Counted from the first letter of the stretch, positions 1 through 64,000 are shown. The stretch: 64,000 nucleotides of DNA from a virus (IMGVR_UViG_3300032046_000001:232551-296550), one strand, 5' to 3'. Notes: generated by a model not told the origin, from the sequence alone. Numbers and translations are program-made.

Positions 1-2
1 TT

Positions 3-833
3 AAAAATAAAATAAATAAAATCAAAAAATCTGAATTAGAACCGATAATTATAAAATTATATGAAAATTTGAATGAAAAAGAATCATTTGAAAAAGAAAT
101 TGAATTAATAGAAAAATTTGGAAGAATCGAATTAGGAACTGGTCCATTGGTTAATATGACGATTGGTGGTGACGGTAAAAGTGGAAATATTGTTTCTGAA
201 GAAACAAAAAAGAAAATAAGAAAAGATTTTTCTGATATTAAAAAAGAATTCGAAAGAAGAAATTATATTTTATTATCAGAAGAAAAAGACTATAAAAATG
301 CATTTACAAAATTAAAATATATTTGTAATGAAGGACATGAATGTTTTATTAGTTGGAGTAATTTTCAACGAGGATGTGGTTGTTCTGTTTGTGATAATGA
401 AAAACAAAAAAAAATTTTTTATGATATAAAACAGGAATTTGAAAGAAGAAAATATAAATTATTAACGGAAGAAAAAGATTATAAAGATAACGATACAAAA
501 TTAAAATATATTTGTCCGAAAGGACACGAAGGTTATATTAGTTGGAATAGTTTTCAACAAGGACGAGGTTGTCCAATTGAAGGTAAAAAATCTGGTTCTA
601 AAAAACTAAGAAAAAATTTTCAAGAAATTAAAAAAGAATTTGAAAGAAGAAATTATATTTTATTAACAGAAGAAAAAGATTATGAAAATATTTATACAAA
701 ATTAAATTATATTTGTCCAAAAGGACATGAAGGTTCTATTTGTTGGAATAATTTTCAACAAGGAAGATGTTGCCCTATTTGTGGAAAAAAACATTTAAAA
801 CATATTAATATTAAATTAGGAGAAACAACATGA
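3..833 (+). CDS. GIY-YIG homing endonuclease, 5'-truncated by the window edge; the C-terminal region carries three tandem copies of a ~60-aa Cys/His module
   Basis: The frame is open from nt 3. The upstream translation KNKINKIKKSELEPIIIKLYENL aligns to the paralogs at 9093..9896 and 11176..12045. The GRIELGTGPLVNMTIGGDG segment matches those paralogs. The repeat unit is KKEFERRNYILLxEEKDY...YICPKGHEG.IxWNxFQQG.xCPxC, present three times. Confidence 0.7.
   Translation, partial: KNKINKIKKSELEPIIIKLYENLNEKESFEKEIELIEKFGRIELGTGPLVNMTIGGDGKSGNIVSEETKKKIRKDFSDIKKEFERRNYILLSEEKDYKNAFTKLKYICNEGHECFISWSNFQRGCGCSVCDNEKQKKIFYDIKQEFERRKYKLLTEEKDYKDNDTKLKYICPKGHEGYISWNSFQQGRGCPIEGKKSGSKKLRKNFQEIKKEFERRNYILLTEEKDYENIYTKLNYICPKGHEGSICWNNFQQGRCCPICGKKHLKHINIKLGETT
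211..790 (+). repeat. Three tandem ~186-nt coding repeats (protein-domain repeats) inside the GIY-YIG gene
   Basis: The protein segments KKIRKDFSDIKKEFERRNYILLSEEKDY..., KKIFYDIKQEFERRKYKLLTEEKDY... and KKLRKNFQEIKKEFERRNYILLTEEKDY... repeat. The DNA is near-identical, e.g. aaaaagaattYgaaagaagaaattatatttta. Confidence 0.7.
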
Positions 834-1957
834 AATTATTATTGGATAAATCAAAAGTTAATGGTGTTGTTCTCAAAAAATTTTTATTAAAAATTGTATC
901 AGAAGAATTATTAAATTTAAGTGAACCATGTTATTATCCAGCTATCAAGAAATATTATTATAATTTATTAAATTTCACTGGACAAACAGAAAGCAGTTCA
1001 AAAGAACTTACAAAGAATTTTTATGAGCAAGTTAAATTAGAGAAATCAACTTATTTAATGAGAATTCACGATGACCCAATTACCAATCTTATTGTTTTTA
1101 TAATGAATTATTTTTTAATAGAAGAAGATATTATGGGTTATTCAACAGCTACTGTATATTTTGTAATTCGTACATATGCCAATCTTCTACATCGCCAAAT
1201 AAGATTTTGTGATCCCAACGCATTTCGCTATGCAATGGAACACTTAGCGAAAACTCATTTATTTATTAGAGAACGAACATTACCCAATTCATTATATTTT
1301 ATGGCTAAAGAAATAATGAAAAAATATTCTGAGGGTATTGCTGATGGTAATCCAGTTGAAATTGCAAAAATGATTACTGAAACAAGAACAAGAATTCAAC
1401 AAAGTCTTAGAAGTTTTGCAGAGATATACTATAAATCAAAAGAGTCTAATGCGGTTATTAAAAATCCATATGAATCAGAAAATGATACTGAGGATAAAAA
1501 GTATCAAGAACAATCTCAAGATCGATTTGACAGGGTTGTTGATGTTATTTCAAAAAAAATAACAGTATATAAATTTGTAGATAAAAAGGCAATTATTGAT
1601 GCTAAAACTATAACTAAAATAAATATTTCATTAGCAACTTTATTGTCTAATACTTTGACTGATGTTCGATATCTTGATAATGTCAAATTAATTTTAAAAT
1701 TATTTATAAAAGATATGACAAGTGTTAAAACTATTTGTGGTAAAGAATATATAAATTATTTAAGAAATCTCATGTCAATTAAAAGAACAACATCAGTTAT
1801 TTATTTTAAACAACAGATTGCCGAGATCGTTGAAAAAATAATTGATGATATTAATTACAGAGAAAAATATGACAATCTATCTAATCAGTCAAAATTTATG
1901 ATAAATCTTTATATTGCCCTATATTTAACAATGATCTTAAAAAATACTCTATGTTAA
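830..1957 (+). CDS. hypothetical protein (375 aa); its start overlaps the GIY-YIG stop (ATGA)
   Basis: Long ORF with an ATGA overlap, co-oriented with the endonuclease. No recognisable motifs. Confidence 0.5.
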   Translation: MKLLLDKSKVNGVVLKKFLLKIVSEELLNLSEPCYYPAIKKYYYNLLNFTGQTESSSKELTKNFYEQVKLEKSTYLMRIHDDPITNLIVFIMNYFLIEEDIMGYSTATVYFVIRTYANLLHRQIRFCDPNAFRYAMEHLAKTHLFIRERTLPNSLYFMAKEIMKKYSEGIADGNPVEIAKMITETRTRIQQSLRSFAEIYYKSKESNAVIKNPYESENDTEDKKYQEQSQDRFDRVVDVISKKITVYKFVDKKAIIDAKTITKINISLATLLSNTLTDVRYLDNVKLILKLFIKDMTSVKTICGKEYINYLRNLMSIKRTTSVIYFKQQIAEIVEKIIDDINYREKYDNLSNQSKFMINLYIALYLTMILKNTLC

Positions 1958-1983
1958 ACTTATGTTACCAGTTTTTCTTTTTT

Positions 1984-3174
1984 TTAAAATGCTGGATTTT
2001 CAGCTACTAATTGATAATAATCACGAACATCTTGTTGTGATACTCTAGCATCTGGTTCACCAGATACATTACCAACTTCTTGTGTACGTCGTACTGAATT
2101 TGCAGTAACTCGTCTAAGACGTATTAATTCTGGTTCTGCATATGTTCCAAGTGTATTTATCGGAACTGGTGGTTCTCTACCAGTTTCGAGTTCTTTAATA
2201 TATTCCTTTAATGATGGCCTACCACTTATTTCATTACCACCCTCATCAGCAACGAGAGTATCAAATAAACATCCAAATTCTATTCTTACATCACACATTC
2301 CCATATTTTGTTTATATGAAATAACTTGTTGATCTCCACCTTTTACTACAGTAATATTTCCAATATATGATTCTGGTAAATTTAATAGTCCAGGAACTCG
2401 AATTTTATGAAAAAATGGCCAACTATAAAATACACCATCTGAACTTTTCGGTAAAGCCAATAATAATAATGCACATAATGGTCCTGTAATATATTTCTTT
2501 GTAACCTCTAAATTTCCAGGATTTGGATTAAATAATCTTATTGTTATTGTGTATGATGGTGCAAAACCACTATTTTTCCAAATCTGCGGTAAATCAATTC
2601 TTCCACCAAGAGTTTTGTTTGCTAATGATACCGTGTTTTGTATAACAGATCCTACTGGTCCCATTTTAGAAGTGACATCATTAAAACCTTTTGCTACAGT
2701 TTCTGCCATACCACCAATACCACCAACTACAGCTCCCATTACGTCTGAACCAGCGGTGGATATAGGACGAATCGCTTTTCCAAATCTTCCCATTTCACCT
2801 AAAATTTTTTTTCCTGCCTGAGACCATGTTTTTGCCCCTAACATCTGTCCAAGTTGTGCTGCTTCTTCAGAAACAACTTGTAATCCACTTCCTAAAAAAC
2901 TCTCAGCATAAAAGTTAGAAAAATTATCAGTTGGGAAGTTGTCTGATAAAAAAGCAACTTTCAGTGAATTTCCAGTTATACTATAACCATAATTATTTAA
3001 AATTTTTTTATAGGTTTCGATATCTGGATCTATTGTAAATAAGTTTTGAGATAAATCACCTGGTTTAGATGGTATAATCTCCATGACTGGAAATGTACTT
3101 TTTATAATAACATCAGTCTCAGGTGTTGATGGAGGCAAACCGATTATTTCTGGTAGTGCTGTTAATTGTGGCAT
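1984..3174 (-). CDS. hypothetical virion/tail-associated protein (396 aa)
   Basis: Long ORF translationally coupled to the 1102-aa ORF (shared nt 3174). It lies in the structural block downstream of terL. Confidence 0.45.
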   Translation of the reverse strand: MPQLTALPEIIGLPPSTPETDVIIKSTFPVMEIIPSKPGDLSQNLFTIDPDIETYKKILNNYGYSITGNSLKVAFLSDNFPTDNFSNFYAESFLGSGLQVVSEEAAQLGQMLGAKTWSQAGKKILGEMGRFGKAIRPISTAGSDVMGAVVGGIGGMAETVAKGFNDVTSKMGPVGSVIQNTVSLANKTLGGRIDLPQIWKNSGFAPSYTITIRLFNPNPGNLEVTKKYITGPLCALLLLALPKSSDGVFYSWPFFHKIRVPGLLNLPESYIGNITVVKGGDQQVISYKQNMGMCDVRIEFGCLFDTLVADEGGNEISGRPSLKEYIKELETGREPPVPINTLGTYAEPELIRLRRVTANSVRRTQEVGNVSGEPDARVSQQDVRDYYQLVAENPAF

Positions 3175-6100
3175 TAATATAAATCTCCTTTTAATATTGA
3201 TTCAATAATGGGATCAGTAGTAGTAGAAATTGGTGAATTACCACCAGACACAGTTGATGTACTATTATTGAGATTATTTTTAATAACATTTATTATTTCA
3301 TTTCTATTACCTATATTAGAACCATGTACAATCCTATTAAAATTTTCTTTCGCTTTCAATAAATCTTCACGATATTGTTCATCGTTTTTGTGTTTATTTT
3401 TTAACACTGCATCTATTGTATTTTTAATGCCATTATTTTTAATTATTTCTTTTTTAATTTCCATTCCAATAATTTTTGAATTTTCAATTACAGGAGTAAT
3501 TTGTTCTTTCATTTCTGATGTATTTTCTTTAAAACTACCCCAAAAATTTTCACCAATTTCAGATAACTGAGAAGAAAATGGTTGATTTTCCCTTTTAATA
3601 CTTTTTAAATAATCCTGAGTTGATTTATCTTGTTCAGCAGATTGCATCATATCAGCATATGAATACGCTCCAGCTTGTTTTTCCAAAACATCGCTGTATC
3701 TCATTGTTGGATCATGTAACATTGTCAATTCTCTATTAACCCTATCATTCATTACATGTTCAGCTTCTTCTTTATATACTGATGCTTTAATTCCCAATAA
3801 ATTTATTAAGTCACTAGGTGGAATATTTCTCGCACCAAACATATATTTCAATCTATCTTCAAAAGAAAGTTTTCCAGTTTTATCTAAAACTTGATATGCT
3901 GTACTGATTTTACCTTGATATTCATATAATTGATTATTCGCCACCATCGAACTAAATTTTTCAGAAATATTATCCTTTCCAAATCTAGTTAACATACTAT
4001 ACGCTTCAGGCGTCAAATTTTTCTTTATAGTTTCAGCAAATGCCTTGTTTTGTACATCACGAGCTTCTTCGGCTTTTAAACCATGAATACGTGCTTCTTT
4101 AATTTGTGCCCCCAAACCAATTTTTTCAAAAGCACCAACTTCTAATTTTGTTAATAAAGGAGCTTCAACTTCAAAATATTCATCTTTAAGTACCCATTTT
4201 TTATGTTTATTTTGAATTATTTGTCCTGTTTGTTGTAAATATAAAAATCTATCTGCAACACCGACTGGATTATTAGGATCTAATAATTTAAATGCCTCAC
4301 CACTCATATGTTTTTTCTTATTTTTTAAATATATTGATCCAGTCTCCTCAGCAACGTTTCTGTGTGCTTCTCTTGTTTGCTCTACTTGATTTCTTAACCA
4401 GGTTTCTCTATCATATCCAAATAGTTTAAGTGGTTTTGATGCCATTAATTGTGCAGATGTAATAAGTTTTTCAGTTGCTGTTATTTTTTGACCAGGAACA
4501 CCAAATTTGGCCTCAAATTCTTTACCAAAAACATTACTATACATTTCACCCAATAATCCCCAACTTTCAGACATTTTCATCCTTTCGACAAGTGATGCTT
4601 TTTCGTATGCCTCAAGTCTTTTTTCCCTACGTTTTTTATCTTCTTCTTCAAATTCAAATGCCTTCTTTTTACCACCGCCTCCGAGTGTTGCTTTTATTGA
4701 GTCAATTATTTTTGGAAAATATTCATTTAATTTTTCACCAATTTTATTACCCACATACAAAGCTATACCTGTACCTAATGCTGCTTTTACTGGATCTGGT
4801 ATAAGACCCCATGCAGTGGTGAGTAATCCTACTAATGAACCACCAAGCCACTTTATCGCATCCCAAATATAACTACCAGCTCTTTTAACATAATTTTTAA
4901 ATTTGATTCCTAAATCGAATATACTGTCTTTAATATGTTTTAAAAATTTCAAAGCTTTTTGGGCATATGGCGATTCTGAAATATTTTTACGTACAGATGA
5001 TAGATCTTTCTTGACAGATTTTAAAATAGTTGTATTTTTTCTATTATCTTCTTGTTGTATATAACTGCCTTTTAATAATTTTTTCTGAAATTCTTTTTCA
5101 CGATTCATATATATTTCATAAACGTCTTTATTTACAGACTGTTTTACAAGAATTTCAATTTGATATAACATTTTCATTTGAATATCAATTAATGTGGCAA
5201 ATCGATCAGTAATATTCAATAAACTTATTTCTTGTGATGGAAGATGAGCACCAGTTTTCCCACCTTTACCAAACATCTTCTTAACACCACGATATTCCCA
5301 AGCAGCAATCTTACCAATACCTTTTGCTCCTCGACCAAGAAGTCTCATAAACGCACCAGCAATCGTATATTCAGGATACGTTTTATGAAGAGCTGTTTTA
5401 TATTTTTTTCCTGTAAATGCCGATGCCATATCTTGTGTGGCTGTTAGTTGTTGTGTTAATAGTTGGATTATTGTATCATATTTATCCATTGAAAAAACAA
5501 AAGTAGTATTAAGAATATCTCTCGTTGCGTTAAAAGCGTTTGGATCTTTAGAAAGAAACTTTTTATAACCACCTCTTCTGGTAAATGGAAAATTAATTAA
5601 TCCTCTTGCTCTCCCAATAAACCAACTACTCATTGAATATACAAATCTAAGTGCTGGATGTTTCAGTAAAAAATCTTGAAACATACTGGAAATCCACTCA
5701 CGAAATCCCTTAGTATATCCAGCTAAAGCAATACGAATTTCAACTAAACTCTCAAGAATCTCTCTATTATATACTCTATTACTTGTATCTAATTTCTGAA
5801 CACTCTTTGATACTCTATCAGTTTGTTGAATATTAAATTTTTTGAACATCGTATTGAATTTATCTTCATATTTTTCATCAATACGATCTAATAGTTTATC
5901 AATTGGCATTACAACTTCAGCAGCATGTAATCTTGTTAAACCACCTTTGGAAACATAGCCACCTTTTGCCATTTTTGGAATTTTTTCATCAAACGATTCT
6001 TTCTTTTTTAAACCAACTACTCTTTTCAATCCACCCCAAGTACCTGTTATTATTCCTCGAAGTTTATCAACAACACTTCTAATAGCAGTGATAAAACCAT

Positions 6101-6482
6101 CTTTTATTTTTTTCATAGTATTTTGAAACGCTTCAGTTTCAAAAAATTTACTTACGAAGTATCCAAATACTGGACTGGCTTGGGTTATTGATAATGCCAT
6201 CAAATTTTTTTTATTGACACTAATATCTTGTCCGATTTGTTTACTATATTGATCGAGTGTTTCTTTTGTATAGCGAACAGCATTACTTGCAACCTTTTCT
6301 ATACTACTAGTCGCAGCTTCAACAGCACCAGCGAGTTTTCCCAGAACTTTATTGGTTGTTGAGACAATTTGTTGTTGTCCTTCAACCTTATTTTCTAGTT
6401 TATTCAGAGTTGCGCTCATAGAATTTATTCTTTTCGCTTGATTCCGAACTTCACTATCGGCAACAAATTTTTTGTCTGCCAT
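3174..6482 (-). CDS. large structural protein (1102 aa), tape-measure-like or internal virion protein
   Basis: Size and coiled-coil-rich N-terminus (LNKLENKVEGQQQIVSTTNKVLGKLAGAVEAATSSIEK). Position in the terL-proximal structural block. Confidence 0.45.
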   Translation of the reverse strand: MADKKFVADSEVRNQAKRINSMSATLNKLENKVEGQQQIVSTTNKVLGKLAGAVEAATSSIEKVASNAVRYTKETLDQYSKQIGQDISVNKKNLMALSITQASPVFGYFVSKFFETEAFQNTMKKIKDGFITAIRSVVDKLRGIITGTWGGLKRVVGLKKKESFDEKIPKMAKGGYVSKGGLTRLHAAEVVMPIDKLLDRIDEKYEDKFNTMFKKFNIQQTDRVSKSVQKLDTSNRVYNREILESLVEIRIALAGYTKGFREWISSMFQDFLLKHPALRFVYSMSSWFIGRARGLINFPFTRRGGYKKFLSKDPNAFNATRDILNTTFVFSMDKYDTIIQLLTQQLTATQDMASAFTGKKYKTALHKTYPEYTIAGAFMRLLGRGAKGIGKIAAWEYRGVKKMFGKGGKTGAHLPSQEISLLNITDRFATLIDIQMKMLYQIEILVKQSVNKDVYEIYMNREKEFQKKLLKGSYIQQEDNRKNTTILKSVKKDLSSVRKNISESPYAQKALKFLKHIKDSIFDLGIKFKNYVKRAGSYIWDAIKWLGGSLVGLLTTAWGLIPDPVKAALGTGIALYVGNKIGEKLNEYFPKIIDSIKATLGGGGKKKAFEFEEEDKKRREKRLEAYEKASLVERMKMSESWGLLGEMYSNVFGKEFEAKFGVPGQKITATEKLITSAQLMASKPLKLFGYDRETWLRNQVEQTREAHRNVAEETGSIYLKNKKKHMSGEAFKLLDPNNPVGVADRFLYLQQTGQIIQNKHKKWVLKDEYFEVEAPLLTKLEVGAFEKIGLGAQIKEARIHGLKAEEARDVQNKAFAETIKKNLTPEAYSMLTRFGKDNISEKFSSMVANNQLYEYQGKISTAYQVLDKTGKLSFEDRLKYMFGARNIPPSDLINLLGIKASVYKEEAEHVMNDRVNRELTMLHDPTMRYSDVLEKQAGAYSYADMMQSAEQDKSTQDYLKSIKRENQPFSSQLSEIGENFWGSFKENTSEMKEQITPVIENSKIIGMEIKKEIIKNNGIKNTIDAVLKNKHKNDEQYREDLLKAKENFNRIVHGSNIGNRNEIINVIKNNLNNSTSTVSGGNSPISTTTDPIIESILKGDLY

Positions 6483-6494
6483 TATTCAAACTCC

Positions 6495-7418
6495 TTATGA
6501 AAGTAATTTAAAAACTTTATAAACATCAGCCATATCAGTTCCTGGAATTTCAGAATAAACTGAAATTACTTCTGATGGAAAAAGTAATTCCTGAACCGCT
6601 ACATTTTTTACATCTATACCTCCAAAAACATTTTTATATGATCTATCAATTGATGATAAAATATGACTAAAAGTACTAATATTTTTTATAAATATACTAA
6701 CACTCTTAGTAAATAATTTAATTAAGACAATATATTGATTCGCTAATGTGTCGAATGCTTTGGAATCTAAAGTAGAATATGATTTTAATGACATTAATTT
6801 TTTATGATACTTGGTTAATATCTTGTTATCAATATTTTTTTCTTTTTCTACTTTTTCAAATAAAAATTTTATTATTGATTCTATTTCAAGATCAAATACA
6901 CCTTTTAATTTAAACGTATCTTGAAAATAAAAATAATAAAAATCAAATAATTTTTTTCTGAATATACTTATAAATTTATCTGGATGATTTGCCGCAAACA
7001 TATGCATAGTTTCATGAACTAATATTTCACTTAATAGATTGTTATCAACAAATCCATATTTATTTATTGAATTACTAATCAGTATATAAATTTTATTACT
7101 GTCAATTTCATAGAAACCAAATACTTGTCGAAATTCTTCTCTAAAATATTGTTCTTCTGAACGAATTCTGTCCGTTGGATGTAATCTATATAATATTGTT
7201 GATACGATTCCTTTTGTTAAAAAACACGGTACAACAATATTATTATTAACAAGTTTTGTTAAACTTTCAATTATTGGTTTCATCTTATTAGTTTTATACA
7301 TCGATTTAAGAAATGAGTTTCTGATATGATTTGATGTATATAACTTTAAATTTCCAAATATTGGTATAGAGTGTAATCCAACGGGAGGAGCAAATAACTC
7401 ACTGATATTATTATTCAA
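6495..7418 (-). CDS. zincin-like HExxH protein (putative metallopeptidase)
   Basis: Motif LVHETMHMFAANHPDKF (HExxH). Sits between terL and the large structural ORF. Confidence 0.45.
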   Translation of the reverse strand: MNNNISELFAPPVGLHSIPIFGNLKLYTSNHIRNSFLKSMYKTNKMKPIIESLTKLVNNNIVVPCFLTKGIVSTILYRLHPTDRIRSEEQYFREEFRQVFGFYEIDSNKIYILISNSINKYGFVDNNLLSEILVHETMHMFAANHPDKFISIFRKKLFDFYYFYFQDTFKLKGVFDLEIESIIKFLFEKVEKEKNIDNKILTKYHKKLMSLKSYSTLDSKAFDTLANQYIVLIKLFTKSVSIFIKNISTFSHILSSIDRSYKNVFGGIDVKNVAVQELLFPSEVISVYSEIPGTDMADVYKVFKLLS

Positions 7419-7429
7419 TATATCACCTC

Positions 7430-9103
7430 CTAATCTTTGTTAATTATATCAAATACATCTATCACAGAATAATTACCGTATTTAGTGACTTTTGAATTTG
7501 TTATTTGATCTTTTATCTTTTTAATAATAGAAAAATTATCAACTTCTCTTATACCACTATTATCGAATGGATTATTATCATCATTATTTAATCTAAGAAT
7601 ATTATCAAAATCCATCAATTCTTCATATCTAGTGTCAGCTTCAATGATCAATGGAGGATCATATTTACGAACAAAATAACAAAATGCCGCAGCCATAACT
7701 AAATCATCATGGCATCCCTCGTCTGCTTCAACTTTCCCACTTGGTTTTGTTATTAAACCTATTAATTCTAGAGCTAAATTTTTTGATTTTATAGTTGTTG
7801 GAAATTGACTAACATATGAATATAATGCATCAATAACCAATGGTCTGTTCTGTCTATCTAAAAAAATACCTGGAATAATATTTGTTATTTCTCCTGCTTT
7901 ATTTCTTTTTTTCTCTTTATATAACATGGTGTGATATGTACTTCTATTAAGAGTCTCCATTACTTGATTTCCAACACCATTATTCTCTATCACTAACGTT
8001 CCTGGATATGTTGCACAAGCAAGTTCTACTATTTTACACAAATCGATAACTTCACATTTAGAGTGATATTCCCAAACTTGTGTCATTGAAATATAATCAA
8101 AAATTACTATAGTCGATTTATCTTCACCATTCAAAGTTGCAGTATCAACACCAATTATATAATGCCTATTGGGTACTGGTTTTTCATAAATTCTTATTTC
8201 ACCATTGAATATTTTATGAATTTCAATTGGATCAACAGGATTATCCTGTAGAACAATATTTGTTTTTTCATCAAAGAATGAACCCGATGTCGGTAAAAAT
8301 TTTAACTCTAATTCTTGCTGGATTTTTCTAAGATCATTATCAAAGAGTCTGCATTGCGTTTGATACCATTCTTCATTTAGTTCCTTAATCATCTTCCAAT
8401 GGATTATGAAAGGTTTGAAGATATCATTACCTGCAACGGCATTTTGATATCTGCTATAAAAAAACTTTCCAGTACCAACTGTTTTATTTGGTGTACTCAA
8501 AATTATTGTTCCATATGGTACATCATTTTCTTTGGCAGATTTTTGATTAGTTGCTAAAGCTGGCACCATTCCTGTCCAAGCATCATCTAATTTTTGAACA
8601 AATGCCGCTTCATCAATAACTAAAAAAGTAATACTTTCACCACGAAAACAATTCATAGGATTTTTGGGGTCAATTGGAGAGTTATATACTTTGCTACCAT
8701 TTTTTAATATAAAAGATCGTTCATTTCTCTTTTCAAATTTTGGTCGCATCCATGAAGGTAATTTATCAATAAATCCAGCTATAAATCTTGAAAATTTTGT
8801 TGCTGCTGGTCCATCTTTGGAAATTATTCCAACAACAGCATTATCATGAAAAACTACTAACCATGAAATATATGCTTGAATTATTGTACTAATACCAATT
8901 TGTCGAGATTTTACAACTATAACATAATGTTCTTCATTTATAGTTTTAATTAATTCTAATTGTTTATCATATGGTTTTATTTTTACATCACCACCAGGAA
9001 GTTCCAAAAGAATGTCGTTGGAAATATAATGATTAAAATTATTTTTACATTTCAAATATTCACTGACATTATCCTCCATTATTTTTATTTTTTCATTTTT
9101 CAT
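7430..9103 (-). CDS. terL: terminase large subunit
   Basis: Walker A-like VVKSRQIGISTI and Walker B-like FLVIDEAAF. C-terminal nuclease-type acidic motifs IGVDTA and EGCHDDLVMAAA. Length 557 aa. Confidence 0.85.
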   Translation of the reverse strand: MKNEKIKIMEDNVSEYLKCKNNFNHYISNDILLELPGGDVKIKPYDKQLELIKTINEEHYVIVVKSRQIGISTIIQAYISWLVVFHDNAVVGIISKDGPAATKFSRFIAGFIDKLPSWMRPKFEKRNERSFILKNGSKVYNSPIDPKNPMNCFRGESITFLVIDEAAFVQKLDDAWTGMVPALATNQKSAKENDVPYGTIILSTPNKTVGTGKFFYSRYQNAVAGNDIFKPFIIHWKMIKELNEEWYQTQCRLFDNDLRKIQQELELKFLPTSGSFFDEKTNIVLQDNPVDPIEIHKIFNGEIRIYEKPVPNRHYIIGVDTATLNGEDKSTIVIFDYISMTQVWEYHSKCEVIDLCKIVELACATYPGTLVIENNGVGNQVMETLNRSTYHTMLYKEKKRNKAGEITNIIPGIFLDRQNRPLVIDALYSYVSQFPTTIKSKNLALELIGLITKPSGKVEADEGCHDDLVMAAAFCYFVRKYDPPLIIEADTRYEELMDFDNILRLNNDDNNPFDNSGIREVDNFSIIKKIKDQITNSKVTKYGNYSVIDVFDIINKD

Positions 9104-9896
9104 TTTTTGTTTCCCTACAATTTAATTTTTTTAATTTTATATTTGATATTGTTGATATACAAACATTATGTTTTTTAGCCATCTGCCTATAATTTAATTC
9201 TTTTTTTTCTATCTCAATTTGAATATCTATAATTTTTTGATCCGTTAATTTAAAATTTGGATTGTCTTTACAGAAAAGACCTTTACCAAAATTAGGATTA
9301 TTTTCACCAATATATTTTCCTTTTTTGGACTCACTCATTTTATTTTTTGATTTTTCTGAAAAAAATTTTCCCTTTTTAGATTCACTCATCTTCTTTTTTG
9401 ATTCTTCTGAATGATGTTTACCAAAATTTGATGATTTTTCTCCTTTTTGTTTTTCACTTATTATTTTTTTTATTTCTTTACTATGTTGTTTTTTAAAAAA
9501 TGGATTATTTTCACCTTTTACTTTTTCACTTATTTTTTTTCTTGTTTGGTATGAAGTAATTTTACCACTGCTTCCTTCACCGCCATTGGTCATATTTAAA
9601 AGTGAACCAGTTCCTAAATCAATTCTTCCTATTTCTTGGATCAATTTTATTTCAAGTTCAAAAGATTCTTCTTCATTTAAATTTTCATATAATTTAAAAA
9701 CTACTGATTGTAATTTAGATTGTTTGATTTTATTTATTTTATTTTTAAAAAATAAATTTCTTCCATGTTCAATTGAATATCTTCTATCTTTACCTTTTCC
9801 AATATAAAATGGTTCGAATAAGAAACAAATATCTTCATAACAATACTTTCCAGATTTTCTTGGATCAAGATAAATATAAATATAAAAATTATTCAT
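9093..9896 (-). CDS. GIY-YIG homing endonuclease with four NUMOD3 repeats and a C-terminal HTH
   Basis: MNNFYIYIYLDPR...YIGKG (GIY-YIG). Repeats of SEESKKKMSESKKGK type (NUMOD3). C-terminal NYRQMAKKHNVCISTISNIK. Its 3' end overlaps the terL start by 11 nt. Confidence 0.8.
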   Translation of the reverse strand: MNNFYIYIYLDPRKSGKYCYEDICFLFEPFYIGKGKDRRYSIEHGRNLFFKNKINKIKQSKLQSVVFKLYENLNEEESFELEIKLIQEIGRIDLGTGSLLNMTNGGEGSSGKITSYQTRKKISEKVKGENNPFFKKQHSKEIKKIISEKQKGEKSSNFGKHHSEESKKKMSESKKGKFFSEKSKNKMSESKKGKYIGENNPNFGKGLFCKDNPNFKLTDQKIIDIQIEIEKKELNYRQMAKKHNVCISTISNIKLKKLNCRETKNEK

Positions 9897-9923
9897 CTTT
9901 TAAAATTTCCTTTATCAAATTAT

Positions 9924-11168
9924 TCATACAGTATATCTATTCGATCTAATCAGATAAAGAACGGCTACTAAGTTCCAATCTCTTGTTCTATGAAAATTTA
10001 ATAATACTGATTTCATAATATATTTTCCAACAAGATTAATATATTCTGATGTTTCAGTATTAAATTTCACACACTCACCAACAGAATCAATCAATGTTAA
10101 AAAATTAATATCTCGTTCCAAACGAAAATTAATATTTGCCATATTTGCTATGATTTTAGACATAGTTGAGATTACAAATGTATTATCTTTATTATATCCA
10201 GTATGTTGAACATAATATCTTGTTCGATCATCAATATTTGGATCTAATTTAATCTGTTTATTTTTATCAATTAACCCATACTTGGTTGCTATATTTTCTA
10301 AATCTTCTTCTATTTTATAATATAAAGTGTCAACTGGTTTTGATATATATTTAATATTTTTTGAAAATATAGAAAATTTTGTATTGTCAGAATTATCGAT
10401 GTTGATTGCATCATAAGTATAGAATGTTTTTCCGTCACTTGTTTTCTTTATTTTTTCTAAATTATTAGAATCACTAGCTAATTGATAAAAAGTACATTTT
10501 GGAGTTTCATTCATTTTCTGCGTCAAATTATTAACATGTACTTCATTATTATAACGACAATGACTATGTGTGATTCCTTTAAAAATACCGAATGTTTCAT
10601 CAAGAGAATTAATAGCATTAGTCAATGTAGTTGGTGGAATAATTACTTGATCAATCACAGTATTATTTAGATTTGCTGAATCTAAAACTAATTTAGAATT
10701 TGTTTTTGTTGATTTTACAAGATCTTGTAAAATATTACTGATTGTTTTTCCAATGAAAATTTTATTAACAAGCGAAGACATTGTTTTAAAAGGTTTTCTT
10801 GTTACACATGTTAATGGGAATGATACGCGCTCAGTTTGTTTATCTGTATATATCTGGGGGCTGATTGGTATAGAATATTCAGATTTTAAAAACATCAATT
10901 CTAAATCTATTCGTTGTCCGGCCATCCCTTCTCCTTCACCAACATTAATAATTGAAAGTTTTATTGGATCTTCGCCATTTATGTTTGTGATAATATCTCT
11001 TGCATCAACAAATATTGTCATTTTTACTATAGTGTATATAGAATTGATTGTTTCAATGACTTGACAATCAACAAGATCGTTAGAATAATCAGTATTCTTA
11101 ATATGTAGTTGGATATCATATTTTCTACTTGGGACAAATTGTCTTTTATCTATTTGATTTGGCAACAC
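9924..11168 (-). CDS. hypothetical protein (414 aa), flanked by two GIY-YIG genes
   Basis: Long ORF with no recognisable motifs. Confidence 0.5.
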   Translation of the reverse strand: MLPNQIDKRQFVPSRKYDIQLHIKNTDYSNDLVDCQVIETINSIYTIVKMTIFVDARDIITNINGEDPIKLSIINVGEGEGMAGQRIDLELMFLKSEYSIPISPQIYTDKQTERVSFPLTCVTRKPFKTMSSLVNKIFIGKTISNILQDLVKSTKTNSKLVLDSANLNNTVIDQVIIPPTTLTNAINSLDETFGIFKGITHSHCRYNNEVHVNNLTQKMNETPKCTFYQLASDSNNLEKIKKTSDGKTFYTYDAINIDNSDNTKFSIFSKNIKYISKPVDTLYYKIEEDLENIATKYGLIDKNKQIKLDPNIDDRTRYYVQHTGYNKDNTFVISTMSKIIANMANINFRLERDINFLTLIDSVGECVKFNTETSEYINLVGKYIMKSVLLNFHRTRDWNLVAVLYLIRSNRYTV

Positions 11169-11175
11169 CGTTCTC

Positions 11176-12045
11176 CTATATTTTGATATGATTCCACGTT
11201 ATACCAGTTTTTATATTTGAGATTGTTTTTCGATTAACTCCAAATATATCAGCAATTTCTCTTTGTAATAATTTTCCTTCTTTTAATAATAATTTTATCT
11301 GAATAACATCTTGTGATATTAATATTGAATTATAATTTTTTTCACCTTTTTGATTTAATTCTCCATTTTTATATTTTTCTTTTATTGTTTCACTAATTTT
11401 TTTTCTTGCATCTTCATCTACACAAATAGAACAACTACATCCTTGTTGAAAATGATTCCAGTTAATAGAACCTTTATGTCCTTTTGGACATGTATATTCT
11501 AATATTGTTTCATTATTTTTATAATCTTTTTCTTCTGATAGTAAAATATATTTTCTTTTTTCAAATTCATTTTTTATATAAGAGAAATTTTTTCTATTTT
11601 TCTCACCTATTTTATTTTTAGTTTCTTTTAATAAATGTTTTCCAAAATTCGGATGATTTTCACCTCTATTTATTTCGCTTAATTTTTGTTTTGTTTCTTC
11701 TGTATGTTTATAACCACTTATTCCTTCACCACCATCTGTAATATTAACTAGAATTCCTGGATTTTTTATATTAATTTCATTTATCAATTCAACTTCTTTT
11801 TCAAATGATTTTTCTTCATTTAAATTCTCATATAATTTAAAAAAAATTAGTTCCAATCCAGATGATTTTATTTTATTAATTTTTCTTATAAAATAATCAC
11901 TTCTTCTGTTTTCACCAATTTCTTTCCATCTTTCATTACTTCCCTTACCGACATACATTGGTTTATATAAAAAACTAAAATTTTCATAACAATACTGTCC
12001 CGATGTTCTCGGATCTAAGTAAATATAAATATAAAATTCATTCAT
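11176..12045 (-). CDS. GIY-YIG homing endonuclease with one copy of the Cys/His repeat module and a C-terminal HTH
   Basis: MNEFYIYIYLDPR...YVGKG. NEFEKRKYILLSEEKDY...CPKGHKGSINWNHFQQGCSCSIC matches the repeat in 3..833. C-terminal REIADIFGVNRKTISNIK. Confidence 0.8.
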   Translation of the reverse strand: MNEFYIYIYLDPRTSGQYCYENFSFLYKPMYVGKGSNERWKEIGENRRSDYFIRKINKIKSSGLELIFFKLYENLNEEKSFEKEVELINEINIKNPGILVNITDGGEGISGYKHTEETKQKLSEINRGENHPNFGKHLLKETKNKIGEKNRKNFSYIKNEFEKRKYILLSEEKDYKNNETILEYTCPKGHKGSINWNHFQQGCSCSICVDEDARKKISETIKEKYKNGELNQKGEKNYNSILISQDVIQIKLLLKEGKLLQREIADIFGVNRKTISNIKTGITWNHIKI

Positions 12046-12192
12046 TTCAAACTCCTTGTTTGTTTATTCCCTTGAATTTTTAAAGAGAGCAGGATAATCA
12101 AGGTTTTATCTTTTCGATTCGCGTAATCTATCTCTCTTATTAATTTGTTCCCATATAAAAGACAAAAAAAAAATAAAGTGATAAAATAGAAT

Positions 12193-12226
12193 AACTACCA
12201 TAACATCTTCGGGTGTTATGGTAGTT
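12193..12226 (-). terminator. hairpin with a 13-15 bp stem and a UUCG tetraloop
   Basis: aactaccataaca-TCTTCGG-tgttatggtagtt. It lies between the 3' end of the 12257/12330 genes and the start of the GIY-YIG gene at 12045. On the - strand it is followed by an AU-rich tract. Confidence 0.6.
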
Positions 12227-12256
12227 AAATATCAATAGAATTAATATAATATCATT

Positions 12257-12442
12257 TCATTTTGAAAATAGAAGTAATCCATAAATAATAGTGTTAATTA
12301 CAACGACAACAAGTCCTAATGATTCTTCTTTACTTATTCCTTTTCTGAGTCCACCAATGGCACAAAGTACCATAAAGATTGTTAATATAATGAACCATCC
12401 GTAATAAAGCGTGTTCATCGAGATCGTCATAGTCATAATCAT
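12257..12442 (-). CDS. small hydrophobic membrane protein (about 59 aa)
   Basis: AGGAGA sits just before ATGATTATG. Translates to MIMTMTISMNTLYYGWFIILTIFMVLCAIGG. Overlaps the 3' end of 12330..13220 in another frame. Confidence 0.3.
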   Translation of the reverse strand: MIMTMTISMNTLYYGWFIILTIFMVLCAIGGLRKGISKEESLGLVVVVINTIIYGLLLFSK

Positions 12443-13220
12443 TCTCCTTTTTTAATCTTTTATTCACCAATTCAAGTGATTTTTCTAATAATATTTTTTC
12501 GGCTTGATGACACCCAAATTGTGTACCAGACATTCCAGGAAAATAAAATTTATTCATTCCAAACATTGCCCATTCGAATATTCTGAATTTGATGAATTCT
12601 TCTTTAAATCGACCATCTAAGAAAGTTTCAAAATATATTTTTTTCATTGATCTATGAAAATCTAATTTAAAACTTGACGATTCAATATGACCCAATTCAT
12701 AATCTTGAAAATGTTCATATGAACGTTTAATACCATCTTGATATATCTGATATTCTTTTTCTAGTTGTTCTCGATAGTTACAAATTCTACCACAATCATC
12801 TATACAAAAATTTGTCATCATTTCATAAATTTCTCGAAGAACAAACATACCAGAACCTATAGTTTTTAAATCAAGTCCATCTTCTCTACTACAAACAAAT
12901 GGTTTATCATAACAACTATCATAATGAGATATTTCAGTTATATTTTCTAATTTATATCCAGTTTTGTTTTCGAGAAAATTTACGTGTTCAAGACAAGATG
13001 GATCTTTACGATCAATATCAATAGTTCCATAATCACCATAATCACCGTATATTGGTAAAGTGATTGGTGAATAGATACACCAAGGATATATCAAAATATT
13101 ATTTGAATCACCAATTATATGATTTGGATACTTGGTTTTTTCTAATGGAAAATATACAACTTCGTCACCACAATGAATACTTAATCCTGATATAGAGCAG
13201 GTAACATTGAATGAACCCAT
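12330..13220 (-). CDS. hypothetical protein (296 aa)
   Basis: Long ORF with no motifs. Confidence 0.5.
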   Translation of the reverse strand: MGSFNVTCSISGLSIHCGDEVVYFPLEKTKYPNHIIGDSNNILIYPWCIYSPITLPIYGDYGDYGTIDIDRKDPSCLEHVNFLENKTGYKLENITEISHYDSCYDKPFVCSREDGLDLKTIGSGMFVLREIYEMMTNFCIDDCGRICNYREQLEKEYQIYQDGIKRSYEHFQDYELGHIESSSFKLDFHRSMKKIYFETFLDGRFKEEFIKFRIFEWAMFGMNKFYFPGMSGTQFGCHQAEKILLEKSLELVNKRLKKENDYDYDDLDEHALLRMVHYINNLYGTLCHWWTQKRNK

Positions 13221-13363
13221 TATTCTTCTTCCTCTCTAATTTTCTTTTTTCTATTATAAATTTTTTTATTTGGTACTATTTTAGTTGTTGGATCTCTAGT
13301 CCATATTCTTCTAATCTTTTTAATAATCTCAAGTTCTGATATTTTATTTTTCATATTTTATAT

Positions 13364-13945
13364 TTAAACCTTGATATGATTCCAATATTTTTCAGTTCTT
13401 ATGTTCGATATCATATTTGATGAAATATTATATATTTTGGAGATCTCTATATTTTTAAAATTTAATTTAAATAACATTTTTATTTGAATAATTTTTAAAT
13501 TTGTTAATTTATGATTTCCCGATTTTTCACCAGATCTTTTAATACCAAACATTGGATTATTTTTTCCAATATAATTTCCTTTTGGATTATGATTATATGA
13601 ATGTATTGGATGAAATTTCGATTCTAAGTTATCAACAAAATTATTTTTTTTATTCTCATCGACATGATGAATATCATAATCTTTTTTTAATTTTTCTTTA
13701 AAAGTTTCATAAATCAATCTATGAATATAAATTGTTTTTCGTTTATTATTATTATTAAATAATCCTATTTTTAAATATCCATCTTTATTTTTATTTTGTT
13801 TTAATATTTTACAACAAATACCTCGACACTTTTTAAAACTTTTTATTCTACCGAAATTACTTACTAAATAATCAGGAAAATTTTTTATAACTTTCCAGAA
13901 CTCTCCTTCTAAATTATTAATATCTAAATTTTCATAAATTTTCAT
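13364..13945 (-). CDS. HNH homing endonuclease (NUMOD4-like N-terminus, C-terminal HTH)
   Basis: MKIYENLDINNLEGEFWKVI...YLVSNFGRIKS. DIHHVDENKKNN (HNH). C-terminal ISSNMISNIR. Confidence 0.75.
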   Translation of the reverse strand: MKIYENLDINNLEGEFWKVIKNFPDYLVSNFGRIKSFKKCRGICCKILKQNKNKDGYLKIGLFNNNNKRKTIYIHRLIYETFKEKLKKDYDIHHVDENKKNNFVDNLESKFHPIHSYNHNPKGNYIGKNNPMFGIKRSGEKSGNHKLTNLKIIQIKMLFKLNFKNIEISKIYNISSNMISNIRTEKYWNHIKV

Positions 13946-13967
13946 TTTAAATCTCCAAAAAAATAAA

Positions 13968-14050
13968 CGGAGAGGGTGGGATTCAAACCCACGGACCTTT
14001 CAGCCACTGATTTTCAAGATCAGTATCATAAATCACTCGATCACCTCTCC
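13968..14050 (-). tRNA. tRNA-Ser (anticodon UGA), class II
   Basis: Reverse complement GGAGAGGTGATCGAG...ACTGAT-CTTGAAA-ATCAGT...GTGGGTTTGAATCCCACCCTCTCCG. Perfect 7-bp acceptor stem, T-loop present, long variable arm. Confidence 0.8.
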
Positions 14051-14057
14051 TTAAATC

Positions 14058-14261
14058 TTAATAAGTCACAAAACCATCTGGATCAACACCCAGATCATCA
14101 ACTTCGATTTCAGTTTCTTCATAATCTCGATCATCCTGAATTTCAGGATGTAGTTTATAATATTTTTCCAAACCTTCTTCAGTAAATACACCAACAATGT
14201 TGGTTCCAGGAGCAATGTATGGATCATCAGGTATAGTTTTCGTTAAAAGAATCAATTTCAT
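14058..14261 (-). CDS. small acidic protein (67 aa)
   Basis: An AAAGGTGA SD precedes the ATG. The + strand ORF at 13976..14185 overlaps the tRNA and is spurious. Confidence 0.45.
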   Translation of the reverse strand: MKLILLTKTIPDDPYIAPGTNIVGVFTEEGLEKYYKLHPEIQDDRDYEETEIEVDDLGVDPDGFVTY

Positions 14262-14293
14262 TCACCTTTCTAATATTTAATTTTAACGATTTT

Positions 14294-14420
14294 ATCTTTG
14301 ATTTATTCCGATCTTAATCGATTTAAATATACTAATTAAATTTCTAATTGATTGAATAGTCAAAATAATCATAAGTATGCCAATTATCATCAATAATATT
14401 CCAATTATATAATCAAACAT
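14294..14420 (-). CDS. small hydrophobic peptide (about 41 aa, MFDYIIGILLMIIGILMIILTIQSIRN...)
   Basis: Found by manual translation (below the ORF-track size cutoff). AAAGGG lies upstream. Single transmembrane-like segment. Confidence 0.3.
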
Positions 14421-14457
14421 TAATTGTGCCCTTTCGAAATAAAAAAATAAAAACATT

Positions 14458-14534
14458 CGAGACGGATCGGAACAATCGCTATTTAACCACCACCCATTAT
14501 GGGAATAGTGCGATTTTATTTCCGATCCGTCTCG
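14458..14534 (-). terminator. long structured hairpin (15-bp GC-rich stem, 47-nt structured loop) followed on the - strand by a U-rich tract
   Basis: cgagacggatcggaa...ttccgatccgtctcg, then rc(aaaaaaataaaaacatt), which is T-rich. Lies immediately 3' of the 14592..15440 gene. Confidence 0.6.
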
Positions 14535-14591
14535 TCATCATTCGAATTCACAATCTTCGAGATCCCCAAATCTCAATTCAGTGAAGGAACC

Positions 14592-15440
14592 TTAGTGGTT
14601 CAGAAGATATTCATACGCAGTGGCGAGTTCATCACCCAGGATATCAACCGGAGGCACACCAGGATACCTTCTCAATGTATATTCAATATCCTGGAAGAAA
14701 ATCTTCCGGTAGTCATCGGGATCAATCGTTCCGAAGAAGCGCAGCGAATCAATTATCGGATGTACATATGGTATCACCGGATTTATTTCCATACCAATTA
14801 TCAAAAATGGGAGAACCGATCGCCGGGCAAATTTGTATTGTGGGATAATTGCGCCCAACTGACCTTTTGTACAGTATATGTACATATCGAGAAGTTTTTC
14901 CTGGCCTCGATATTGAAGAGGTGTCTGGCCGAGAGTACATGTGTATTGGGTATAGTTGTTATAGTAGGACCAGAAATGGGACAATTCGTGGTCGATCATG
15001 CCGATGAGTATATCATCATCACAACCACAGAATGATGTCAGGAAATCGGTATTCATTACCCAATAGATATTGTATGGACCATCATATAAGATGTGTGGAA
15101 TAGTCCATGATGGTTCGCCTTCAGCAAATGTAACGGTACTTGGCCATGCGGGAGACATAACATATACATTGTCTTCACTGGATGTTAATCCATACTCGGC
15201 CAGCCGATATGCGGCATTATTGGTGGTCATATCATTTGTTACCAGGATGACCTTGATCTTATGTTGCCATGTTGGGAATTCGATACTCCAATACTTAACA
15301 AGAGCATGTTTCCATGCTTTTTCAGCCGATTCGACAGTCAGAGGAAAGTACTGGCTATCAGCGAAACTGGTATTAACTATACCGAAAATCAAAGCCAATG
15401 TTAAAAATACCATTGCGAACTTCACAGTAAAAATTTTCAT
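14592..15440 (-). CDS. secreted HExxH metallopeptidase-like protein (signal peptide), in a GC-richer segment
   Basis: N-terminus MKIFTVKFAMVFLTLALIFGIVNTSFA. Motif IDHELSHFW. Local GC is clearly above the window background. Confidence 0.55.
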   Translation of the reverse strand: MKIFTVKFAMVFLTLALIFGIVNTSFADSQYFPLTVESAEKAWKHALVKYWSIEFPTWQHKIKVILVTNDMTTNNAAYRLAEYGLTSSEDNVYVMSPAWPSTVTFAEGEPSWTIPHILYDGPYNIYWVMNTDFLTSFCGCDDDILIGMIDHELSHFWSYYNNYTQYTCTLGQTPLQYRGQEKLLDMYIYCTKGQLGAIIPQYKFARRSVLPFLIIGMEINPVIPYVHPIIDSLRFFGTIDPDDYRKIFFQDIEYTLRRYPGVPPVDILGDELATAYEYLLNH

Positions 15441-15505
15441 GCTTTTTCTCCCTTTTCAATATAGGTGTTAAATAATATAAGTGAGATTGGGGATCTCAGA
15501 TAAAT

Positions 15506-15585
15506 TGGGAGGTCATATCGGATTCGAACCGATGCCTTCGAATTCGCGCGTAACCCGAAACTCTGGCCACTGAGTTTAATGACCT
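15506..15585 (-). tRNA. tRNA-like sequence with an anomalous anticodon arm (possible pseudo-tRNA; encoded CCA)
   Basis: Acceptor AGGTCAT/ATGACCT, T-arm ATCGG-TTCGAAT-CCGAT and a D-arm are present. The 24-nt central region CGGGTTACGCGCGAATTCGAAGGC does not fold into a canonical 5-bp/7-nt anticodon arm. Confidence 0.3.
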
Positions 15586-15602
15586 CATAAAAATTCAAAT
15601 AG

Positions 15603-15676
15603 GGTGAGGTACGAGATTCGAACTCGTATATCTGGATTCACAGTCCAGCACCTGTCTCCGTTCGGTTAACCCCACC
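15603..15676 (-). tRNA. tRNA-His (GUG) with encoded G-1
   Basis: Reverse complement G-GTGGGGT...CTGGA-CTGTGAA-TCCAG...ACGAG-TTCGAAT-CTCGT-ACCTCAC-C. Confidence 0.8.
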
Positions 15677-15683
15677 ATAAAAA

Positions 15684-15756
15684 TGAGCTGTACTGGATTC
15701 GAACCAGTGACGACTTCATTAAAAGTGAAGTGCTCTACCAACTGAGCTAACAGCCC
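15684..15756 (-). tRNA. tRNA-Lys (UUU)
   Basis: GGGCTGT-TA-GCTCAGTTGGTAGAGC-A-CTTCA-CTTTTAA-TGAAG-TCGTC-ACTGG-TTCGAAT-CCAGT-ACAGCTC-A. Confidence 0.85.
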
Positions 15757-15767
15757 GTAATTTCAAG

Positions 15768-15839
15768 CGACACTATGGAGAATCGAACTCCAGTTAGATG
15801 ATCGACAGTCATCTGTCCTAACCACTGGACGATAGTGCC
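15768..15839 (-). tRNA. tRNA-Asp (GUC)
   Basis: GGCACTA-TC-GTCCAGTGGTTAGGAC-A-GATGA-CTGTCGA-TCATC-TAAC-TGGAG-TTCGATT-CTCCA-TAGTGTC-G. Confidence 0.85.
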
Positions 15840-15847
15840 ATTTTATA

Positions 15848-15932
15848 ATCGAACTGAAGGAATCGAACCTCCATTCACCAGAAGCAAGAATGGAATTGAA
15901 CCATTAATGATATGCCTATCACCATTACTCGA
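15848..15932 (-). tRNA. degenerate class II tRNA-like sequence (possible tRNA-Leu CAA) or tRNA 3'-half remnants
   Basis: Two T-arm-like hairpins, AATGG-TTCAATT-CCATT and GGAGG-TTCGATT-CCTTC. The acceptor pairing is imperfect (6/7 with two G.U pairs). There is an extra nucleotide at positions 8-9. Position 37 would be a pyrimidine. Confidence 0.25.
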
Positions 15933-15935
15933 TAA

Positions 15936-16009
15936 CAGGTCAGAGAGGATTTGAACCCCCGATCTTCGGATTTGGAGTCCGATGTTCTACCAAATTGAAC
16001 TACTGACCT
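15936..16009 (-). tRNA. tRNA-Trp (CCA)
   Basis: AGGTCAG-TA-GTTCAATTTGGTAGAAC-A-TCGGA-CTCCAAA-TCCGA-AGATC-GGGGG-TTCAAAT-CCTCT-CTGACCT-G. Confidence 0.8.
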
Positions 16010-16112
16010 ATTTGAGATTTCAGAAATGATATCCAATCAATATTCCATAATTATAACCACCAATATCGACTTTTTCACTAAAAATTAAAATAACATTTGG
16101 ATCGGTATCAGA

Positions 16113-16305
16113 TTAAAATAATGGAACTATATGAAAATTAATAGGAATACCACATCCGGTACACCCTTCAATACATGAACTTTTTTCAGGCATCAGATCG
16201 AAAAATTCCAATGCCTTTCTCACTTTATGGCACTTCTCAGGGGGTTGGTACGTCAAATGTAATATATTCATTTAGTACAGTTCCTTCAACATGTAATACA
16301 TCCAT
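16113..16305 (-). pseudogene. Cys-rich small protein gene interrupted by a frameshift at a C5 (G5 on +) homopolymer. Paralog of 17156..17410.
   Basis: A perfect AGGAGG SD precedes the ATG. Translates to MDVLHVEGTVLNEYITFDVPTP then TGA. The +1 frame continues PEKCHKVRKALEFFDLMPEKSSCIEGCTGCGIPINFHIVPLF, which matches the paralog's C-terminus ...SSCTDGCTGCGFNIDI. Adding one C at 16240-16244 restores the frame. Confidence 0.4.
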
Positions 16306-16320
16306 TTTGATTCCTCCTAA

Positions 16321-16500
16321 TTAGAAATCGATTTGTAAACTTATTGTATCTTTTTCAATTCCGTCATCATCTGTTTCTTCGAACACAATTTCTTCAATTT
16401 CAGTTTGACTTGCAAAACCATCATCATAAACCAAAACTTCTACATCACCATGTTTTTTAATAATTTTTTCAATCCTATCAATTAATTCTGATGCTAACAT
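16321..16500 (-). CDS. small acidic protein (59 aa, MLASELIDRIEKIIKKHGDVEVLVYDDGFASQTEIEE...)
   Basis: An AAGGGG SD lies upstream. Manually translated; below the ORF-track cutoff. Confidence 0.4.
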   Translation of the reverse strand: MLASELIDRIEKIIKKHGDVEVLVYDDGFASQTEIEEIVFEETDDDGIEKDTISLQIDF

Positions 16501-16521
16501 AAATACCCCTTTTTAAAAAAT

Positions 16522-16598
16522 TGGTCGCACCGTGGAGATTTGAACTCCAATCCGAATAGCCGATCAAGCTATCCAATCCTTTGATTAAACTCTGCCCA
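16522..16598 (-). tRNA. tRNA-like sequence (anticodon arm GAU, Ile-like) with an intact 3' half and encoded CCA but a non-pairing 5' half
   Basis: T-arm TGGAG-TTCAAAT-CTCCA. Acceptor 3' strand CGGTGCG-A-CCA. Anticodon arm ATAGC-TTGATCG-GCTAT. No complementary 5' acceptor strand was found in the preceding 26 nt. Confidence 0.3.
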
Positions 16599-16658
16599 TA
16601 TACAACTATGGCGGACTTTATTTAATCAGATCCCTATTAGACGACGGTGCTAAATAAG

Positions 16659-16731
16659 TTGACGTGAAAGGACTTGAACCTTTGACCTAACGCTTATAAG
16701 GCGTTTGCTCTAACCAACTGAGCTACACGTC
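16659..16731 (-). tRNA. tRNA-Ile (UAU)
   Basis: TGACGTG-TA-GCTCAGTTGGTTAGAGC-A-AACGC-CTTATAA-GCGTT-AGGTC-AAAGG-TTCAAGT-CCTTT-CACGTCA-A. Confidence 0.8.
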
Positions 16732-16749
16732 AAACTATGATACTAAAAA

Positions 16750-17211
16750 TTAACCACCGAATGTTTGTCTGAATATTTCCCTAAATTCATTATATGGAAT
16801 CATATTTTTTCCTTGTGATCCCTGGACACAAGTCATACCACAAAATTTTGAAATTTTGAGATTTTCAGTTGAATCTACTTGAAGCGGATTCTTTTCAAAC
16901 ACTGTTTGAGCTAAAGTTATACAAAAATCAGTATCTCTACCAATTCCTGCATTATATGCAGCTTGATATATGGCGTATAAATTACCACACGCCTTTTCAA
17001 ACTGTTCATTTTTTTGCTGTGTCTGTTCCAATTGGTTCTGACCTTGACTTGGAACTGGTGGAGCAACCGGATAATTTCTGGTACAACCAAAGAGTAATAC
17101 CATCAACACAATTGAAAAAAGTTTTGCGTATCCCCTTTTCTTTGAATAATTTAAATTAAAATGGCTGGAGAAGATCGATATCAATATTGAATCCGCATCC
17201 AGTGCATCCAT
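16750..17211 (-). CDS. putative lipoprotein (GC-richer gene)
   Basis: KKRGYAKLFSIVLMVLLFGC reads as n-region, h-region and lipobox Cys. Gln-rich linker. Confidence 0.45.
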   Translation of the reverse strand: MDALDADSILISIFSSHFNLNYSKKRGYAKLFSIVLMVLLFGCTRNYPVAPPVPSQGQNQLEQTQQKNEQFEKACGNLYAIYQAAYNAGIGRDTDFCITLAQTVFEKNPLQVDSTENLKISKFCGMTCVQGSQGKNMIPYNEFREIFRQTFGG

Positions 17212-17410
17212 CCGTGCAGGAGCTATTCACAGGAATGATGCTAAAGAATCCCAACGAGTCTCGTACTCGTGTACATATCGCAGGTGTAGGAACATTGAAG
17301 GTAATATGTTCGCCTGTGTCCATAGTACCTTCAACATGCAACGTTTCTTCAAATATGGAAAGATGTTTTACCTTATCTCTTTGAGATGAATTCATTATAA
17401 TTTCCTCCAT
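17156..17410 (-). CDS. Cys-rich small protein (84 aa) with C-terminal SSCTDGCTGCG motif
   Basis: Paralog of the frameshifted gene at 16113..16305 (shared LHVEGT...ITF[DN]VPTP...SSC..GCTGCG). Confidence 0.45.
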   Translation of the reverse strand: MEEIIMNSSQRDKVKHLSIFEETLHVEGTMDTGEHITFNVPTPAICTRVRDSLGFFSIIPVNSSCTDGCTGCGFNIDIDLLQPF

Positions 17411-17431
17411 TTAAAGTGTGATAAAAAATAG

Positions 17432-17502
17432 TGGCACTATGGAGGATCGAACTCCAGTTGGATGATCGAAGGTCATCTGTCCTGCCATTAGACGATAGTG
17501 CC
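17432..17502 (-). tRNA. tRNA-Glu (UUC), paralog of the tRNA-Asp gene, with unusual C33
   Basis: GGCACTA-TC-GTCTAATGGCAGGAC-A-GATGA-CCTTCGA-TCATC-CAAC-TGGAG-TTCGATC-CTCCA-TAGTGCC-A. Differs from tRNA-Asp mainly in the anticodon loop. Confidence 0.7.
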
Positions 17503-17532
17503 GAATAAAAAATTTGATTGTATTACTACTTT

Positions 17533-17552
17533 CACATATTAATATATATAAA
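17533..17552 (-). promoter_or_regulatory. conserved promoter-like 20-mer TCACATATTAATATATATAA (+ strand reading), 31 nt upstream of the tRNA-Glu 5' end
   Basis: Exact 20-mer also at 33076..33095 and 56276..56295. Variants at 18992, 34576 and 49096. Always sits 5' of - strand genes. Confidence 0.5.
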
Positions 17553-17651
17553 TGTTCATCGATATCCCAAAATCAAAAAATCAACCTTCCAACACCAAAT
17601 GCCCCATAATGTTTTCCAACAGGAACACATGGCATTGGATTTAAGGGATTT

Positions 17652-18056
17652 TCATATAATACCATTTCCGAGTCCTTCAACTAATTGAAAATAAAAAATC
17701 ATGTATTCATCATATGACCTATGAAATATTGGTCTTATATTGTTTATTGAAAAGGGAACCGTATCCCTTTCTAAAACGTCAGTTAAACAACCACTTGTAA
17801 ATTTATGTTTTCGTTTTTTATATATGATTTCTCCTGTCATCATCATACTTCTAAAAAAATTGAATTGATCATGAGTTATTGGTCCCGTACATGTTATTGT
17901 CTGTCTGGATCTACCTGAGAATAACCAGTGGAGATACTCCGAATTTCTAATATTCGGTGCTCCAATAATAAAAAATGGTAACATTATACCTTCATACATG
18001 ATATTTATAATCATTTCGGGTATTTTCATTTCTGGCATTTTAACATCCCTCATCAA
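17652..18056 (-). CDS. hypothetical protein (134 aa), paralog of 18541..18960
   Basis: Shared LPF...P.I...E.....LF and C.GP.T.D motifs with 18541..18960. Confidence 0.5.
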   Translation of the reverse strand: MMRDVKMPEMKIPEMIINIMYEGIMLPFFIIGAPNIRNSEYLHWLFSGRSRQTITCTGPITHDQFNFFRSMMMTGEIIYKKRKHKFTSGCLTDVLERDTVPFSINNIRPIFHRSYDEYMIFYFQLVEGLGNGII

Positions 18057-18067
18057 ATTAATTTTGA

Positions 18068-18526
18068 CTATTTATATCTAACAATATTGACACTTGGAAA
18101 ATATTGAACGATAATGGAAAGATAAACATTCCAATTACCGCCGCCTAATGTACATCCCATTTTTTCTGGAATATAAACTTTATCAGGATCTAATTGATGT
18201 ATTTCAATATGTCGTTTCAGTTTATTGAATGCATGATCAACAGCTTCATAATTTGTTTTTCTACTATCTGTTCCAATTTTTTCTTGTCCGAAAACATTAA
18301 CAACTGATAATAATTCATTGATCTTTATAACCTGAATTGATCCTAATAGAGTATAACCACCTTCTCTACACAAATCACGATATTGTTGATAAACTTCGGG
18401 ATATTTATCACGTATTTGTTTCGCTAAACCAGCCCCCATAATACCGAGGCAATTAACCTGATGACAGATTAATCCCTCGGTAATAGAGAGCAAATTTCCA
18501 TTCTGAACATGATATGTTATTTCCAA
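18068..18526 (-). CDS. macro-domain protein (ADP-ribose binding/processing), Poa1p-like signature
   Basis: ICHQVNCLGIMGAGLAKQIRDKYP matches the N..N.G.MG.G.A macro motif. Length 152 aa. Confidence 0.65.
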   Translation of the reverse strand: MEITYHVQNGNLLSITEGLICHQVNCLGIMGAGLAKQIRDKYPEVYQQYRDLCREGGYTLLGSIQVIKINELLSVVNVFGQEKIGTDSRKTNYEAVDHAFNKLKRHIEIHQLDPDKVYIPEKMGCTLGGGNWNVYLSIIVQYFPSVNIVRYK

Positions 18527-18540
18527 ATTTTTATTTCTCC

Positions 18541-18960
18541 TTAACTCTCAAAATCATTAATAGATTTAATTCTGAATAAATTTCCTTTTATTACAATTGA
18601 AAAATTAACAAAATAATCATATTTACGTGATGGTATTTTACTTATTACTGCAATATATCGTGGCAATACATCACTTTCTCCAAAACCACTTAATCGGCAC
18701 TGCAACATTTTGTATGGATTATTATTGTATATCATAATACCCATAACTGGAAATGATTTTAAAATCGAACACTCATCACTTGTTAATGGTCCGTAACATC
18801 TTATTGCGCGTTCAATGTCATCACTACGTAATTTAAATAAAAATTCAATTGATTCTTCTCTGGAAATACCCGGAACACAATCGAGAACAAATGGAAGTAA
18901 TTTCCCATCAATGTTAAGACAAACAAGAATATCTGATAATCTCATAATTAGTTCCTCCAT
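18541..18960 (-). CDS. hypothetical protein (139 aa), paralog of 17652..18056
   Basis: See the paralog. Together they flank the macro-domain gene. Confidence 0.5.
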   Translation of the reverse strand: MEELIMRLSDILVCLNIDGKLLPFVLDCVPGISREESIEFLFKLRSDDIERAIRCYGPLTSDECSILKSFPVMGIMIYNNNPYKMLQCRLSGFGESDVLPRYIAVISKIPSRKYDYFVNFSIVIKGNLFRIKSINDFES

Positions 18961-18991
18961 AATTGAAGTTTAAAAAATTAATTATCCGTAT

Positions 18992-19010
18992 CATCTATTA
19001 ATATATTTAG
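18992..19010 (-). promoter_or_regulatory. variant of the promoter-like motif (CATCTATTAATATATTTAG)
   Basis: Lies 31 nt upstream of the 18960 start codon. Confidence 0.35.
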
Positions 19011-19182
19011 TTTACCTCGTTTTTAATGATTATTTTATTATATCGTCTAACAGCCTTATGTAATCTTCTCTTATTTTTTTTATGGGTTTTTTTATTTCTT
19101 TTTATATAATTAAAATTATCATCATAATTATGACCAAATAATTTTAATAAATATACTTTCTCAAATTTACTCTTAGGTTTCA

Positions 19183-19593
19183 TTAATCGTCATATATTGG
19201 TGAAAATTTCTTTTTTAATTTTTCATATAATTCGAGTTCGTTTTGAAATTCTTTTTGATGTTTTTCTATTTCTTTTTGTTTTTCTTGTTCTTTTTCTAAT
19301 TCAATTTCTTGTTGTCGTTCTTTAATTAATTTTTCGAGAATTTTTTCTTGTCCGAATAAAAGTTCATTATATTCAACAGAAAAATAATCTATTTCATCTT
19401 CGCCGTCATAATAATCATGACTGTACTGATAATAAGTTATTGTAATATAATTATCTCCAAGACGAATTCGATTAAAATCAAAATTTATTTTAAAAAATTC
19501 AGAAAATTTTTTAGAAATTTCTTCAGCCATTTCATGGAATAATTTATGTAATTTTTTGAAAGTTTCAATTTGTTCTTTTGTCATGTTTACCAA
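19183..19593 (-). CDS. coiled-coil protein (136 aa)
   Basis: EQEKQKEIEKHQKEFQNELELYEKLKKK-type heptads. Confidence 0.45.
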   Translation of the reverse strand: MVNMTKEQIETFKKLHKLFHEMAEEISKKFSEFFKINFDFNRIRLGDNYITITYYQYSHDYYDGEDEIDYFSVEYNELLFGQEKILEKLIKERQQEIELEKEQEKQKEIEKHQKEFQNELELYEKLKKKFSPIYDD

Positions 19594-20173
19594 AGATCAC
19601 ATTTCCTTTCTTCGTTTTATAACAATATCCACATTCTAAACATGTTTTTTTATTTTTTTCATATAAACATTCAAACCCATTTGCTCTTTTATCATTATTT
19701 ATATATGCGATTCTAAATCCGTCGGGTGGATCAGGCATTGTTATATCAGTAGATAAAAAAATTTGGATATTATTTAATTTATTTAGAACTTTTATTTTTT
19801 CAAATAAATTTGGAATCACACACGAACGAGTGTATGTCCAAAATTTAATACTTGATAATGATGAACAAATTTTAATCCATGAATCAATATAATCTTCACT
19901 ATAAAAATCTCCAGACGTGTGAATACGTACAATTGATTCACACGTCTTAGAGATTTTATTTATAATCATATCAGAAAAATTAGTTTGATCTTTAGAATAT
20001 TGAAAATTATTTTCGTATGATCGTTCACAAACTTTATATCTTTTCTGATATTTTAAAACATAACACTCTTTTTCACACCATTTACTTCTCCCAGGACAGC
20101 TATAATAACTGGGCATACTGATATTTAATATTTTTCCTAACTTTGTATTTCCCTTACTGATACAAAAATTCAT
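19565..20173 (-). CDS. Cys-rich hypothetical protein (202 aa)
   Basis: Cys pairs CPGRSKWCEKEC and CLECGYC. No confident family assignment. Confidence 0.45.
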   Translation of the reverse strand: MNFCISKGNTKLGKILNISMPSYYSCPGRSKWCEKECYVLKYQKRYKVCERSYENNFQYSKDQTNFSDMIINKISKTCESIVRIHTSGDFYSEDYIDSWIKICSSLSSIKFWTYTRSCVIPNLFEKIKVLNKLNNIQIFLSTDITMPDPPDGFRIAYINNDKRANGFECLYEKNKKTCLECGYCYKTKKGNVIFGKHDKRTN

Positions 20174-20662
20174 TTACGATTGTTGATTACTTTTCTCCTG
20201 TAGTATTTTAATATACTCTTGGATAATTGTGCGATAAACTAATCCATTTGGAAAGAATGGTAAAATATCAAATTCAGAATTTATCAAATTAAAATCATAT
20301 TCTGTTTTGATACCATCATTATTCAATATTTTATCGAGTGCTTTTGCTGTAGCCGAACTACGACTTATACCAGCATCGCACTGACACACTATCGTGTTAA
20401 CATTGTCTTTATTTTCAAAAATAAAATTCAAAATTTGTCTGGCATGATTTTCATTGAATAAAGTCAATTTATATTTTTCAATAATATCATCACCAATATC
20501 TTCTTCAACATCGCTAAATTTTAATTGTAGAATTCCTTTACAGTTTCTTCGTTTCGGAATTTTTGCGAATTCTTCCGAATTTTCTGTAATTGAAATTATA
20601 ATATATGGAACATCTGCATCAAAGAATCCTATAGTCCACCTGCTTTCAACTACCAGAATCAT
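20174..20662 (-). CDS. CX5R phosphatase-like protein (PTP/DUSP fold)
   Basis: Motif VCQCDAGISRSSA (C-x5-R-S). Confidence 0.55.
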   Translation of the reverse strand: MILVVESRWTIGFFDADVPYIIISITENSEEFAKIPKRRNCKGILQLKFSDVEEDIGDDIIEKYKLTLFNENHARQILNFIFENKDNVNTIVCQCDAGISRSSATAKALDKILNNDGIKTEYDFNLINSEFDILPFFPNGLVYRTIIQEYIKILQEKSNQQS

Positions 20663-20798
20663 TTTTCTTCGTCTTTAATTTATAAATACCCCAAATTGTG
20701 AAAATCAATAGGGCTGTTCCAATTGGACACTTGATTAAACCCCAAATAAACAGAATACAAAAAACAATCAATAAAATAAAGAAATCAATAGGTTCCAT
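20646..20798 (-). CDS. small hydrophobic membrane peptide (50 aa)
   Basis: A GGAGGG SD lies 5 nt before the ATG. Translates to MEPIDFFILLIVFCILFIWGLIKCPIGTALLIFTIWGIYKLKTKK.... Below the ORF-track cutoff. Confidence 0.4.
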   Translation of the reverse strand: MEPIDFFILLIVFCILFIWGLIKCPIGTALLIFTIWGIYKLKTKKNDSGS

Positions 20799-20840
20799 TT
20801 TTCCCTCCAATTATTTAATATGAATTAATTTCTTCTTTTG

Positions 20841-21017
20841 TCATACTTTATATAATCTCTTTTCAATTTGATATATTTCATCATAATCATGACAGTTTGG
20901 ACATCCTGCATCATAAGTTTCAGCAACCATTTCTCCTTCATATTCATAATATATCGTTCTTGGTTCTAAATCTTCTTCATCACCAATCCAACCACATAAT
21001 CGACAACTACACTTCAT
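20841..21017 (-). CDS. small zinc-ribbon protein (58 aa)
   Basis: MKCSCRLCGW...DAGCPNCHDY has two CxxC pairs. Manually translated. Confidence 0.35.
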   Translation of the reverse strand: MKCSCRLCGWIGDEEDLEPRTIYYEYEGEMVAETYDAGCPNCHDYDEIYQIEKRLYKV

Positions 21018-21240
21018 GTTCTTCCATTACACCTGATATGGTGTATTTATCGAATTCGTTTATAGTGATATTTGATTCTTCCAATATTTGAAATAGTTTC
21101 ATCAGATCATGATTCAATTGTTGTCTCAATAAACCATATTCATATGGAAAGACAGACATAACATATTGACTATCATGAAACTTAAAAGCCACGGTTGAAT
21201 TTTTGACTCTTTCACTCATCGTCATCCTCCAATTTAGCAA
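21007..21240 (-). CDS. hypothetical small protein (77 aa)
   Basis: ORF in a tightly packed overlapping series. Confidence 0.35.
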   Translation of the reverse strand: MLNWRMTMSERVKNSTVAFKFHDSQYVMSVFPYEYGLLRQQLNHDLMKLFQILEESNITINEFDKYTISGVMEEHEV

Positions 21241-21463
21241 GTTTTTTATAAACTCTGTTCATATTATCCAGTGCTTCTTTAATATCATCTTGGTAAAGAA
21301 CATATTCATCATCATCTACACTTTCAAGTAGACTTTCAATTTCTTTTATATATTCTAAGATTCTATTACCAATCGAATAACTTGTTGAACTACTATTTGT
21401 AACCAAATCATTTTTAACTTTCAATCTGAATTGTCCTCTTATCAATCTCGATAAGTCGTTCAC
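21212..21463 (-). CDS. hypothetical small acidic protein (83 aa)
   Basis: ORF overlapping its neighbours. Confidence 0.35.
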   Translation of the reverse strand: MNDLSRLIRGQFRLKVKNDLVTNSSSTSYSIGNRILEYIKEIESLLESVDDDEYVLYQDDIKEALDNMNRVYKKLAKLEDDDE

Positions 21464-21602
21464 GTATTTTATTAATTTTTTCTAAAATTTTTTTAATATC
21501 TGATTTTGTAACAAAATGATCATTGATTGAATTTTCAACTCTCTTAAGATTGTCTAATAATTCATCGACGACAGACCGAAATATAATTCGCCCAAATATC
21601 AT
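21414..21602 (-). CDS. hypothetical small protein (62 aa)
   Basis: ORF. Confidence 0.3.
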   Translation of the reverse strand: MIFGRIIFRSVVDELLDNLKRVENSINDHFVTKSDIKKILEKINKIRERLIEIDKRTIQIES

Positions 21603-21603
21603 T

Positions 21604-22191
21604 CTAATCAGGTTTTCTCCTAATTATTGATCGAAAATAAATATCCCTACCATCATAGGTGCATTGTGTTGATTGTATAACTTCAAATCGTCCCTCATAT
21701 TCAAATAATCGTTTTATTCTTTGAGGAGTCGTGATATTTTGATGAGGATCATATGTTTCATTAAACATCTCAGTTGAGATAATTATGTCATTTTTATCAA
21801 AATTAGGATCATCAACATCTTCATCAAGAATCATCTGGGATAATGATCTGAAATTAGGACACACTAAATCAATGACACCATTTGTTTCTATTGCGGTTGA
21901 AAGAAGATAGATAAAAAATCCTGTCTGATCTCTTGGAATATGTTCGAAATATCTGTAAATTAAAGCCCCATTGAATTTATATTTATAAGTTTTCAAAAAT
22001 TCAAAAATATCATATTTTACTTCAAGAACACAATGATTAATTTCACCACTTAACCATTTCTTGTGTTGTAATTCAGCGTATTCTGGTAAATCAGCCGTGA
22101 AATAATTGCGGTCTAAATTAACAATAAATTTACCTTCAATATCAATACCCAAATCTGGTTTACCAGCACCAATATTAAGAAACGATTCCAT
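21604..22191 (-). CDS. hypothetical protein (195 aa)
   Basis: ORF with no motifs. Confidence 0.5.
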   Translation of the reverse strand: MESFLNIGAGKPDLGIDIEGKFIVNLDRNYFTADLPEYAELQHKKWLSGEINHCVLEVKYDIFEFLKTYKYKFNGALIYRYFEHIPRDQTGFFIYLLSTAIETNGVIDLVCPNFRSLSQMILDEDVDDPNFDKNDIIISTEMFNETYDPHQNITTPQRIKRLFEYEGRFEVIQSTQCTYDGRDIYFRSIIRRKPD

Positions 22192-22206
22192 AAATAATAT
22201 TCTCCT

Positions 22207-22374
22207 TTAACTAAATAACATTCCTATAAAAACAATACCCAAATAAATTATTGCGATTACACCTATTATGGCAAGTACAATAAAAAATTTAATTAAAAAT
22301 ATACTAAATGCCATAAATATAATTGGAAATATAAAAAAACATATGATAAATAATATAATAAATAATTCAAACAT
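22207..22374 (-). CDS. small hydrophobic membrane peptide (55 aa)
   Basis: An AGGAGAG SD lies 8 nt upstream. Translates to MFELFIILFIICFFIFPIIFMAFSIFLIKFFIVLAIIGVIAIIYLGIVFIGMLFS. Confidence 0.4.
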   Translation of the reverse strand: MFELFIILFIICFFIFPIIFMAFSIFLIKFFIVLAIIGVIAIIYLGIVFIGMLFS

Positions 22375-22386
22375 TGTCTATCTCTC

Positions 22387-23109
22387 CTATATAAACTCAA
22401 TTACTATACTGTTAAAGAACGGTTTCAAATACTTATCAAAATATATTTCTTTATCAATATCATTACAATCTATCATCTGAATCACTGTTTCTGAAATTTT
22501 CATTCTACCATATTTTAAAAGAATTATTTCATAATATTCATTACTGATTGGAATACAAAAAATTTCTGGATCTTCATTATTGATTAACTCGTCTCTTATT
22601 CTCTGTAGTGATCTAAAAATTGACTCTTTACTAAGAAAATTTATTTTTAGTATCTTTGAATAAAAATAATTCATTTGACCATATTTATTAGCTATACCTT
22701 TAGCTGTGATTTCATTTTTATTATTGATTGCTATATAACTATTACGATCAGATGATATTATAAAATTTAGATAAATATCTCTAAGTTTTAAAGATGTTTC
22801 ATGATCGAGTATTTTTACTGGAGTTAATAACAATCCATCATATTGCCTCGTTATTATATCACTGTCAACGACCTTATTTTTTAGAATAAAGTCATTGACA
22901 GTAGCCTCGGTTATTTTTCTTAAAATATTTATCAAATTGGGATACTTTTTCATTAAATTCCCTATTTGAATATTTCGTTTTATTTTGTCATTTTTATCAA
23001 TATTAGAAATATCATAACCCAATGATTCGAGTATAAAATAATGACAACTTTCTATATCGTATAAATAAATATTATTTAAAAATAGTTTACATTTCTCATT
23101 TATTTTCAT
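22387..23109 (-). CDS. hypothetical protein (240 aa)
   Basis: ORF. Confidence 0.5.
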   Translation of the reverse strand: MKINEKCKLFLNNIYLYDIESCHYFILESLGYDISNIDKNDKIKRNIQIGNLMKKYPNLINILRKITEATVNDFILKNKVVDSDIITRQYDGLLLTPVKILDHETSLKLRDIYLNFIISSDRNSYIAINNKNEITAKGIANKYGQMNYFYSKILKINFLSKESIFRSLQRIRDELINNEDPEIFCIPISNEYYEIILLKYGRMKISETVIQMIDCNDIDKEIYFDKYLKPFFNSIVIEFI

Positions 23110-23389
23110 CTTTTATAAAATTTATTTCTAATTTATATCCAAATTGAAGGCAAATTTCAGTCATAATACTAACCACTGTATTATTAATCTCACTATTATC
23201 AAATGCGTAGTTAACATGTATCCAATCAAGACCAATTAAATCGCATAATGTCTTGTTTTCTTTGTTTAAAATTTCAATTATTTTTTCTCTGATTTGAGAT
23301 AAGTTTTGAAGTTGTAGTTCTTTTCTTTTAATATACAAGGGAATTAATTCCTCTTCCATTGTTTCATCCTGTAACATTATTTCCTCCAT
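23096..23389 (-). CDS. hypothetical protein (97 aa)
   Basis: ORF. Confidence 0.45.
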   Translation of the reverse strand: MEEIMLQDETMEEELIPLYIKRKELQLQNLSQIREKIIEILNKENKTLCDLIGLDWIHVNYAFDNSEINNTVVSIMTEICLQFGYKLEINFIKDENK

Positions 23390-23396
23390 TATTTTA

Positions 23397-24269
23397 TTAC
23401 ATATTATCCCTTAAAATTTGTCTACCAACATGAGTTGATGTGTTTTCATTAGTTGGAAACTCACCAGTCACTAATCCAATCATAATATTGTCTATTTTAA
23501 TATGATGTAAATTATCTCTGATATCTTTTTGAAGGTTTAGAAAATATTCACACATATCTCCGTTTGTCCTCATAGTAGACCAGTTTTCAGTATTAGCGAT
23601 AACCTTATATAACATCTTGACCATTTCTCTATTAGCTGATTCAGTTAATCGTTGTTCAATATTGATTGTATTTTCTTTAAATAATACTGCATTATTATTT
23701 TTAACTTTGACAATATAATATGGAATTAGATTTTGATGTGCCATTGATATAATCAAATAATTTGATTTTCCACCATAACACTTCAAACAATAATCATTGA
23801 ATATATGTACCATTCTGAATCCAGAATTATACACCGATATTTCAGAGACAGGTAAATCTAATACTGGAATCTTATCCGCATTTTTGAAAATTAATAATTC
23901 GCGCCTTTTATTACCATCTGAAAGAAATCCACCTTTGGGATGGGGAATACTCAAAAATAAATATTCATCTGAATTAACACCTTTTACTCCAGCAGTTACA
24001 GATTTAATATCTGCTCCTTCTGGAAGTTCTGTTTTATATCTCTTCATCCACTCACTTAATGAAGTTATGGGTATTGCGATTTTTGGTTGCCTTGTAGTAG
24101 AAACTTGATCAGTAGTTTCTGTTATACAATCTTCAACAACTGGTTCAATTTCTTGAGTTGATTTTTTACGATATTTCCTTTTAGTTGGGACTATAGCATC
24201 AATATCTTTTGGTATACCTGTAATCCCTTCGATCATTTTCAATATATCGTCATCTTTATCATCAATCAT
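23397..24269 (-). CDS. hypothetical protein (290 aa)
   Basis: ORF. Confidence 0.5.
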   Translation of the reverse strand: MIDDKDDDILKMIEGITGIPKDIDAIVPTKRKYRKKSTQEIEPVVEDCITETTDQVSTTRQPKIAIPITSLSEWMKRYKTELPEGADIKSVTAGVKGVNSDEYLFLSIPHPKGGFLSDGNKRRELLIFKNADKIPVLDLPVSEISVYNSGFRMVHIFNDYCLKCYGGKSNYLIISMAHQNLIPYYIVKVKNNNAVLFKENTINIEQRLTESANREMVKMLYKVIANTENWSTMRTNGDMCEYFLNLQKDIRDNLHHIKIDNIMIGLVTGEFPTNENTSTHVGRQILRDNM

Positions 24270-24301
24270 TGAAAAAATTTATTCCTTTCATTATAAAATA
24301 T

Positions 24302-24335
24302 TTGGAAGATCCGAGTAATTTCGGATCTTCCAAAA
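24302..24335 (-). terminator. 14-bp hairpin (tttggaagatccga-gtaatt-tcggatcttccaaa) in an intergenic gap
   Basis: Perfect inverted repeat between the 24339 gene's 3' end and the 24269 start. Flanking sequence is A/T-rich rather than a clean U-run. Confidence 0.4.
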
Positions 24336-24338
24336 CAA

Positions 24339-24536
24339 TTAGAGAATACTATGACGAGCACAATATGCTCCTTTTATTATTTTGTCACTATTTTTGGGAT
24401 TATGATACGATCTAAGTCCAACAGGATCATTATGTTCTGATGGATATGGTGCTTTAAACCAAGTATAAATACCTGTTTCTAATTCCCACAGACATTGTGG
24501 GCATGTTGGTAAAACAGAATCATCTTTTCTTTTCAT
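24339..24536 (-). CDS. hypothetical small protein (65 aa)
   Basis: ORF. Confidence 0.4.
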   Translation of the reverse strand: MKRKDDSVLPTCPQCLWELETGIYTWFKAPYPSEHNDPVGLRSYHNPKNSDKIIKGAYCARHSIL

Positions 24537-24760
24537 AAAATTGGATTTGCTGAAAATCTATTTTTGCCCTCGTTTACATAGCTGACTTTATACATTACGC
24601 CATTAATTGAAAATACAGTTCCTGTTGATGGTAATAATTGAGGCGGGACGTCAGCCTGTTTTGGTGCCAAAGATTCCTTAATTTCTTCAAGAGTCGCTGG
24701 TACTGTTACTACCGGAAATTCATTTCCATTTTGATCCTTAAAAATCACTTCATCAGACAT
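24533..24760 (-). CDS. hypothetical small protein (75 aa)
   Basis: ORF with ATGA-type overlap. Confidence 0.4.
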   Translation of the reverse strand: MSDEVIFKDQNGNEFPVVTVPATLEEIKESLAPKQADVPPQLLPSTGTVFSINGVMYKVSYVNEGKNRFSANPIL

Positions 24761-24773
24761 AATTTATTCTCCT

Positions 24774-25430
24774 TTAAATATTTTGATGATATTTATCATT
24801 TAAAATTTTTCGTATACTACTTATTGCGTGTTGTTCATATTTTTCTCTAAATAATTCAGTACGAAAAATATGTTTTTTTGGATCTAAAAGAGTTAGTAAA
24901 AAATTTATTCTGGCATTTTTACTGAATGATAATCCATATTCCTTTTCAATATTATCATCATATTGATTGAAAGTTTCTTCATCAGAACCTAATATTGAAA
25001 AATCAATGTCATACATATAATTATATTCAATTATTGGTTTGGTTGATGTTCCATATTTTGTTTCTAAAATTAAATCAGCAACTAAATCTGGATTTAATAT
25101 CAAGTCTAACTCATATATTGATCTTACTGCTTCTATAGAACTTAATAATTCTGATTCTCCATTATAAGTAGTCATGATAAAATCATGCCAGAATATGGCG
25201 TACTCCATTTCTTCACGATTTGGAAGGGTTTGCTTGATACTATCTAATAGATCAATACTTCTCATAATATGATCAATATTATGATAATGTCTTCTATGAG
25301 AAGTATATGCCGATATTAATTGATTTAAATATGCGGAGTGACTAAATCCACCACCATATAACGCAACACTTTGACATAATCTTGAAAATCTTTCTCTAAA
25401 TGATGATATATCCATTATGACCACCACCAA
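24774..25430 (-). CDS. possible HD-domain phosphohydrolase-like protein
   Basis: Segments RRHYHNIDHIMRSIDLL and FWHD. Weak call. Translationally coupled to the CoaD-CoaE gene. Confidence 0.35.
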   Translation of the reverse strand: MVVVIMDISSFRERFSRLCQSVALYGGGFSHSAYLNQLISAYTSHRRHYHNIDHIMRSIDLLDSIKQTLPNREEMEYAIFWHDFIMTTYNGESELLSSIEAVRSIYELDLILNPDLVADLILETKYGTSTKPIIEYNYMYDIDFSILGSDEETFNQYDDNIEKEYGLSFSKNARINFLLTLLDPKKHIFRTELFREKYEQHAISSIRKILNDKYHQNI

Positions 25431-26581
25431 TATCGCTGAATTGTCTCAGCTAATTTATGAAAACATTCTCGATCAAATTCAGTATCTGATACATTTGAAT
25501 TATTGAATGTGATAATATCTCCGTGACCATCTTTTTTAATTTGATCTTGTATTCGTTTTCTAAGTTCTCCTGATGTTAATTGACTATTGATTCTTTCTTC
25601 GATTTGTTTATCAGTTAAAGATCTTGATCTTAATCTTTCATATTGTTCACTTGGGCTTGTCTCAACCAAGATCACATTGTTATTAGATAGATAACCCAAA
25701 TTAAAATCTAATATTTTATTACCGAATAAATAGGCACAATTCAGAAGAATAATACAATCTTTATTTTTCTGTAATTTCTCTCGATAGAGCATGAATAGAG
25801 CTTCATCTACTAATTTATATAGTTTAATCAATCTTTCAGGATTAGGGAAAACTTTCTCAGCCAGGATATGAGAATCTATCAAACACATACAATTATTATT
25901 AGAAAATATAATATCATCACCAAATTCGTCAACAATGTTTCGACGAATTTGTGTATAATATGGTTGAAATCTCTGTGTATAAATCTCATGAACAAGATTA
26001 TCGAAGTCTATATTAATCATCTTTAATGAACCAGCTTCAATTATCTTTTTTGTGACGAATGACTTACCACAACCGATACCACCTACAACTCCAATAATTA
26101 TTTGTCCAGAAATTTTTTTCTCAAGAGCTTGTTTGACATATAAAGGTACAAACTCATGAATGAATCCTTTGTGTTGTTCTAATACTTTAACAACAGAAGA
26201 ACTCACATTTTCATACTTCTGTTCCGAAAATAAAAGTAAAGTCTCGATATTGGGAGCTTGTGATTTACCAACTTTATATAGATTTGTTTCATACTGATAA
26301 TCTTCTTGATTTCGGACACTTTTCACAATGATATCTATACCGTTTAAGATCGCATAATCAACAAGCAACCCATCAAATGCTGATACTTCAACATTAGGTA
26401 TATGAGCAACTGATTTACGGATAAGTTCCAATCTCTCATATAAATTAAAAACATACTTCTTTGTTTCATTAATTCCAACGGCAACATGTACTTGTTCAAA
26501 TAGTTTAGCTGCTCGTTCGATTGTATTTATATGACCAAAATGGATCGGGTCTCCACTCAGAGCAAACATAGCTTTTGACAT
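25415..26581 (-). CDS. coaDE: bifunctional phosphopantetheine adenylyltransferase / dephospho-CoA kinase (CoaD-CoaE fusion)
   Basis: N-terminal FALSGDPIHFGHINTIERAAKLF...NVEV...RNQEDYQYETNL (CoaD-like T/HxGH and R..DFEYE). C-terminal IIGVVGGIGCGKSFV...IDFDNL...ILVETSPSEQYERLRSR (CoaE-like P-loop). Confidence 0.7.
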   Translation of the reverse strand: MSKAMFALSGDPIHFGHINTIERAAKLFEQVHVAVGINETKKYVFNLYERLELIRKSVAHIPNVEVSAFDGLLVDYAILNGIDIIVKSVRNQEDYQYETNLYKVGKSQAPNIETLLLFSEQKYENVSSSVVKVLEQHKGFIHEFVPLYVKQALEKKISGQIIIGVVGGIGCGKSFVTKKIIEAGSLKMINIDFDNLVHEIYTQRFQPYYTQIRRNIVDEFGDDIIFSNNNCMCLIDSHILAEKVFPNPERLIKLYKLVDEALFMLYREKLQKNKDCIILLNCAYLFGNKILDFNLGYLSNNNVILVETSPSEQYERLRSRSLTDKQIEERINSQLTSGELRKRIQDQIKKDGHGDIITFNNSNVSDTEFDRECFHKLAETIQRYWWWS

Positions 26582-26591
26582 AATCGATCTC

Positions 26592-26804
26592 CTATGGTGT
26601 ATCTACTTCTATTACTGTCTCATCAATACTTAATTCAACTATATAAAATATAATATTTCTATAATTAGAATTTGGATCTTTTCTTTCATCAATAATCCAT
26701 TCGTTTATCCTATTTTCATCTTCGGAAGAATAAACACAATCTCCTTGTGGTGAATTAATTCTACATTCAAATTTGATATATGTTTTTTCCATTGTTTCTC
26801 TCAT
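26592..26804 (-). CDS. hypothetical small protein (70 aa)
   Basis: ORF. Confidence 0.4.
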   Translation of the reverse strand: MRETMEKTYIKFECRINSPQGDCVYSSEDENRINEWIIDERKDPNSNYRNIIFYIVELSIDETVIEVDTP

Positions 26805-26814
26805 TGTTTTTCTC

Positions 26815-27228
26815 CTATTTCTTTTTTTTCACAAAATACCGTGGCCAATTTTCATAACTTCCATTAATAACTGGTGTATTAGGAAACCATGTATTTTTAT
26901 GGTTGAATTGATCTGTGAGCAAAACTGTTAATTCACCACGTTCCATTTGTTCATACCGAATGGGACAATCTTTTTTGAAGGCGTCCCAAGCGTCAATGAC
27001 ATTCTGTTTTTCTTTTTGTTGTGTATGTTCACCATCTTTATATGGAGCTTTGTATGTATATAAACAATAATGTTCGGTATTATCCGATACTTTGATATTT
27101 TCTTCTAATATTGGAGACCATGTATATTCTCCTACTCTTACTACAAAATAATAATTTATATATACAAGTCCGATATGCTCCCAAGTTCTATCAATACGTG
27201 ATGGATCTACTCCTTGTTTTGTTAACAT
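26815..27228 (-). CDS. hypothetical protein (137 aa)
   Basis: ORF. Confidence 0.45.
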   Translation of the reverse strand: MLTKQGVDPSRIDRTWEHIGLVYINYYFVVRVGEYTWSPILEENIKVSDNTEHYCLYTYKAPYKDGEHTQQKEKQNVIDAWDAFKKDCPIRYEQMERGELTVLLTDQFNHKNTWFPNTPVINGSYENWPRYFVKKKK

Positions 27229-27488
27229 TTTGTTTGCCTCTTCACAATATTCGTATATATAGGTTTTGTCTTTGTCTCCATAACCACAAAATCATGTTTA
27301 CAGTATTTTCCTTCTTCTCTTTGTCTATTCATCCATCCGATTATTTCACTTAAACCAGTACCAGTATATACTCTTCTACCTTTTGGACTATCAAGTCGAA
27401 TTTCAAATATCGTTCGTCCCTTATCATTTTCTATAAATTCTTCACTATAATTCATATACAATCTTTTGTCATAATAGGTTCTTTCCAA
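27222..27488 (-). CDS. hypothetical small protein (88 aa)
   Basis: ORF. Confidence 0.4.
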   Translation of the reverse strand: MERTYYDKRLYMNYSEEFIENDKGRTIFEIRLDSPKGRRVYTGTGLSEIIGWMNRQREEGKYCKHDFVVMETKTKPIYTNIVKRQTKC

Positions 27489-27724
27489 TCATCATCTTGG
27501 ATTGGTTTGGTATCATACCAATCCAATATAGCTCCACAGTATGGACACCAATAAATATATGTTTCACCACCAGATGATGAATGTGGGTGTTCATGATGTT
27601 CAATTAATTCCATCTGATAATTACAAAATTTACAAATTTCATCAAAATTCATTTTTTCAAACCTGTTCCTATATAGTATTTTTATGATATTCGTAGAACT
27701 TATTATTATAATCACGACATACAT
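27452..27724 (-). CDS. small zinc-ribbon-like protein (90 aa)
   Basis: CKFCNYQ...CPYCGAIL. Confidence 0.4.
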   Translation of the reverse strand: MYVVIIIISSTNIIKILYRNRFEKMNFDEICKFCNYQMELIEHHEHPHSSSGGETYIYWCPYCGAILDWYDTKPIQDDDWKEPIMTKDCI

Positions 27725-28661
27725 CTAAACAATTATTACGACATATAGAATCTTTATAAGTATCATGGTTTTTATACCAATTATATCTTTCTTCCATTAT
27801 CTTATTTCTGATAATTGAGTGTTTCGATCCACAATGTAATATATTTCCGATTGGTTTTCCCTTTTCTCGCATATAAATAATACATGGATAATGATATTCT
27901 CCGGCGATTGCTATATCATCTAATACCAATGGACATCGATTATAATCAGATAAAGAAAGACCTCGTACTGGAATATTATTTATGATATTGTTATACCGAT
28001 ATTTTAGTATTGGATGTTTATATAATATAGACGATTCAATATAAAATGTTGGATATTGTGTCCCATTTTGCGCTGCTGGTATAATGCGTATATCATCTAC
28101 ATGTAAGTCATGTGCTAATCTAATTATATCTCCCAATTCGGACATATTTTGTTCAGTCAATACCACACCAACTGTTATATAAGATATCAATGATAAAAAT
28201 TCAATTGTATCTATTACCTTTTTCCATTGACCTGTTTTTCCAGTCATTGTGTCACCTGTTGATGAACAACACGAATCCAGTGAAACAGAAAAATCATTCA
28301 CTCCTGCGGCCATTAAATAAAAATATAATTCTTGATCATTAGACCCATTTGTTGAAATGGCAATATGTCCTATGTTATTTTGTCTCGCATATTTAATCAT
28401 TTTTAACAGATCTTTATTTAAAGTTGGTTCTCCTCCTGAAAATCTGATATTCCTGATTTTATTATTGAATATATCAAGAATACATTTAATAGAATCTATC
28501 GTAAGATCACCACATAATTTATCTTCGAGTCCACGACAATATGGACATTTAAAATTACATCTATCGGTAATTATTATTTCACATCGATTGATTATACCAT
28601 CGGGAATTTTTTTTACTCTTTCTTCACACAATGTATAAAAACCTATTTCTTCAAGATTCAT
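27669..28661 (-). CDS. radical SAM enzyme (MoaA/SPASM-like) with a C-terminal Cys-rich domain
   Basis: DRCNFKCPYC (CxxxCxxC). GGEPTL. STNGS. VSLDS. Multiple C-terminal Cys (CPLV, CIIY, CGSK, CRNNCLDVC). Confidence 0.7.
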   Translation of the reverse strand: MNLEEIGFYTLCEERVKKIPDGIINRCEIIITDRCNFKCPYCRGLEDKLCGDLTIDSIKCILDIFNNKIRNIRFSGGEPTLNKDLLKMIKYARQNNIGHIAISTNGSNDQELYFYLMAAGVNDFSVSLDSCCSSTGDTMTGKTGQWKKVIDTIEFLSLISYITVGVVLTEQNMSELGDIIRLAHDLHVDDIRIIPAAQNGTQYPTFYIESSILYKHPILKYRYNNIINNIPVRGLSLSDYNRCPLVLDDIAIAGEYHYPCIIYMREKGKPIGNILHCGSKHSIIRNKIMEERYNWYKNHDTYKDSICRNNCLDVCRDYNNKFYEYHKNTI

Positions 28662-28714
28662 AATTTATACTCCTTTCAATAATAAAATGTAATATATCTC
28701 CATATTTTCAAATT

Positions 28715-29041
28715 TTATTTTCTATAATTCCAATAACTTCTTTCATCTATTAATTCAGTACATTTTTCAAACCATTCATCCACTGTATAAATTTCTGGTA
28801 AATTCAAACTAATTTTACCATAAGCACCATTATGAATTATATCAGAGGCATAAAACGTATAACCTCCAATTTTAAAGGAATGTTTAAGATATATATTTTT
28901 TTCAAAATCATAACAAGCTCTACACTCCCGTTCTATATCACATAATAATGCCTCAGCAGATTCATACTCAGCGGGGAAAATAATTTCCCCGCCTTCATAC
29001 TCACTACCATATTGATAAATAATAACGAGTCTCATCAACAA
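28715..29041 (-). CDS. hypothetical protein (108 aa)
   Basis: ORF. Confidence 0.45.
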   Translation of the reverse strand: MLMRLVIIYQYGSEYEGGEIIFPAEYESAEALLCDIERECRACYDFEKNIYLKHSFKIGGYTFYASDIIHNGAYGKISLNLPEIYTVDEWFEKCTELIDERSYWNYRK

Positions 29042-31041
29042 TCACCAGATTCGATTCGTTTCTTCATTATTTCTTTCAATTCTTGAAGCTCTCTGCTAAC
29101 CCAAACCGATTGTCTCTTTGGAAATTTAAGATCTTTCCATTGAGGTTTCAATAATGCCATTTCAGACTGATGATATATCTTAATTTCATTAGCCATCAAT
29201 GGCACTGTTAATCTCACATCATTCTGTAAAGTAGGTTGTAGCATGTTATGACGAATATCCCTTAGATCAGTATATCGTCTTCTTCCACTATTCGACCGCT
29301 CAACCATCTCTTGAGAATCAGATTTTGGTTGATCTTTTAAAGAAGTTGAATACTCTCCTTCAGAATCACGATGTAATGATTTTTTACCAGGATCGGTCAT
29401 TTTCTCTATACTACTACTAAGTTTGATGGTTGGATTACCATCAATATCAACTAATTTATAAACAACTCCTAACGGTACAGGAACAAGTTTAGTTCCAATA
29501 CCATCAGCATCATTAGCTGCTTCTTTTTCCATCATCAACATTCTAGTATCTTCATCAATATCATTAGATGTAACGATCTTTACTGCTTTAAATCCGTTAT
29601 CATCCAGAATCTTTCTTACAGTTTGAGAATCCCAAATTAAATCACCGGAATCGATACGAACTTTAAATCTCCGTAAACCGTGTTTATTTGCCGTTTTAAG
29701 GGCATCTCTTAGTCCTGTGAAGGTTCCATAGGTATCTAAAATAAATGCGGATTTCTCCCCAAATAACGAAGCCTGGGCATCAAAACTATAGAGTTGTCTC
29801 CTGTATGCCTCAACGGAACTATGGCTTGCTGTTCCTGATAATGGAATACCATATACTTGTCCCGCTAAAACATTAGAACTTGATGTTGCCCCAGTGATAT
29901 AGAATGCTCTTGATAATTCCAATGCCGCTTCTCTACCCATTCCTCTTCGCATATGAAAGTCTGCCCAAGGAACAGATGGATTAGCCAATGTCATTCTGGC
30001 ACCATTGGTAGCACCAGCAATAACATATCCCATACATCCTAATATATAGGTTTCAATAAAATCACCGATTGCCAAAGGTGCTGTTATTTGAATTAAAGGA
30101 ATATGGGGTTGAATAACAGTTCCTTCTGGAACCATTTCAACATATCCTTTAAACGATAACTCTCTTAAGTATTCATATAATATCTCTGGAAAGTTCCATT
30201 GAGATTTGATAAAATCGATATCTCTTCCAGTCATTTCAAGCTGTTGGAGATATTCAATTACTTTTTCATTTCCCATCATTATACCGAAACTACCATTCTT
30301 TGGATTGTTTCGATAAAACATGTTAAACGTAGCGATGTCGTCTTGTTTACCAGAATGTAAATACATCGCCATTTTCAATAGTTGATAAAAATCTGTTGAC
30401 ATGGCTGAGTTTAGAGGAGGTTTATCTGTAATATAAAATCTATTACCTTGAGGATCTTGAATTTCAACATAACCATTCTTCATCACTTTCAATATTTTAT
30501 TACCGCTATTGACAAGTGATTCTAAAAACTTATCATTCATTAAAACAATTCCCTCCAGTTTCGTTTGAATAAGGTTGGTTGATCTACCATACCAGTATAT
30601 TCGAATTTTCTTTTTCCCAAATTTAAAAGCCTCATATGGCTTTAATATATCAATTCTTGATCGAAATCGAGAACTTGTTTTATCAAGAACGATTTTTTCT
30701 CTAACTACATTATCGCTCTTGTAATAAATTTTTGTGTTTCGATCTAATCCTAATTTTACCAGATCTTTCGAAACAGCAATAATTTTGTGACGATTCTTGT
30801 TATGAATCCTGTCATTCCACGCACAAATATTTGGTGTAGAATCACATTGTTTTTTTGTGGCATTATATGCAGTTGCATCAACAATCTTACTATTTATAAT
30901 CGGAATTTCCGATTGTTTAATACTCCAAATATAAAAAGATCTAAAATGATTTTTTGATTGAGTATCATAAATTTTTGAAGTTGTAATTACTACCGGACAC
31001 AATATAATTAAAATAAATAACATCATAAATGTCTTTTTCAA
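29035..31041 (-). CDS. nicotinate/nicotinamide phosphoribosyltransferase-family enzyme fused to an N-terminal signal peptide and a 3D-like domain
   Basis: C-terminal 450 aa: LNSAMSTDFYQLLKMAMYL, GATSSSN, SGTASHS, VRIDSGD and DGIGTKLV, the type-II PRTase motifs. N-terminus: MKKTFMMLFILIILCPVVITTS, then ATAYNATKKQCDSTP...KIIAVSKDLVKLG...RIDIL (3D-domain-like). Confidence 0.65.
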   Translation of the reverse strand: MKKTFMMLFILIILCPVVITTSKIYDTQSKNHFRSFYIWSIKQSEIPIINSKIVDATAYNATKKQCDSTPNICAWNDRIHNKNRHKIIAVSKDLVKLGLDRNTKIYYKSDNVVREKIVLDKTSSRFRSRIDILKPYEAFKFGKKKIRIYWYGRSTNLIQTKLEGIVLMNDKFLESLVNSGNKILKVMKNGYVEIQDPQGNRFYITDKPPLNSAMSTDFYQLLKMAMYLHSGKQDDIATFNMFYRNNPKNGSFGIMMGNEKVIEYLQQLEMTGRDIDFIKSQWNFPEILYEYLRELSFKGYVEMVPEGTVIQPHIPLIQITAPLAIGDFIETYILGCMGYVIAGATNGARMTLANPSVPWADFHMRRGMGREAALELSRAFYITGATSSSNVLAGQVYGIPLSGTASHSSVEAYRRQLYSFDAQASLFGEKSAFILDTYGTFTGLRDALKTANKHGLRRFKVRIDSGDLIWDSQTVRKILDDNGFKAVKIVTSNDIDEDTRMLMMEKEAANDADGIGTKLVPVPLGVVYKLVDIDGNPTIKLSSSIEKMTDPGKKSLHRDSEGEYSTSLKDQPKSDSQEMVERSNSGRRRYTDLRDIRHNMLQPTLQNDVRLTVPLMANEIKIYHQSEMALLKPQWKDLKFPKRQSVWVSRELQELKEIMKKRIESGDC

Positions 31042-31052
31042 ATTATTATCTC

Positions 31053-31415
31053 CTATTTAATTATTCTATTTTTATTATGATCTCCTGTATGTTTAGACGT
31101 AGGTTTTTTTTCTAAATTTTCAAAAGTATTTTCTAATTTATTTTTATTTTTATGGTGAATAACTTCATCACATTTTAATTTTTCTATAAAAGTTTCATAT
31201 AGTAAACGATGAACTCTCCTAGTTTTTATTATTTTATTTTGACATAAACGAGCACGAAGATATCCAGTACTACTCTTGGTTTGTTTTAATATTTTATTTT
31301 TCTTGATAGATTTAATTCTACTAAAATTACTTATTAGATATTCTGGAAACTCTTCGATTATTTTCCAAGTTTCATTTTTTAAATCTCGTAAGTTTAAATT
31401 TTTATATATTTTCAC
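31053..31415 (-). CDS. HNH homing endonuclease, short form lacking the C-terminal DNA-binding region
   Basis: MKIYKNLNLRDLKNETWKII...YLISNFSRIKS. VIHHKNKNKLEN. Ends soon after the HNH motif. Confidence 0.55.
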   Translation of the reverse strand: MKIYKNLNLRDLKNETWKIIEEFPEYLISNFSRIKSIKKNKILKQTKSSTGYLRARLCQNKIIKTRRVHRLLYETFIEKLKCDEVIHHKNKNKLENTFENLEKKPTSKHTGDHNKNRIIK

Positions 31416-31440
31416 TAAAATTCCTTTTTAAAAAATTTAT

Positions 31441-31490
31441 AAAAAAAATCCTCTGGATTAGGAGGGAGTAAAATATCCAGAGGATTTTTT
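31441..31490. terminator. bidirectional rho-independent terminator (12-bp stem, A8 upstream and T6 downstream)
   Basis: aaaaaaaa-tcctctggat-[16-nt loop]-atccagaggatt-tttttt. Lies between the HNH gene start and the SPFH gene 3' end. Confidence 0.6.
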
Positions 31491-31511
31491 CAATTAATAC
31501 TGTTAAACAAA

Positions 31512-32450
31512 CTATTCTTTGGTTGGGAATGTCTGTTTGTAGAGCATTGAACTCCCTACTATGGGACCGAAATTCTTACTGGTTAGTGCATCATAAGGTG
31601 CCAACATAAAAGTATTATTTGGACCCTTTGCCATTTCTTCGTACATCTTGTACTGTTCTAATGCTAATACAGCCGGTGTTAAGGAGGCACCGACAATGGC
31701 ATTGGCTTTGGCTGTAGCTCTCGCTCTTTCTACTTGGGCTTCGCCTTCCTTAATGGCAATCTCTGTCTGTCGTTCAGCTTCTCTTGTCCGCGCTTGGGCT
31801 TCTGCGGCCTTCTGTAAATCATCAAGTTCGGCATTTTTAATAGCCGTTTTCTTGTTCTTGATCTTTTCCTCATAATCCAGGTCAGATACCTTAAGGCCGG
31901 TGGTGATTATCGGGAATCCCTTACCCTTTATTTCAGCAGCAATCTGTTTGTTTAATTCATTCTCAATGGGTCCGCGTAGATCCTGGAGATTGTCAGTATT
32001 GTATGGTGCTACAACACTTCGTGTAGTACTCCGAATGGTACTTTGTATTACGGCCTTGTAGAAGGTGGCGAATTCAACTTTGTATATCTTGGAGTCACTT
32101 GTGGGAGTTGGTTTCACTATACTCAGAATTTTCTTAACAGACTCATCATCCCGTAGGTCAAACTGGCCAAAGTACTTCACATCCATGATTACAGGTATCT
32201 GATCTTTACAGAGGATGTGCATCGTGTCTTCATCAAACTTATTGATGGAACCGTCGATATAAATGGTAAGATCACGGCCATATGCGTGGTAGTTGCCATC
32301 ACGAATGATATTGAAGTTTCCACCAGAATCCTTGATAACAATTACTGTTGCTGGAGGCACGGTCTTACCCATACAACCGAAGATCGAAGGAAGGACACAT
32401 AAAATCAAAGCCATAAATAGTACATATTTCAGAGATTGTTTCGGATTCAT
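31512..32450 (-). CDS. SPFH/band-7 (stomatin/HflC-like) domain lipoprotein, GC-richer
   Basis: Signal peptide with lipobox LPSIFGC. C-terminal Ala/Glu-rich coiled coil AELDDLQKAAEAQARTREAERQTEIAIKEGEAQVERARA. Confidence 0.6.
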   Translation of the reverse strand: MNPKQSLKYVLFMALILCVLPSIFGCMGKTVPPATVIVIKDSGGNFNIIRDGNYHAYGRDLTIYIDGSINKFDEDTMHILCKDQIPVIMDVKYFGQFDLRDDESVKKILSIVKPTPTSDSKIYKVEFATFYKAVIQSTIRSTTRSVVAPYNTDNLQDLRGPIENELNKQIAAEIKGKGFPIITTGLKVSDLDYEEKIKNKKTAIKNAELDDLQKAAEAQARTREAERQTEIAIKEGEAQVERARATAKANAIVGASLTPAVLALEQYKMYEEMAKGPNNTFMLAPYDALTSKNFGPIVGSSMLYKQTFPTKE

Positions 32451-32513
32451 ATTAATGCTCCTTATATTAGAATAACATTGTTTAAACTACCATTAATATT
32501 AAGATTCTCCCTC

Positions 32514-32948
32514 CTAAAGAGTATCTAGATACTTCTGGAACTCATCACGAGCTTTTTGATTCTTTTCTCGAATCTTGTCGTTCAGTTCCATTTCACGTTT
32601 TTCTTTCATATCCTTAATGAGTTGTTCAATTGTATTCGGATCAGATGTTTTGTGATCCTCCAATTGTTTTTGATTATATTGCTCGGATTGTGTACCAACA
32701 CCGCTGTCATATGATTTCACTGTTACATCATGAAGGAATATTCTGGAAGCGATAAATATGATCGCACCAGCGGTCAGAAGTACTTTAATAACAGAATAAA
32801 TAACAGCCAGGACATTATACCATGATTCATTAACTTCAAAAATGGTGAACAATTTCTTAATTCCCCATTTCGAAGTCATAAAGATGATAATCATAAATAT
32901 GACCGATGCCACAAACCAAATCAGCGGTTGAATATGAAAATTTAACAT
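32514..32948 (-). CDS. two-TM membrane protein, possible NfeD-like partner of the SPFH protein
   Basis: Two hydrophobic segments, then a charged C-terminal tail. Immediately upstream of the SPFH gene. Confidence 0.45.
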   Translation of the reverse strand: MLNFHIQPLIWFVASVIFMIIIFMTSKWGIKKLFTIFEVNESWYNVLAVIYSVIKVLLTAGAIIFIASRIFLHDVTVKSYDSGVGTQSEQYNQKQLEDHKTSDPNTIEQLIKDMKEKREMELNDKIREKNQKARDEFQKYLDTL

Positions 32949-33075
32949 AATTTGTTCTCCTCTCGAAAAAGATTTCCTGAATCACTAATGTTGTCATCAT
33001 AACTCTTCAGGTGGATAGTATCATTTATACGTGCTATTCATTTAACTACTATGAATTGTAGAGATATAAATTACT

Positions 33076-33095
33076 TCACATATTAATATATATAA
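33076..33095 (-). promoter_or_regulatory. conserved promoter-like 20-mer TCACATATTAATATATATAA
   Basis: Exact copy. Lies 5' of the 32514..32948 gene on the - strand. Confidence 0.5.
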
Positions 33096-33119
33096 TAACT
33101 TCGGTTTATTTCTAAATTA

Positions 33120-33890
33120 TTACTCTATATTCTCATCCCATCGTACCAATGCTATTGGAGCTAATGCCCTCTTATGCTCAGTAGCTTCCATAATTTTTGA
33201 AATTCTCACTTCGTCTGGTGTTGTAGGTGTCTTACCACTGAGATATATTTTTGTGAGAACATCATCAAGAACATCATAATTTCCGATATCATCCTCATCA
33301 TAATGATTTGGTGTTAGATCAGCAGTTGGTCGCTTTGTCAGAATTTTTTCGGGAATTTGAATATAGTCGTGTTGAGTACAAAGTATATTATTATAATAAT
33401 GTGCTAGACCATATACATCTCTTTTTAGTAATTCACCTAATAATTCGATATCTGATGCTCCATCGCCGAATTTTGTAAAATATCCAGTCATAATTTCTGA
33501 TAAATTACAAGTTCCAATAACTTTACTATTATGTTCATTGGCGTATGCATACAATAGACACATTCTTATCCTAGACATTATATTTTCTTTAGTTCCATTT
33601 TGCCATAAGATTCCGGTATTATAAAAGCTATCGTATATATTTCTAATGTTTATAATAGAGTATGATACACCGAATTGGTGTACTAGATCAATACCATCCT
33701 TAAGATGTTCATTTTCCCAATATGGCATAAGCATAGCATGAATCTTGTCTTTTCCAACAGCCTGAACAGTCATTGCGAGACAAAGAGATGAGTCAATTCC
33801 ACCAGATACTCCGAGGATAAAACCACTAGATGTTTCTAATTCTTCTCTGACAAAATCAACAATAATTTGATTCACTTTTTCATAATTCAT
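33120..33890 (-). CDS. nadE: NH3-dependent NAD+ synthetase
   Basis: LGVSGGIDSSL (PP-loop SGGxDS). GYFTKFGDGASDI. RPTADL. TEHKRA. Confidence 0.85.
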   Translation of the reverse strand: MNYEKVNQIIVDFVREELETSSGFILGVSGGIDSSLCLAMTVQAVGKDKIHAMLMPYWENEHLKDGIDLVHQFGVSYSIINIRNIYDSFYNTGILWQNGTKENIMSRIRMCLLYAYANEHNSKVIGTCNLSEIMTGYFTKFGDGASDIELLGELLKRDVYGLAHYYNNILCTQHDYIQIPEKILTKRPTADLTPNHYDEDDIGNYDVLDDVLTKIYLSGKTPTTPDEVRISKIMEATEHKRALAPIALVRWDENIE

Positions 33891-34545
33891 TTTCCATTCT
33901 CCTTTTTATTTTTGATACTGTTGAATGAACTACTCCGTGTTTATTTGCAATCTGTCTTTGAGTTAAATCATCTTTTTCAATATCAATTTTTATATCAATA
34001 TATTTTTGATTTGACAACCTGTTAAGATTATTTTCACTCATTATCTTTTTTGTTTTTTCTGAATGTTTTTTTCCTTTATTGCTTTCACTTATTTTTATTT
34101 TAGTTTCTTCTGAAAGTAATCTACCTTTTGGATTATGAAGTTTGTTATGTTCTTTTTTAGGTATCATTATTAAATTTTCTAAAATATTATTTTCTTTATT
34201 TCTATCTTTATCATGATGAACACATTCATCAGATTTTAATTTATAATCATTAAAAGTTTCATAAACTAATATATGAATTTTTTTAGTTTTCTTGTTTCCA
34301 TTTTTAGATAAATTAATTACAAAATAATCATCATTATCTTTATGTTGTTTTATTATTTTTCCACTTATTTTATCATATTTAAAACTTTTAACTCGACCCA
34401 GATTACTAACTTGATAATCACAATCATAATCTAAAATATCTTTCCAAATTTCATTATCTAAATCATTAATATCTAAATTTTCGTATATTTTCATTTTAAT
34501 GCTCCAAGTATCTGAAAGAAAATTTTTATAATATAAAAATGACAT
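33880..34545 (-). CDS. HNH homing endonuclease with NUMOD3-like repeats and a C-terminal HTH
   Basis: MKIYENLDINDLDNEIWKDI...YQVSNLGRVKS. CVHHDKDRNKENN. ETKIKISESNKGKKHSEKTKK. VHSTVSKIKRR. Confidence 0.7.
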   Translation of the reverse strand: MSFLYYKNFLSDTWSIKMKIYENLDINDLDNEIWKDILDYDCDYQVSNLGRVKSFKYDKISGKIIKQHKDNDDYFVINLSKNGNKKTKKIHILVYETFNDYKLKSDECVHHDKDRNKENNILENLIMIPKKEHNKLHNPKGRLLSEETKIKISESNKGKKHSEKTKKIMSENNLNRLSNQKYIDIKIDIEKDDLTQRQIANKHGVVHSTVSKIKRRMENEL

Positions 34546-34575
34546 CTTTTTAAAACGTTATTTTACTTATTCTTT

Positions 34576-34594
34576 CATAGATTAATATATATAG
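34576..34594 (-). promoter_or_regulatory. variant of the promoter-like motif (CATAGATTAATATATATAG), 30 nt upstream of the 34545 start
   Basis: Similar to the 20-mer. Confidence 0.4.
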
Positions 34595-34598
34595 TTCT

Positions 34599-35192
34599 TC
34601 ATGACTTTGAAAAATCTGGATTCTTACCTAAAAATAAAGACCTATTTAATGCGTTTGGATCAATACCAGCTTTTTGACACAAACCAATAATATATATAGG
34701 ATCTATTGGTAATTTATATTCTTTTAATTTTCGTCGAACGTGTCGATCAATAGGAAATGCTGGTAATTTCAAATAATCTCTGATAAATAACCAAAGTACT
34801 TTAGTTCCTTTGGGATTTGCACCACATAAATTGAAAAATTCAACAATTGGTGTAGTCCATGAATATTTACCTTTTTCAAGCCAAATATCACATAATGTTT
34901 TAAATTCAATTTGTTTTTTATTTAACGAAGTTATCATATTGAATAACATATCATTTTCCCATTTTAGTGGGTAGATATTTTCAAATTGACTTGGTAAAAT
35001 ATTTCCCAAATCTCTATTATTTAACCACTGAATAGCCCTGGTTTGAACTTTTTTTCTTCTTTCGACTTTCCAAGGACCAGCACCTATACAAATAAGAAAT
35101 GCCTTATTTGATTCAGAACCTACCCATGTATGATCATAAGTAGGTTCTGATGAATACATTTTTTTTATTTTTTCGATATCTTCACTTGACAT
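34599..35192 (-). CDS. HhH-GPD superfamily DNA glycosylase-like protein
   Basis: WLFIRDYLKLPAFPIDRHVRRKL resembles the HhH-GPD helix-hairpin-helix with the P.D.HV.R signature. Confidence 0.5.
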   Translation of the reverse strand: MSSEDIEKIKKMYSSEPTYDHTWVGSESNKAFLICIGAGPWKVERRKKVQTRAIQWLNNRDLGNILPSQFENIYPLKWENDMLFNMITSLNKKQIEFKTLCDIWLEKGKYSWTTPIVEFFNLCGANPKGTKVLWLFIRDYLKLPAFPIDRHVRRKLKEYKLPIDPIYIIGLCQKAGIDPNALNRSLFLGKNPDFSKS

Positions 35193-35454
35193 GATAACCT
35201 CTATCTGATAGTTCCGTCATTGATTCAAAAAAATTATTATGATGAAATAAAATTTTTCTTCCATCACATTCAAATATTATCCAACCATTTCCTAAATTTT
35301 TTAATATTTTTGCCTCTGTTGGAATATCATACATGACAGAAAAACCACCTTCATGAACAACTTTTGATGGATCTTGTTCATATGTTTTACAGGAAATAGT
35401 TCCTAATATAATAAAAATAATTAATAAAAATTTTTTAATATTTTTGATAGTCAT
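35182..35454 (-). CDS. small lipoprotein (90 aa)
   Basis: MTIKNIKKFLLIIFIILGTISC, with lipobox GTISC. Confidence 0.45.
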   Translation of the reverse strand: MTIKNIKKFLLIIFIILGTISCKTYEQDPSKVVHEGGFSVMYDIPTEAKILKNLGNGWIIFECDGRKILFHHNNFFESMTELSDRGYHVK

Positions 35455-35593
35455 TTAGTGATGAAATTTTTCCAGTTTTCCAATCAAAAACTAAAGTATT
35501 TTCCATACGTTGACGTAGAAGTTTATCTATTTCTTCATTATGCGCCAGTTCATTTGCAAGTTTTTCCAATTTTATTTTTTCATCTTCTGTCAT
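35441..35593 (-). CDS. small coiled-coil protein (50 aa, MTEDEKIKLEKLANELAHNEEIDKLLRQRMEN...)
   Basis: A GAGGGAG SD lies upstream. Manually translated. Confidence 0.3.
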
Positions 35594-35905
35594 TTACCAA
35601 GCTCCCTCACTTTTATATCCAAGATCTTCTATTGAACTCAAATCAAAACCTCGTTCATCTTCGAACATCTGTTTTAACCTGATTCCCTTATTAATACCTT
35701 CTTGTCTCAAACATGCTGATAAATATAAAATATCTTCTCTTAAGTTTTTTAATCGTTGAATTCTGTCTTCGATTGCTCTATTTACACCTATTGTTTGTTT
35801 GTAAGATCTTTGGCTGTCTAAATTATCAATTTCAACTTTTATCAATCTTGCGATTTCAAATAACTCTTCACCATCAAAAAATCGACCTATTATTTTATTA
35901 TCCAT
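35594..35905 (-). CDS. hypothetical protein (103 aa)
   Basis: ORF. Confidence 0.45.
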   Translation of the reverse strand: MDNKIIGRFFDGEELFEIARLIKVEIDNLDSQRSYKQTIGVNRAIEDRIQRLKNLREDILYLSACLRQEGINKGIRLKQMFEDERGFDLSSIEDLGYKSEGAW

Positions 35906-36575
35906 TGAAATCTCGATTTATTAGATTAATCACACTATCTGTTCTAATAAAAAGAGCACCTGCTTTCATCATCTCAAATAAGGCATTCTGTTTGCCTTCC
36001 TCAGTGATATGATATATACAATCATCAATTACCCATACTTTCTTTCCTCGTTTAAGAAGACCAAGTACAGCAGCTAAAACACAGTACTCAGTTGCAACAC
36101 CATATACAAAGAAAGTATCAATATCGAGATATTTTAAACAAAAATCAATATTTTGATTACCACCTGGGTTCGTTTCATCCCAAAAAACATTATAGCTTTG
36201 TTTTTCAAAAGTAATTTGACATGCTGCATCTAAAAGAATTTTTAAAAGTTCTTCACTATACATATCTTCTGAATCAATATGTATTGAATACTCTGGTGTT
36301 GTTGATTCTTCAATTTTACTACAACCATTTGTATCATCTTCACAATGCATTGGAAATGGTCCACCATTTACATCAAGTTCTATTTCCGCTTCTTTATGTG
36401 CGGTATCTCCAAAATGTCTATCACCACAACCAAGTATTTTAATATTATTTTCATAACCATATTTTGTTAATTTAGAAATATTTGGAATAATTTTTTCAGA
36501 ATCTTTTATATATAATTTACCATTCTTGGTCATAAAATCAACTAACGTATCTACATCAAAAAAAGCGCATTTCAT
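35898..36575 (-). CDS. pncA: nicotinamidase (isochorismatase-family cysteine hydrolase)
   Basis: FFDVDTLVDF (catalytic Asp region). PMHCEDDTNGCS (metal-binding HC..T.G). YGVATEYCV (catalytic Cys signature). VIDDCI. Confidence 0.7.
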   Translation of the reverse strand: MKCAFFDVDTLVDFMTKNGKLYIKDSEKIIPNISKLTKYGYENNIKILGCGDRHFGDTAHKEAEIELDVNGGPFPMHCEDDTNGCSKIEESTTPEYSIHIDSEDMYSEELLKILLDAACQITFEKQSYNVFWDETNPGGNQNIDFCLKYLDIDTFFVYGVATEYCVLAAVLGLLKRGKKVWVIDDCIYHITEEGKQNALFEMMKAGALFIRTDSVINLINRDFNG

Positions 36576-36850
36576 TTCTTTAGTTCCTCCAACTGTAATT
36601 TGATTCTTTCCCTGAGTTCACTTAAATATTCACCAGGATTCCAACCAAAACCTTCAGTGATAAAACTAACATCACTGTCACTCATTCCAATACCTTGGGG
36701 TCTGTGTAATATTTCAACTAATCTGGTATATTTAGATTTATTTTTCACAAATTTCTTAATCAATAAATCAATATCATCATCGAGCAGGACTCGATCCCTA
36801 AGTCTCAGAATCAAGTCCTGCATCTTCTCGAATTTGTTTGTGGTTTTCAT
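36572..36850 (-). CDS. hypothetical small protein (92 aa)
   Basis: ORF with ATGA overlap. Confidence 0.4.
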   Translation of the reverse strand: MKTTNKFEKMQDLILRLRDRVLLDDDIDLLIKKFVKNKSKYTRLVEILHRPQGIGMSDSDVSFITEGFGWNPGEYLSELRERIKLQLEELKK

Positions 36851-36857
36851 CCCATTC

Positions 36858-37040
36858 CTATGTTGTTAATAAAATATCAATAATTTTATTATTGAGTTTT
36901 TTACTCCAGATTACATCAGCAATAAATTCATTATAAGTCCAGCCATTTTTTACCAATTCACTGTTAATTTCCTCATGATTCAAATTAGGTAACTTAGACT
37001 CCAGTAATTTCATCAATTCTTTAAAACCGATCTTCTCCAT
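36858..37040 (-). CDS. hypothetical small protein (60 aa)
   Basis: ORF. Confidence 0.35.
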   Translation of the reverse strand: MEKIGFKELMKLLESKLPNLNHEEINSELVKNGWTYNEFIADVIWSKKLNNKIIDILLTT

Positions 37041-37070
37041 TTTAACATCCTTTCCTGTAGGCGATTTAAT

Positions 37071-38252
37071 TTAGGCGATCATTTCTTCTGTTATATCATA
37101 GTCCTTTTCAGTGTCATCTCTTTCAACTTCAAATTGAAAATCAACCATTAAAGACTCAATAACAGATTTTAATCCTCTCGCTCCAATCCCCTTTCTGTCA
37201 GCGATTTCGGCAATTCTTCTTATAGCATTGTCAGTAAAATTTAAATTAATATTATCAATTTCTAATAATCTCTGATATTGTTTGATTATTGAATCAACTG
37301 GGTCTGTTAAAATACGAGCTAATTCATCAATGGATAATCTATTAAGTACCGACACTATTGGAATTCGGCCAACTAATTCAGGTATTAAACCATACTGAAT
37401 AAGATCATCTTGTTCTAAATAATTTAATAAATCGATATCGCGTTCAGCTTTAGACATCTTTGTATTAAAACCAATATTATTTTTACATAGACGAGCTGAA
37501 ACAATATCAGAAAGACCATTAAAGGCACCACCAAATACAAATAATATATTTGATGTATCCATTAACAATCGATCTCCATGTGGGTGTTTTCTTGCACCTG
37601 TTGGTTGAATATTCATTACTGAACCTTCAATCATTTTTAACAAACCAAACTGAACACCTTCACCTGATACGTCTCGTGTTATCGATGTACTTGCTGAACT
37701 CTTCTTGGCTTTTTTATCAATCTCATCAATAAAAATAATTCCCTTAGATGCTCGTTCAACATCAAAATCACAAGCGAGTAATAACATTTGAATCATTGAT
37801 TCAATATTATCACCCACATAACCTTCTTCGGTTAATGTTGTTGCATCAGCAATAATAAATGGAACTCTCAATATTTTTGATAATGTCTGTGCAAAAAGTG
37901 TCTTTCCAGATCCAGATGGACCTATTAAAAGAATATTACTTTTTTGGACATTAAGGTTACATAGAATCTTTAACATATGATTATAGACACCAACAGAAAT
38001 TATTTTTTTAGTTTTTTCTTGACCAATAATATATTGATCTAAAATAATTTTAATCTCTTTTGGTGTCATGATTTTTTGTTTTTTAGGCTTTGAATTTTTA
38101 ATTTGATCAACTTTAAGATCCGAATTAATATTTTCAGCCGTTAATGCCAATCTTGCTGTATCAATACAAGAATCACAGATACAAATATTCGGATCGCTCG
38201 ATTCAATTATTAATTTATAATCTGTACTATGACAGAAGCTACATTCTCTCAT
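37071..38252 (-). CDS. clpX: ClpX-like AAA+ unfoldase
   Basis: N-terminal C4 zinc finger CSFCHS...CICDSC. Walker A GPSGSGKT. EGYVGDNIES. IIFIDEIDK. Pore loop RDVSGEGVQFGLLKMIEG. Confidence 0.85.
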   Translation of the reverse strand: MRECSFCHSTDYKLIIESSDPNICICDSCIDTARLALTAENINSDLKVDQIKNSKPKKQKIMTPKEIKIILDQYIIGQEKTKKIISVGVYNHMLKILCNLNVQKSNILLIGPSGSGKTLFAQTLSKILRVPFIIADATTLTEEGYVGDNIESMIQMLLLACDFDVERASKGIIFIDEIDKKAKKSSASTSITRDVSGEGVQFGLLKMIEGSVMNIQPTGARKHPHGDRLLMDTSNILFVFGGAFNGLSDIVSARLCKNNIGFNTKMSKAERDIDLLNYLEQDDLIQYGLIPELVGRIPIVSVLNRLSIDELARILTDPVDSIIKQYQRLLEIDNINLNFTDNAIRRIAEIADRKGIGARGLKSVIESLMVDFQFEVERDDTEKDYDITEEMIA

Positions 38253-38920
38253 TCTTCGTAATCATCCTCAATTTCATCATATATCATATTTTCTTCTTCA
38301 AATAAATTATCACTAACAATACAATTTACTGGTGAAAGACAGTTTCTATCTCTCATTAATTCATATGGTCTTCCATTTGTTAAATATTGAAGATATCTAC
38401 ACCAAGTTTTATATTTATCCAATCCAAAAATTGAATTTGAATATTTCTTCTTAAACTCATCACTCACATCTCCAACACAACATGGCATTATAATTAGAAA
38501 TGGTGATTTTGAATTTTTATATATTTCTATAATTCTAATTGCCAAATTCTTACAAGGATGTGATGCCATGATTATCGTATTTTCGTCAATCAAGTCTATT
38601 ATATCATCATCATAAATATTTTTTTCAATATACTCAAATCGTCTGATTCTCGCATATTTTCTTCTAACTATACGTTTATCAATCGCAACAGCTTTTGACA
38701 CGGGTAATGAAAAAAGAGAAAGTACGCTGGAAATTGGATTTCCAGCGCACAATTCTACAATGTTATATTTCATTGGATTATCTAAAGTAAGTTTTCGAAT
38801 TTTTTCCCGTAAAGTCATCGCTTCAGATATCTCTTTACAATATCCACTACCAATAGGTGATAACAATCCTAATACATCAGAAGAACAACGTAACCTCAAA
38901 AACATTTCAACATATTTCAT
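38249..38920 (-). CDS. hypothetical protein, possible SAM-dependent methyltransferase
   Basis: IVELCAGNPISS (motif-I-like). SHPC and PCC segments. Weak call. Confidence 0.4.
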   Translation of the reverse strand: MKYVEMFLRLRCSSDVLGLLSPIGSGYCKEISEAMTLREKIRKLTLDNPMKYNIVELCAGNPISSVLSLFSLPVSKAVAIDKRIVRRKYARIRRFEYIEKNIYDDDIIDLIDENTIIMASHPCKNLAIRIIEIYKNSKSPFLIIMPCCVGDVSDEFKKKYSNSIFGLDKYKTWCRYLQYLTNGRPYELMRDRNCLSPVNCIVSDNLFEEENMIYDEIEDDYEE

Positions 38921-38934
38921 TTTCTTTATTCTCC

Positions 38935-39510
38935 TTAATATATTTTCATCATACTCTTAATTATTTCACTGTCATTCTTACTGGAAACAATAGTTGAAAT
39001 ATCATTTGTTCCAAATTTTTTAATTCGAATTGCCCATTCATCGATATCTGAAAATATGTCTAAATATTTATGAGTTTCATTAACTCTATCTTCAAGCGTT
39101 TGGTTTGGAATCTTATTTATATTTAAATAATCTATTAATAGACTGATTAAAAATTCAAAATTAAAATTTTGATTTTTTGATCTAACAATCAATTCATGAT
39201 AAAAACCATCAGCATAAATCGACATTCCTCTATACATCTTAAATTCGTCATCGATATGAAAATTGAAAAAACAATTGTGATAATTGTCTTTATACTTGTA
39301 ACTGAAATTAATTTTCAAATAAAAATTTTTTAAATTTATTTTTTCAATTAGATCATCTGGAATAACAACAACACTTAATATTTGTCTTAACTCATTAAGA
39401 TCTACTTTAGTTTCACTTAAAAATGAAACCATTGCTATTGATCCATAATTGTGATGATTATCAATAAATAATATAGACTGTTTAAATTGCTCAATTCCAA
39501 AATATGTCAT
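38935..39510 (-). CDS. hypothetical protein (191 aa)
   Basis: ORF. Confidence 0.45.
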   Translation of the reverse strand: MTYFGIEQFKQSILFIDNHHNYGSIAMVSFLSETKVDLNELRQILSVVVIPDDLIEKINLKNFYLKINFSYKYKDNYHNCFFNFHIDDEFKMYRGMSIYADGFYHELIVRSKNQNFNFEFLISLLIDYLNINKIPNQTLEDRVNETHKYLDIFSDIDEWAIRIKKFGTNDISTIVSSKNDSEIIKSMMKIY

Positions 39511-42500
39511 TAATCTCCTTTATCGATTCCGATAACTGTTAGATATGAATTTAATAATCGTACAGATTCACTTATCATATCATTCTCTTTATAAATTTCA
39601 TTCCGTAATTTATTTCCAGAATCGATTTGATCAAACATCCATTTATTCTTAGCCTCAATTGAATCAGACTTGGTTGTCATTGATTCATTCAAATTATGAA
39701 CAGAATCATGAGCAATCATACAACTAACTTCCATTTCACCAAGTCTTTGACCACCATTATTTCTTTTACCACCAGTTGGTTGTAGTGTTTTCTTAGTATA
39801 TGTTCCAATTCCTCTCGCTGATAATTTATCTTCAGCTATATGAATCATTCGAAAGAAATACAAATACCCTACAGCTAAATCATTTACAAGCGTATCACCG
39901 GCAACTGGATCATATATTGGATATTTAAATCGAGTGTTTGTATATTTCAACGCTTTTTTACATTGCTTTATATTTATCGATTCAAATGGTGGTTGAATCA
40001 AAGAAAGATCATCAATAAATTTTTCATCAATCTTGACCATTTTTAATTGATTTTTAAACTGGTTAAAATACCAGTTATCTTTTGTATTATCAATAATTTT
40101 AATATATTTTAATAAATATTTTTTAATGGTTGATTGTGATAAGATACCCTCCTTCAATTCTTGATATTTGAGTTTTTCTTCTTCAGATTCAAGTGAATCA
40201 ATCATTTGTAATAATTCATTATCTTTTTTAATCAAACTTCGCATGTTATTTTTCAGATCCATTAATGACATTGCCAAATGAAGTTCAAATAACTGTCCGA
40301 TGTTCATTCGACTTATTATTCCTAATGGATTGATGATAATATCTAATGGTCTACCATCAGGTAATTTCGGCATATCTTCAGTTTTGACAATCTTTGAAAT
40401 AACACCTTTATTGCCGTGTCTATTTCCTATTTTATCGCCAACTTCGATTTTCCGAATATAATATCCTGTTAGATGAACAAAAATACCATCAAACTTCTCA
40501 CCTTTAATTTTATACTTACCCTCAGATAAAAAGTTGTTTAAATTATTTTTAGCGAATTTATTATATTCACTTTTGGGTAAATATTTTCCCAAGATTTTAC
40601 TTATTTTTTTCTCTTTTATTTTTTGATCAATAATTTTTTGTTCAATCCAATCTTGAAATTCTTGAGGTACATTCTTAGTTGGATAATCATTGACATAAAT
40701 ATTACTTTCGAGAATACACATCTTTTTGGGAGATATTAAATTTTCATCTTCTTCAAATAACACACTGAAGTCATTGTTTTGTTGTACTTTTCGTAACATT
40801 GCATATGGTTGACCAGTATTAATCCACTCCCCAGGTTCAGGTAATGGTTTATATTCCATAGTCCTCGCACGTTCACCATATTCGTCATACTCTTCAGGTT
40901 GTGGCTTACATGTATTCAAATTTGAAAGTATTTTATTTGATGGGATAAAGAATGAGAGATCTCGATAATGAATAGAAGATAAGATTCGTTCATCGACTAA
41001 TCTTTCGGATATCACTATACCATCTTCATAATTATAACCATAGTATATACCAATACCTGTTAATAAATTTCTACCAATACTAATATTACGATCCTTTGTA
41101 AATAATGATTCAACTAAAATATCACCTTGACGAAATCGTTCTCCCTCTTTGAAGTTCGTTTCCATCATGTCCATATTATCAGTATAAATTTTCTTGTAAC
41201 CAGTTTGAATTAATTCGATTTCATCATCATCATACTTGACAATAATAAATCCCTCATCATCGTCATGATATAATACAATTCCATCTTTTTTGGCCATCTT
41301 AAGAAAGTTTGTATATTGCGTATATAAACTCTCACATCCACTTTGAATCAATGGTTTTTCTGGTTTTCTTAAAAGGATAGCTTGTCTCATTTGAGACGAG
41401 GCCATTTGTAATCTTGTTTGGTCGTCATGCTCTAAAAAAGGCACCATAGCAACTGGAATTGATATGGGACTTTTAGATTGAATCTCGCTTGTGAATTTCA
41501 TATTATGATCTAATTTTGAAGTTGGTAGAATATTTCCGACAATTCCACAATTATCTCTATCTGGTGTATCAACAACACAAATTCGTCCGAACATTGAATC
41601 ATTGATATCACGAATATTTTCTGGAACACTCTTTCTTTCGAAACCATTCGGACCCAATAATGATATTCTTGATAATTCAGTCAATGAATCAATAGGATTT
41701 ATTGAAAAATCAAATTGAATAATTTCCGATACATTACAGTTCTGTAATATTTCGGATGAATTGATATTAAATTTTGGTTTTGAATTTTTAGTTATAATAC
41801 ATAGATTGAATATTGCTTTTGCCACATAACTAAAAATTAAATATTCAAAACATCTAATTCGTTTATTTTCATAATTTAAAAAATCAAAAGGTCCATTTTG
41901 TATAGCATCAATAAAATCTTCTATAACAGAACCAGTTTTAAGAAATCTGGCTGTTATAACATCAATTTTTGGTATAAGATCTAATCCATATAATATTTCT
42001 TCACCTTTAAGTTTGGCATTATACTTAGTAAAAGTTTCACCCAACATCTTGGTATATTCGTCTTTGGTCTTATTCATATTATAATATAAATAGACTTGTT
42101 TAATTAATCGATTATAAAATGTGTCTTCTAAACCTTCAACGTTTTCCTGACTTAAATTAAATCGTGAATTTAATACTTCTGGACCATAATAGGCCAATAA
42201 TAATAATGCGAAAGGTAGTTTTTTATTAAGAAAGGTAAATATGATCGTTTTCTTTTCATAAAGTATTATAGTCTGGACATTTGATTTAAACTTAATTATA
42301 AAACTATCATCTGATTTTTTATTCAATTTTGTTATTATTGGAAAATCGGTAATTTGAAAATGAGGAATCTTTCTTTTACCATTGATAAAAATATAATTAT
42401 CGTCAATGAGTTCTGGAATGTTAATACTTAGATCAACTTTTGCCTCATCTTTTGATAAGATAATATTTAAATTTTTCTTAAACGTTTTCTGTAACTCTTC

Positions 42501-42671
42501 CCCTTGAGATCGACAATCGTTTATTTCAAACTTCTCAATTTTATATCCAATTTCTTTGACTGGTTGTAATGCCTCAAATATTTGTCCTTCAAGTTTTTCA
42601 TATTCACGTTTTCTTAAAGTAAAAATATTATCAACATCATCAATTTTTAGATTCGGATTTTCTATAATCAT
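39510..42671 (-). CDS. rpoB: DNA-directed RNA polymerase beta subunit, compact bacterial type (1053 aa)
   Basis: GDKIGNRHGNKGVISKI...LDIIINPLGIISRMNIGQLFELHL. C-terminal GGQRLGEMEVSCMIAHD. Fork and clamp segments recognisable. Confidence 0.9.
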   Translation of the reverse strand: MIIENPNLKIDDVDNIFTLRKREYEKLEGQIFEALQPVKEIGYKIEKFEINDCRSQGEELQKTFKKNLNIILSKDEAKVDLSINIPELIDDNYIFINGKRKIPHFQITDFPIITKLNKKSDDSFIIKFKSNVQTIILYEKKTIIFTFLNKKLPFALLLLAYYGPEVLNSRFNLSQENVEGLEDTFYNRLIKQVYLYYNMNKTKDEYTKMLGETFTKYNAKLKGEEILYGLDLIPKIDVITARFLKTGSVIEDFIDAIQNGPFDFLNYENKRIRCFEYLIFSYVAKAIFNLCIITKNSKPKFNINSSEILQNCNVSEIIQFDFSINPIDSLTELSRISLLGPNGFERKSVPENIRDINDSMFGRICVVDTPDRDNCGIVGNILPTSKLDHNMKFTSEIQSKSPISIPVAMVPFLEHDDQTRLQMASSQMRQAILLRKPEKPLIQSGCESLYTQYTNFLKMAKKDGIVLYHDDDEGFIIVKYDDDEIELIQTGYKKIYTDNMDMMETNFKEGERFRQGDILVESLFTKDRNISIGRNLLTGIGIYYGYNYEDGIVISERLVDERILSSIHYRDLSFFIPSNKILSNLNTCKPQPEEYDEYGERARTMEYKPLPEPGEWINTGQPYAMLRKVQQNNDFSVLFEEDENLISPKKMCILESNIYVNDYPTKNVPQEFQDWIEQKIIDQKIKEKKISKILGKYLPKSEYNKFAKNNLNNFLSEGKYKIKGEKFDGIFVHLTGYYIRKIEVGDKIGNRHGNKGVISKIVKTEDMPKLPDGRPLDIIINPLGIISRMNIGQLFELHLAMSLMDLKNNMRSLIKKDNELLQMIDSLESEEEKLKYQELKEGILSQSTIKKYLLKYIKIIDNTKDNWYFNQFKNQLKMVKIDEKFIDDLSLIQPPFESINIKQCKKALKYTNTRFKYPIYDPVAGDTLVNDLAVGYLYFFRMIHIAEDKLSARGIGTYTKKTLQPTGGKRNNGGQRLGEMEVSCMIAHDSVHNLNESMTTKSDSIEAKNKWMFDQIDSGNKLRNEIYKENDMISESVRLLNSYLTVIGIDKGD

Positions 42672-42934
42672 TTGTCACTTTCATTTTGTTCTGATTTTTC
42701 GGATGAATTAAATATCAATATACTCTCCCAATTTATCCTGTCTTCTGTACAGAATTCTTCGTCGAACTTTGATGAGAAATTATCAATTATATTATTATAT
42801 GCGATATTGAATTCATTATTTTTTCTTTTTTAAAACATCTTTTAATTTCAGATTTTTTAAATTATCTAATTTATTAATGTGATAATAGACTATATTATTA
42901 TTAATATAGTCTTCAATTTGTCTTGTTAATTCAT

Positions 42935-43737
42935 TCATATAATAACTTTAAAATAATCATCAACTGTTTTAAAATATTCGTGATTGAGTTCTATTCCGAT
43001 TCCATGACGATTTAACTTCGCAGCAACTTTTAACGTTGTACCACTTCCCATAAACGGATCTAAAATATTATCATTGGGTTGTGTAAAAAGTTTTATAAAC
43101 CATTCAGGAATCCATATTGGAAACACAGCACTATGATTTTTATTATTACATTCAGTAGCACCATATAAGACATTAGTTGGATAAACCATATCTCTTTTGA
43201 TCCAATTAGAGACGTTTTTTCCAAAACCACTTCCAACTTTCGATTGATCTCTAATTTTATCCGTTTCACTTAAATTTTTTAATCTTGATTGTGACCAATC
43301 ACCAATTGGAATCATTACATTATCTTGAAACATGTTGAATTTTTTATCTTTATTGAATTGATAAAGATGTTCCCATGAATCACGAAATCTATTTGGCCAT
43401 TTTCCAGGAAAACAGTTCTTTTTATGCCAGATGAATTCCTCAGTCCATAACCATCCCTGTTTTCTCATAGCCAAAACAAGTTCTATTACATATGTATGTC
43501 TTTCTCCTCCAACTGCACACTCTTTTATATTTAAAATAAACGTACCTGTCGGTTTCAAGACTCTTAAAAGTTCTTGTGATATTGGAATAAACCATTCTAT
43601 ATATTTATCTGGATGTACACCACCGTATGTATTTTTCTCTGATTCGCATATGGTGGAGATGTTAATATTAAGTCTATTGAATTACTATCTATTTCTTTTA
43701 ATTTATCTGAACAATCACCAAGTAATAAACGTATCAA
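42935..43737 (-). pseudogene. N4/N6 DNA methyltransferase (beta-class order: SPPY then FxGxG) interrupted by a frameshift at an A5 (T5 on +) run
   Basis: Upstream frame: (TTG)IRLLLGDCSDKLKEIDSNSIDLILTSPPYANQRK... ends with a stop at 43597. Downstream frame: ...NTYGGVHPDKYIEWFIPISQELLRVLKPTGTF...DPFMGSGTT. Adding one A at 43632-43636 joins the two frames. Confidence 0.55.
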
Positions 43738-43753
43738 AACTTTTACACCTCAA

Positions 43754-46537
43754 TTATTTTATTTTCTCTCCAAGTAGGATCTTATCTATTATTCCTGAAT
43801 ATTGACCAACTTCAAAAAGACCTTTTATGATACTTCTTTTTGGATCTGAAAAACCAAGACTTAGAATCCATGATTCGAATGCCGGAACTTGTTGTATACT
43901 ATGCCATTCTGGTTTAACATTCTCTCTATTTTCAACCAATCTCCATTTTGTATAACCACTCCACATTAATTGACTAATGACAGCTTCAATATGAATATGA
44001 TGAATCTTTCCATTATTATTATAAATTTTGAATAATTTTTCTGCCATTTCACCAGGAATTTGATTATCACTAAAATGATGAAAAGCATCACAAGCAACCG
44101 AAAGATCAGCAACAATATCATCTTGTTTTAAATCACCATCAGATTTTGCACCTCTAATATTTGCAACACCTGACGTATGAAATGTTCTTAGAATCAATTG
44201 AGTAGACCGTTCACCTAATGTTTGTGCTGCAATAATACCAATATATTTACTATTTAAAATCTTGTAAAGATTACCATAACATTTGTGACAAATTTTATTA
44301 CTTCTACAATATATCGGTGATCTCAAAAGAATGATTTTACCAATTAGATTCTTATAATTTTCTTTTGTAATTTCAACATATTCATTATTATCATTTAAAT
44401 AATAACGATATAATAACATCTCGGCTTTTTGTACAGAATCGACATTGATAGTTAAGTGATCTCTTGTTCCACAATCTTCTAAATCAAGATCCTTTTGAAG
44501 ATTAACACAAGAAAAATTTAATTTTCTTGAAAGATAGCCAGATTCCCCTGTATTTAAAGCAACATCTAATAATCCTTTTCTACATCCGTATGTTGATATA
44601 AAAAATTCTTCAGGTGTTAAACCATCTAATAAACTCGATTTAACTGGTGTTGGTATAATCTCACCTTTAAAGTTCGAAATAAAACCTCTTGATAGAATAA
44701 TTTGTCTTGCTTGATCCCATGTTCCTCTAGATCCAGAACTAATCATATAAGAATAGTTAAAATTTTCTTTCAAAAAGTTTTCTGTTTCCAGACTGGAAAT
44801 TTTATTTAACTGGGTTACGATATTATCAGATTCATATAATTCTTTCTTAAGCGAATCATCTTTTAATTCGAATGAATCCAATGACATTGTTGGACCAAAT
44901 AAGGTAGCGTATTTAAAACCGCAATTTTTAATCTGATCTAAAATTTCAGCTAGGATCGTGTAGTCATATTTTGATTTAATATCTTCTAAAATATTTAATA
45001 GTTCTTTCTTTGATATTATCTTATCAATTATAGGATAATCATTCGGTAAACAATCATTGAATATTTTTCTACTTTCTGTAATTTTTTGACCTTTACAAAC
45101 GACCATCTTTTTCAATTTTGGAAATTGATTTGAAGTTAATGCGTATATACCAAGAATCATATCTTGAGAATGAGTAGTTGTTAATAATCCATTTGCGGGA
45201 TTACTCAAATTTTTAGTTATTAAAAATTTATCATAGACTTCTTGTTTTGATTCTTCTGATATAGGCACATATACAGCCATCTGATCACCATCAAAATCTG
45301 CATTAAAACAACCACAAACTAACGGGTGAATCTTGATTGTATTATTCCCATGAATTCGATATACTGTTTCATTATTATCATCTTTCTTTTCGAAAATGAC
45401 AGAATTATTATTATCTAATTTTATTTTGAAACCTAACATACCCAATCTGTGAAGAGAAGGTTGTCGATTAATAATACACACTTGAGGATGTTGTTCAAAA
45501 TATTCTTTGACAAATTCGAATAAATAATATGATTTTGTAAGAATCGTCTGATCTAATATTTGAATCGCACTATTAAGAAATTTAACTATTCCGCGATATG
45601 TCATTTCTTTTGCGATGTCAATTTTAAATAATTCAAGAATCATACTATAAGGTAAAATACACTCATCTAATTTCAACATTGGATCTGGTGTGATCACAGC
45701 CCTACCTGAAAAATCAATTCTCTTACCTAATATATGTCCTCTGATTAAACCATCTTTTTCTGACATTGACGATAAAATATAACCATATAGTTCATTCACA
45801 TCTTTTTGAAGTTGATGATAATATTGATAATATATTTTTTTATCATTCGCAATATCATAGTTTGTATTGGCCATAATTTCTTTTTTGGTTAATAACCTGA
45901 TATAGAATCTATTTATTTTATCTACGATTTGGTTACGATTATTTTTTTCTGTGATTTTTGATGCAGGACGTAAATCAGCAGGTAAGACAATAACTTCATT
46001 AATCAATACGTTATGAATATTGTCATATATATATTTCCATTTTGGATCATCCAACTTATATTTTGAAGTTTCATACAATAATTTTATAACAGCTCCCATT
46101 TTATCCCATCTTTCAGAATCAGATGGAATATTATTAGGATCATCTGTCACTAAATATTTTTCACCTTTTTTATATAATATACTTCTTTCATTTGAAATTA
46201 ATATATCAACCAGGGATTTAATTTTAGAACCACATAAACTGGAAATCAAATCGTAAAAAATTGGATTCATAACTGGTAAAGGAAGTTTGATTTTTGCAAA
46301 TCTTTTTCTTCTTTCACCACAATTAGTTATTTCCACACCACATATTTTACAAACTTCACCTTCACCAGAAAGTCCATAAAAAGTTCCACATTGACATGTA
46401 TAATTTTTTACTGGACCAAAAATCTGTTCAGAAAATAAACCATCTTCTGTAAATCTGCCACGATTATTAATTATTTTTGAAGTTTTGATTTCTTTCAAAT
46501 CTTCACAAAAGTCATGTATATCTAAGAGTTTCGACAT
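43754..46537 (-). CDS. rpoC: DNA-directed RNA polymerase beta-prime subunit, compact bacterial type (927 aa)
   Basis: N-terminal Zn ribbon CQCGTFYG...CKICGVE. Catalytic NADFDGDQMAVYVP. Bacterial-like throughout but about 480 aa shorter than E. coli RpoC. Confidence 0.9.
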   Translation of the reverse strand: MSKLLDIHDFCEDLKEIKTSKIINNRGRFTEDGLFSEQIFGPVKNYTCQCGTFYGLSGEGEVCKICGVEITNCGERRKRFAKIKLPLPVMNPIFYDLISSLCGSKIKSLVDILISNERSILYKKGEKYLVTDDPNNIPSDSERWDKMGAVIKLLYETSKYKLDDPKWKYIYDNIHNVLINEVIVLPADLRPASKITEKNNRNQIVDKINRFYIRLLTKKEIMANTNYDIANDKKIYYQYYHQLQKDVNELYGYILSSMSEKDGLIRGHILGKRIDFSGRAVITPDPMLKLDECILPYSMILELFKIDIAKEMTYRGIVKFLNSAIQILDQTILTKSYYLFEFVKEYFEQHPQVCIINRQPSLHRLGMLGFKIKLDNNNSVIFEKKDDNNETVYRIHGNNTIKIHPLVCGCFNADFDGDQMAVYVPISEESKQEVYDKFLITKNLSNPANGLLTTTHSQDMILGIYALTSNQFPKLKKMVVCKGQKITESRKIFNDCLPNDYPIIDKIISKKELLNILEDIKSKYDYTILAEILDQIKNCGFKYATLFGPTMSLDSFELKDDSLKKELYESDNIVTQLNKISSLETENFLKENFNYSYMISSGSRGTWDQARQIILSRGFISNFKGEIIPTPVKSSLLDGLTPEEFFISTYGCRKGLLDVALNTGESGYLSRKLNFSCVNLQKDLDLEDCGTRDHLTINVDSVQKAEMLLYRYYLNDNNEYVEITKENYKNLIGKIILLRSPIYCRSNKICHKCYGNLYKILNSKYIGIIAAQTLGERSTQLILRTFHTSGVANIRGAKSDGDLKQDDIVADLSVACDAFHHFSDNQIPGEMAEKLFKIYNNNGKIHHIHIEAVISQLMWSGYTKWRLVENRENVKPEWHSIQQVPAFESWILSLGFSDPKRSIIKGLFEVGQYSGIIDKILLGEKIK

Positions 46538-46542
46538 TAATT

Positions 46543-46968
46543 TTATATCCCCAATTTGTGTAAATTAAAAAAATTTGATATTTTACCAATTATTGAGTTC
46601 TCTTTTTTCTCTACCTTTTTCATATATTCTTGATGATCATATGGTTCATACTCTATATAATTAAATGGAGTGAAATAACAATTATTTAAATTATAAGTTC
46701 TGATTAAATTTTCAATTAATTTAATTAAATCATTTGATAATACTTTATATTTGACATTAGCTGATAAACAAAATAAATCAGTATATGGATCGGCATTACA
46801 ATGATCAGCATCTAATTTAATACTAATTAATTTATTTTTGCCATCTGTTATTCTAACTGAATATTTATCAATTATATAATTTGGATCTATTTTTGTTATT
46901 CTGTAAATTTTATTATTATGAATCATTCTCTCAGGTACAAGTTTTTTTGCTATTACAAACTGTTTCAT
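46543..46968 (-). CDS. hypothetical protein, candidate E2/UBC-like partner of the adjacent E1
   Basis: DADHCNADPYTDLFCLSANV resembles a degenerate HPN...C UBC active-site segment. Starts in the ATGA overlap with the E1-like gene. Low confidence. Confidence 0.3.
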   Translation of the reverse strand: MKQFVIAKKLVPERMIHNNKIYRITKIDPNYIIDKYSVRITDGKNKLISIKLDADHCNADPYTDLFCLSANVKYKVLSNDLIKLIENLIRTYNLNNCYFTPFNYIEYEPYDHQEYMKKVEKKENSIIGKISNFFNLHKLGI

Positions 46969-47861
46969 TATGCTGCACCAGACTCTGGAAGAAGATTTAT
47001 AATATAATTATTTTGAGTCTGTGTAATTGAAATGATGTAATAGAGTTCAGGTTCATTTGAATTATTTATTAGATGTGACATTGTTGAAATGATATCATTA
47101 GCTGATTGAATTGAATTTTTGGGAATTTTTCTAATTGGATATTTATTAGAATCACCAATTGTTATTAGAACATCTTTATTTCTATTCTCCTGAATTATAT
47201 CAGTTACATTCTCTTCAAAATTTAATAATTTCTTAGATGCTTCATAATCTATAATCATGTTTCTATTATTATATTTTTTCTTGATATCATTGGATACTTC
47301 ATCTAAATAATCAAGAGATATTTCTTTCACTATTTGATTATCAATCATATAATTAATAAAACCACTTTGTAGAAAAGATGTTGCTATCATTGTTGCTTTT
47401 CTTAAATCATTTTTTGATAACAGTGTTGTATATCGGCCTTCATAATTCTTATCATATGTTATATTTTTTCTACAATCTACAACAAGATATCTGGACGTGA
47501 TATACAATCTAACATCTATTTTATTTTTGCGATTATAAACAAAATCTCGACAATCAATTATTAAATCTGAATATGGGAGTTCCGTAATTTCTTCTTCATA
47601 TCTAGTTGTTAATATTTCAACATCTATATTACTTTGATCTTTTATGATATCATGAAGAACTGTTGTTTTATATTTTCCAACATCACTCTTTCTATATATT
47701 GAATTATATGTATTCTTCATTTCAACTCTATCATAATCAACCAAGATTAATTTTTGTAAATTATCCAGTTCGGATAATGATTGAGACAAAAAACTACCTA
47801 TGGTACCAAGACCAATAACTGCTACTGTTTTTATAGAAGATTCCTCCACAATTTTTTTCAA
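46968..47861 (-). CDS. ThiF/MoeB/E1-like adenylyltransferase
   Basis: TVAVIGLGTIGSFLSQSLSELDNLQKLILVDYDRVEMKNTYNSIYRKSDVG carries the Rossmann GxGxxG plus the D.D.VE.(S)N..RQ-like motif. Confidence 0.65.
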   Translation of the reverse strand: MKKIVEESSIKTVAVIGLGTIGSFLSQSLSELDNLQKLILVDYDRVEMKNTYNSIYRKSDVGKYKTTVLHDIIKDQSNIDVEILTTRYEEEITELPYSDLIIDCRDFVYNRKNKIDVRLYITSRYLVVDCRKNITYDKNYEGRYTTLLSKNDLRKATMIATSFLQSGFINYMIDNQIVKEISLDYLDEVSNDIKKKYNNRNMIIDYEASKKLLNFEENVTDIIQENRNKDVLITIGDSNKYPIRKIPKNSIQSANDIISTMSHLINNSNEPELYYIISITQTQNNYIINLLPESGAA

Positions 47862-47981
47862 TATCTAAAATTGGTGGGTAATTAAAGTTAAATAAAATAT
47901 ATTTTTAATTTGTTATTTAAATAAATTTTTTATTCCCATAAAAAAATAAAAAAATAAATTAGGATAATTATAGGATAAGGG

Positions 47982-48007
47982 AAGGGATGGAATTTCTTCC
48001 ATCCCTT
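47982..48007. terminator. 11-bp hairpin (aagggatggaa-tttc-ttccatccctt)
   Basis: Perfect inverted repeat 50 nt 3' of the 48057 gene end on the - strand. Followed on + by ttttccactt and on - by an AU-rich tract. Confidence 0.35.
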
Positions 48008-48056
48008 TTTCCACTTATGTACTACACCCGGTATATCATATTATAATATTGGGTTA

Positions 48057-48611
48057 TTAACCCTTGCGATCGGCAGGCTTCGTGAACTCCAGGGTCAAAT
48101 CAGTCGATGTCAAAACGTAGTCGTATGCTACCTCGGTCGTACCGTTGACCAAAGCTTTGGAACCGGCAGCGATATTGAACGCTCCACTGAGCAAATTGAA
48201 TACTTCCTGGACTGCATGTCCTACGGTGTCTTCGATCTCCTGTTTGTTGGTACCGCAGGTAACGACAATCTTGGTGTTGACACAGCCGTCATTGGCATTG
48301 GTGACAGTAAACGTACCGGAAACCGCAGCAAGGGCAACCCTGGTAAAATGGGCAATGAGAAGTTCCACCAAAATAGCCTTGGGTTGTTTTCCCAGACCGG
48401 ACATACCATTTTCCTCGGCCAGCGTGAGCAGATCGGTAACAGACATTGCATTCAATTGTTCCCGGCTAAGAACCTCGGATTTCTCGACCATATCGTTCTC
48501 AATTACTTTGGCAATCATCTCGACGGTCTGTCCGTCCAATCCAGTGATCCCACGTCCAGCAGCGATTTGAAGAAGTTCGGCCTTTGACTTACCATTCAGT
48601 GCTTGATTCAT
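48057..48611 (-). CDS. GC-rich hypothetical protein (184 aa) with two N-terminal HeH/Rho-N-like motifs
   Basis: KAELLQIAAGRGITGLDGQTVEMIAKVIE and VTDLLTLAEENGMSGLGKQPKAILVELLI. AAGGAG SD. Local GC far above background, so many spurious overlapping ORFs on both strands. Confidence 0.5.
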   Translation of the reverse strand: MNQALNGKSKAELLQIAAGRGITGLDGQTVEMIAKVIENDMVEKSEVLSREQLNAMSVTDLLTLAEENGMSGLGKQPKAILVELLIAHFTRVALAAVSGTFTVTNANDGCVNTKIVVTCGTNKQEIEDTVGHAVQEVFNLLSGAFNIAAGSKALVNGTTEVAYDYVLTSTDLTLEFTKPADRKG

Positions 48612-48784
48612 AAAAATAATTCTCCTTTTGGAAATAGATTAGGTTCACTAAGTGAATCCTTTGAGATAAAATACAGCGGCGACATTAATTATTTTTTTCT
48701 ATCTCCTAAATAATTATAGCACCTCCCTTTGGATTTATCCATGAAGTTAGAGAGTTAAGACAACTCTCTCTTGATGGATTCTAT

Positions 48785-49051
48785 TTACTGAGTAAATTCC
48801 TGAAGCTTTTTCACTTTTCCCTCAATCCAATCAATACGATTCTTGGCATCCTGTTGACCAGCCTTAGCAGCCGAAATCTGATGATTTAGTTTCTGCACTT
48901 TTCGTGTCAAGGATTCAATTCGTTGTTCCTCCATTTGCGATGCCTGTTGAAGTTTCTTCTCAGCAACTGCAAACATTTTCAATGCGTTACCAAGAACTGT
49001 GGGAGCAACATTAATACCAAAATGAGATAATAAAATATAAAACCAGTCCAT
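48785..49051 (-). CDS. small coiled-coil protein (88 aa)
   Basis: N-terminal hydrophobic stretch, then QQASQMEEQRIESLTRKVQKLNHQISAAKAGQQDAKNRI. Confidence 0.4.
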   Translation of the reverse strand: MDWFYILLSHFGINVAPTVLGNALKMFAVAEKKLQQASQMEEQRIESLTRKVQKLNHQISAAKAGQQDAKNRIDWIEGKVKKLQEFTQ

Positions 49052-49095
49052 TACAGACCTCCTTTACAATATTAAAAAGTACGAATTGTACCTTT

Positions 49096-49115
49096 CACAT
49101 ATTTATTATATATAG
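49096..49115 (-). promoter_or_regulatory. variant of the promoter-like motif (CACATATTTATTATATATAG), 44 nt upstream of the 49051 start
   Basis: Similar to the 20-mer. Confidence 0.35.
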
Positions 49116-49167
49116 ATATAATCGTATATACAAGAATTTAAATATTTGGGTGCTTTGTATAATTAAA

Positions 49168-49869
49168 CTATACTGGGAACTGTTTGGCTAAAACTTCACC
49201 TGTGAGAATATCGAAATCATTCTCACAGGTGGTATCGAGTTGACCAAGGATACAGATCTTGTAAAATCGACACAACACAATCCATGCCGCTCCCATGTTT
49301 GCGAATAACAATTGTGGTTCTGCTTGATGCAATGCCTCACATCCGAGACGCTGAGGGTGTTGTCCATCACCAACGGATATCTCTTCATGGTATCTGGTAA
49401 TTGACGCAGTGTAGTTTTGTCCTGCAATCCGAACGTTTGTCAAAACATCGCCGGTGTAGAATCCATTACCCCCAGAAATTAAAACTACATTTTGCAGGGT
49501 AGCAACTTTTTCTGCAATCAACGCTCTGGTATCATGATTGTCAACACACACTAATACAATATCATCTTCTTGGATGATACTACTAATGTTGCTCTCACTG
49601 AGATATTCAGGAACCGAATGGATAGTTAAATCATACTTCTGCATGAGTTCGGTGGCTTTAATCTCGGCTTTATTACCGAAGTTATAAAAATCCTGTCTCT
49701 CCCGATTACGCTGCTCGAAGCTATCTCCGTCTACGATAGTTACCTCGAAGGTGTCAGCCTCTTCGCCTTCTGCTGGTTGCGGATGATAATAATTGAGGAA
49801 TTGGCACAACGGATCAAGTAATTTAGTACCAATACCACCAGCACCTATAACTTTAATCGACCGATTCAT
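49168..49869 (-). CDS. ThiF/MoeB/E1-like adenylyltransferase (233 aa)
   Basis: IKVIGAGGIGTKLLDPLCQFL. TIVDGDSFEQRNRERQ. LVCVDNHDTRALI. SGGNGFYTGDV. Confidence 0.7.
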   Translation of the reverse strand: MNRSIKVIGAGGIGTKLLDPLCQFLNYYHPQPAEGEEADTFEVTIVDGDSFEQRNRERQDFYNFGNKAEIKATELMQKYDLTIHSVPEYLSESNISSIIQEDDIVLVCVDNHDTRALIAEKVATLQNVVLISGGNGFYTGDVLTNVRIAGQNYTASITRYHEEISVGDGQHPQRLGCEALHQAEPQLLFANMGAAWIVLCRFYKICILGQLDTTCENDFDILTGEVLAKQFPV

Positions 49870-51133
49870 ATGCTGAAATCTCCTCTTTTGTCATAATGAT
49901 TACTCCTTCAGAGTCAATCATGTTGCCATTAGAATCATATGATAATTCAAAATCGCGGTTGTTGTTTGGTGTGTGTTCACCATAACATCCCATAGTTGTC
50001 AATAATAAGTCATCGACCAATCCACCTTCCATTGCCTGAATAGCAATATTACGATAATGACACTTTGGACAGATGGTATAATCAATTAGTGGATAATAAT
50101 CTGTATCATCACTACCATAACAATCAGGACGGGCAATTGGAGATGTTGGTGAATATTCAGGAGTTTTAGCAGGACTTGGAAGATACTTCGTTTCCGACGG
50201 AACATATGTGTTGTTTGATTGGGAAGAACATTTGATAAGTTTACCACCAACGAATTTATATACTACATCGGGTGTATAAACCATGTTCTCATACCATTCT
50301 ATGGGAACCTCAACAGCATCCATATCAACGTCTAAACTAAAATGAAATTTAGTTGCAACCGATTGCGCTGTTACATCTGTCATATTATGAGTCGATACTT
50401 TAGATGCGGCATAATCTTCCCATACAGCACCCGAAGACACATACTTGGTTTCTTCCCGACTTGTGATTGTAACATCAAGATATCTTAATATTTCCTCCTC
50501 TTTAAGTTGAAATCTATTGCCGTTAATAACAATCGCTGCCGTGACCGATGGGGTATCTGTATTTATGTGTCCAAACACAATATGAATACCATCCAACTCA
50601 CCCTCACTACCTTTGTCGGTACCACTATGAAACGCCGACATTGCACCACCGTGTGAGTGTAGTGTTCCAACATACATAAAATCTTTCGGTGGACTGGAAT
50701 TCTTCCAATCCGTTGACGCGCCCGAAATTTTCTGATTGGGAACATCAAATAAATAAAACTCGGTATATGGATTATAGAAAATCCGTATACCAGCTTCAGA
50801 TTTGTACGTTTCATAGATCTGTTTGAAAAACTTAAGACCTTGAGCTAACAAATCTTTGTGAATCTTCGGTATCTTCATCTCCCCAAACGGTTGTAGTTTG
50901 GGGAGATGACTGATTCCATTAACCTTAGTTAAACTTCTCAATAATTGTTGATTCTTTAGAACAAAGTTGCCGTTACCGGCAACGATGTATAAAAGATCCT
51001 GGTCTTCAGGCAAGACATAATCCTTCGGTAATATAATAACAGGAATTTCACCAAATTTCATATTAATTATCCTCACTAACATTTGGAATTGTTGATGGAT
51101 AATATCCATCAGAAAACGTATGAGTATTCCCAT
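49853..51133 (-). CDS. JAB/MPN (JAMM-like) metallopeptidase-domain protein with a 220-aa C-terminal extension
   Basis: GTLHSHGGAMSAFHSGTD matches HxH-x(8)-S-xx-D, the JAMM motif with one extra residue. Its 3' end overlaps the E1 start. Confidence 0.6.
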   Translation of the reverse strand: MGILIRFLMDIIHQQFQMLVRIINMKFGEIPVIILPKDYVLPEDQDLLYIVAGNGNFVLKNQQLLRSLTKVNGISHLPKLQPFGEMKIPKIHKDLLAQGLKFFKQIYETYKSEAGIRIFYNPYTEFYLFDVPNQKISGASTDWKNSSPPKDFMYVGTLHSHGGAMSAFHSGTDKGSEGELDGIHIVFGHINTDTPSVTAAIVINGNRFQLKEEEILRYLDVTITSREETKYVSSGAVWEDYAASKVSTHNMTDVTAQSVATKFHFSLDVDMDAVEVPIEWYENMVYTPDVVYKFVGGKLIKCSSQSNNTYVPSETKYLPSPAKTPEYSPTSPIARPDCYGSDDTDYYPLIDYTICPKCHYRNIAIQAMEGGLVDDLLLTTMGCYGEHTPNNNRDFELSYDSNGNMIDSEGVIIMTKEEISAYESVD

Positions 51134-53477
51134 TTACAAAATTCGGGAGACTCTCATAAACAACATGTGAATGGTTTTTAGATAATCTGGGGTCTAAAAT
51201 ACCATATCTCTTAAAATCTGGATTATTCTGTGAACTTACCACAGCCTTTGAACGGAAAGATCCTGTTTTCACAAAAACAGGATCAATTAACATATACAAC
51301 TTTCCGAGGTATGTGTTGTCATCATTGAAAACGAATAAATTATCACTTTTGGTACATAGATCACCTGTCTGCCAAGGAATCTTGGCCAAGTTTATTGTTT
51401 CGGGTGTTCTGGCTGATGTAACTACGTTGAAGTTATTGGTTAAATCTTCAACAGTAATTGTCAGACCATTTCCACACAATATAAGAGGCTTTTCACCATC
51501 GACAATAAATGCGTCAATTCTGTTTATCACCTTTTTCGGAAATCCTAATATTCCAGGATTCTTAGCTTGGATAAGACCAACTTCAATACCATTCAGAGAC
51601 TTGGATGCTTTCCTAATAGATCCGATGTAAACTCTACCGTTTGATAGGTTGATATATTGAGAACTAGTTGTTTCTTCACCACATCGTAATTCAAAATTCA
51701 AATAACCATTTGATCTGGCAAATGCTGTAATCGTCCAGATTTTACCAATTGTATCAGGATTGTTCCAGTTAGGACATACAACCTCATCACCAACACTGAA
51801 ATTGATATCGACATCATATGATGGTATATGTAACTTGGTACCATCATTCGTCAATATATCCTCAAGTGCTGTTTCGCGGAAGAAAGTACTGCTCCAGATA
51901 TTGGATGAGTCGTTACTGGAAAAAATGCCTATGCCTTTTACAATACGAAAATCTCGATCGGTTATAATCTGATCCAAAAATCTGAATGTTCTGGATTGAG
52001 TAATCCTTGGGTCATTTGCTTCAAAAATTGAGAAATCACCATTATAGATTGAATCTACAGAGATTCCTCGCTCATCACCATCACCACCGAAGAATATGTG
52101 GAGAATGTTGTAAGAATTATTCTGAATACGAAGCATTCTCCCGGTGAAGTAGGTCCGATATTGATTATTAAAGATCACATAATCCTTACCAGAAACCAAT
52201 TCAGTATCGCCAGCCTTCACAGAATCGATTACGTCATATGTACCATCCAATGCCAGAAAGAACTTTGAACCGATGACGAATTCAATCGTATTATCTCTGG
52301 CTAACCTAATCTTATCTACAACCTCATAGGTATTCATAGATTTGATTTTGATTATTGTGCCTGATGATACGGTTTTACCATCAACTGTTAATGATTGTAA
52401 ATAATTCGTTCTTTGAGCGGCAACATCTGTTTCCCATTGGGCTAATAAGGCTGGTGTTAACTCAACAGTAATTTTTTCATTATTGAGATTAACCAGTTCC
52501 ACCTGTTTAGGTGTATTAAAATTTCCCCTAATGGTATCAATATACCAATCTGCTTCTTCATATATTAATTTGTCGCCAATACTTACGACGCTCTCAACTA
52601 ACCTGAAATTTTGATATATGGTTGATCCATTACCTCCAGATAGTTGTTCGTCAAGTGGTACAACAAACACTCTCTCAAAGGTTGGAACTGTTCTAGAGAC
52701 AACAAAAGTATCAATCTCCTGATACAATGTTTTATCGTGCATTATCAATGGAATGTTAAATCCGAATGTTGGTTTTTGACTAGCCATTGACCAAGCCAGA
52801 AAGGAATTCATCGGCGGTGTATTCTTGTATTTATCATGACGACAGCGATATTCCGCTGCAAATGGTGCTGCCCAATACAGAGCAATTAATTCTTCAACAG
52901 CAGATGACAGAGTATGAGTTTGTTTTGACCATGAACGTTTGTTACCACCAAAACAAACTTCATTGCCACTACTAACATTAAATAAATTTGCATATCCCAA
53001 ATAGTCGCCGGATGCTCCCAATGGATGATTTCGGAAAAATACCCGACAATAGGGAACTTCAAATACATCCTTTTTTTCCTGAACGAAGAGAAGAAACACT
53101 ATATATGGTAATTGGATTCGGAGCGAGTACGGTATTTGTTGCCCTTCCAGCAACGATTCTAGTCCTAGTGCCGCCTGTCCACTCTTCTTGGTTGTTCTTG
53201 TTTCTTCAACAAAATCCCAGTCAAACTTCAAATGTCTTGATCTTGGAGCTTCCTCAATAACCAGAACTCTTGCACCACCTGAGCATGGAATATTTAATCT
53301 ACAATTCCTGGGCAAAACATGACAGTCAGATCCCAACTGACTGGTAATTCGGGCAATATAATCTGCTGTTCGTATTAATTTTTTCCTGAAGACTGGTTGG
53401 GCTTCACCATTTTCTCCAATAATGGATTCAACAAACGATGTAGTTTCTTTGTCGATTATTAACGTGGGATTTGTCAT
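51063..53477 (-). CDS. large hypothetical protein (804 aa), moderately GC-rich
   Basis: Long ORF overlapping the JAB gene start. No confident domains. Confidence 0.5.
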   Translation of the reverse strand: MTNPTLIIDKETTSFVESIIGENGEAQPVFRKKLIRTADYIARITSQLGSDCHVLPRNCRLNIPCSGGARVLVIEEAPRSRHLKFDWDFVEETRTTKKSGQAALGLESLLEGQQIPYSLRIQLPYIVFLLFVQEKKDVFEVPYCRVFFRNHPLGASGDYLGYANLFNVSSGNEVCFGGNKRSWSKQTHTLSSAVEELIALYWAAPFAAEYRCRHDKYKNTPPMNSFLAWSMASQKPTFGFNIPLIMHDKTLYQEIDTFVVSRTVPTFERVFVVPLDEQLSGGNGSTIYQNFRLVESVVSIGDKLIYEEADWYIDTIRGNFNTPKQVELVNLNNEKITVELTPALLAQWETDVAAQRTNYLQSLTVDGKTVSSGTIIKIKSMNTYEVVDKIRLARDNTIEFVIGSKFFLALDGTYDVIDSVKAGDTELVSGKDYVIFNNQYRTYFTGRMLRIQNNSYNILHIFFGGDGDERGISVDSIYNGDFSIFEANDPRITQSRTFRFLDQIITDRDFRIVKGIGIFSSNDSSNIWSSTFFRETALEDILTNDGTKLHIPSYDVDINFSVGDEVVCPNWNNPDTIGKIWTITAFARSNGYLNFELRCGEETTSSQYINLSNGRVYIGSIRKASKSLNGIEVGLIQAKNPGILGFPKKVINRIDAFIVDGEKPLILCGNGLTITVEDLTNNFNVVTSARTPETINLAKIPWQTGDLCTKSDNLFVFNDDNTYLGKLYMLIDPVFVKTGSFRSKAVVSSQNNPDFKRYGILDPRLSKNHSHVVYESLPNFVNGNTHTFSDGYYPSTIPNVSEDN

Positions 53478-53506
53478 GATAACATCCTTTCCAAGTAATA
53501 TAAAAT

Positions 53507-54490
53507 TTAATTTCTCTTATCTGCATGGATTAGATCATTATAATCGTATGCAGATGTCATGATACAACTCGTCCAATTACATCCCTCACAAACTTTATTT
53601 TGGTCATATTGTAAATTATTTTTCAATTCATCCAGATTCATTAAATATTCATCAATTGTCATTGATGGTGTTTTCAATCCTCTGATTCTTAAACATAACC
53701 TAACCATACCATCTGCATCGATAACAATATTATCCAGTGATTGAACATGGCATTTGAAATTATAGGGTAAATTTTCATATAATATCTTCAAACTTTGAGG
53801 CATATGAATATTATAGTTTTTTGCCTGTTCTAATATTTCTTTCAATTCAGGTGTTTTGTGGACTATCAAGTCGCTATTTTTTTCTATTCCAGCAAAATCA
53901 TAATATTTATTTTTATAAGCATCAATAAAAGATATTACACTATTGATACCATGACCAGTTAAAAGTTCCAATGTTTTAATTAAATATTTATAATTTCTGC
54001 TATCACATGTTACTTCCGCAACAGGATCTTTTATTCTGTCTTTATATTTTAATAAACAATTCAATCCATAGAGACTTTTAAAATATCTGTCCTTATCATA
54101 CTGTTCACTGAATATTATGGGGTCGATTGAAGTTGTAAAACCCATTACTTCTCCAACTTCTGAAAAAAATCGATCTAATAAATCTGTACATGTACCATTA
54201 GAAATTATCGTGTATAAAATACTGTTTTCATTACAGTATTTTATAATATCAATTAAGTCATTATGAAGTAATGGTTCACCTCCCATAAAAATATGAAAAC
54301 ATTCTGGATTATTAATTTTCATCAAGTCCAGTATTTTCACTATATTAATATATTTAATTTGATACTTATTAAAATAATAAATATTTGGATATGGAGCATC
54401 GAGATAATATTTTGCAATCCTACAATACTCACAGCTTAAATTACATTGTCTATTCAAAAACCAAGTCATGACCTTTATATCTTTTATCAT
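53507..54490 (-). CDS. radical SAM enzyme with a C-terminal Cys-rich (SPASM/twitch-like) region
   Basis: NRQCNLSCEYC. MGGEPLL. ISNGT. C-terminal CLRIRG...CEGCNWTSC. Confidence 0.7.
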   Translation of the reverse strand: MIKDIKVMTWFLNRQCNLSCEYCRIAKYYLDAPYPNIYYFNKYQIKYINIVKILDLMKINNPECFHIFMGGEPLLHNDLIDIIKYCNENSILYTIISNGTCTDLLDRFFSEVGEVMGFTTSIDPIIFSEQYDKDRYFKSLYGLNCLLKYKDRIKDPVAEVTCDSRNYKYLIKTLELLTGHGINSVISFIDAYKNKYYDFAGIEKNSDLIVHKTPELKEILEQAKNYNIHMPQSLKILYENLPYNFKCHVQSLDNIVIDADGMVRLCLRIRGLKTPSMTIDEYLMNLDELKNNLQYDQNKVCEGCNWTSCIMTSAYDYNDLIHADKRN

Positions 54491-54545
54491 TTTAACTCCA
54501 AATAAAATAAAAACATTTAATTTTTTTTAAAAAAATTAAAACATC

Positions 54546-54581
54546 AAATAAGGAGAGAGAATAAGTTCTCTCTCCTTATTT
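54546..54581 (-). terminator. rho-independent terminator (14-16 bp stem)
   Basis: aaataaggagagag-aataagtt-ctctctccttattt. On the - strand it is followed by gatgttttaattttttt. Lies 3' of the 54603 gene. Confidence 0.55.
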
Positions 54582-54602
54582 AGCCACCATCATCGGAACA
54601 TC

Positions 54603-54821
54603 CTACTTCTTCTTAGTCTTTTCTCGTGGGAAATAGGCGGGTGATTGTAGATAATCCTTCATCCAGTGATTTCTTTCAGCCTTCTGGAAGTTCTGATACT
54701 GATCATAATTCATGCCATAATTATGATAATACTCGGCATCCCGCTCCAATTTGTTTTGACCACAACCAAATATAGGCATAAATAACAAAACACATACAAT
54801 ACATATGAAATAATTTTTCAT
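54603..54821 (-). CDS. small lipoprotein (start chosen at the internal Met that has an SD and a lipobox)
   Basis: AGGAGAAA SD, then MKNYFICIVCVLLFMPIFGC (lipobox IFGC). The ORF track extends it to 54869. Confidence 0.45.
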   Translation of the reverse strand: MKNYFICIVCVLLFMPIFGCGQNKLERDAEYYHNYGMNYDQYQNFQKAERNHWMKDYLQSPAYFPREKTKKK

Positions 54822-54900
54822 AAATTTTCTCCTATAAAGGGAAGGAAAATATTTCTCCTTCCCAGTCAATAAATCTGGTTGATGGTCTGATCAATCAGAA

Positions 54901-55896
54901 TTAAAAGGTGTATGTCAAAGCACCAATGCTCTGGTTCTGACTAAGTTGCCAATCGGCATAGTGTGTCAGTTCGAGGTCGAGATTTTTGATTCCAGTTGGT
55001 AAAGTAATCGCTACTGCATGACCATTATCGAATGGGAAATCAATATCAGCCATTATTGATTTCGAATCAATTTCTCGATAATTATAGTCAACTGTTACCT
55101 CACCTATTCCTAACTTGGCACCAGCCAACCAGGACACAACATTATCACCAACAGTCACAGCATAATCACCGTATATAGATGATGTATCATAGCCGATTTC
55201 AGCCATTGCCTCCCTATAGGCATTCCCTTCATAGAAATCATAATATCCGACTGCTCCAACAATATATGCCTTATCGCCGATCTGGATGCCGATCTGACCA
55301 CCATTCATAACATCATTGAAATATCCACCAGTGGCAAAACACGAAAGAGTCCGGTCATCATTAACAGCGAAATAGTTGGATGCAACACCTTCTCCACGAA
55401 AGACATCAGTATCGAACAAAAGACCAGAATCACCAGGAGTCTGAAATGGTAATTCGCTTTTACCGAGATGTAATTCAAGACCTGGAAACAAATCCGGGGT
55501 AATATTCAAATTGGCAACATCAATCATGGCATCATCTTGTTGTTGATCACCAACTTGTTGGGTTCCAGTATTAAGTCGAAAATACAAATCGGCCTGATTA
55601 TCCAAAGCAATACCGAGGCCAAACCGGATGCGATAATCCTGGGAATATTCATTGAGTTGGTGATCATACAATGTGCGATAACGGGCATCACCATCAACAA
55701 AGAATTTAGAAGGATCTGTAACGCCGGGATTTTCTCTCTCGAAAATTTCCCACTCTTCCTCAGCGGTTTCAGCATAGACGGTATCCTCAGTTCTGAGACT
55801 GGTGGTTGTACCTTCTTCATAGGTGTTGAAAGCATAGACATTGATATGAGCAAAGAGCACCAACAATAAAACAAACACGACATAATACTTTTTCAT
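54901..55896 (-). CDS. outer-membrane beta-barrel protein (signal peptide, C-terminal Phe)
   Basis: N-terminus MKKYYVVFVLLLVLFAHINVYA. Alternating amphipathic strands. Ends ...IGALTYTF. Confidence 0.5.
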   Translation of the reverse strand: MKKYYVVFVLLLVLFAHINVYAFNTYEEGTTTSLRTEDTVYAETAEEEWEIFERENPGVTDPSKFFVDGDARYRTLYDHQLNEYSQDYRIRFGLGIALDNQADLYFRLNTGTQQVGDQQQDDAMIDVANLNITPDLFPGLELHLGKSELPFQTPGDSGLLFDTDVFRGEGVASNYFAVNDDRTLSCFATGGYFNDVMNGGQIGIQIGDKAYIVGAVGYYDFYEGNAYREAMAEIGYDTSSIYGDYAVTVGDNVVSWLAGAKLGIGEVTVDYNYREIDSKSIMADIDFPFDNGHAVAITLPTGIKNLDLELTHYADWQLSQNQSIGALTYTF

Positions 55897-55973
55897 AGTT
55901 TTTTCCTTTCGAGTAAAATAGATTTAACATCAATTTAAAAACTTGGTATCAAATATCAATTTTTAAATTATTT

Positions 55974-56246
55974 TCACCTCCTTTCAAAAAGATCCTCATA
56001 AATTTCATCCTCAGTATCACCAACTGGTAAATGTGGTGGACGTGATGTTGATCGTAACTTCTGACAAACATCCTGATAAAATTTTTGTTTCCATGCTAAC
56101 TCTTGATCTTCTTCGTCACGTTGACGAGACTTAACGGCTTCTGCTGTCTCATGAATAACACCAGACAATCCCTCTTCTAATTCAAAACTTCCATCTTCGG
56201 TTATTATAATAACCATTATATTATCTCCCATACAAAATTTTGACAA
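55974..56246 (-). CDS. hypothetical acidic protein (90 aa)
   Basis: ORF preceded by the promoter-like 20-mer. Confidence 0.4.
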   Translation of the reverse strand: MSKFCMGDNIMVIIITEDGSFELEEGLSGVIHETAEAVKSRQRDEEDQELAWKQKFYQDVCQKLRSTSRPPHLPVGDTEDEIYEDLFERR

Positions 56247-56275
56247 AGAAACGGTTTTATAATATCACATATTAA

Positions 56276-56295
56276 TATATATAATTCACTTAGGT
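56276..56295 (-). promoter_or_regulatory. conserved promoter-like 20-mer TCACATATTAATATATATAA, 30 nt upstream of the 56246 start
   Basis: Exact copy. Confidence 0.5.
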
Positions 56296-56300
56296 CATAA

Positions 56301-56807
56301 TCAGAAAAATATGAATTTTTTCTTCTTTTTATCAATATTGTTGGCTATTATATCAGAATAGATATACATGTCTTTGGCAACAATGACATCTAACTTCTTT
56401 TTGAAAATACCATCATATTTTTCATATCCAATAACAATCACATTTTTTAACTTTACTTTGGTGAGTATATACATCACACTATTTATTCTTCGATATTTAT
56501 TAAATTCCAATTTAGCATCTTTTAAATTTGTATAGCAGTGATATCCTGATCGATAATGTCTATCAAAATTATTTTCAGGTTGATATCCAAAACCAGGAAC
56601 ATATGATCGTTCTTCACCACTACACAATAATATATTTTTTTCATCGTGATACCAACAGCCTAAATAATATTCACCATATAGATATGGAGAAGCTAATGAA
56701 TGTCCATCATACCAAAAAATTTTATATCCCTCAGTTTTATCATCTGAATAATAAGGATCGAATGATTTAGTTATTTTATAAAGACACATTCTATCAACTA
56801 ATATCAA
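56301..56807 (-). CDS. hypothetical protein (168 aa)
   Basis: ORF. Confidence 0.45.
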   Translation of the reverse strand: MILVDRMCLYKITKSFDPYYSDDKTEGYKIFWYDGHSLASPYLYGEYYLGCWYHDEKNILLCSGEERSYVPGFGYQPENNFDRHYRSGYHCYTNLKDAKLEFNKYRRINSVMYILTKVKLKNVIVIGYEKYDGIFKKKLDVIVAKDMYIYSDIIANNIDKKKKKFIFF

Positions 56808-57135
56808 TCAAATAATTTCCAGGTATAAGACATCTATTATAGACAAGACATTCTAATATCCATTCAGTCTTAATACCACAATAACCTGTCTCTTCTTCAA
56901 TAGTATTCTCATCATTGGTTTGTAAAAAATATTTCATTTTTTCCATGAATCTTTTAAAGGATGGTTCATCTTTTTCGGTTTTACAATCATTCCCAATATT
57001 TTCATATAATTGATATGTGTTTTTATGAAAATAATCGATATATTCCGTTATATCAAATTTATTATTCCCAAAATCATATTTCATGATACTATCAATATCT
57101 TTATGGTGAATAATAATAACTTCTAATTCTTGCAT
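56794..57135 (-). CDS. hypothetical protein (113 aa)
   Basis: ORF. Confidence 0.45.
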   Translation of the reverse strand: MQELEVIIIHHKDIDSIMKYDFGNNKFDITEYIDYFHKNTYQLYENIGNDCKTEKDEPSFKRFMEKMKYFLQTNDENTIEEETGYCGIKTEWILECLVYNRCLIPGNYLIDIS

Positions 57136-57147
57136 AATTTATTCTCC

Positions 57148-57405
57148 TCAAATAATAATATAATTTCCAGCTTCAATAACTTCTTTATGACATAAATCAT
57201 TTAATACTTCTTCAACACGATGTTCACATGATCCAGTCTCAATCACTTCTTTTATACATCGATCGAATATCATCTTACCATTAATATTTGGAAAATATCG
57301 TCGAAAAGTTGCGATTCTAATATTTTTGCAGTATATTGTTTTAGTAATATTTTCTAATTCTTCCATTGTAAGTTCAATTACTTCAACTTTTCTCATCAGT
57401 AACAT
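57148..57405 (-). CDS. hypothetical protein (85 aa)
   Basis: ORF. Confidence 0.4.
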   Translation of the reverse strand: MLLMRKVEVIELTMEELENITKTIYCKNIRIATFRRYFPNINGKMIFDRCIKEVIETGSCEHRVEEVLNDLCHKEVIEAGNYIII

Positions 57406-57409
57406 CCTT

Positions 57410-59608
57410 TCACAATTTTAGTTCTTCATCAGCCTCAATCTGGTCGATATGTCGATGACTTATTAGAAACATACATTTATTTTTTGTTAAATTTTTCAAT
57501 ACTTTAGATACTCGATAAATATTCTCATCATCAAGTGTATCAAATATCTCATCAAATAATAATAAATTAAATTTAATATCTTGCACACTACTTTGTAAAT
57601 CACAAAGAGTCAGAATTATGGCAATATCTAAAATTCTAACTTGACCTGCTGAAAAATTTTCTCTTGAATTAGATAGTGTAACATTATCAAGTACATTCAA
57701 ACTTATTTTATCACAATACTCATCAGAACTCTTTAATTTTTTCAATGTATCAAATGTGACAATATATCTACCAAATGAAATATCATTTAAATACTGAGCA
57801 ATACGTGTATTCATAAATGGAATTGATTCATCAATCAACATACTTTCAATTCCACTTTTTGAAAACGCATCTTTCCAGAATAATAGAACATCATTCTTCT
57901 TTTTTAATTCAATATTTTTTGATTTTAAATTTTCAATTTCAGTCATTGTTTCTTTTATCTTCTTATAACATGACTTCAATCTACTATCATCATATTTTTC
58001 AGATTTTTTTAATTCAATTAATTCTTGATATTTTTTAATATCAGCTTCAGTTGATATTATTTGATCTTTCAATTCTTGAATTTTAAGAACAATACGATTC
58101 AACATATCTTTTTCTAATTCAAAATCTTTAATTTTTTCAGTTAGTTCTGACCTTTGTTGTTTTATATCTTGAGTTTTATTTGTGACTGCTTCGTTCGCTA
58201 ATTTCTGTAGTTCCTGAAGTGAATTTTTAAAATTTAAATCAAGTTCTTTTATATCTGCTTCAAATTTTGATTTTAAATTATCTGTCTCACTTTTTATAGT
58301 AGTAAACTGACTATTTAAATCTTCTGATTTTTTCAACCATTCACTTTTTAATTGTCCGATTTTTAAATATTGAACTTTATTCTCTTCTTCTAAATTTTTA
58401 ATTTTATCTTTAAGAGATTCAATATATTGATTTAACTTTGTTTTTACATCTTGGTCAATTACCTGTTGACATGTTGGACACACAGACACAGTATTTCTAA
58501 AAATATCATTAAAAAATTTTTGTCTCTCTTCATCTAAATTTATAATAGTTTGTTTACTAAATTGAATTGAATTCTCTATGGTTTTAATTTCATTACTAAC
58601 AGAAGCCTCATCTAATTTTTTATTAGATCTAATTATATTTGACTGATCATTCAATTTTGATAACGTAGAATTATAATCATCGGTTAATTTAATCTTCTTT
58701 TGACTACGAAAACTATCCATCTCGTATTGTTTATTCTGAAGTTTTATTTTGATTTGTTCAATGATATTATTTAATTGAGAATCTAATTCTAATAATTGTC
58801 GATTATGATTGGATAATCTATCATTAACTAACTCTAATTTAATATTCACTTCATTATCATTTAATTCGGATAAATTATGTTTCAGTTCAACTCCACGACT
58901 GTTCAATCTTATAATATCATTCTCATATTCTCTGACTTTATTTTCTTTTAACTTACCAAATTCGTCTTTTTCTTTATTTAACAATAGAATATGATTTTTC
59001 AGGTCTTCAATTATATAAGTTTTCGCTGAATTTTGATTTTCAATTCCAGTTGATTCTTTTTGAAGTAATTCTATAAGTTCAGATGATTTCTTGTTATATG
59101 TGACATAATCATCTAATTTTAATATTTTTCTGAAAATTTCTTTTTGATCAGTATCACTTAATTCAGTAAAGAAAGTTTTATTTTTCTGACCAAATAACAA
59201 AGTACTGAAAAATAATTTTTTAGGAATCAAGATTTTTTCTAATTCGGCAACTACTTCTTGACTTCCTCTTTTATAAAGAACACCATCTCTTGTTAAATGT
59301 GCAGTATCTCCAAGTTTTGTATGACCATAATATCGTTCAGCTTTATAATGGGTATCATTAATATCAAATTCAACATAGGTATAACAATCTTTCTGGGTTC
59401 GATTATTAATGGCACTTTTTCCTCTTATACCTTTACTTGTAGCACCAAATAACGTGAAAGGAATTGAATCAAATATTGTAGTTTTACCAATACCATTCGG
59501 ACCATGAATCAAAATAAGTTTATTATTTTGAATTTCAATTTCAAATAATTCATCTCCATAACAACAAAAATTTTTAAATCCGATTTTTTTAAAATTAACT
59601 TCTTTCAT
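57410..59608 (-). CDS. Rad50/SbcC-like recombination ATPase (T4 gp46-like)
   Basis: Walker A LIHGPNGIGKTTIFDSI. Long central coiled coil with a CPTC zinc hook. Signature FSAGQ. Walker B LLLFDEIFDTLD. Confidence 0.75.
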   Translation of the reverse strand: MKEVNFKKIGFKNFCCYGDELFEIEIQNNKLILIHGPNGIGKTTIFDSIPFTLFGATSKGIRGKSAINNRTQKDCYTYVEFDINDTHYKAERYYGHTKLGDTAHLTRDGVLYKRGSQEVVAELEKILIPKKLFFSTLLFGQKNKTFFTELSDTDQKEIFRKILKLDDYVTYNKKSSELIELLQKESTGIENQNSAKTYIIEDLKNHILLLNKEKDEFGKLKENKVREYENDIIRLNSRGVELKHNLSELNDNEVNIKLELVNDRLSNHNRQLLELDSQLNNIIEQIKIKLQNKQYEMDSFRSQKKIKLTDDYNSTLSKLNDQSNIIRSNKKLDEASVSNEIKTIENSIQFSKQTIINLDEERQKFFNDIFRNTVSVCPTCQQVIDQDVKTKLNQYIESLKDKIKNLEEENKVQYLKIGQLKSEWLKKSEDLNSQFTTIKSETDNLKSKFEADIKELDLNFKNSLQELQKLANEAVTNKTQDIKQQRSELTEKIKDFELEKDMLNRIVLKIQELKDQIISTEADIKKYQELIELKKSEKYDDSRLKSCYKKIKETMTEIENLKSKNIELKKKNDVLLFWKDAFSKSGIESMLIDESIPFMNTRIAQYLNDISFGRYIVTFDTLKKLKSSDEYCDKISLNVLDNVTLSNSRENFSAGQVRILDIAIILTLCDLQSSVQDIKFNLLLFDEIFDTLDDENIYRVSKVLKNLTKNKCMFLISHRHIDQIEADEELKL

Positions 59609-60149
59609 TACTCTTCCTTAATTTTTTAAAAAAATAATCTTTTATTAAATTATTATCAATAATAGATCTTTCTTTATTTTTTTGCCATGTTATATACCAA
59701 GGACCATCTTCATCATGAGTCATATTTGATAATTGAATTCCTGTAAATTTATCGAAAGTTTTATATATCTCATTTAAAAATGATATTTTAAACTCATCAT
59801 AAATCATTGGTATGAATGGTTTTCCTCCATCATAATCAATAGCATAACGAGTAATCGGATCATTTCCAAATTCAGACACAAATTCAAAATATATTTGTGG
59901 TATTACAATACCATATGACCATGCTTCAATATGTGAATTAAATAAGATATCATTTTTGATTGCTAAATAATATCCATAGGATAAATATAATAAATTTTTT
60001 AATTTCATAAGATCTACACCAAAACTATAAAGGTGCCAAAAATAATTAGCTATGGCTTTGACATTTAAGGAAGAATCTACAATTGGAATACAATCACACT
60101 TTTCCAAAAGGTAGATTCTCTCTTTTAAATAATTATAGTGTTTTATCAT
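59595..60149 (-). CDS. hypothetical protein (184 aa)
   Basis: ORF. Confidence 0.45.
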   Translation of the reverse strand: MIKHYNYLKERIYLLEKCDCIPIVDSSLNVKAIANYFWHLYSFGVDLMKLKNLLYLSYGYYLAIKNDILFNSHIEAWSYGIVIPQIYFEFVSEFGNDPITRYAIDYDGGKPFIPMIYDEFKISFLNEIYKTFDKFTGIQLSNMTHDEDGPWYITWQKNKERSIIDNNLIKDYFFKKLRKSNERS

Positions 60150-60619
60150 TTTCGTTGAAATATTATTGTTCCTCTTGATGGTCCATTTAGTATAGTTGGT
60201 AAATATGAAAAATCAAATATAATATCAGAAAACTTTTTTCGAATATCACATTCATAATCAAGTAATTTATCCATTAATTCATCATCATATTGATTAATAT
60301 CTAAATATATTTTTATTGATATTTGAGAATCATATTCATGACATTGAACAATCTTGATGACTTTCTCAGATTTAATAAATTCAGCAATAATTTCTTGTAA
60401 AATCTCATCATCCGTTGATATTTCTTCTATTGTTATTCGAAAAGGTGCAAATCTTAATATTTCAATGCCACATTCTTTACAACGGACTATCTCTTTTTTA
60501 CCTTCTTTGAATGATAAGTAAGACGAAACAAAACACTCATGCCCATTTTGACACAATCCAAACTCGCCATTTATTTCTTTTCTACAATCCACAATTTTCC
60601 ATTGAATATTTTCTTTCAT
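60146..60619 (-). CDS. hypothetical protein with an N-terminal zinc ribbon (157 aa)
   Basis: CQNGHEC...CKECG. Confidence 0.45.
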   Translation of the reverse strand: MKENIQWKIVDCRKEINGEFGLCQNGHECFVSSYLSFKEGKKEIVRCKECGIEILRFAPFRITIEEISTDDEILQEIIAEFIKSEKVIKIVQCHEYDSQISIKIYLDINQYDDELMDKLLDYECDIRKKFSDIIFDFSYLPTILNGPSRGTIIFQRK

Positions 60620-60933
60620 TCAATTTTATTCTCCATAGTTCCATAAATACCGTCATAACTGTGAATATAACCATCGTATATAAAATCAAACAAAAATATG
60701 GTTTCAGCTTTTGTTATATTTTTAAGATGTATTCCATACTTTTGGAAATGATCATCAAAAATTTTTTTTAATCTTGAATTTTTATATTTCCTGGTTTTCA
60801 AATATGACTGAATCTTTTTTGAAAATCTCTCGGCTTTTTCTAAATTATCAAAATCTCTACTACAATGAATAAAACCATTATCTCCAGCACCTGAATTATA
60901 TTGATAACAGATAAAACGTACTTGATATTTCAT
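60616..60933 (-). CDS. hypothetical protein (105 aa)
   Basis: ORF. Confidence 0.4.
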   Translation of the reverse strand: MKYQVRFICYQYNSGAGDNGFIHCSRDFDNLEKAERFSKKIQSYLKTRKYKNSRLKKIFDDHFQKYGIHLKNITKAETIFLFDFIYDGYIHSYDGIYGTMENKIE

Positions 60934-61163
60934 TCAATCTTCTCTAATGGACAATTATCACTAATTATTCTACGATCTGATGTTGGTTTTTTTACTTCTT
61001 CTAAAGTGGCAATTATATCACCATTATTTTCTGGATGATGACATAAAAATTTACTTCTATTATAATTTAAATAATTCATTTCTAAATGACAATAAGGGCA
61101 CTCATCACAAAATTTTTCTATAATCAAATTAATTCTTCTTTTCATACATCCTCCAAATTCCAT
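60930..61163 (-). CDS. hypothetical Cys-rich small protein (77 aa)
   Basis: CDECPYCH...CHHPE. Confidence 0.4.
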   Translation of the reverse strand: MEFGGCMKRRINLIIEKFCDECPYCHLEMNYLNYNRSKFLCHHPENNGDIIATLEEVKKPTSDRRIISDNCPLEKIE

Positions 61164-61305
61164 TTTGATTTTTTCATGATATCACGTATTGGATGACAAT
61201 TACAATCAGGTTTATCTTTAAAATCTGATTGCCATATCCATCGCCATGTTAATAATTTACCACAGTATCCACAAAATAAATATCGTTTTAATTTATTTAT
61301 TATTT

Positions 61306-62226
61306 TCATATATCATCCGTACACGCATTTATAATTTCAAAACCAATAGATAAATAGTTATTCAGTTCACTTTCTGGAATCTCTTTTATTTCTAAATATT
61401 TCTTTAATTTTTCTTCCATTGACATATTGATTGTTAATCCACGATTTGTTATATCTTTGATTGTTTTATCAACAACATTGAATTCATCTTTAATATCATC
61501 GGTATCTACTTTATCTTTTTTGACTATATTAATATGATGACCTTGTTCTTTTAAATACCGAGCTTCATGAATAATTTCATTTTTATTTTCACTAGTGACT
61601 TCAAATTCGTAATGTTTCTTGTATCCCTGCGTTAAAACACTTTCAATTATATCAATATCAGTATCGACAACCAAGAATCGTTTGTCGTCATTTTTCTCAC
61701 CCCAATCCAATTGGATAAGAGATCCGACATAGTACAATCTAATATCATCTCTTATTATTTCTTGGGATTTATGATAATGGGATAATAATACTGTTCCATA
61801 TTTTCCAATTAATTCTGATAATCTAATGTCAGCAATAACACTGATACCAGAATTTAATATTCCTTCATTTAAACCGAAATGTGAAACTAAGTATCTTGCA
61901 GTATTATTTTTGATGACATCAACCATTCCATATGAATATGGAATATACATGATATCACCTATTTTGGTGGGTTTTGAAATTCGAATAACATTTGGTTCAT
62001 TATCAACACATGATAAAGCCGATACTACATCTTCACCACGTCCTGAAAGGTCATGATTACCATCAATTATTGTAAATCTCAAATTTTTATATGATCTGAT
62101 AAAAGATAGGAATATATTCATTGCTAAAGAATGAATAATTGATTTATTATGAAATACATCACCAGAAATAACAATATTTTCAATATTATTATCAACAGCA
62201 TAATTTGCCATTTGATATAATATCAT
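61306..62226 (-). CDS. Mre11/SbcD-like nuclease (calcineurin-like phosphoesterase, T4 gp47-like)
   Basis: VISGDVFHNK. IIDGNHD. SHYH. Confidence 0.75.
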   Translation of the reverse strand: MILYQMANYAVDNNIENIVISGDVFHNKSIIHSLAMNIFLSFIRSYKNLRFTIIDGNHDLSGRGEDVVSALSCVDNEPNVIRISKPTKIGDIMYIPYSYGMVDVIKNNTARYLVSHFGLNEGILNSGISVIADIRLSELIGKYGTVLLSHYHKSQEIIRDDIRLYYVGSLIQLDWGEKNDDKRFLVVDTDIDIIESVLTQGYKKHYEFEVTSENKNEIIHEARYLKEQGHHINIVKKDKVDTDDIKDEFNVVDKTIKDITNRGLTINMSMEEKLKKYLEIKEIPESELNNYLSIGFEIINACTDDI

Positions 62227-62324
62227 ATTGATATCGTGTAATCTCTCTGGTAAATTCGATTCATGATTTATTCTATCATTTGAATATTTACTGAGATGAA
62301 TATCTCCTGTGAATAAAAATTTAA

Positions 62325-62576
62325 TTATTTATCACTCCTTTCATATTTTAAATTATCCATTATATCTAAAATTGAAATTAATTGATTATATATACAATCT
62401 CTTTCTTCTTTTTCAGAATATACTAATTTTATCGGTTGTTGATTCTTATAAAAAATAACTAAATAATATACCCAATAATAACATAATTCTTGTTGTTCTC
62501 GCTCTTCGGCATCTTTTCCGACACACAATAATTCATCATTAATATTTACTATTGATTTTCCATCACTTATATACAA
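62325..62576 (-). CDS. hypothetical protein (83 aa)
   Basis: ORF. Confidence 0.4.
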   Translation of the reverse strand: MYISDGKSIVNINDELLCVGKDAEEREQQELCYYWVYYLVIFYKNQQPIKLVYSEKEERDCIYNQLISILDIMDNLKYERSDK

Positions 62577-62579
62577 TCT

Positions 62580-62774
62580 TTATTCTCCTATTATTTCTAA
62601 ACATCTTTTACATGTCACTTTCGATTTATCTGTAGTAGATGAAATTCTCCTCGCTGTTTTACCACAAAGAGTATTAGGATCTTCTGGACGACATTTCCCT
62701 GAAACCATGTGAACCCATTGATCATAATTTTTTCTCTTCTTTGGAGCGTACAGACTTGGCATTTTTGAAATCAT
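62580..62774 (-). CDS. small zinc-ribbon protein, paralog of 62771..62983
   Basis: CGKTARR...VTCKRCLEII. Confidence 0.4.
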   Translation of the reverse strand: MISKMPSLYAPKKRKNYDQWVHMVSGKCRPEDPNTLCGKTARRISSTTDKSKVTCKRCLEIIGE

Positions 62775-62983
62775 TCTAATTTACCATCTTGTTTTAAAAT
62801 TTCAATACATCTTTCACAAGTGACTTTATCTACAATAAATGTCCTTTTAACTTTCTTCGTTCTGTCACCACAAAGAGTTTTACACAAATAATGATCATAA
62901 TGATCATATGAAGGATAGTGTATTAATTTATAATTACTGTTTTTCACAACATATAAGAGTTTTGTGGGAATTTTTCTTTTCAT
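62771..62983 (-). CDS. small zinc-ribbon protein, paralog of 62580..62774
   Basis: CKTLCGDRT...VTCERCIEIL. Confidence 0.4.
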   Translation of the reverse strand: MKRKIPTKLLYVVKNSNYKLIHYPSYDHYDHYLCKTLCGDRTKKVKRTFIVDKVTCERCIEILKQDGKLE

Positions 62984-64000
62984 TTACACTTTTTCACCTC
63001 ATTCGGAGTCACTGCCTTGTGAAGCCAGTGATGGCGATTCTTTACATCTTCACTAAATCGTTGGGCTACAAATTTGGCAACTGAATTTTTAAATTCTCGA
63101 TATGGAAAACTACTTGTAAGTCTAATGACATAACCTTCACAATCGTCATTTTCAAAATTAGAACGATATAAATTTTTAATCAAATCAGCATTAAATGGTC
63201 CGACATATACTATCGGGACAGTTTCCAGTCCGAGTAAGTAGCACCATTCAGTTGTTGTTTTCCAATCTAAACATATGTTATTCTCATCCCAAATTGAATA
63301 TACCATAAAATAATTTCTCAAATTATGATAATGAATCGTATGTTTGGCAAATAAATTTTCACCACATATTCTCCAACCATCTGGTATATCATAACAGATT
63401 TGAGAATGTAGATTCTTAATCCAAGTTCTTGATGGGTGATTACCACTATCGATAGAACGGGCATGATAATAATCTTTATAAAGACTTGATTGTTCACCAT
63501 CCATCTTCACCGTTAAAACAATCTGTTTTCCAATGAAATGATCAATTGATTGTAATCTCTTATCATCACTTGTTACCGTCTCTGACCAAGGTAAGTGATA
63601 GGTCCTTGGATATTTAATATATGGACAAAATAAATCAAGAACTGGTTCTATAATCTTCTGAACCGATTCATCAAAGAATAATGGACCTCTTAATCGTCTT
63701 CCATTTTGAAGAATAATATTACCCCATTTATCATATCGTTCATCGGTATAAAAGTCTTCAGGTAAAACTATTTCAGTAATACCTGAAGACTCTCTTATTT
63801 GGTCACAACTTATGATTGTTTGTTCAGCTTTTATATGACAATCTCCACATAATGATGCTCCATTATTTAAATAATAACCGCCATCATTGAATAATCTTCT
63901 TTCGATTATATGATGAGCGTCTTGAGATGGAGATTTACAAATGACGCATTGATTATTATCTCTCTTGAATACTTCGGTTCTAAAAACATCCCTTGAAAGT
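62980..64000 (-). CDS. 5'-truncated gene: HNH nuclease motif followed by an ATP-dependent RNA-ligase-like nucleotidyltransferase domain
   Basis: The frame is open from the window edge. CVICKSPSQDAHHIIERRLFNDGG...NGASLCGDCH (HNH). Then YPRTYHL...KMDGEQ (KxDG motif I)...EGYVIR (motif IV)...AKFVAQR. The ORF-track entry 62980..63510 is only the part after the first start-like codon. Confidence 0.5.
   Translation of the reverse strand, partial: LSRDVFRTEVFKRDNNQCVICKSPSQDAHHIIERRLFNDGGYYLNNGASLCGDCHIKAEQTIISCDQIRESSGITEIVLPEDFYTDERYDKWGNIILQNGRRLRGPLFFDESVQKIIEPVLDLFCPYIKYPRTYHLPWSETVTSDDKRLQSIDHFIGKQIVLTVKMDGEQSSLYKDYYHARSIDSGNHPSRTWIKNLHSQICYDIPDGWRICGENLFAKHTIHYHNLRNYFMVYSIWDENNICLDWKTTTEWCYLLGLETVPIVYVGPFNADLIKNLYRSNFENDDCEGYVIRLTSSFPYREFKNSVAKFVAQRFSEDVKNRHHWLHKAVTPNEVKKCK

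Follow-up and report, generated by a model that had tools for sequence, protein, structure and literature searches.

The block at 46543..53477 of the window (the whole 64,000-nucleotide stretch of DNA that was analysed, which comes from an uncultured 312-kb phage) is probably a phage-borne ubiquitin-like protein-conjugation system. A sequence-only reading had placed a ubiquitin-like conjugation-type gene set between 46543 and 51133; the ORFs it named are all present where it put them on the minus strand, domain matches and conserved synteny bear the proposal out, and the gene set is both real and larger than was then supposed. The kit looks complete, comprising a ubiquitin-like protein (Ubl) with a DNA-binding head, two E1-like proteins, two E2-like proteins and one trimming peptidase (Table 1), and protein conjugation is its likeliest predicted function.

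Table 1. Features of the conjugation-type module and its upstream neighbour, in window coordinates.
Feature	Coordinates	Strand	Basis or description
141-aa candidate UBC-like E2 (E2-prime)	46543..46968	-	H56-C-N58-x8-C67; coupled to ThiF1
ThiF1, divergent E1-like, 297 aa	46968..47861	-	Pfam ThiF E 7.4e-13, 48.6 bits, aa 12-109 only
Ubl domain (aa 97-184 of 184-aa protein)	48057..48323	-	ThiS/MoaD/ubiquitin-type beta-grasp; end ...LEFTKPADRKG-stop
Ubl protein, N-terminal part	48324..48611	-	two helix-extension-helix (HeH; Rho_N/SAP/LEM-like) motifs and linker
88-aa protein, hydrophobic N-terminus and coiled coil	48785..49051	-	sub-threshold coiled-coil matches only
ThiF2, compact E1, 233 aa	49168..49869	-	Pfam ThiF E 3.9e-13, 49.5 bits
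JAMM/JAB metallopeptidase, 402 aa	49853..51061 (ORF extends to 51133)	-	PRTRC_A; conserved JAMM motif
Beta-barrel array, C-terminal ~520 aa of 804-aa protein	51075..52625	-	SH3/KOW/Tudor/BAH-like small barrels
E2 domain, aa 1-275 of 804-aa protein (ORF 51063..53477)	52653..53477	-	Prok-E2_D/PRTRC-B-like UBC
Radical SAM/SPASM protein	53507..54490	-	Pfam Radical_SAM 1.1e-8; conserved upstream neighbour

Synteny, which had been suggested as a check, proved to be extensive. The gene order, radical SAM–E2–JAB–ThiF–Ubl–ThiF–E2'–RNAP beta', recurs in ~55 diverse viral contigs, where the module adjoins the RNAP beta'/beta and SbcCD-like genes, and it is kept across the whole block in ~55 of the 58 related loci even with E2 identity as low as ~23%; the module is therefore not a chance grouping. 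The genes are also tightly packed, with the E2 stop and the JAB start 1 nt apart, the 3' end of JAB overlapping the second E1 (as had been noted) by 17 nt, and 1 nt shared between ThiF1 and the 141-aa ORF. The 804-aa E2 family forms 335 clusters at 50% identity. A large and hitherto undescribed clade of giant phages has the module fixed in its core, where it is vertically inherited as one block of these jumbo phages rather than being a sporadic accessory cassette; none of the cultured phages carries it and no paper describing it was found in the literature searched. Membership of the 88-aa protein is doubtful, its gene occurring in 3 of the 58 loci and being restricted to the window's sub-clade.

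The enzymes at the centre of the module are recognisable by profile search, as the sequence-only reading had anticipated for its E1 and JAB domains. Both E1-like proteins exceed the gathering score of Pfam ThiF, and JAB matches NCBIfam PRTRC_A over model positions 7-190 of 192 (E 2e-10, 40.6 bits; cut-off 101.8). ThiF2 also matches PRTRC_ThiF below the cut-off (1.3e-10, 41 bits; cut-off 144.75). Its conserved motifs comprise GxGGxG, D-G-D..N-x-E-R-Q, GNKA and CVDNHxTR, with the ATP motifs intact, and Cys177 is invariant among 49 members and aligns with a Cys that is likewise invariant in the ThiFs of PRTRC, Arash, D69 and Butyrivibrio. ThiF2 is thus predicted to be the active adenylating enzyme, with Cys177 as the candidate catalytic residue.

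JAB consists of a PRTRC-A-like N-terminal alpha+beta domain, the JAB core and a Cys-rich C-terminal extension, the family ranging from 297 to 627 aa in total length (52 members). The residues E113, H159-S-H161, S170 and D173 (long-ORF numbering) make up an E..HSH..S..D set that is invariant in 52 relatives, the active site being intact; the HSH-x8-S-xx-D spacing originally described is indeed that of the window copy, whereas the relatives have the canonical x7. Against Pfam Prok-JAB the window copy gives 0.016, and the D69 and Arash homologues 1e-8 and 1.4e-7, respectively. The peptidase assignment therefore stands but the original start at 51133 does not: the most likely start is the ATG at 51061, since the first 24 residues of the longer ORF have no counterpart in the relatives or in the public gene call.

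The principal E2, whose ORF lies just outside the region first noted, was overlooked originally, and for this reason what had been described as a split E1-E2/E1-JAB layout is, in its second half, really an E2-JAB-E1 operon. The N-terminal domain of the 804-aa protein was modelled confidently by AF2 (pLDDT 90.6), the model matching many UBC E2 structures, and hhalign against PRTRC_B gave P 1.8e-4. N167-x7-C175 is invariant in 101 sequences of ~24% mean identity (the Cys175 codon is at 52953..52955), the spacing of canonical UBC enzymes; the His-Pro of HPN is absent from this domain. From sequence and model, the protein is the predicted E2 partner of the JAB/E1 pair, and we propose that its beta-barrel array is a substrate- or partner-binding (E3-like) part.

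The sequence-only reading found no recognisable Ubl, which did not hold, although its suggestion that the GC-rich product between the two E1s might be one did: this protein has a predicted beta-grasp fold (in a low-confidence model, pLDDT 61) and ends in KG instead of GG. This KG never varies in the family; short extensions follow it in 14 of 48 members, and one member is a head-to-tail di-Ubl. Relatives carry a single HeH motif in the N-terminal part, and their linker is of low complexity. In sequence the protein is weakly similar to known Ubls (P 1e-3 to 1e-2), with hhalign giving P 4.7e-4 against MoaD and 0.0026 against PRTRC_C, and hmmscan returned no match for the Ubl. It resembles the sulfur carriers MoaD/ThiS more closely than ubiquitin.

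The Ubl gene is 49% GC, with a GC3 of 0.54 against ~0.15 for the backbone. An origin as an imported island was rejected because GC3 is raised clade-wide for both the Ubl gene and ThiF2, in 56/56 related loci; that of the Ubl is the highest of the block in most of these loci and exceeds that of RNAP beta' in all 56, which would fit strong expression of the gene.

The second E1-like/E2-like pair is more divergent. ThiF1 (start 47849 and 293 aa in the public gene call) has a Rossmann/ThiF N-terminal half and a C-terminal domain of ~110 aa; across 50 aligned members GxGxxG and DCRD persist, Arg-Gln has given way to other residues (KNTYNS) and the Cys of ThiF2 and PRTRC has no counterpart at its position. 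Each of the 50 terminates exactly at G-[AGS]-[AS], the invariant C-terminus being ...ETGAA-COOH (ESGAA in the window), and the 80 homologues are all full-length (285-325 aa) except for a few truncated entries. The translational coupling of the 141-aa ORF to this gene was correctly noted, the shared nucleotide lying in the ThiF1 stop codon. The degenerate UBC-like HCN...C segment claimed for the ORF is moderately supported as an E2 signature: 47 relatives keep P12, H56, N58 and C67 without exception, mostly as HPN-x8-C, and the only two PDB chains matched by the family profile, aligned on HPN..C, are both E2 enzymes (1yrv, E 0.37; 5nkz, E 0.40), which together strengthen the assignment. One of the 47 members matches Pfam UQ_con (0.0059) and one PADLOC E2 (0.0027), and hhalign of the family with three manually entered E2 sequences gave P 0.0012 (reversed control 0.43). 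The assignment depends on a short motif and on sub-significant database matches, and the roles given below to this ORF and to ThiF1 are guesses.

In the mechanism that we propose, ThiF2 would adenylate the Ubl at its C-terminal Gly184 and accept the Ubl on Cys177 as a thioester, from which it would pass to Cys175 of the 804-aa E2; the beta-barrel array would bind the target or position the enzyme, and a lysine of the target would receive the Ubl. JAB would cleave after ...KG, maturing the tailed or tandem di-Ubl precursors of relatives (the Ubl of the window's phage would be mature already), and would also take the tag off again. ThiF1 and the 141-aa ORF may act as an accessory E1-like scaffold and a second E2 for the same Ubl, which is the weakest step. 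With HeH motifs on the tag, conjugation would either leave the target tethered to a module that binds nucleic acid or itself proceed on DNA or RNA.

A beta-grasp carrier with a C-terminal Gly beside a compact ThiF-type adenylase is also the arrangement of ThiS-ThiF, MoaD-MoeB and TtuB-TtuC, and the Ubl adenylated by ThiF2 might instead become a thiocarboxylate sulfur donor, for s2U34 in the phage tRNA-Lys(UUU) and tRNA-Glu(UUC), for DNA or nucleotide modification or for a cofactor, with JAB merely trimming the carrier and the adjacent radical SAM protein perhaps participating. This alternative, raised in part by the sequence-only reading, is distinctly improbable. Both tRNAs lie within the window, ThiF models are among the best NCBIfam matches of ThiF2, and the radical SAM gene is found upstream of E2 in 52 of the 58 loci (often with 1-4 small genes intervening), a neighbour which might hint at small-molecule chemistry; however, ThiF, MoeB and MoaA model scores are all far under the cut-offs, as are those of the radical SAM protein against PapB, viperin and MoaA. 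Unlike the sulfur-carrier pairs, whose Ubl ends in GG, the conserved block has no partner sulfurtransferase or synthase genes: rhodanese, cysteine desulfurase, a TtuA/NcsA/MnmA-type PP-loop enzyme, MoaE/MoaC and ThiG/ThiH are missing from it and from the Pfam families listed for the window (25 of 28 for its second half), the sole PP-loop match being a bona fide NAD synthase (2.7e-58). Sulfur carriers, moreover, work without an E2, yet the module has as fixed members two E2-like proteins, each with an invariant Cys, and HeH heads, poly-Ubl and variable tails are traits of conjugated tags. Conjugation is favoured because of these two Cys-bearing E2-like proteins, the JAB, the tailed Ubl precursors and the di-Ubl.

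The closest known system is the PRTRC (ParB-Related, ThiF-Related Cassette; NCBIfam TIGR03735-03742), operon type 6d of Iyer, Burroughs & Aravind (2006), which was predicted by comparative genomics (PMC1779556) and for which no experimental study was found in the literature searched. The two share the order E2-like (B)-JAB (A)-ThiF, the extra N-terminal domain of JAB, a small ThiF with its conserved Cys at the same alignment position, an E2_D-type domain with N..C in a '...N[IV]xxxGxxCxG' loop and a small Ubl ending in ...KG, sometimes tailed (one copy of PRTRC protein C has a C-terminal extension). These likenesses, and the fact that PRTRC_A and PRTRC_ThiF are the best family matches, would suit a diverged maintenance cassette from a plasmid or ICE that does PRTRC's job for the phage genome. 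We consider this very unlikely indeed, as every score falls under the trusted cut-offs, hmmscan with PRTRC models B and C matched no module protein, and ParB, E and F homologues were not found in the conserved block or the window's Pfam listing. ThiF1, the 141-aa E2', the HeH heads and the 520-aa barrel array are all missing from PRTRC, the phage E2 lacks the type-6d marker His after the Cys, and the module sits in a lytic-type jumbo-phage core, its clade-wide GC giving no sign of recent import.

Host defence systems offer further parallels. Bil (BilABCD), for which protein conjugation has been demonstrated (PMC10557695), and the ubiquitination-like Bub (PMC11601596) likewise combine Ubl, E1, E2 and a JAB-type deubiquitinase in a single locus, but they belong to different families and have no HeH-fused Ubl or E2 with a beta-barrel array. 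Type II CBASS has E1, E2 and JAB chemistry in Cap2 (an E2-E1 fusion) and Cap3 (JAB), and there the activated C-terminus is the enzyme's own and not a free Ubl's (PMC10097602), which the invariant end of ThiF1 recalls. The module, in contrast, has no CD-NTase or effector, its E1 and E2 are encoded by distinct genes whose order is reversed, and ThiF1 lacks a conserved catalytic Cys. The same enzymes could nevertheless act in counter-defence or host takeover, on host proteins or on Ubl-based immunity such as Bil or CBASS, JAB stripping host conjugates or the phage Ubl inactivating the host factors to which it is attached; the target is the sole difference from our preferred explanation. JAB peptidases do reverse conjugation in CBASS and Bil (PMC10097602, PMC10557695). 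The best PADLOC matches of ThiF1, in its Rossmann half, are to Cap2-type E1-E2 models (9.1e-9), and the window holds other putative counter-defence genes (e.g. a set for NAD salvage and one with a SocA_Panacea domain). Even so, this reading appears unlikely: the PADLOC Bil and CBASS partner models fail to match the Ubl, JAB or E2, the only match to Bil being ThiF1 to BilD (E 0.001), and the reading is weakened by the vertical inheritance of the module as a core block. Anti-defence genes usually lie in patchy accessory regions. Because the module belongs to the vertically inherited core of the replication/transcription gene region, we think that it serves the phage's own cycle (DNA-/RNA-polymerase-associated machinery or host takeover) and is not a swappable anti-defence system.

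Comparison with the eukaryotic E1-E2 cascade is more distant, the sequence similarity being very low; the module has no RING/HECT E3, and neither a UFD nor a catalytic Cys domain was detected in it. The 141-aa family does have a literal HPN motif in common with eukaryotic E2s, and the two differing E1-like chains recall heterodimeric E1s, e.g. SAE1/SAE2.

Among phages, E2_D-JAB-ThiF triads of the same three families in the same order are found in Vibrio phage D69 (OZ195729.1) and Salmonella phage Arash (OQ632216.1, gp248c-gp246c), the latter also encoding its own RNA polymerase beta and beta' subunits (PMC10585845). The phage JABs have 'PKQK[VI]SxA' and long C-terminal extensions in common, but identity to the module is only ~26-30%, the D69 and Arash E2s are short (229-251 aa), and the neighbourhoods of these triads showed no HeH-Ubl, ThiF1 or small E2 of the HPN type. 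Their proteins are annotated as hypothetical or 'structural', a label that says little in the case of Arash since the proteome lists 116 proteins, metabolic enzymes included.

The window lies within a 312-kb contig from the AT-rich genome of a jumbo phage, and itself encodes a terminase, eight tRNAs and the phage's own RNA polymerase beta and beta' subunits, both unsplit. The tRNA genes lie at 13968..17502, on the minus strand throughout (Ser-UGA, His, Lys-UUU, Asp, Leu-CAA, Trp, Ile-UAU and Glu-UUC). [quoted passage not shown] Three of its genes are packed in the manner of an operon: a single nucleotide separates the 804-aa gene from that of the JAB peptidase, and the JAB and ThiF2 genes overlap by 17 nt. 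ThiF1 and the 141-aa ORF have one base in common.

Genes of the locus and of its flanks, in window coordinates
Feature	Coordinates	Strand	Length
Radical SAM/SPASM protein	54490..53507	minus	327 aa
804-aa protein (E2)	53477..51063	minus	804 aa
JAB peptidase	51061..49853, ORF open from 51133	minus	402 aa
ThiF2	49869..49168	minus	233 aa
Coiled-coil protein	49051..48785	minus	88 aa
GC-rich protein (Ubl)	48611..48057	minus	184 aa
ThiF1	47861..46968	minus	297 aa
141-aa ORF	46968..46543	minus	141 aa
RNA polymerase beta'	46537..43754	minus	927 aa

The 804-aa protein, which the sequence-only reading had missed when it listed candidate E2 proteins, joins an E2 of the E2_D type to an array of small beta-barrels, an identification made because of its alignment to E2_D-like proteins, its AlphaFold2 model and the matches of that model to Spt5 KOW arrays. 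The Pfam match to Prok-E2_D is weak (E 0.036 for the full protein, 0.01 for the N-terminal 289 aa). A word-indexed search gave five close relatives and no more, and an exhaustive profile search with the family returned 335 cluster representatives at E <= 1e-3, of which 170 reach E <= 1e-30; almost all are 800-900 aa long and matched over their full length. An alignment of 101 members (~24% mean identity) has just seven invariant columns; N167 and C175 are among them and lie eight positions apart, which is the Asn-Cys spacing of the HPN...C loop in UBC enzymes. Prok-E2_D matched 17 of 54 members in Pfam searches (best E 3.8e-6) and essentially no other family was found, the lone RNaseH_C match (0.0063) being confined to one member. 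A deep profile of residues 1-290 aligned almost end-to-end (201 columns, hhalign P 1.8e-4) with five sequences of protein B, the E2_D-like component of the ParB-Related, ThiF-Related Cassette (PRTRC), and also with the E2_D proteins of Vibrio phage D69 and Salmonella phage Arash (P 6.2e-4), the Cys loops being superposed in both cases. With a shallow profile the match to protein B was marginal (P 0.03); for the E2 and the Ubl alike, useful hhalign support came only from deep family alignments. The N-terminal domain has a UBC fold with a predicted catalytic Cys 8 residues after the conserved Asn. The AlphaFold2 model of the whole protein, built from the family alignment, is confident (pLDDT 90.6) and has Spt5 KOW arrays as its top Foldseek matches (E 3.4e-5); a PDB sequence search with the profile gave nothing useful (pelota at E 0.12).

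The degenerate UBC-like segment previously pointed out in the 141-aa ORF is sound as a motif, whilst its identity as an E2 falls short of proof. The window's HCN...C reads HPN-x8-C in the family, in which P12, H56, N58 and C67 are invariant and P57 occurs in at least 90% of members, the spacing being x8 as against the x7 of the UBC motif. When the family profile was compared with 177,635 PDB sequences, only two chains were returned, at E 0.37 and 0.40, both of them E2 enzymes and aligned on HPNvdpkTGe.C. Pfam UQ_con and the PADLOC 'E2' model each matched one of 47 members. An hhalign comparison with three E2 sequences entered by hand gave P 0.0012 (0.43 for the reversed-sequence control), and those with PRTRC protein B (P 0.24) and with the 804-aa E2 domain (P 0.019) were not significant. 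A UBC-like E2 is thus moderately supported by these motif and profile matches.

The sequence-only reading, looking for a GG-ended protein, had seen no recognisable Ubl and had offered the GC-rich product between the two E1-like genes as one guess; this product does have the features of the modifier, and ends in KG rather than GG. Its eight close homologues all share ...EFTKPADRKG, seven stopping there and one adding YNG. Over 48 distinct members the C-terminal domain conforms to GLVNGkeV..dYvLk.GD.LEFlKPAG[KR]KG with an invariant terminal KG, after which 14 members carry 1-5 further residues (C, R, DRKGC, VILTK or IDVGL). In one locus (L045:14338-15297, IMGVR_UViG_3300033146_002768) the gene is a head-to-tail duplicate of 319 aa, HeH-linker-Ubl-HeH-linker-Ubl, whose first copy ends in ...KPAGRKG directly before the ADET... 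of the second, and which looks like a natural precursor of the polyubiquitin type. The N-terminal helix-extension-helix (HeH, Rho_N/SAP-like) motif is constant in the family, occurring twice in the window's sub-clade and once elsewhere, and is followed by a low-complexity linker. The Ubl is predicted to consist of a nucleic-acid-binding head and a beta-grasp domain with a flexible C-terminal tail, its Gly exposed or made by processing.

Similarity of the Ubl to known carriers is weak yet points one way. The hhalign comparisons with E. coli MoaD (P 4.7e-4) and with ThiS (P 0.014) used sequences entered by hand; that with PRTRC protein C, a small Ubl, gave P 0.0026 from the deep family alignment and a non-significant 0.19 from a shallow profile, and hmmscan found no protein C match. 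Protein C ends in ...YEFREANYGDKG or ...FLRAAGAKG, and a ...[EA]-x-G-x-K-G terminus is common to it and the phage protein. When a profile of the Ubl domain was run against the PDB, the beta-grasp matches were not significant; a DUN1 FHA domain ranked first (E 1e-3), which we regard as sharing an 'NG..v..dy.L.dGD' motif and not as homologous. In three loci an extra ORF of 120-146 aa just upstream of the E2 gene (L017:9477-9914, L018:8283-8723 and L023:9591-9953) matches the HeH head of the Ubl and has an acidic/Pro-rich end without a beta-grasp.

The remaining enzymes had been recognised correctly as a JAB/MPN peptidase and two E1-like proteins. The E..HSH..S..D zinc site of the JAB is invariant in 52 members and corresponds to the JAMM signature E...HxH-x7-S-xx-D, the spacing between HxH and S in the window being x8, not x7. 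It follows a domain like that of PRTRC protein A (E 2e-10) at the N-terminus and is accompanied by a variable Cys-rich extension, the total length ranging over 297-627 aa in the family. Both E1-like proteins pass the Pfam ThiF gathering score, the match of ThiF1 being limited to aa 12-109. ThiF2 conserves GxGGxG, D-G-D..N-x-E-R-Q, GNKA and CVDNHxTR, and its Cys177, invariant in 49 members, aligns with a Cys that is likewise invariant in the ThiF proteins of PRTRC, Arash, D69 and Butyrivibrio; the protein has the GxGxxG, the Asn/Arg-Gln and Lys ATP motifs and the Mg-binding Asp of an E1, with Cys177 as the candidate catalytic residue. In ThiF1 the GxGxxG, Asn, Lys and DCRD motifs are retained, Asn-Ser replaces Arg-Gln, and there is no Cys at the E1 position. 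Its gene is the best conserved of the block, with 34-59% identity among distant members vs ~25% for the E2. All 50 ThiF1 members terminate exactly at ...[EL]-[PE]-E-T-G-A-A or a near variant (ESGAA in the window), with no extensions, and so strictly kept a free C-terminus suggests that the tail itself may serve as a substrate or form part of an active site. The C-terminal domain of ThiF1 (~110 aa) showed no similarity to the Ubl, PRTRC protein C, MoaD, ThiS or ubiquitin (P 0.08-0.4), which leaves a Ubl or UFD fused there unproven.

The whole block is kept in close relatives (E2 identity 63-76%) and far beyond them. Our sample of 58 loci comprised 52 from an IMG/VR scan with the family alignment, three from look-ups of encoding contigs and three close relatives; iterative searches of all ORFs placed the E2, JAB, ThiF2, Ubl, ThiF1, 141-aa homologue and beta' each in 55-56 of them, on contigs of up to 277 kb and in the fixed order rSAM – E2 – JAB – ThiF2 – Ubl – ThiF1 – E2' – beta', where rSAM is the radical SAM/SPASM protein and E2' the 141-aa product. 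No cultured relative was found among 50,697 phage records by megablast of the region or tblastn of the 804-aa protein, and a scan of 185,579 GTDB species genomes did not turn up the 804-aa family. Literature searches found no description of such a phage module, and a 2021 comparative review of 224 jumbo phages makes no mention of JAB, ThiF, E1-like or Ubl proteins.

Recent horizontal import of a 'GC-rich island' was considered and rejected, since the Ubl and ThiF2 genes have a higher GC3 than the beta' gene in all 56 of 56 loci from across the clade (by 0.154 and 0.075 on average, respectively); ThiF1 has no such excess. The raised GC belongs to the genes themselves and not to an insertion, and in the case of the Ubl gene probably reflects codon selection on a highly expressed gene. 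By consensus matches only, a promoter-like TGGATA-17-TATAAT and a strong Shine-Dalgarno sequence stand 5' of the Ubl gene and a hairpin 3' of it. Four further window genes (14592..15440, 31512..32450, 32514..32948 and 54901..55896) have a GC3 of 0.34-0.42 vs ~0.15 in the backbone and may be other highly expressed genes; the orthologue of 54901..55896 in a related locus (L002) is likewise GC-rich.

Among described systems the closest is the PRTRC cassette, an operon of type 6d with the order ParB-E-C-F-B-A-ThiF carried by large plasmids and ICEs (PMC1779556). The phage module has the B-A-ThiF order, related families and a KG-ended Ubl in common with it, but adds the HeH head, the barrel array, ThiF1 and the small HPN-type E2. 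Membership of PRTRC was rejected because trusted cut-offs were not reached and ParB, E and F are missing: ThiF2 scored 41 bits (E 1.3e-10) and ThiF1 24 bits with the PRTRC ThiF model (TIGR03736, cut-off 144.75), the JAB scored 40.6 bits with that of protein A (TIGR03735, cut-off 101.8) over 7-190 of 192 model positions, and the NCBIfam model of protein B did not match the 804-aa E2. ParB, E and F are absent from the conserved block of ~55 loci, and ParB also from the Pfam families listed for the window, which are all but three. Shorter E2_D-JAB-ThiF triads, unannotated, occur in the cultured phages Arash (gp246c-gp248c) and D69 (VPHD69_0301/0303/0304), and no Gly-ended Ubl was seen among the small ORFs beside them. 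The Arash E2 and ThiF are labelled 'structural protein' from a virion proteome which lists 116 proteins, metabolic enzymes included.

A cofactor pathway of the molybdenum or thiamine kind, one of the outcomes that would have refuted the earlier reading, was rejected as well. The best ThiF/MoeB cofactor matches scored 27-54 bits against cut-offs of 152-450, MoaA scored 23 bits against 284, and the partners of MoaD/MoeB and ThiS/ThiF (MoaA/C/E, ThiG/H/I) are found neither in the conserved block nor among the window's listed Pfam families. The PADLOC models of Bil and CBASS matched ThiF1 only (Cap2-type at 9.1e-9 over about 70-100 aa of the Rossmann half, BilD at 0.001) and not the Ubl, JAB or E2.

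The sequences show the identities of the domains, the conservation of catalytic residues, the precursor forms of the Ubl and the synteny; we infer the chemical steps, partners and target of the probable conjugation cascade as follows. The JAB would act as both maturase and deconjugase, the 804-aa E2 would receive the Ubl from ThiF2 and pass it to a target lysine, and ThiF1 and the 141-aa protein would form an accessory arm. We lean towards a part in the phage's own programme or in taking over the host, rather than a swappable anti-defence function, given that the block belongs to the core and lies amid genes for replication and transcription. A more elaborate scheme, which we consider rather unlikely, has an asymmetric E1 of eukaryotic style, ThiF2 being active and ThiF1 inactive with a C-terminal domain that recruits the 141-aa E2, and two E2 arms which attach the DNA/RNA-binding HeH-Ubl to the phage transcription/replication machinery or to host nucleoid proteins; as a variant of this scheme, the free ...ETGAA end of ThiF1 might itself be activated and conjugated, by analogy with the C-terminus of the CBASS CD-NTase. 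Were the asymmetric scheme true, it would amount to a viral, SUMO-like tagging of 'chromatin' fixed across a whole clade of giant phages.

The prokaryotic ubiquitin-like conjugation demonstrated to date (Bil, type II CBASS) is used by hosts against phages; here the full set is on the side of the virus. Tag, E1, E2 and peptidase are fixed rather than sporadic: hundreds of sequence clusters from uncultured jumbo phages have them as a core block with conserved synteny. They bring together features not seen in combination before, namely the nucleic-acid-binding head of the Ubl, its natural poly-Ubl and tailed precursors, the KOW/Tudor-like barrel array fused to an E2, and a further E1-like/E2-like pair in which the HPN motif occurs literally. 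The module is also a first tractable handle on PRTRC-type cassettes, which large plasmids and ICEs commonly carry and for which no experimental study was found in the literature. Its compact enzymes (ThiF2 of 233 aa, second E2 of 141 aa) suit the study of the origins of E1-E2 cascades, and five recombinant proteins suffice to test the predictions directly.

Several minor features of the region were also recorded. The radical SAM/SPASM gene, a constant upstream neighbour, has weak viperin/PapB/MoaA-like matches, and in distant relatives (L013 and L015) small genes, including one for a WYL_2 domain protein, lie between it and the E2 gene. The 88-aa protein encoded between the ThiF2 and Ubl genes combines a hydrophobic N-terminus with a coiled coil and is restricted to the window's sub-clade. 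Small ORFs of other kinds stand between the Ubl and ThiF1 genes in other clades, and two close relatives have a NUMOD4/HNH_3 homing endonuclease inserted at that point (L068:9428-10015, L069:8993-9580). Homing-endonuclease domains also occur several times in the window (NUMOD3, NUMOD4, HNH_3 and GIY-YIG). Finally, a CTP_transf_like (NMNAT-like) and CoaE fusion at 25415..26581 is part of a Preiss-Handler-type NAD+ salvage set, together with NAD synthase (2.7e-58), NAPRTase_N (9.6e-24) and isochorismatase/nicotinamidase (3.1e-19) encoded by ORFs within 25.4-43.6 or 54.9-63.5 kb, and this set may counter NAD-depleting defences.
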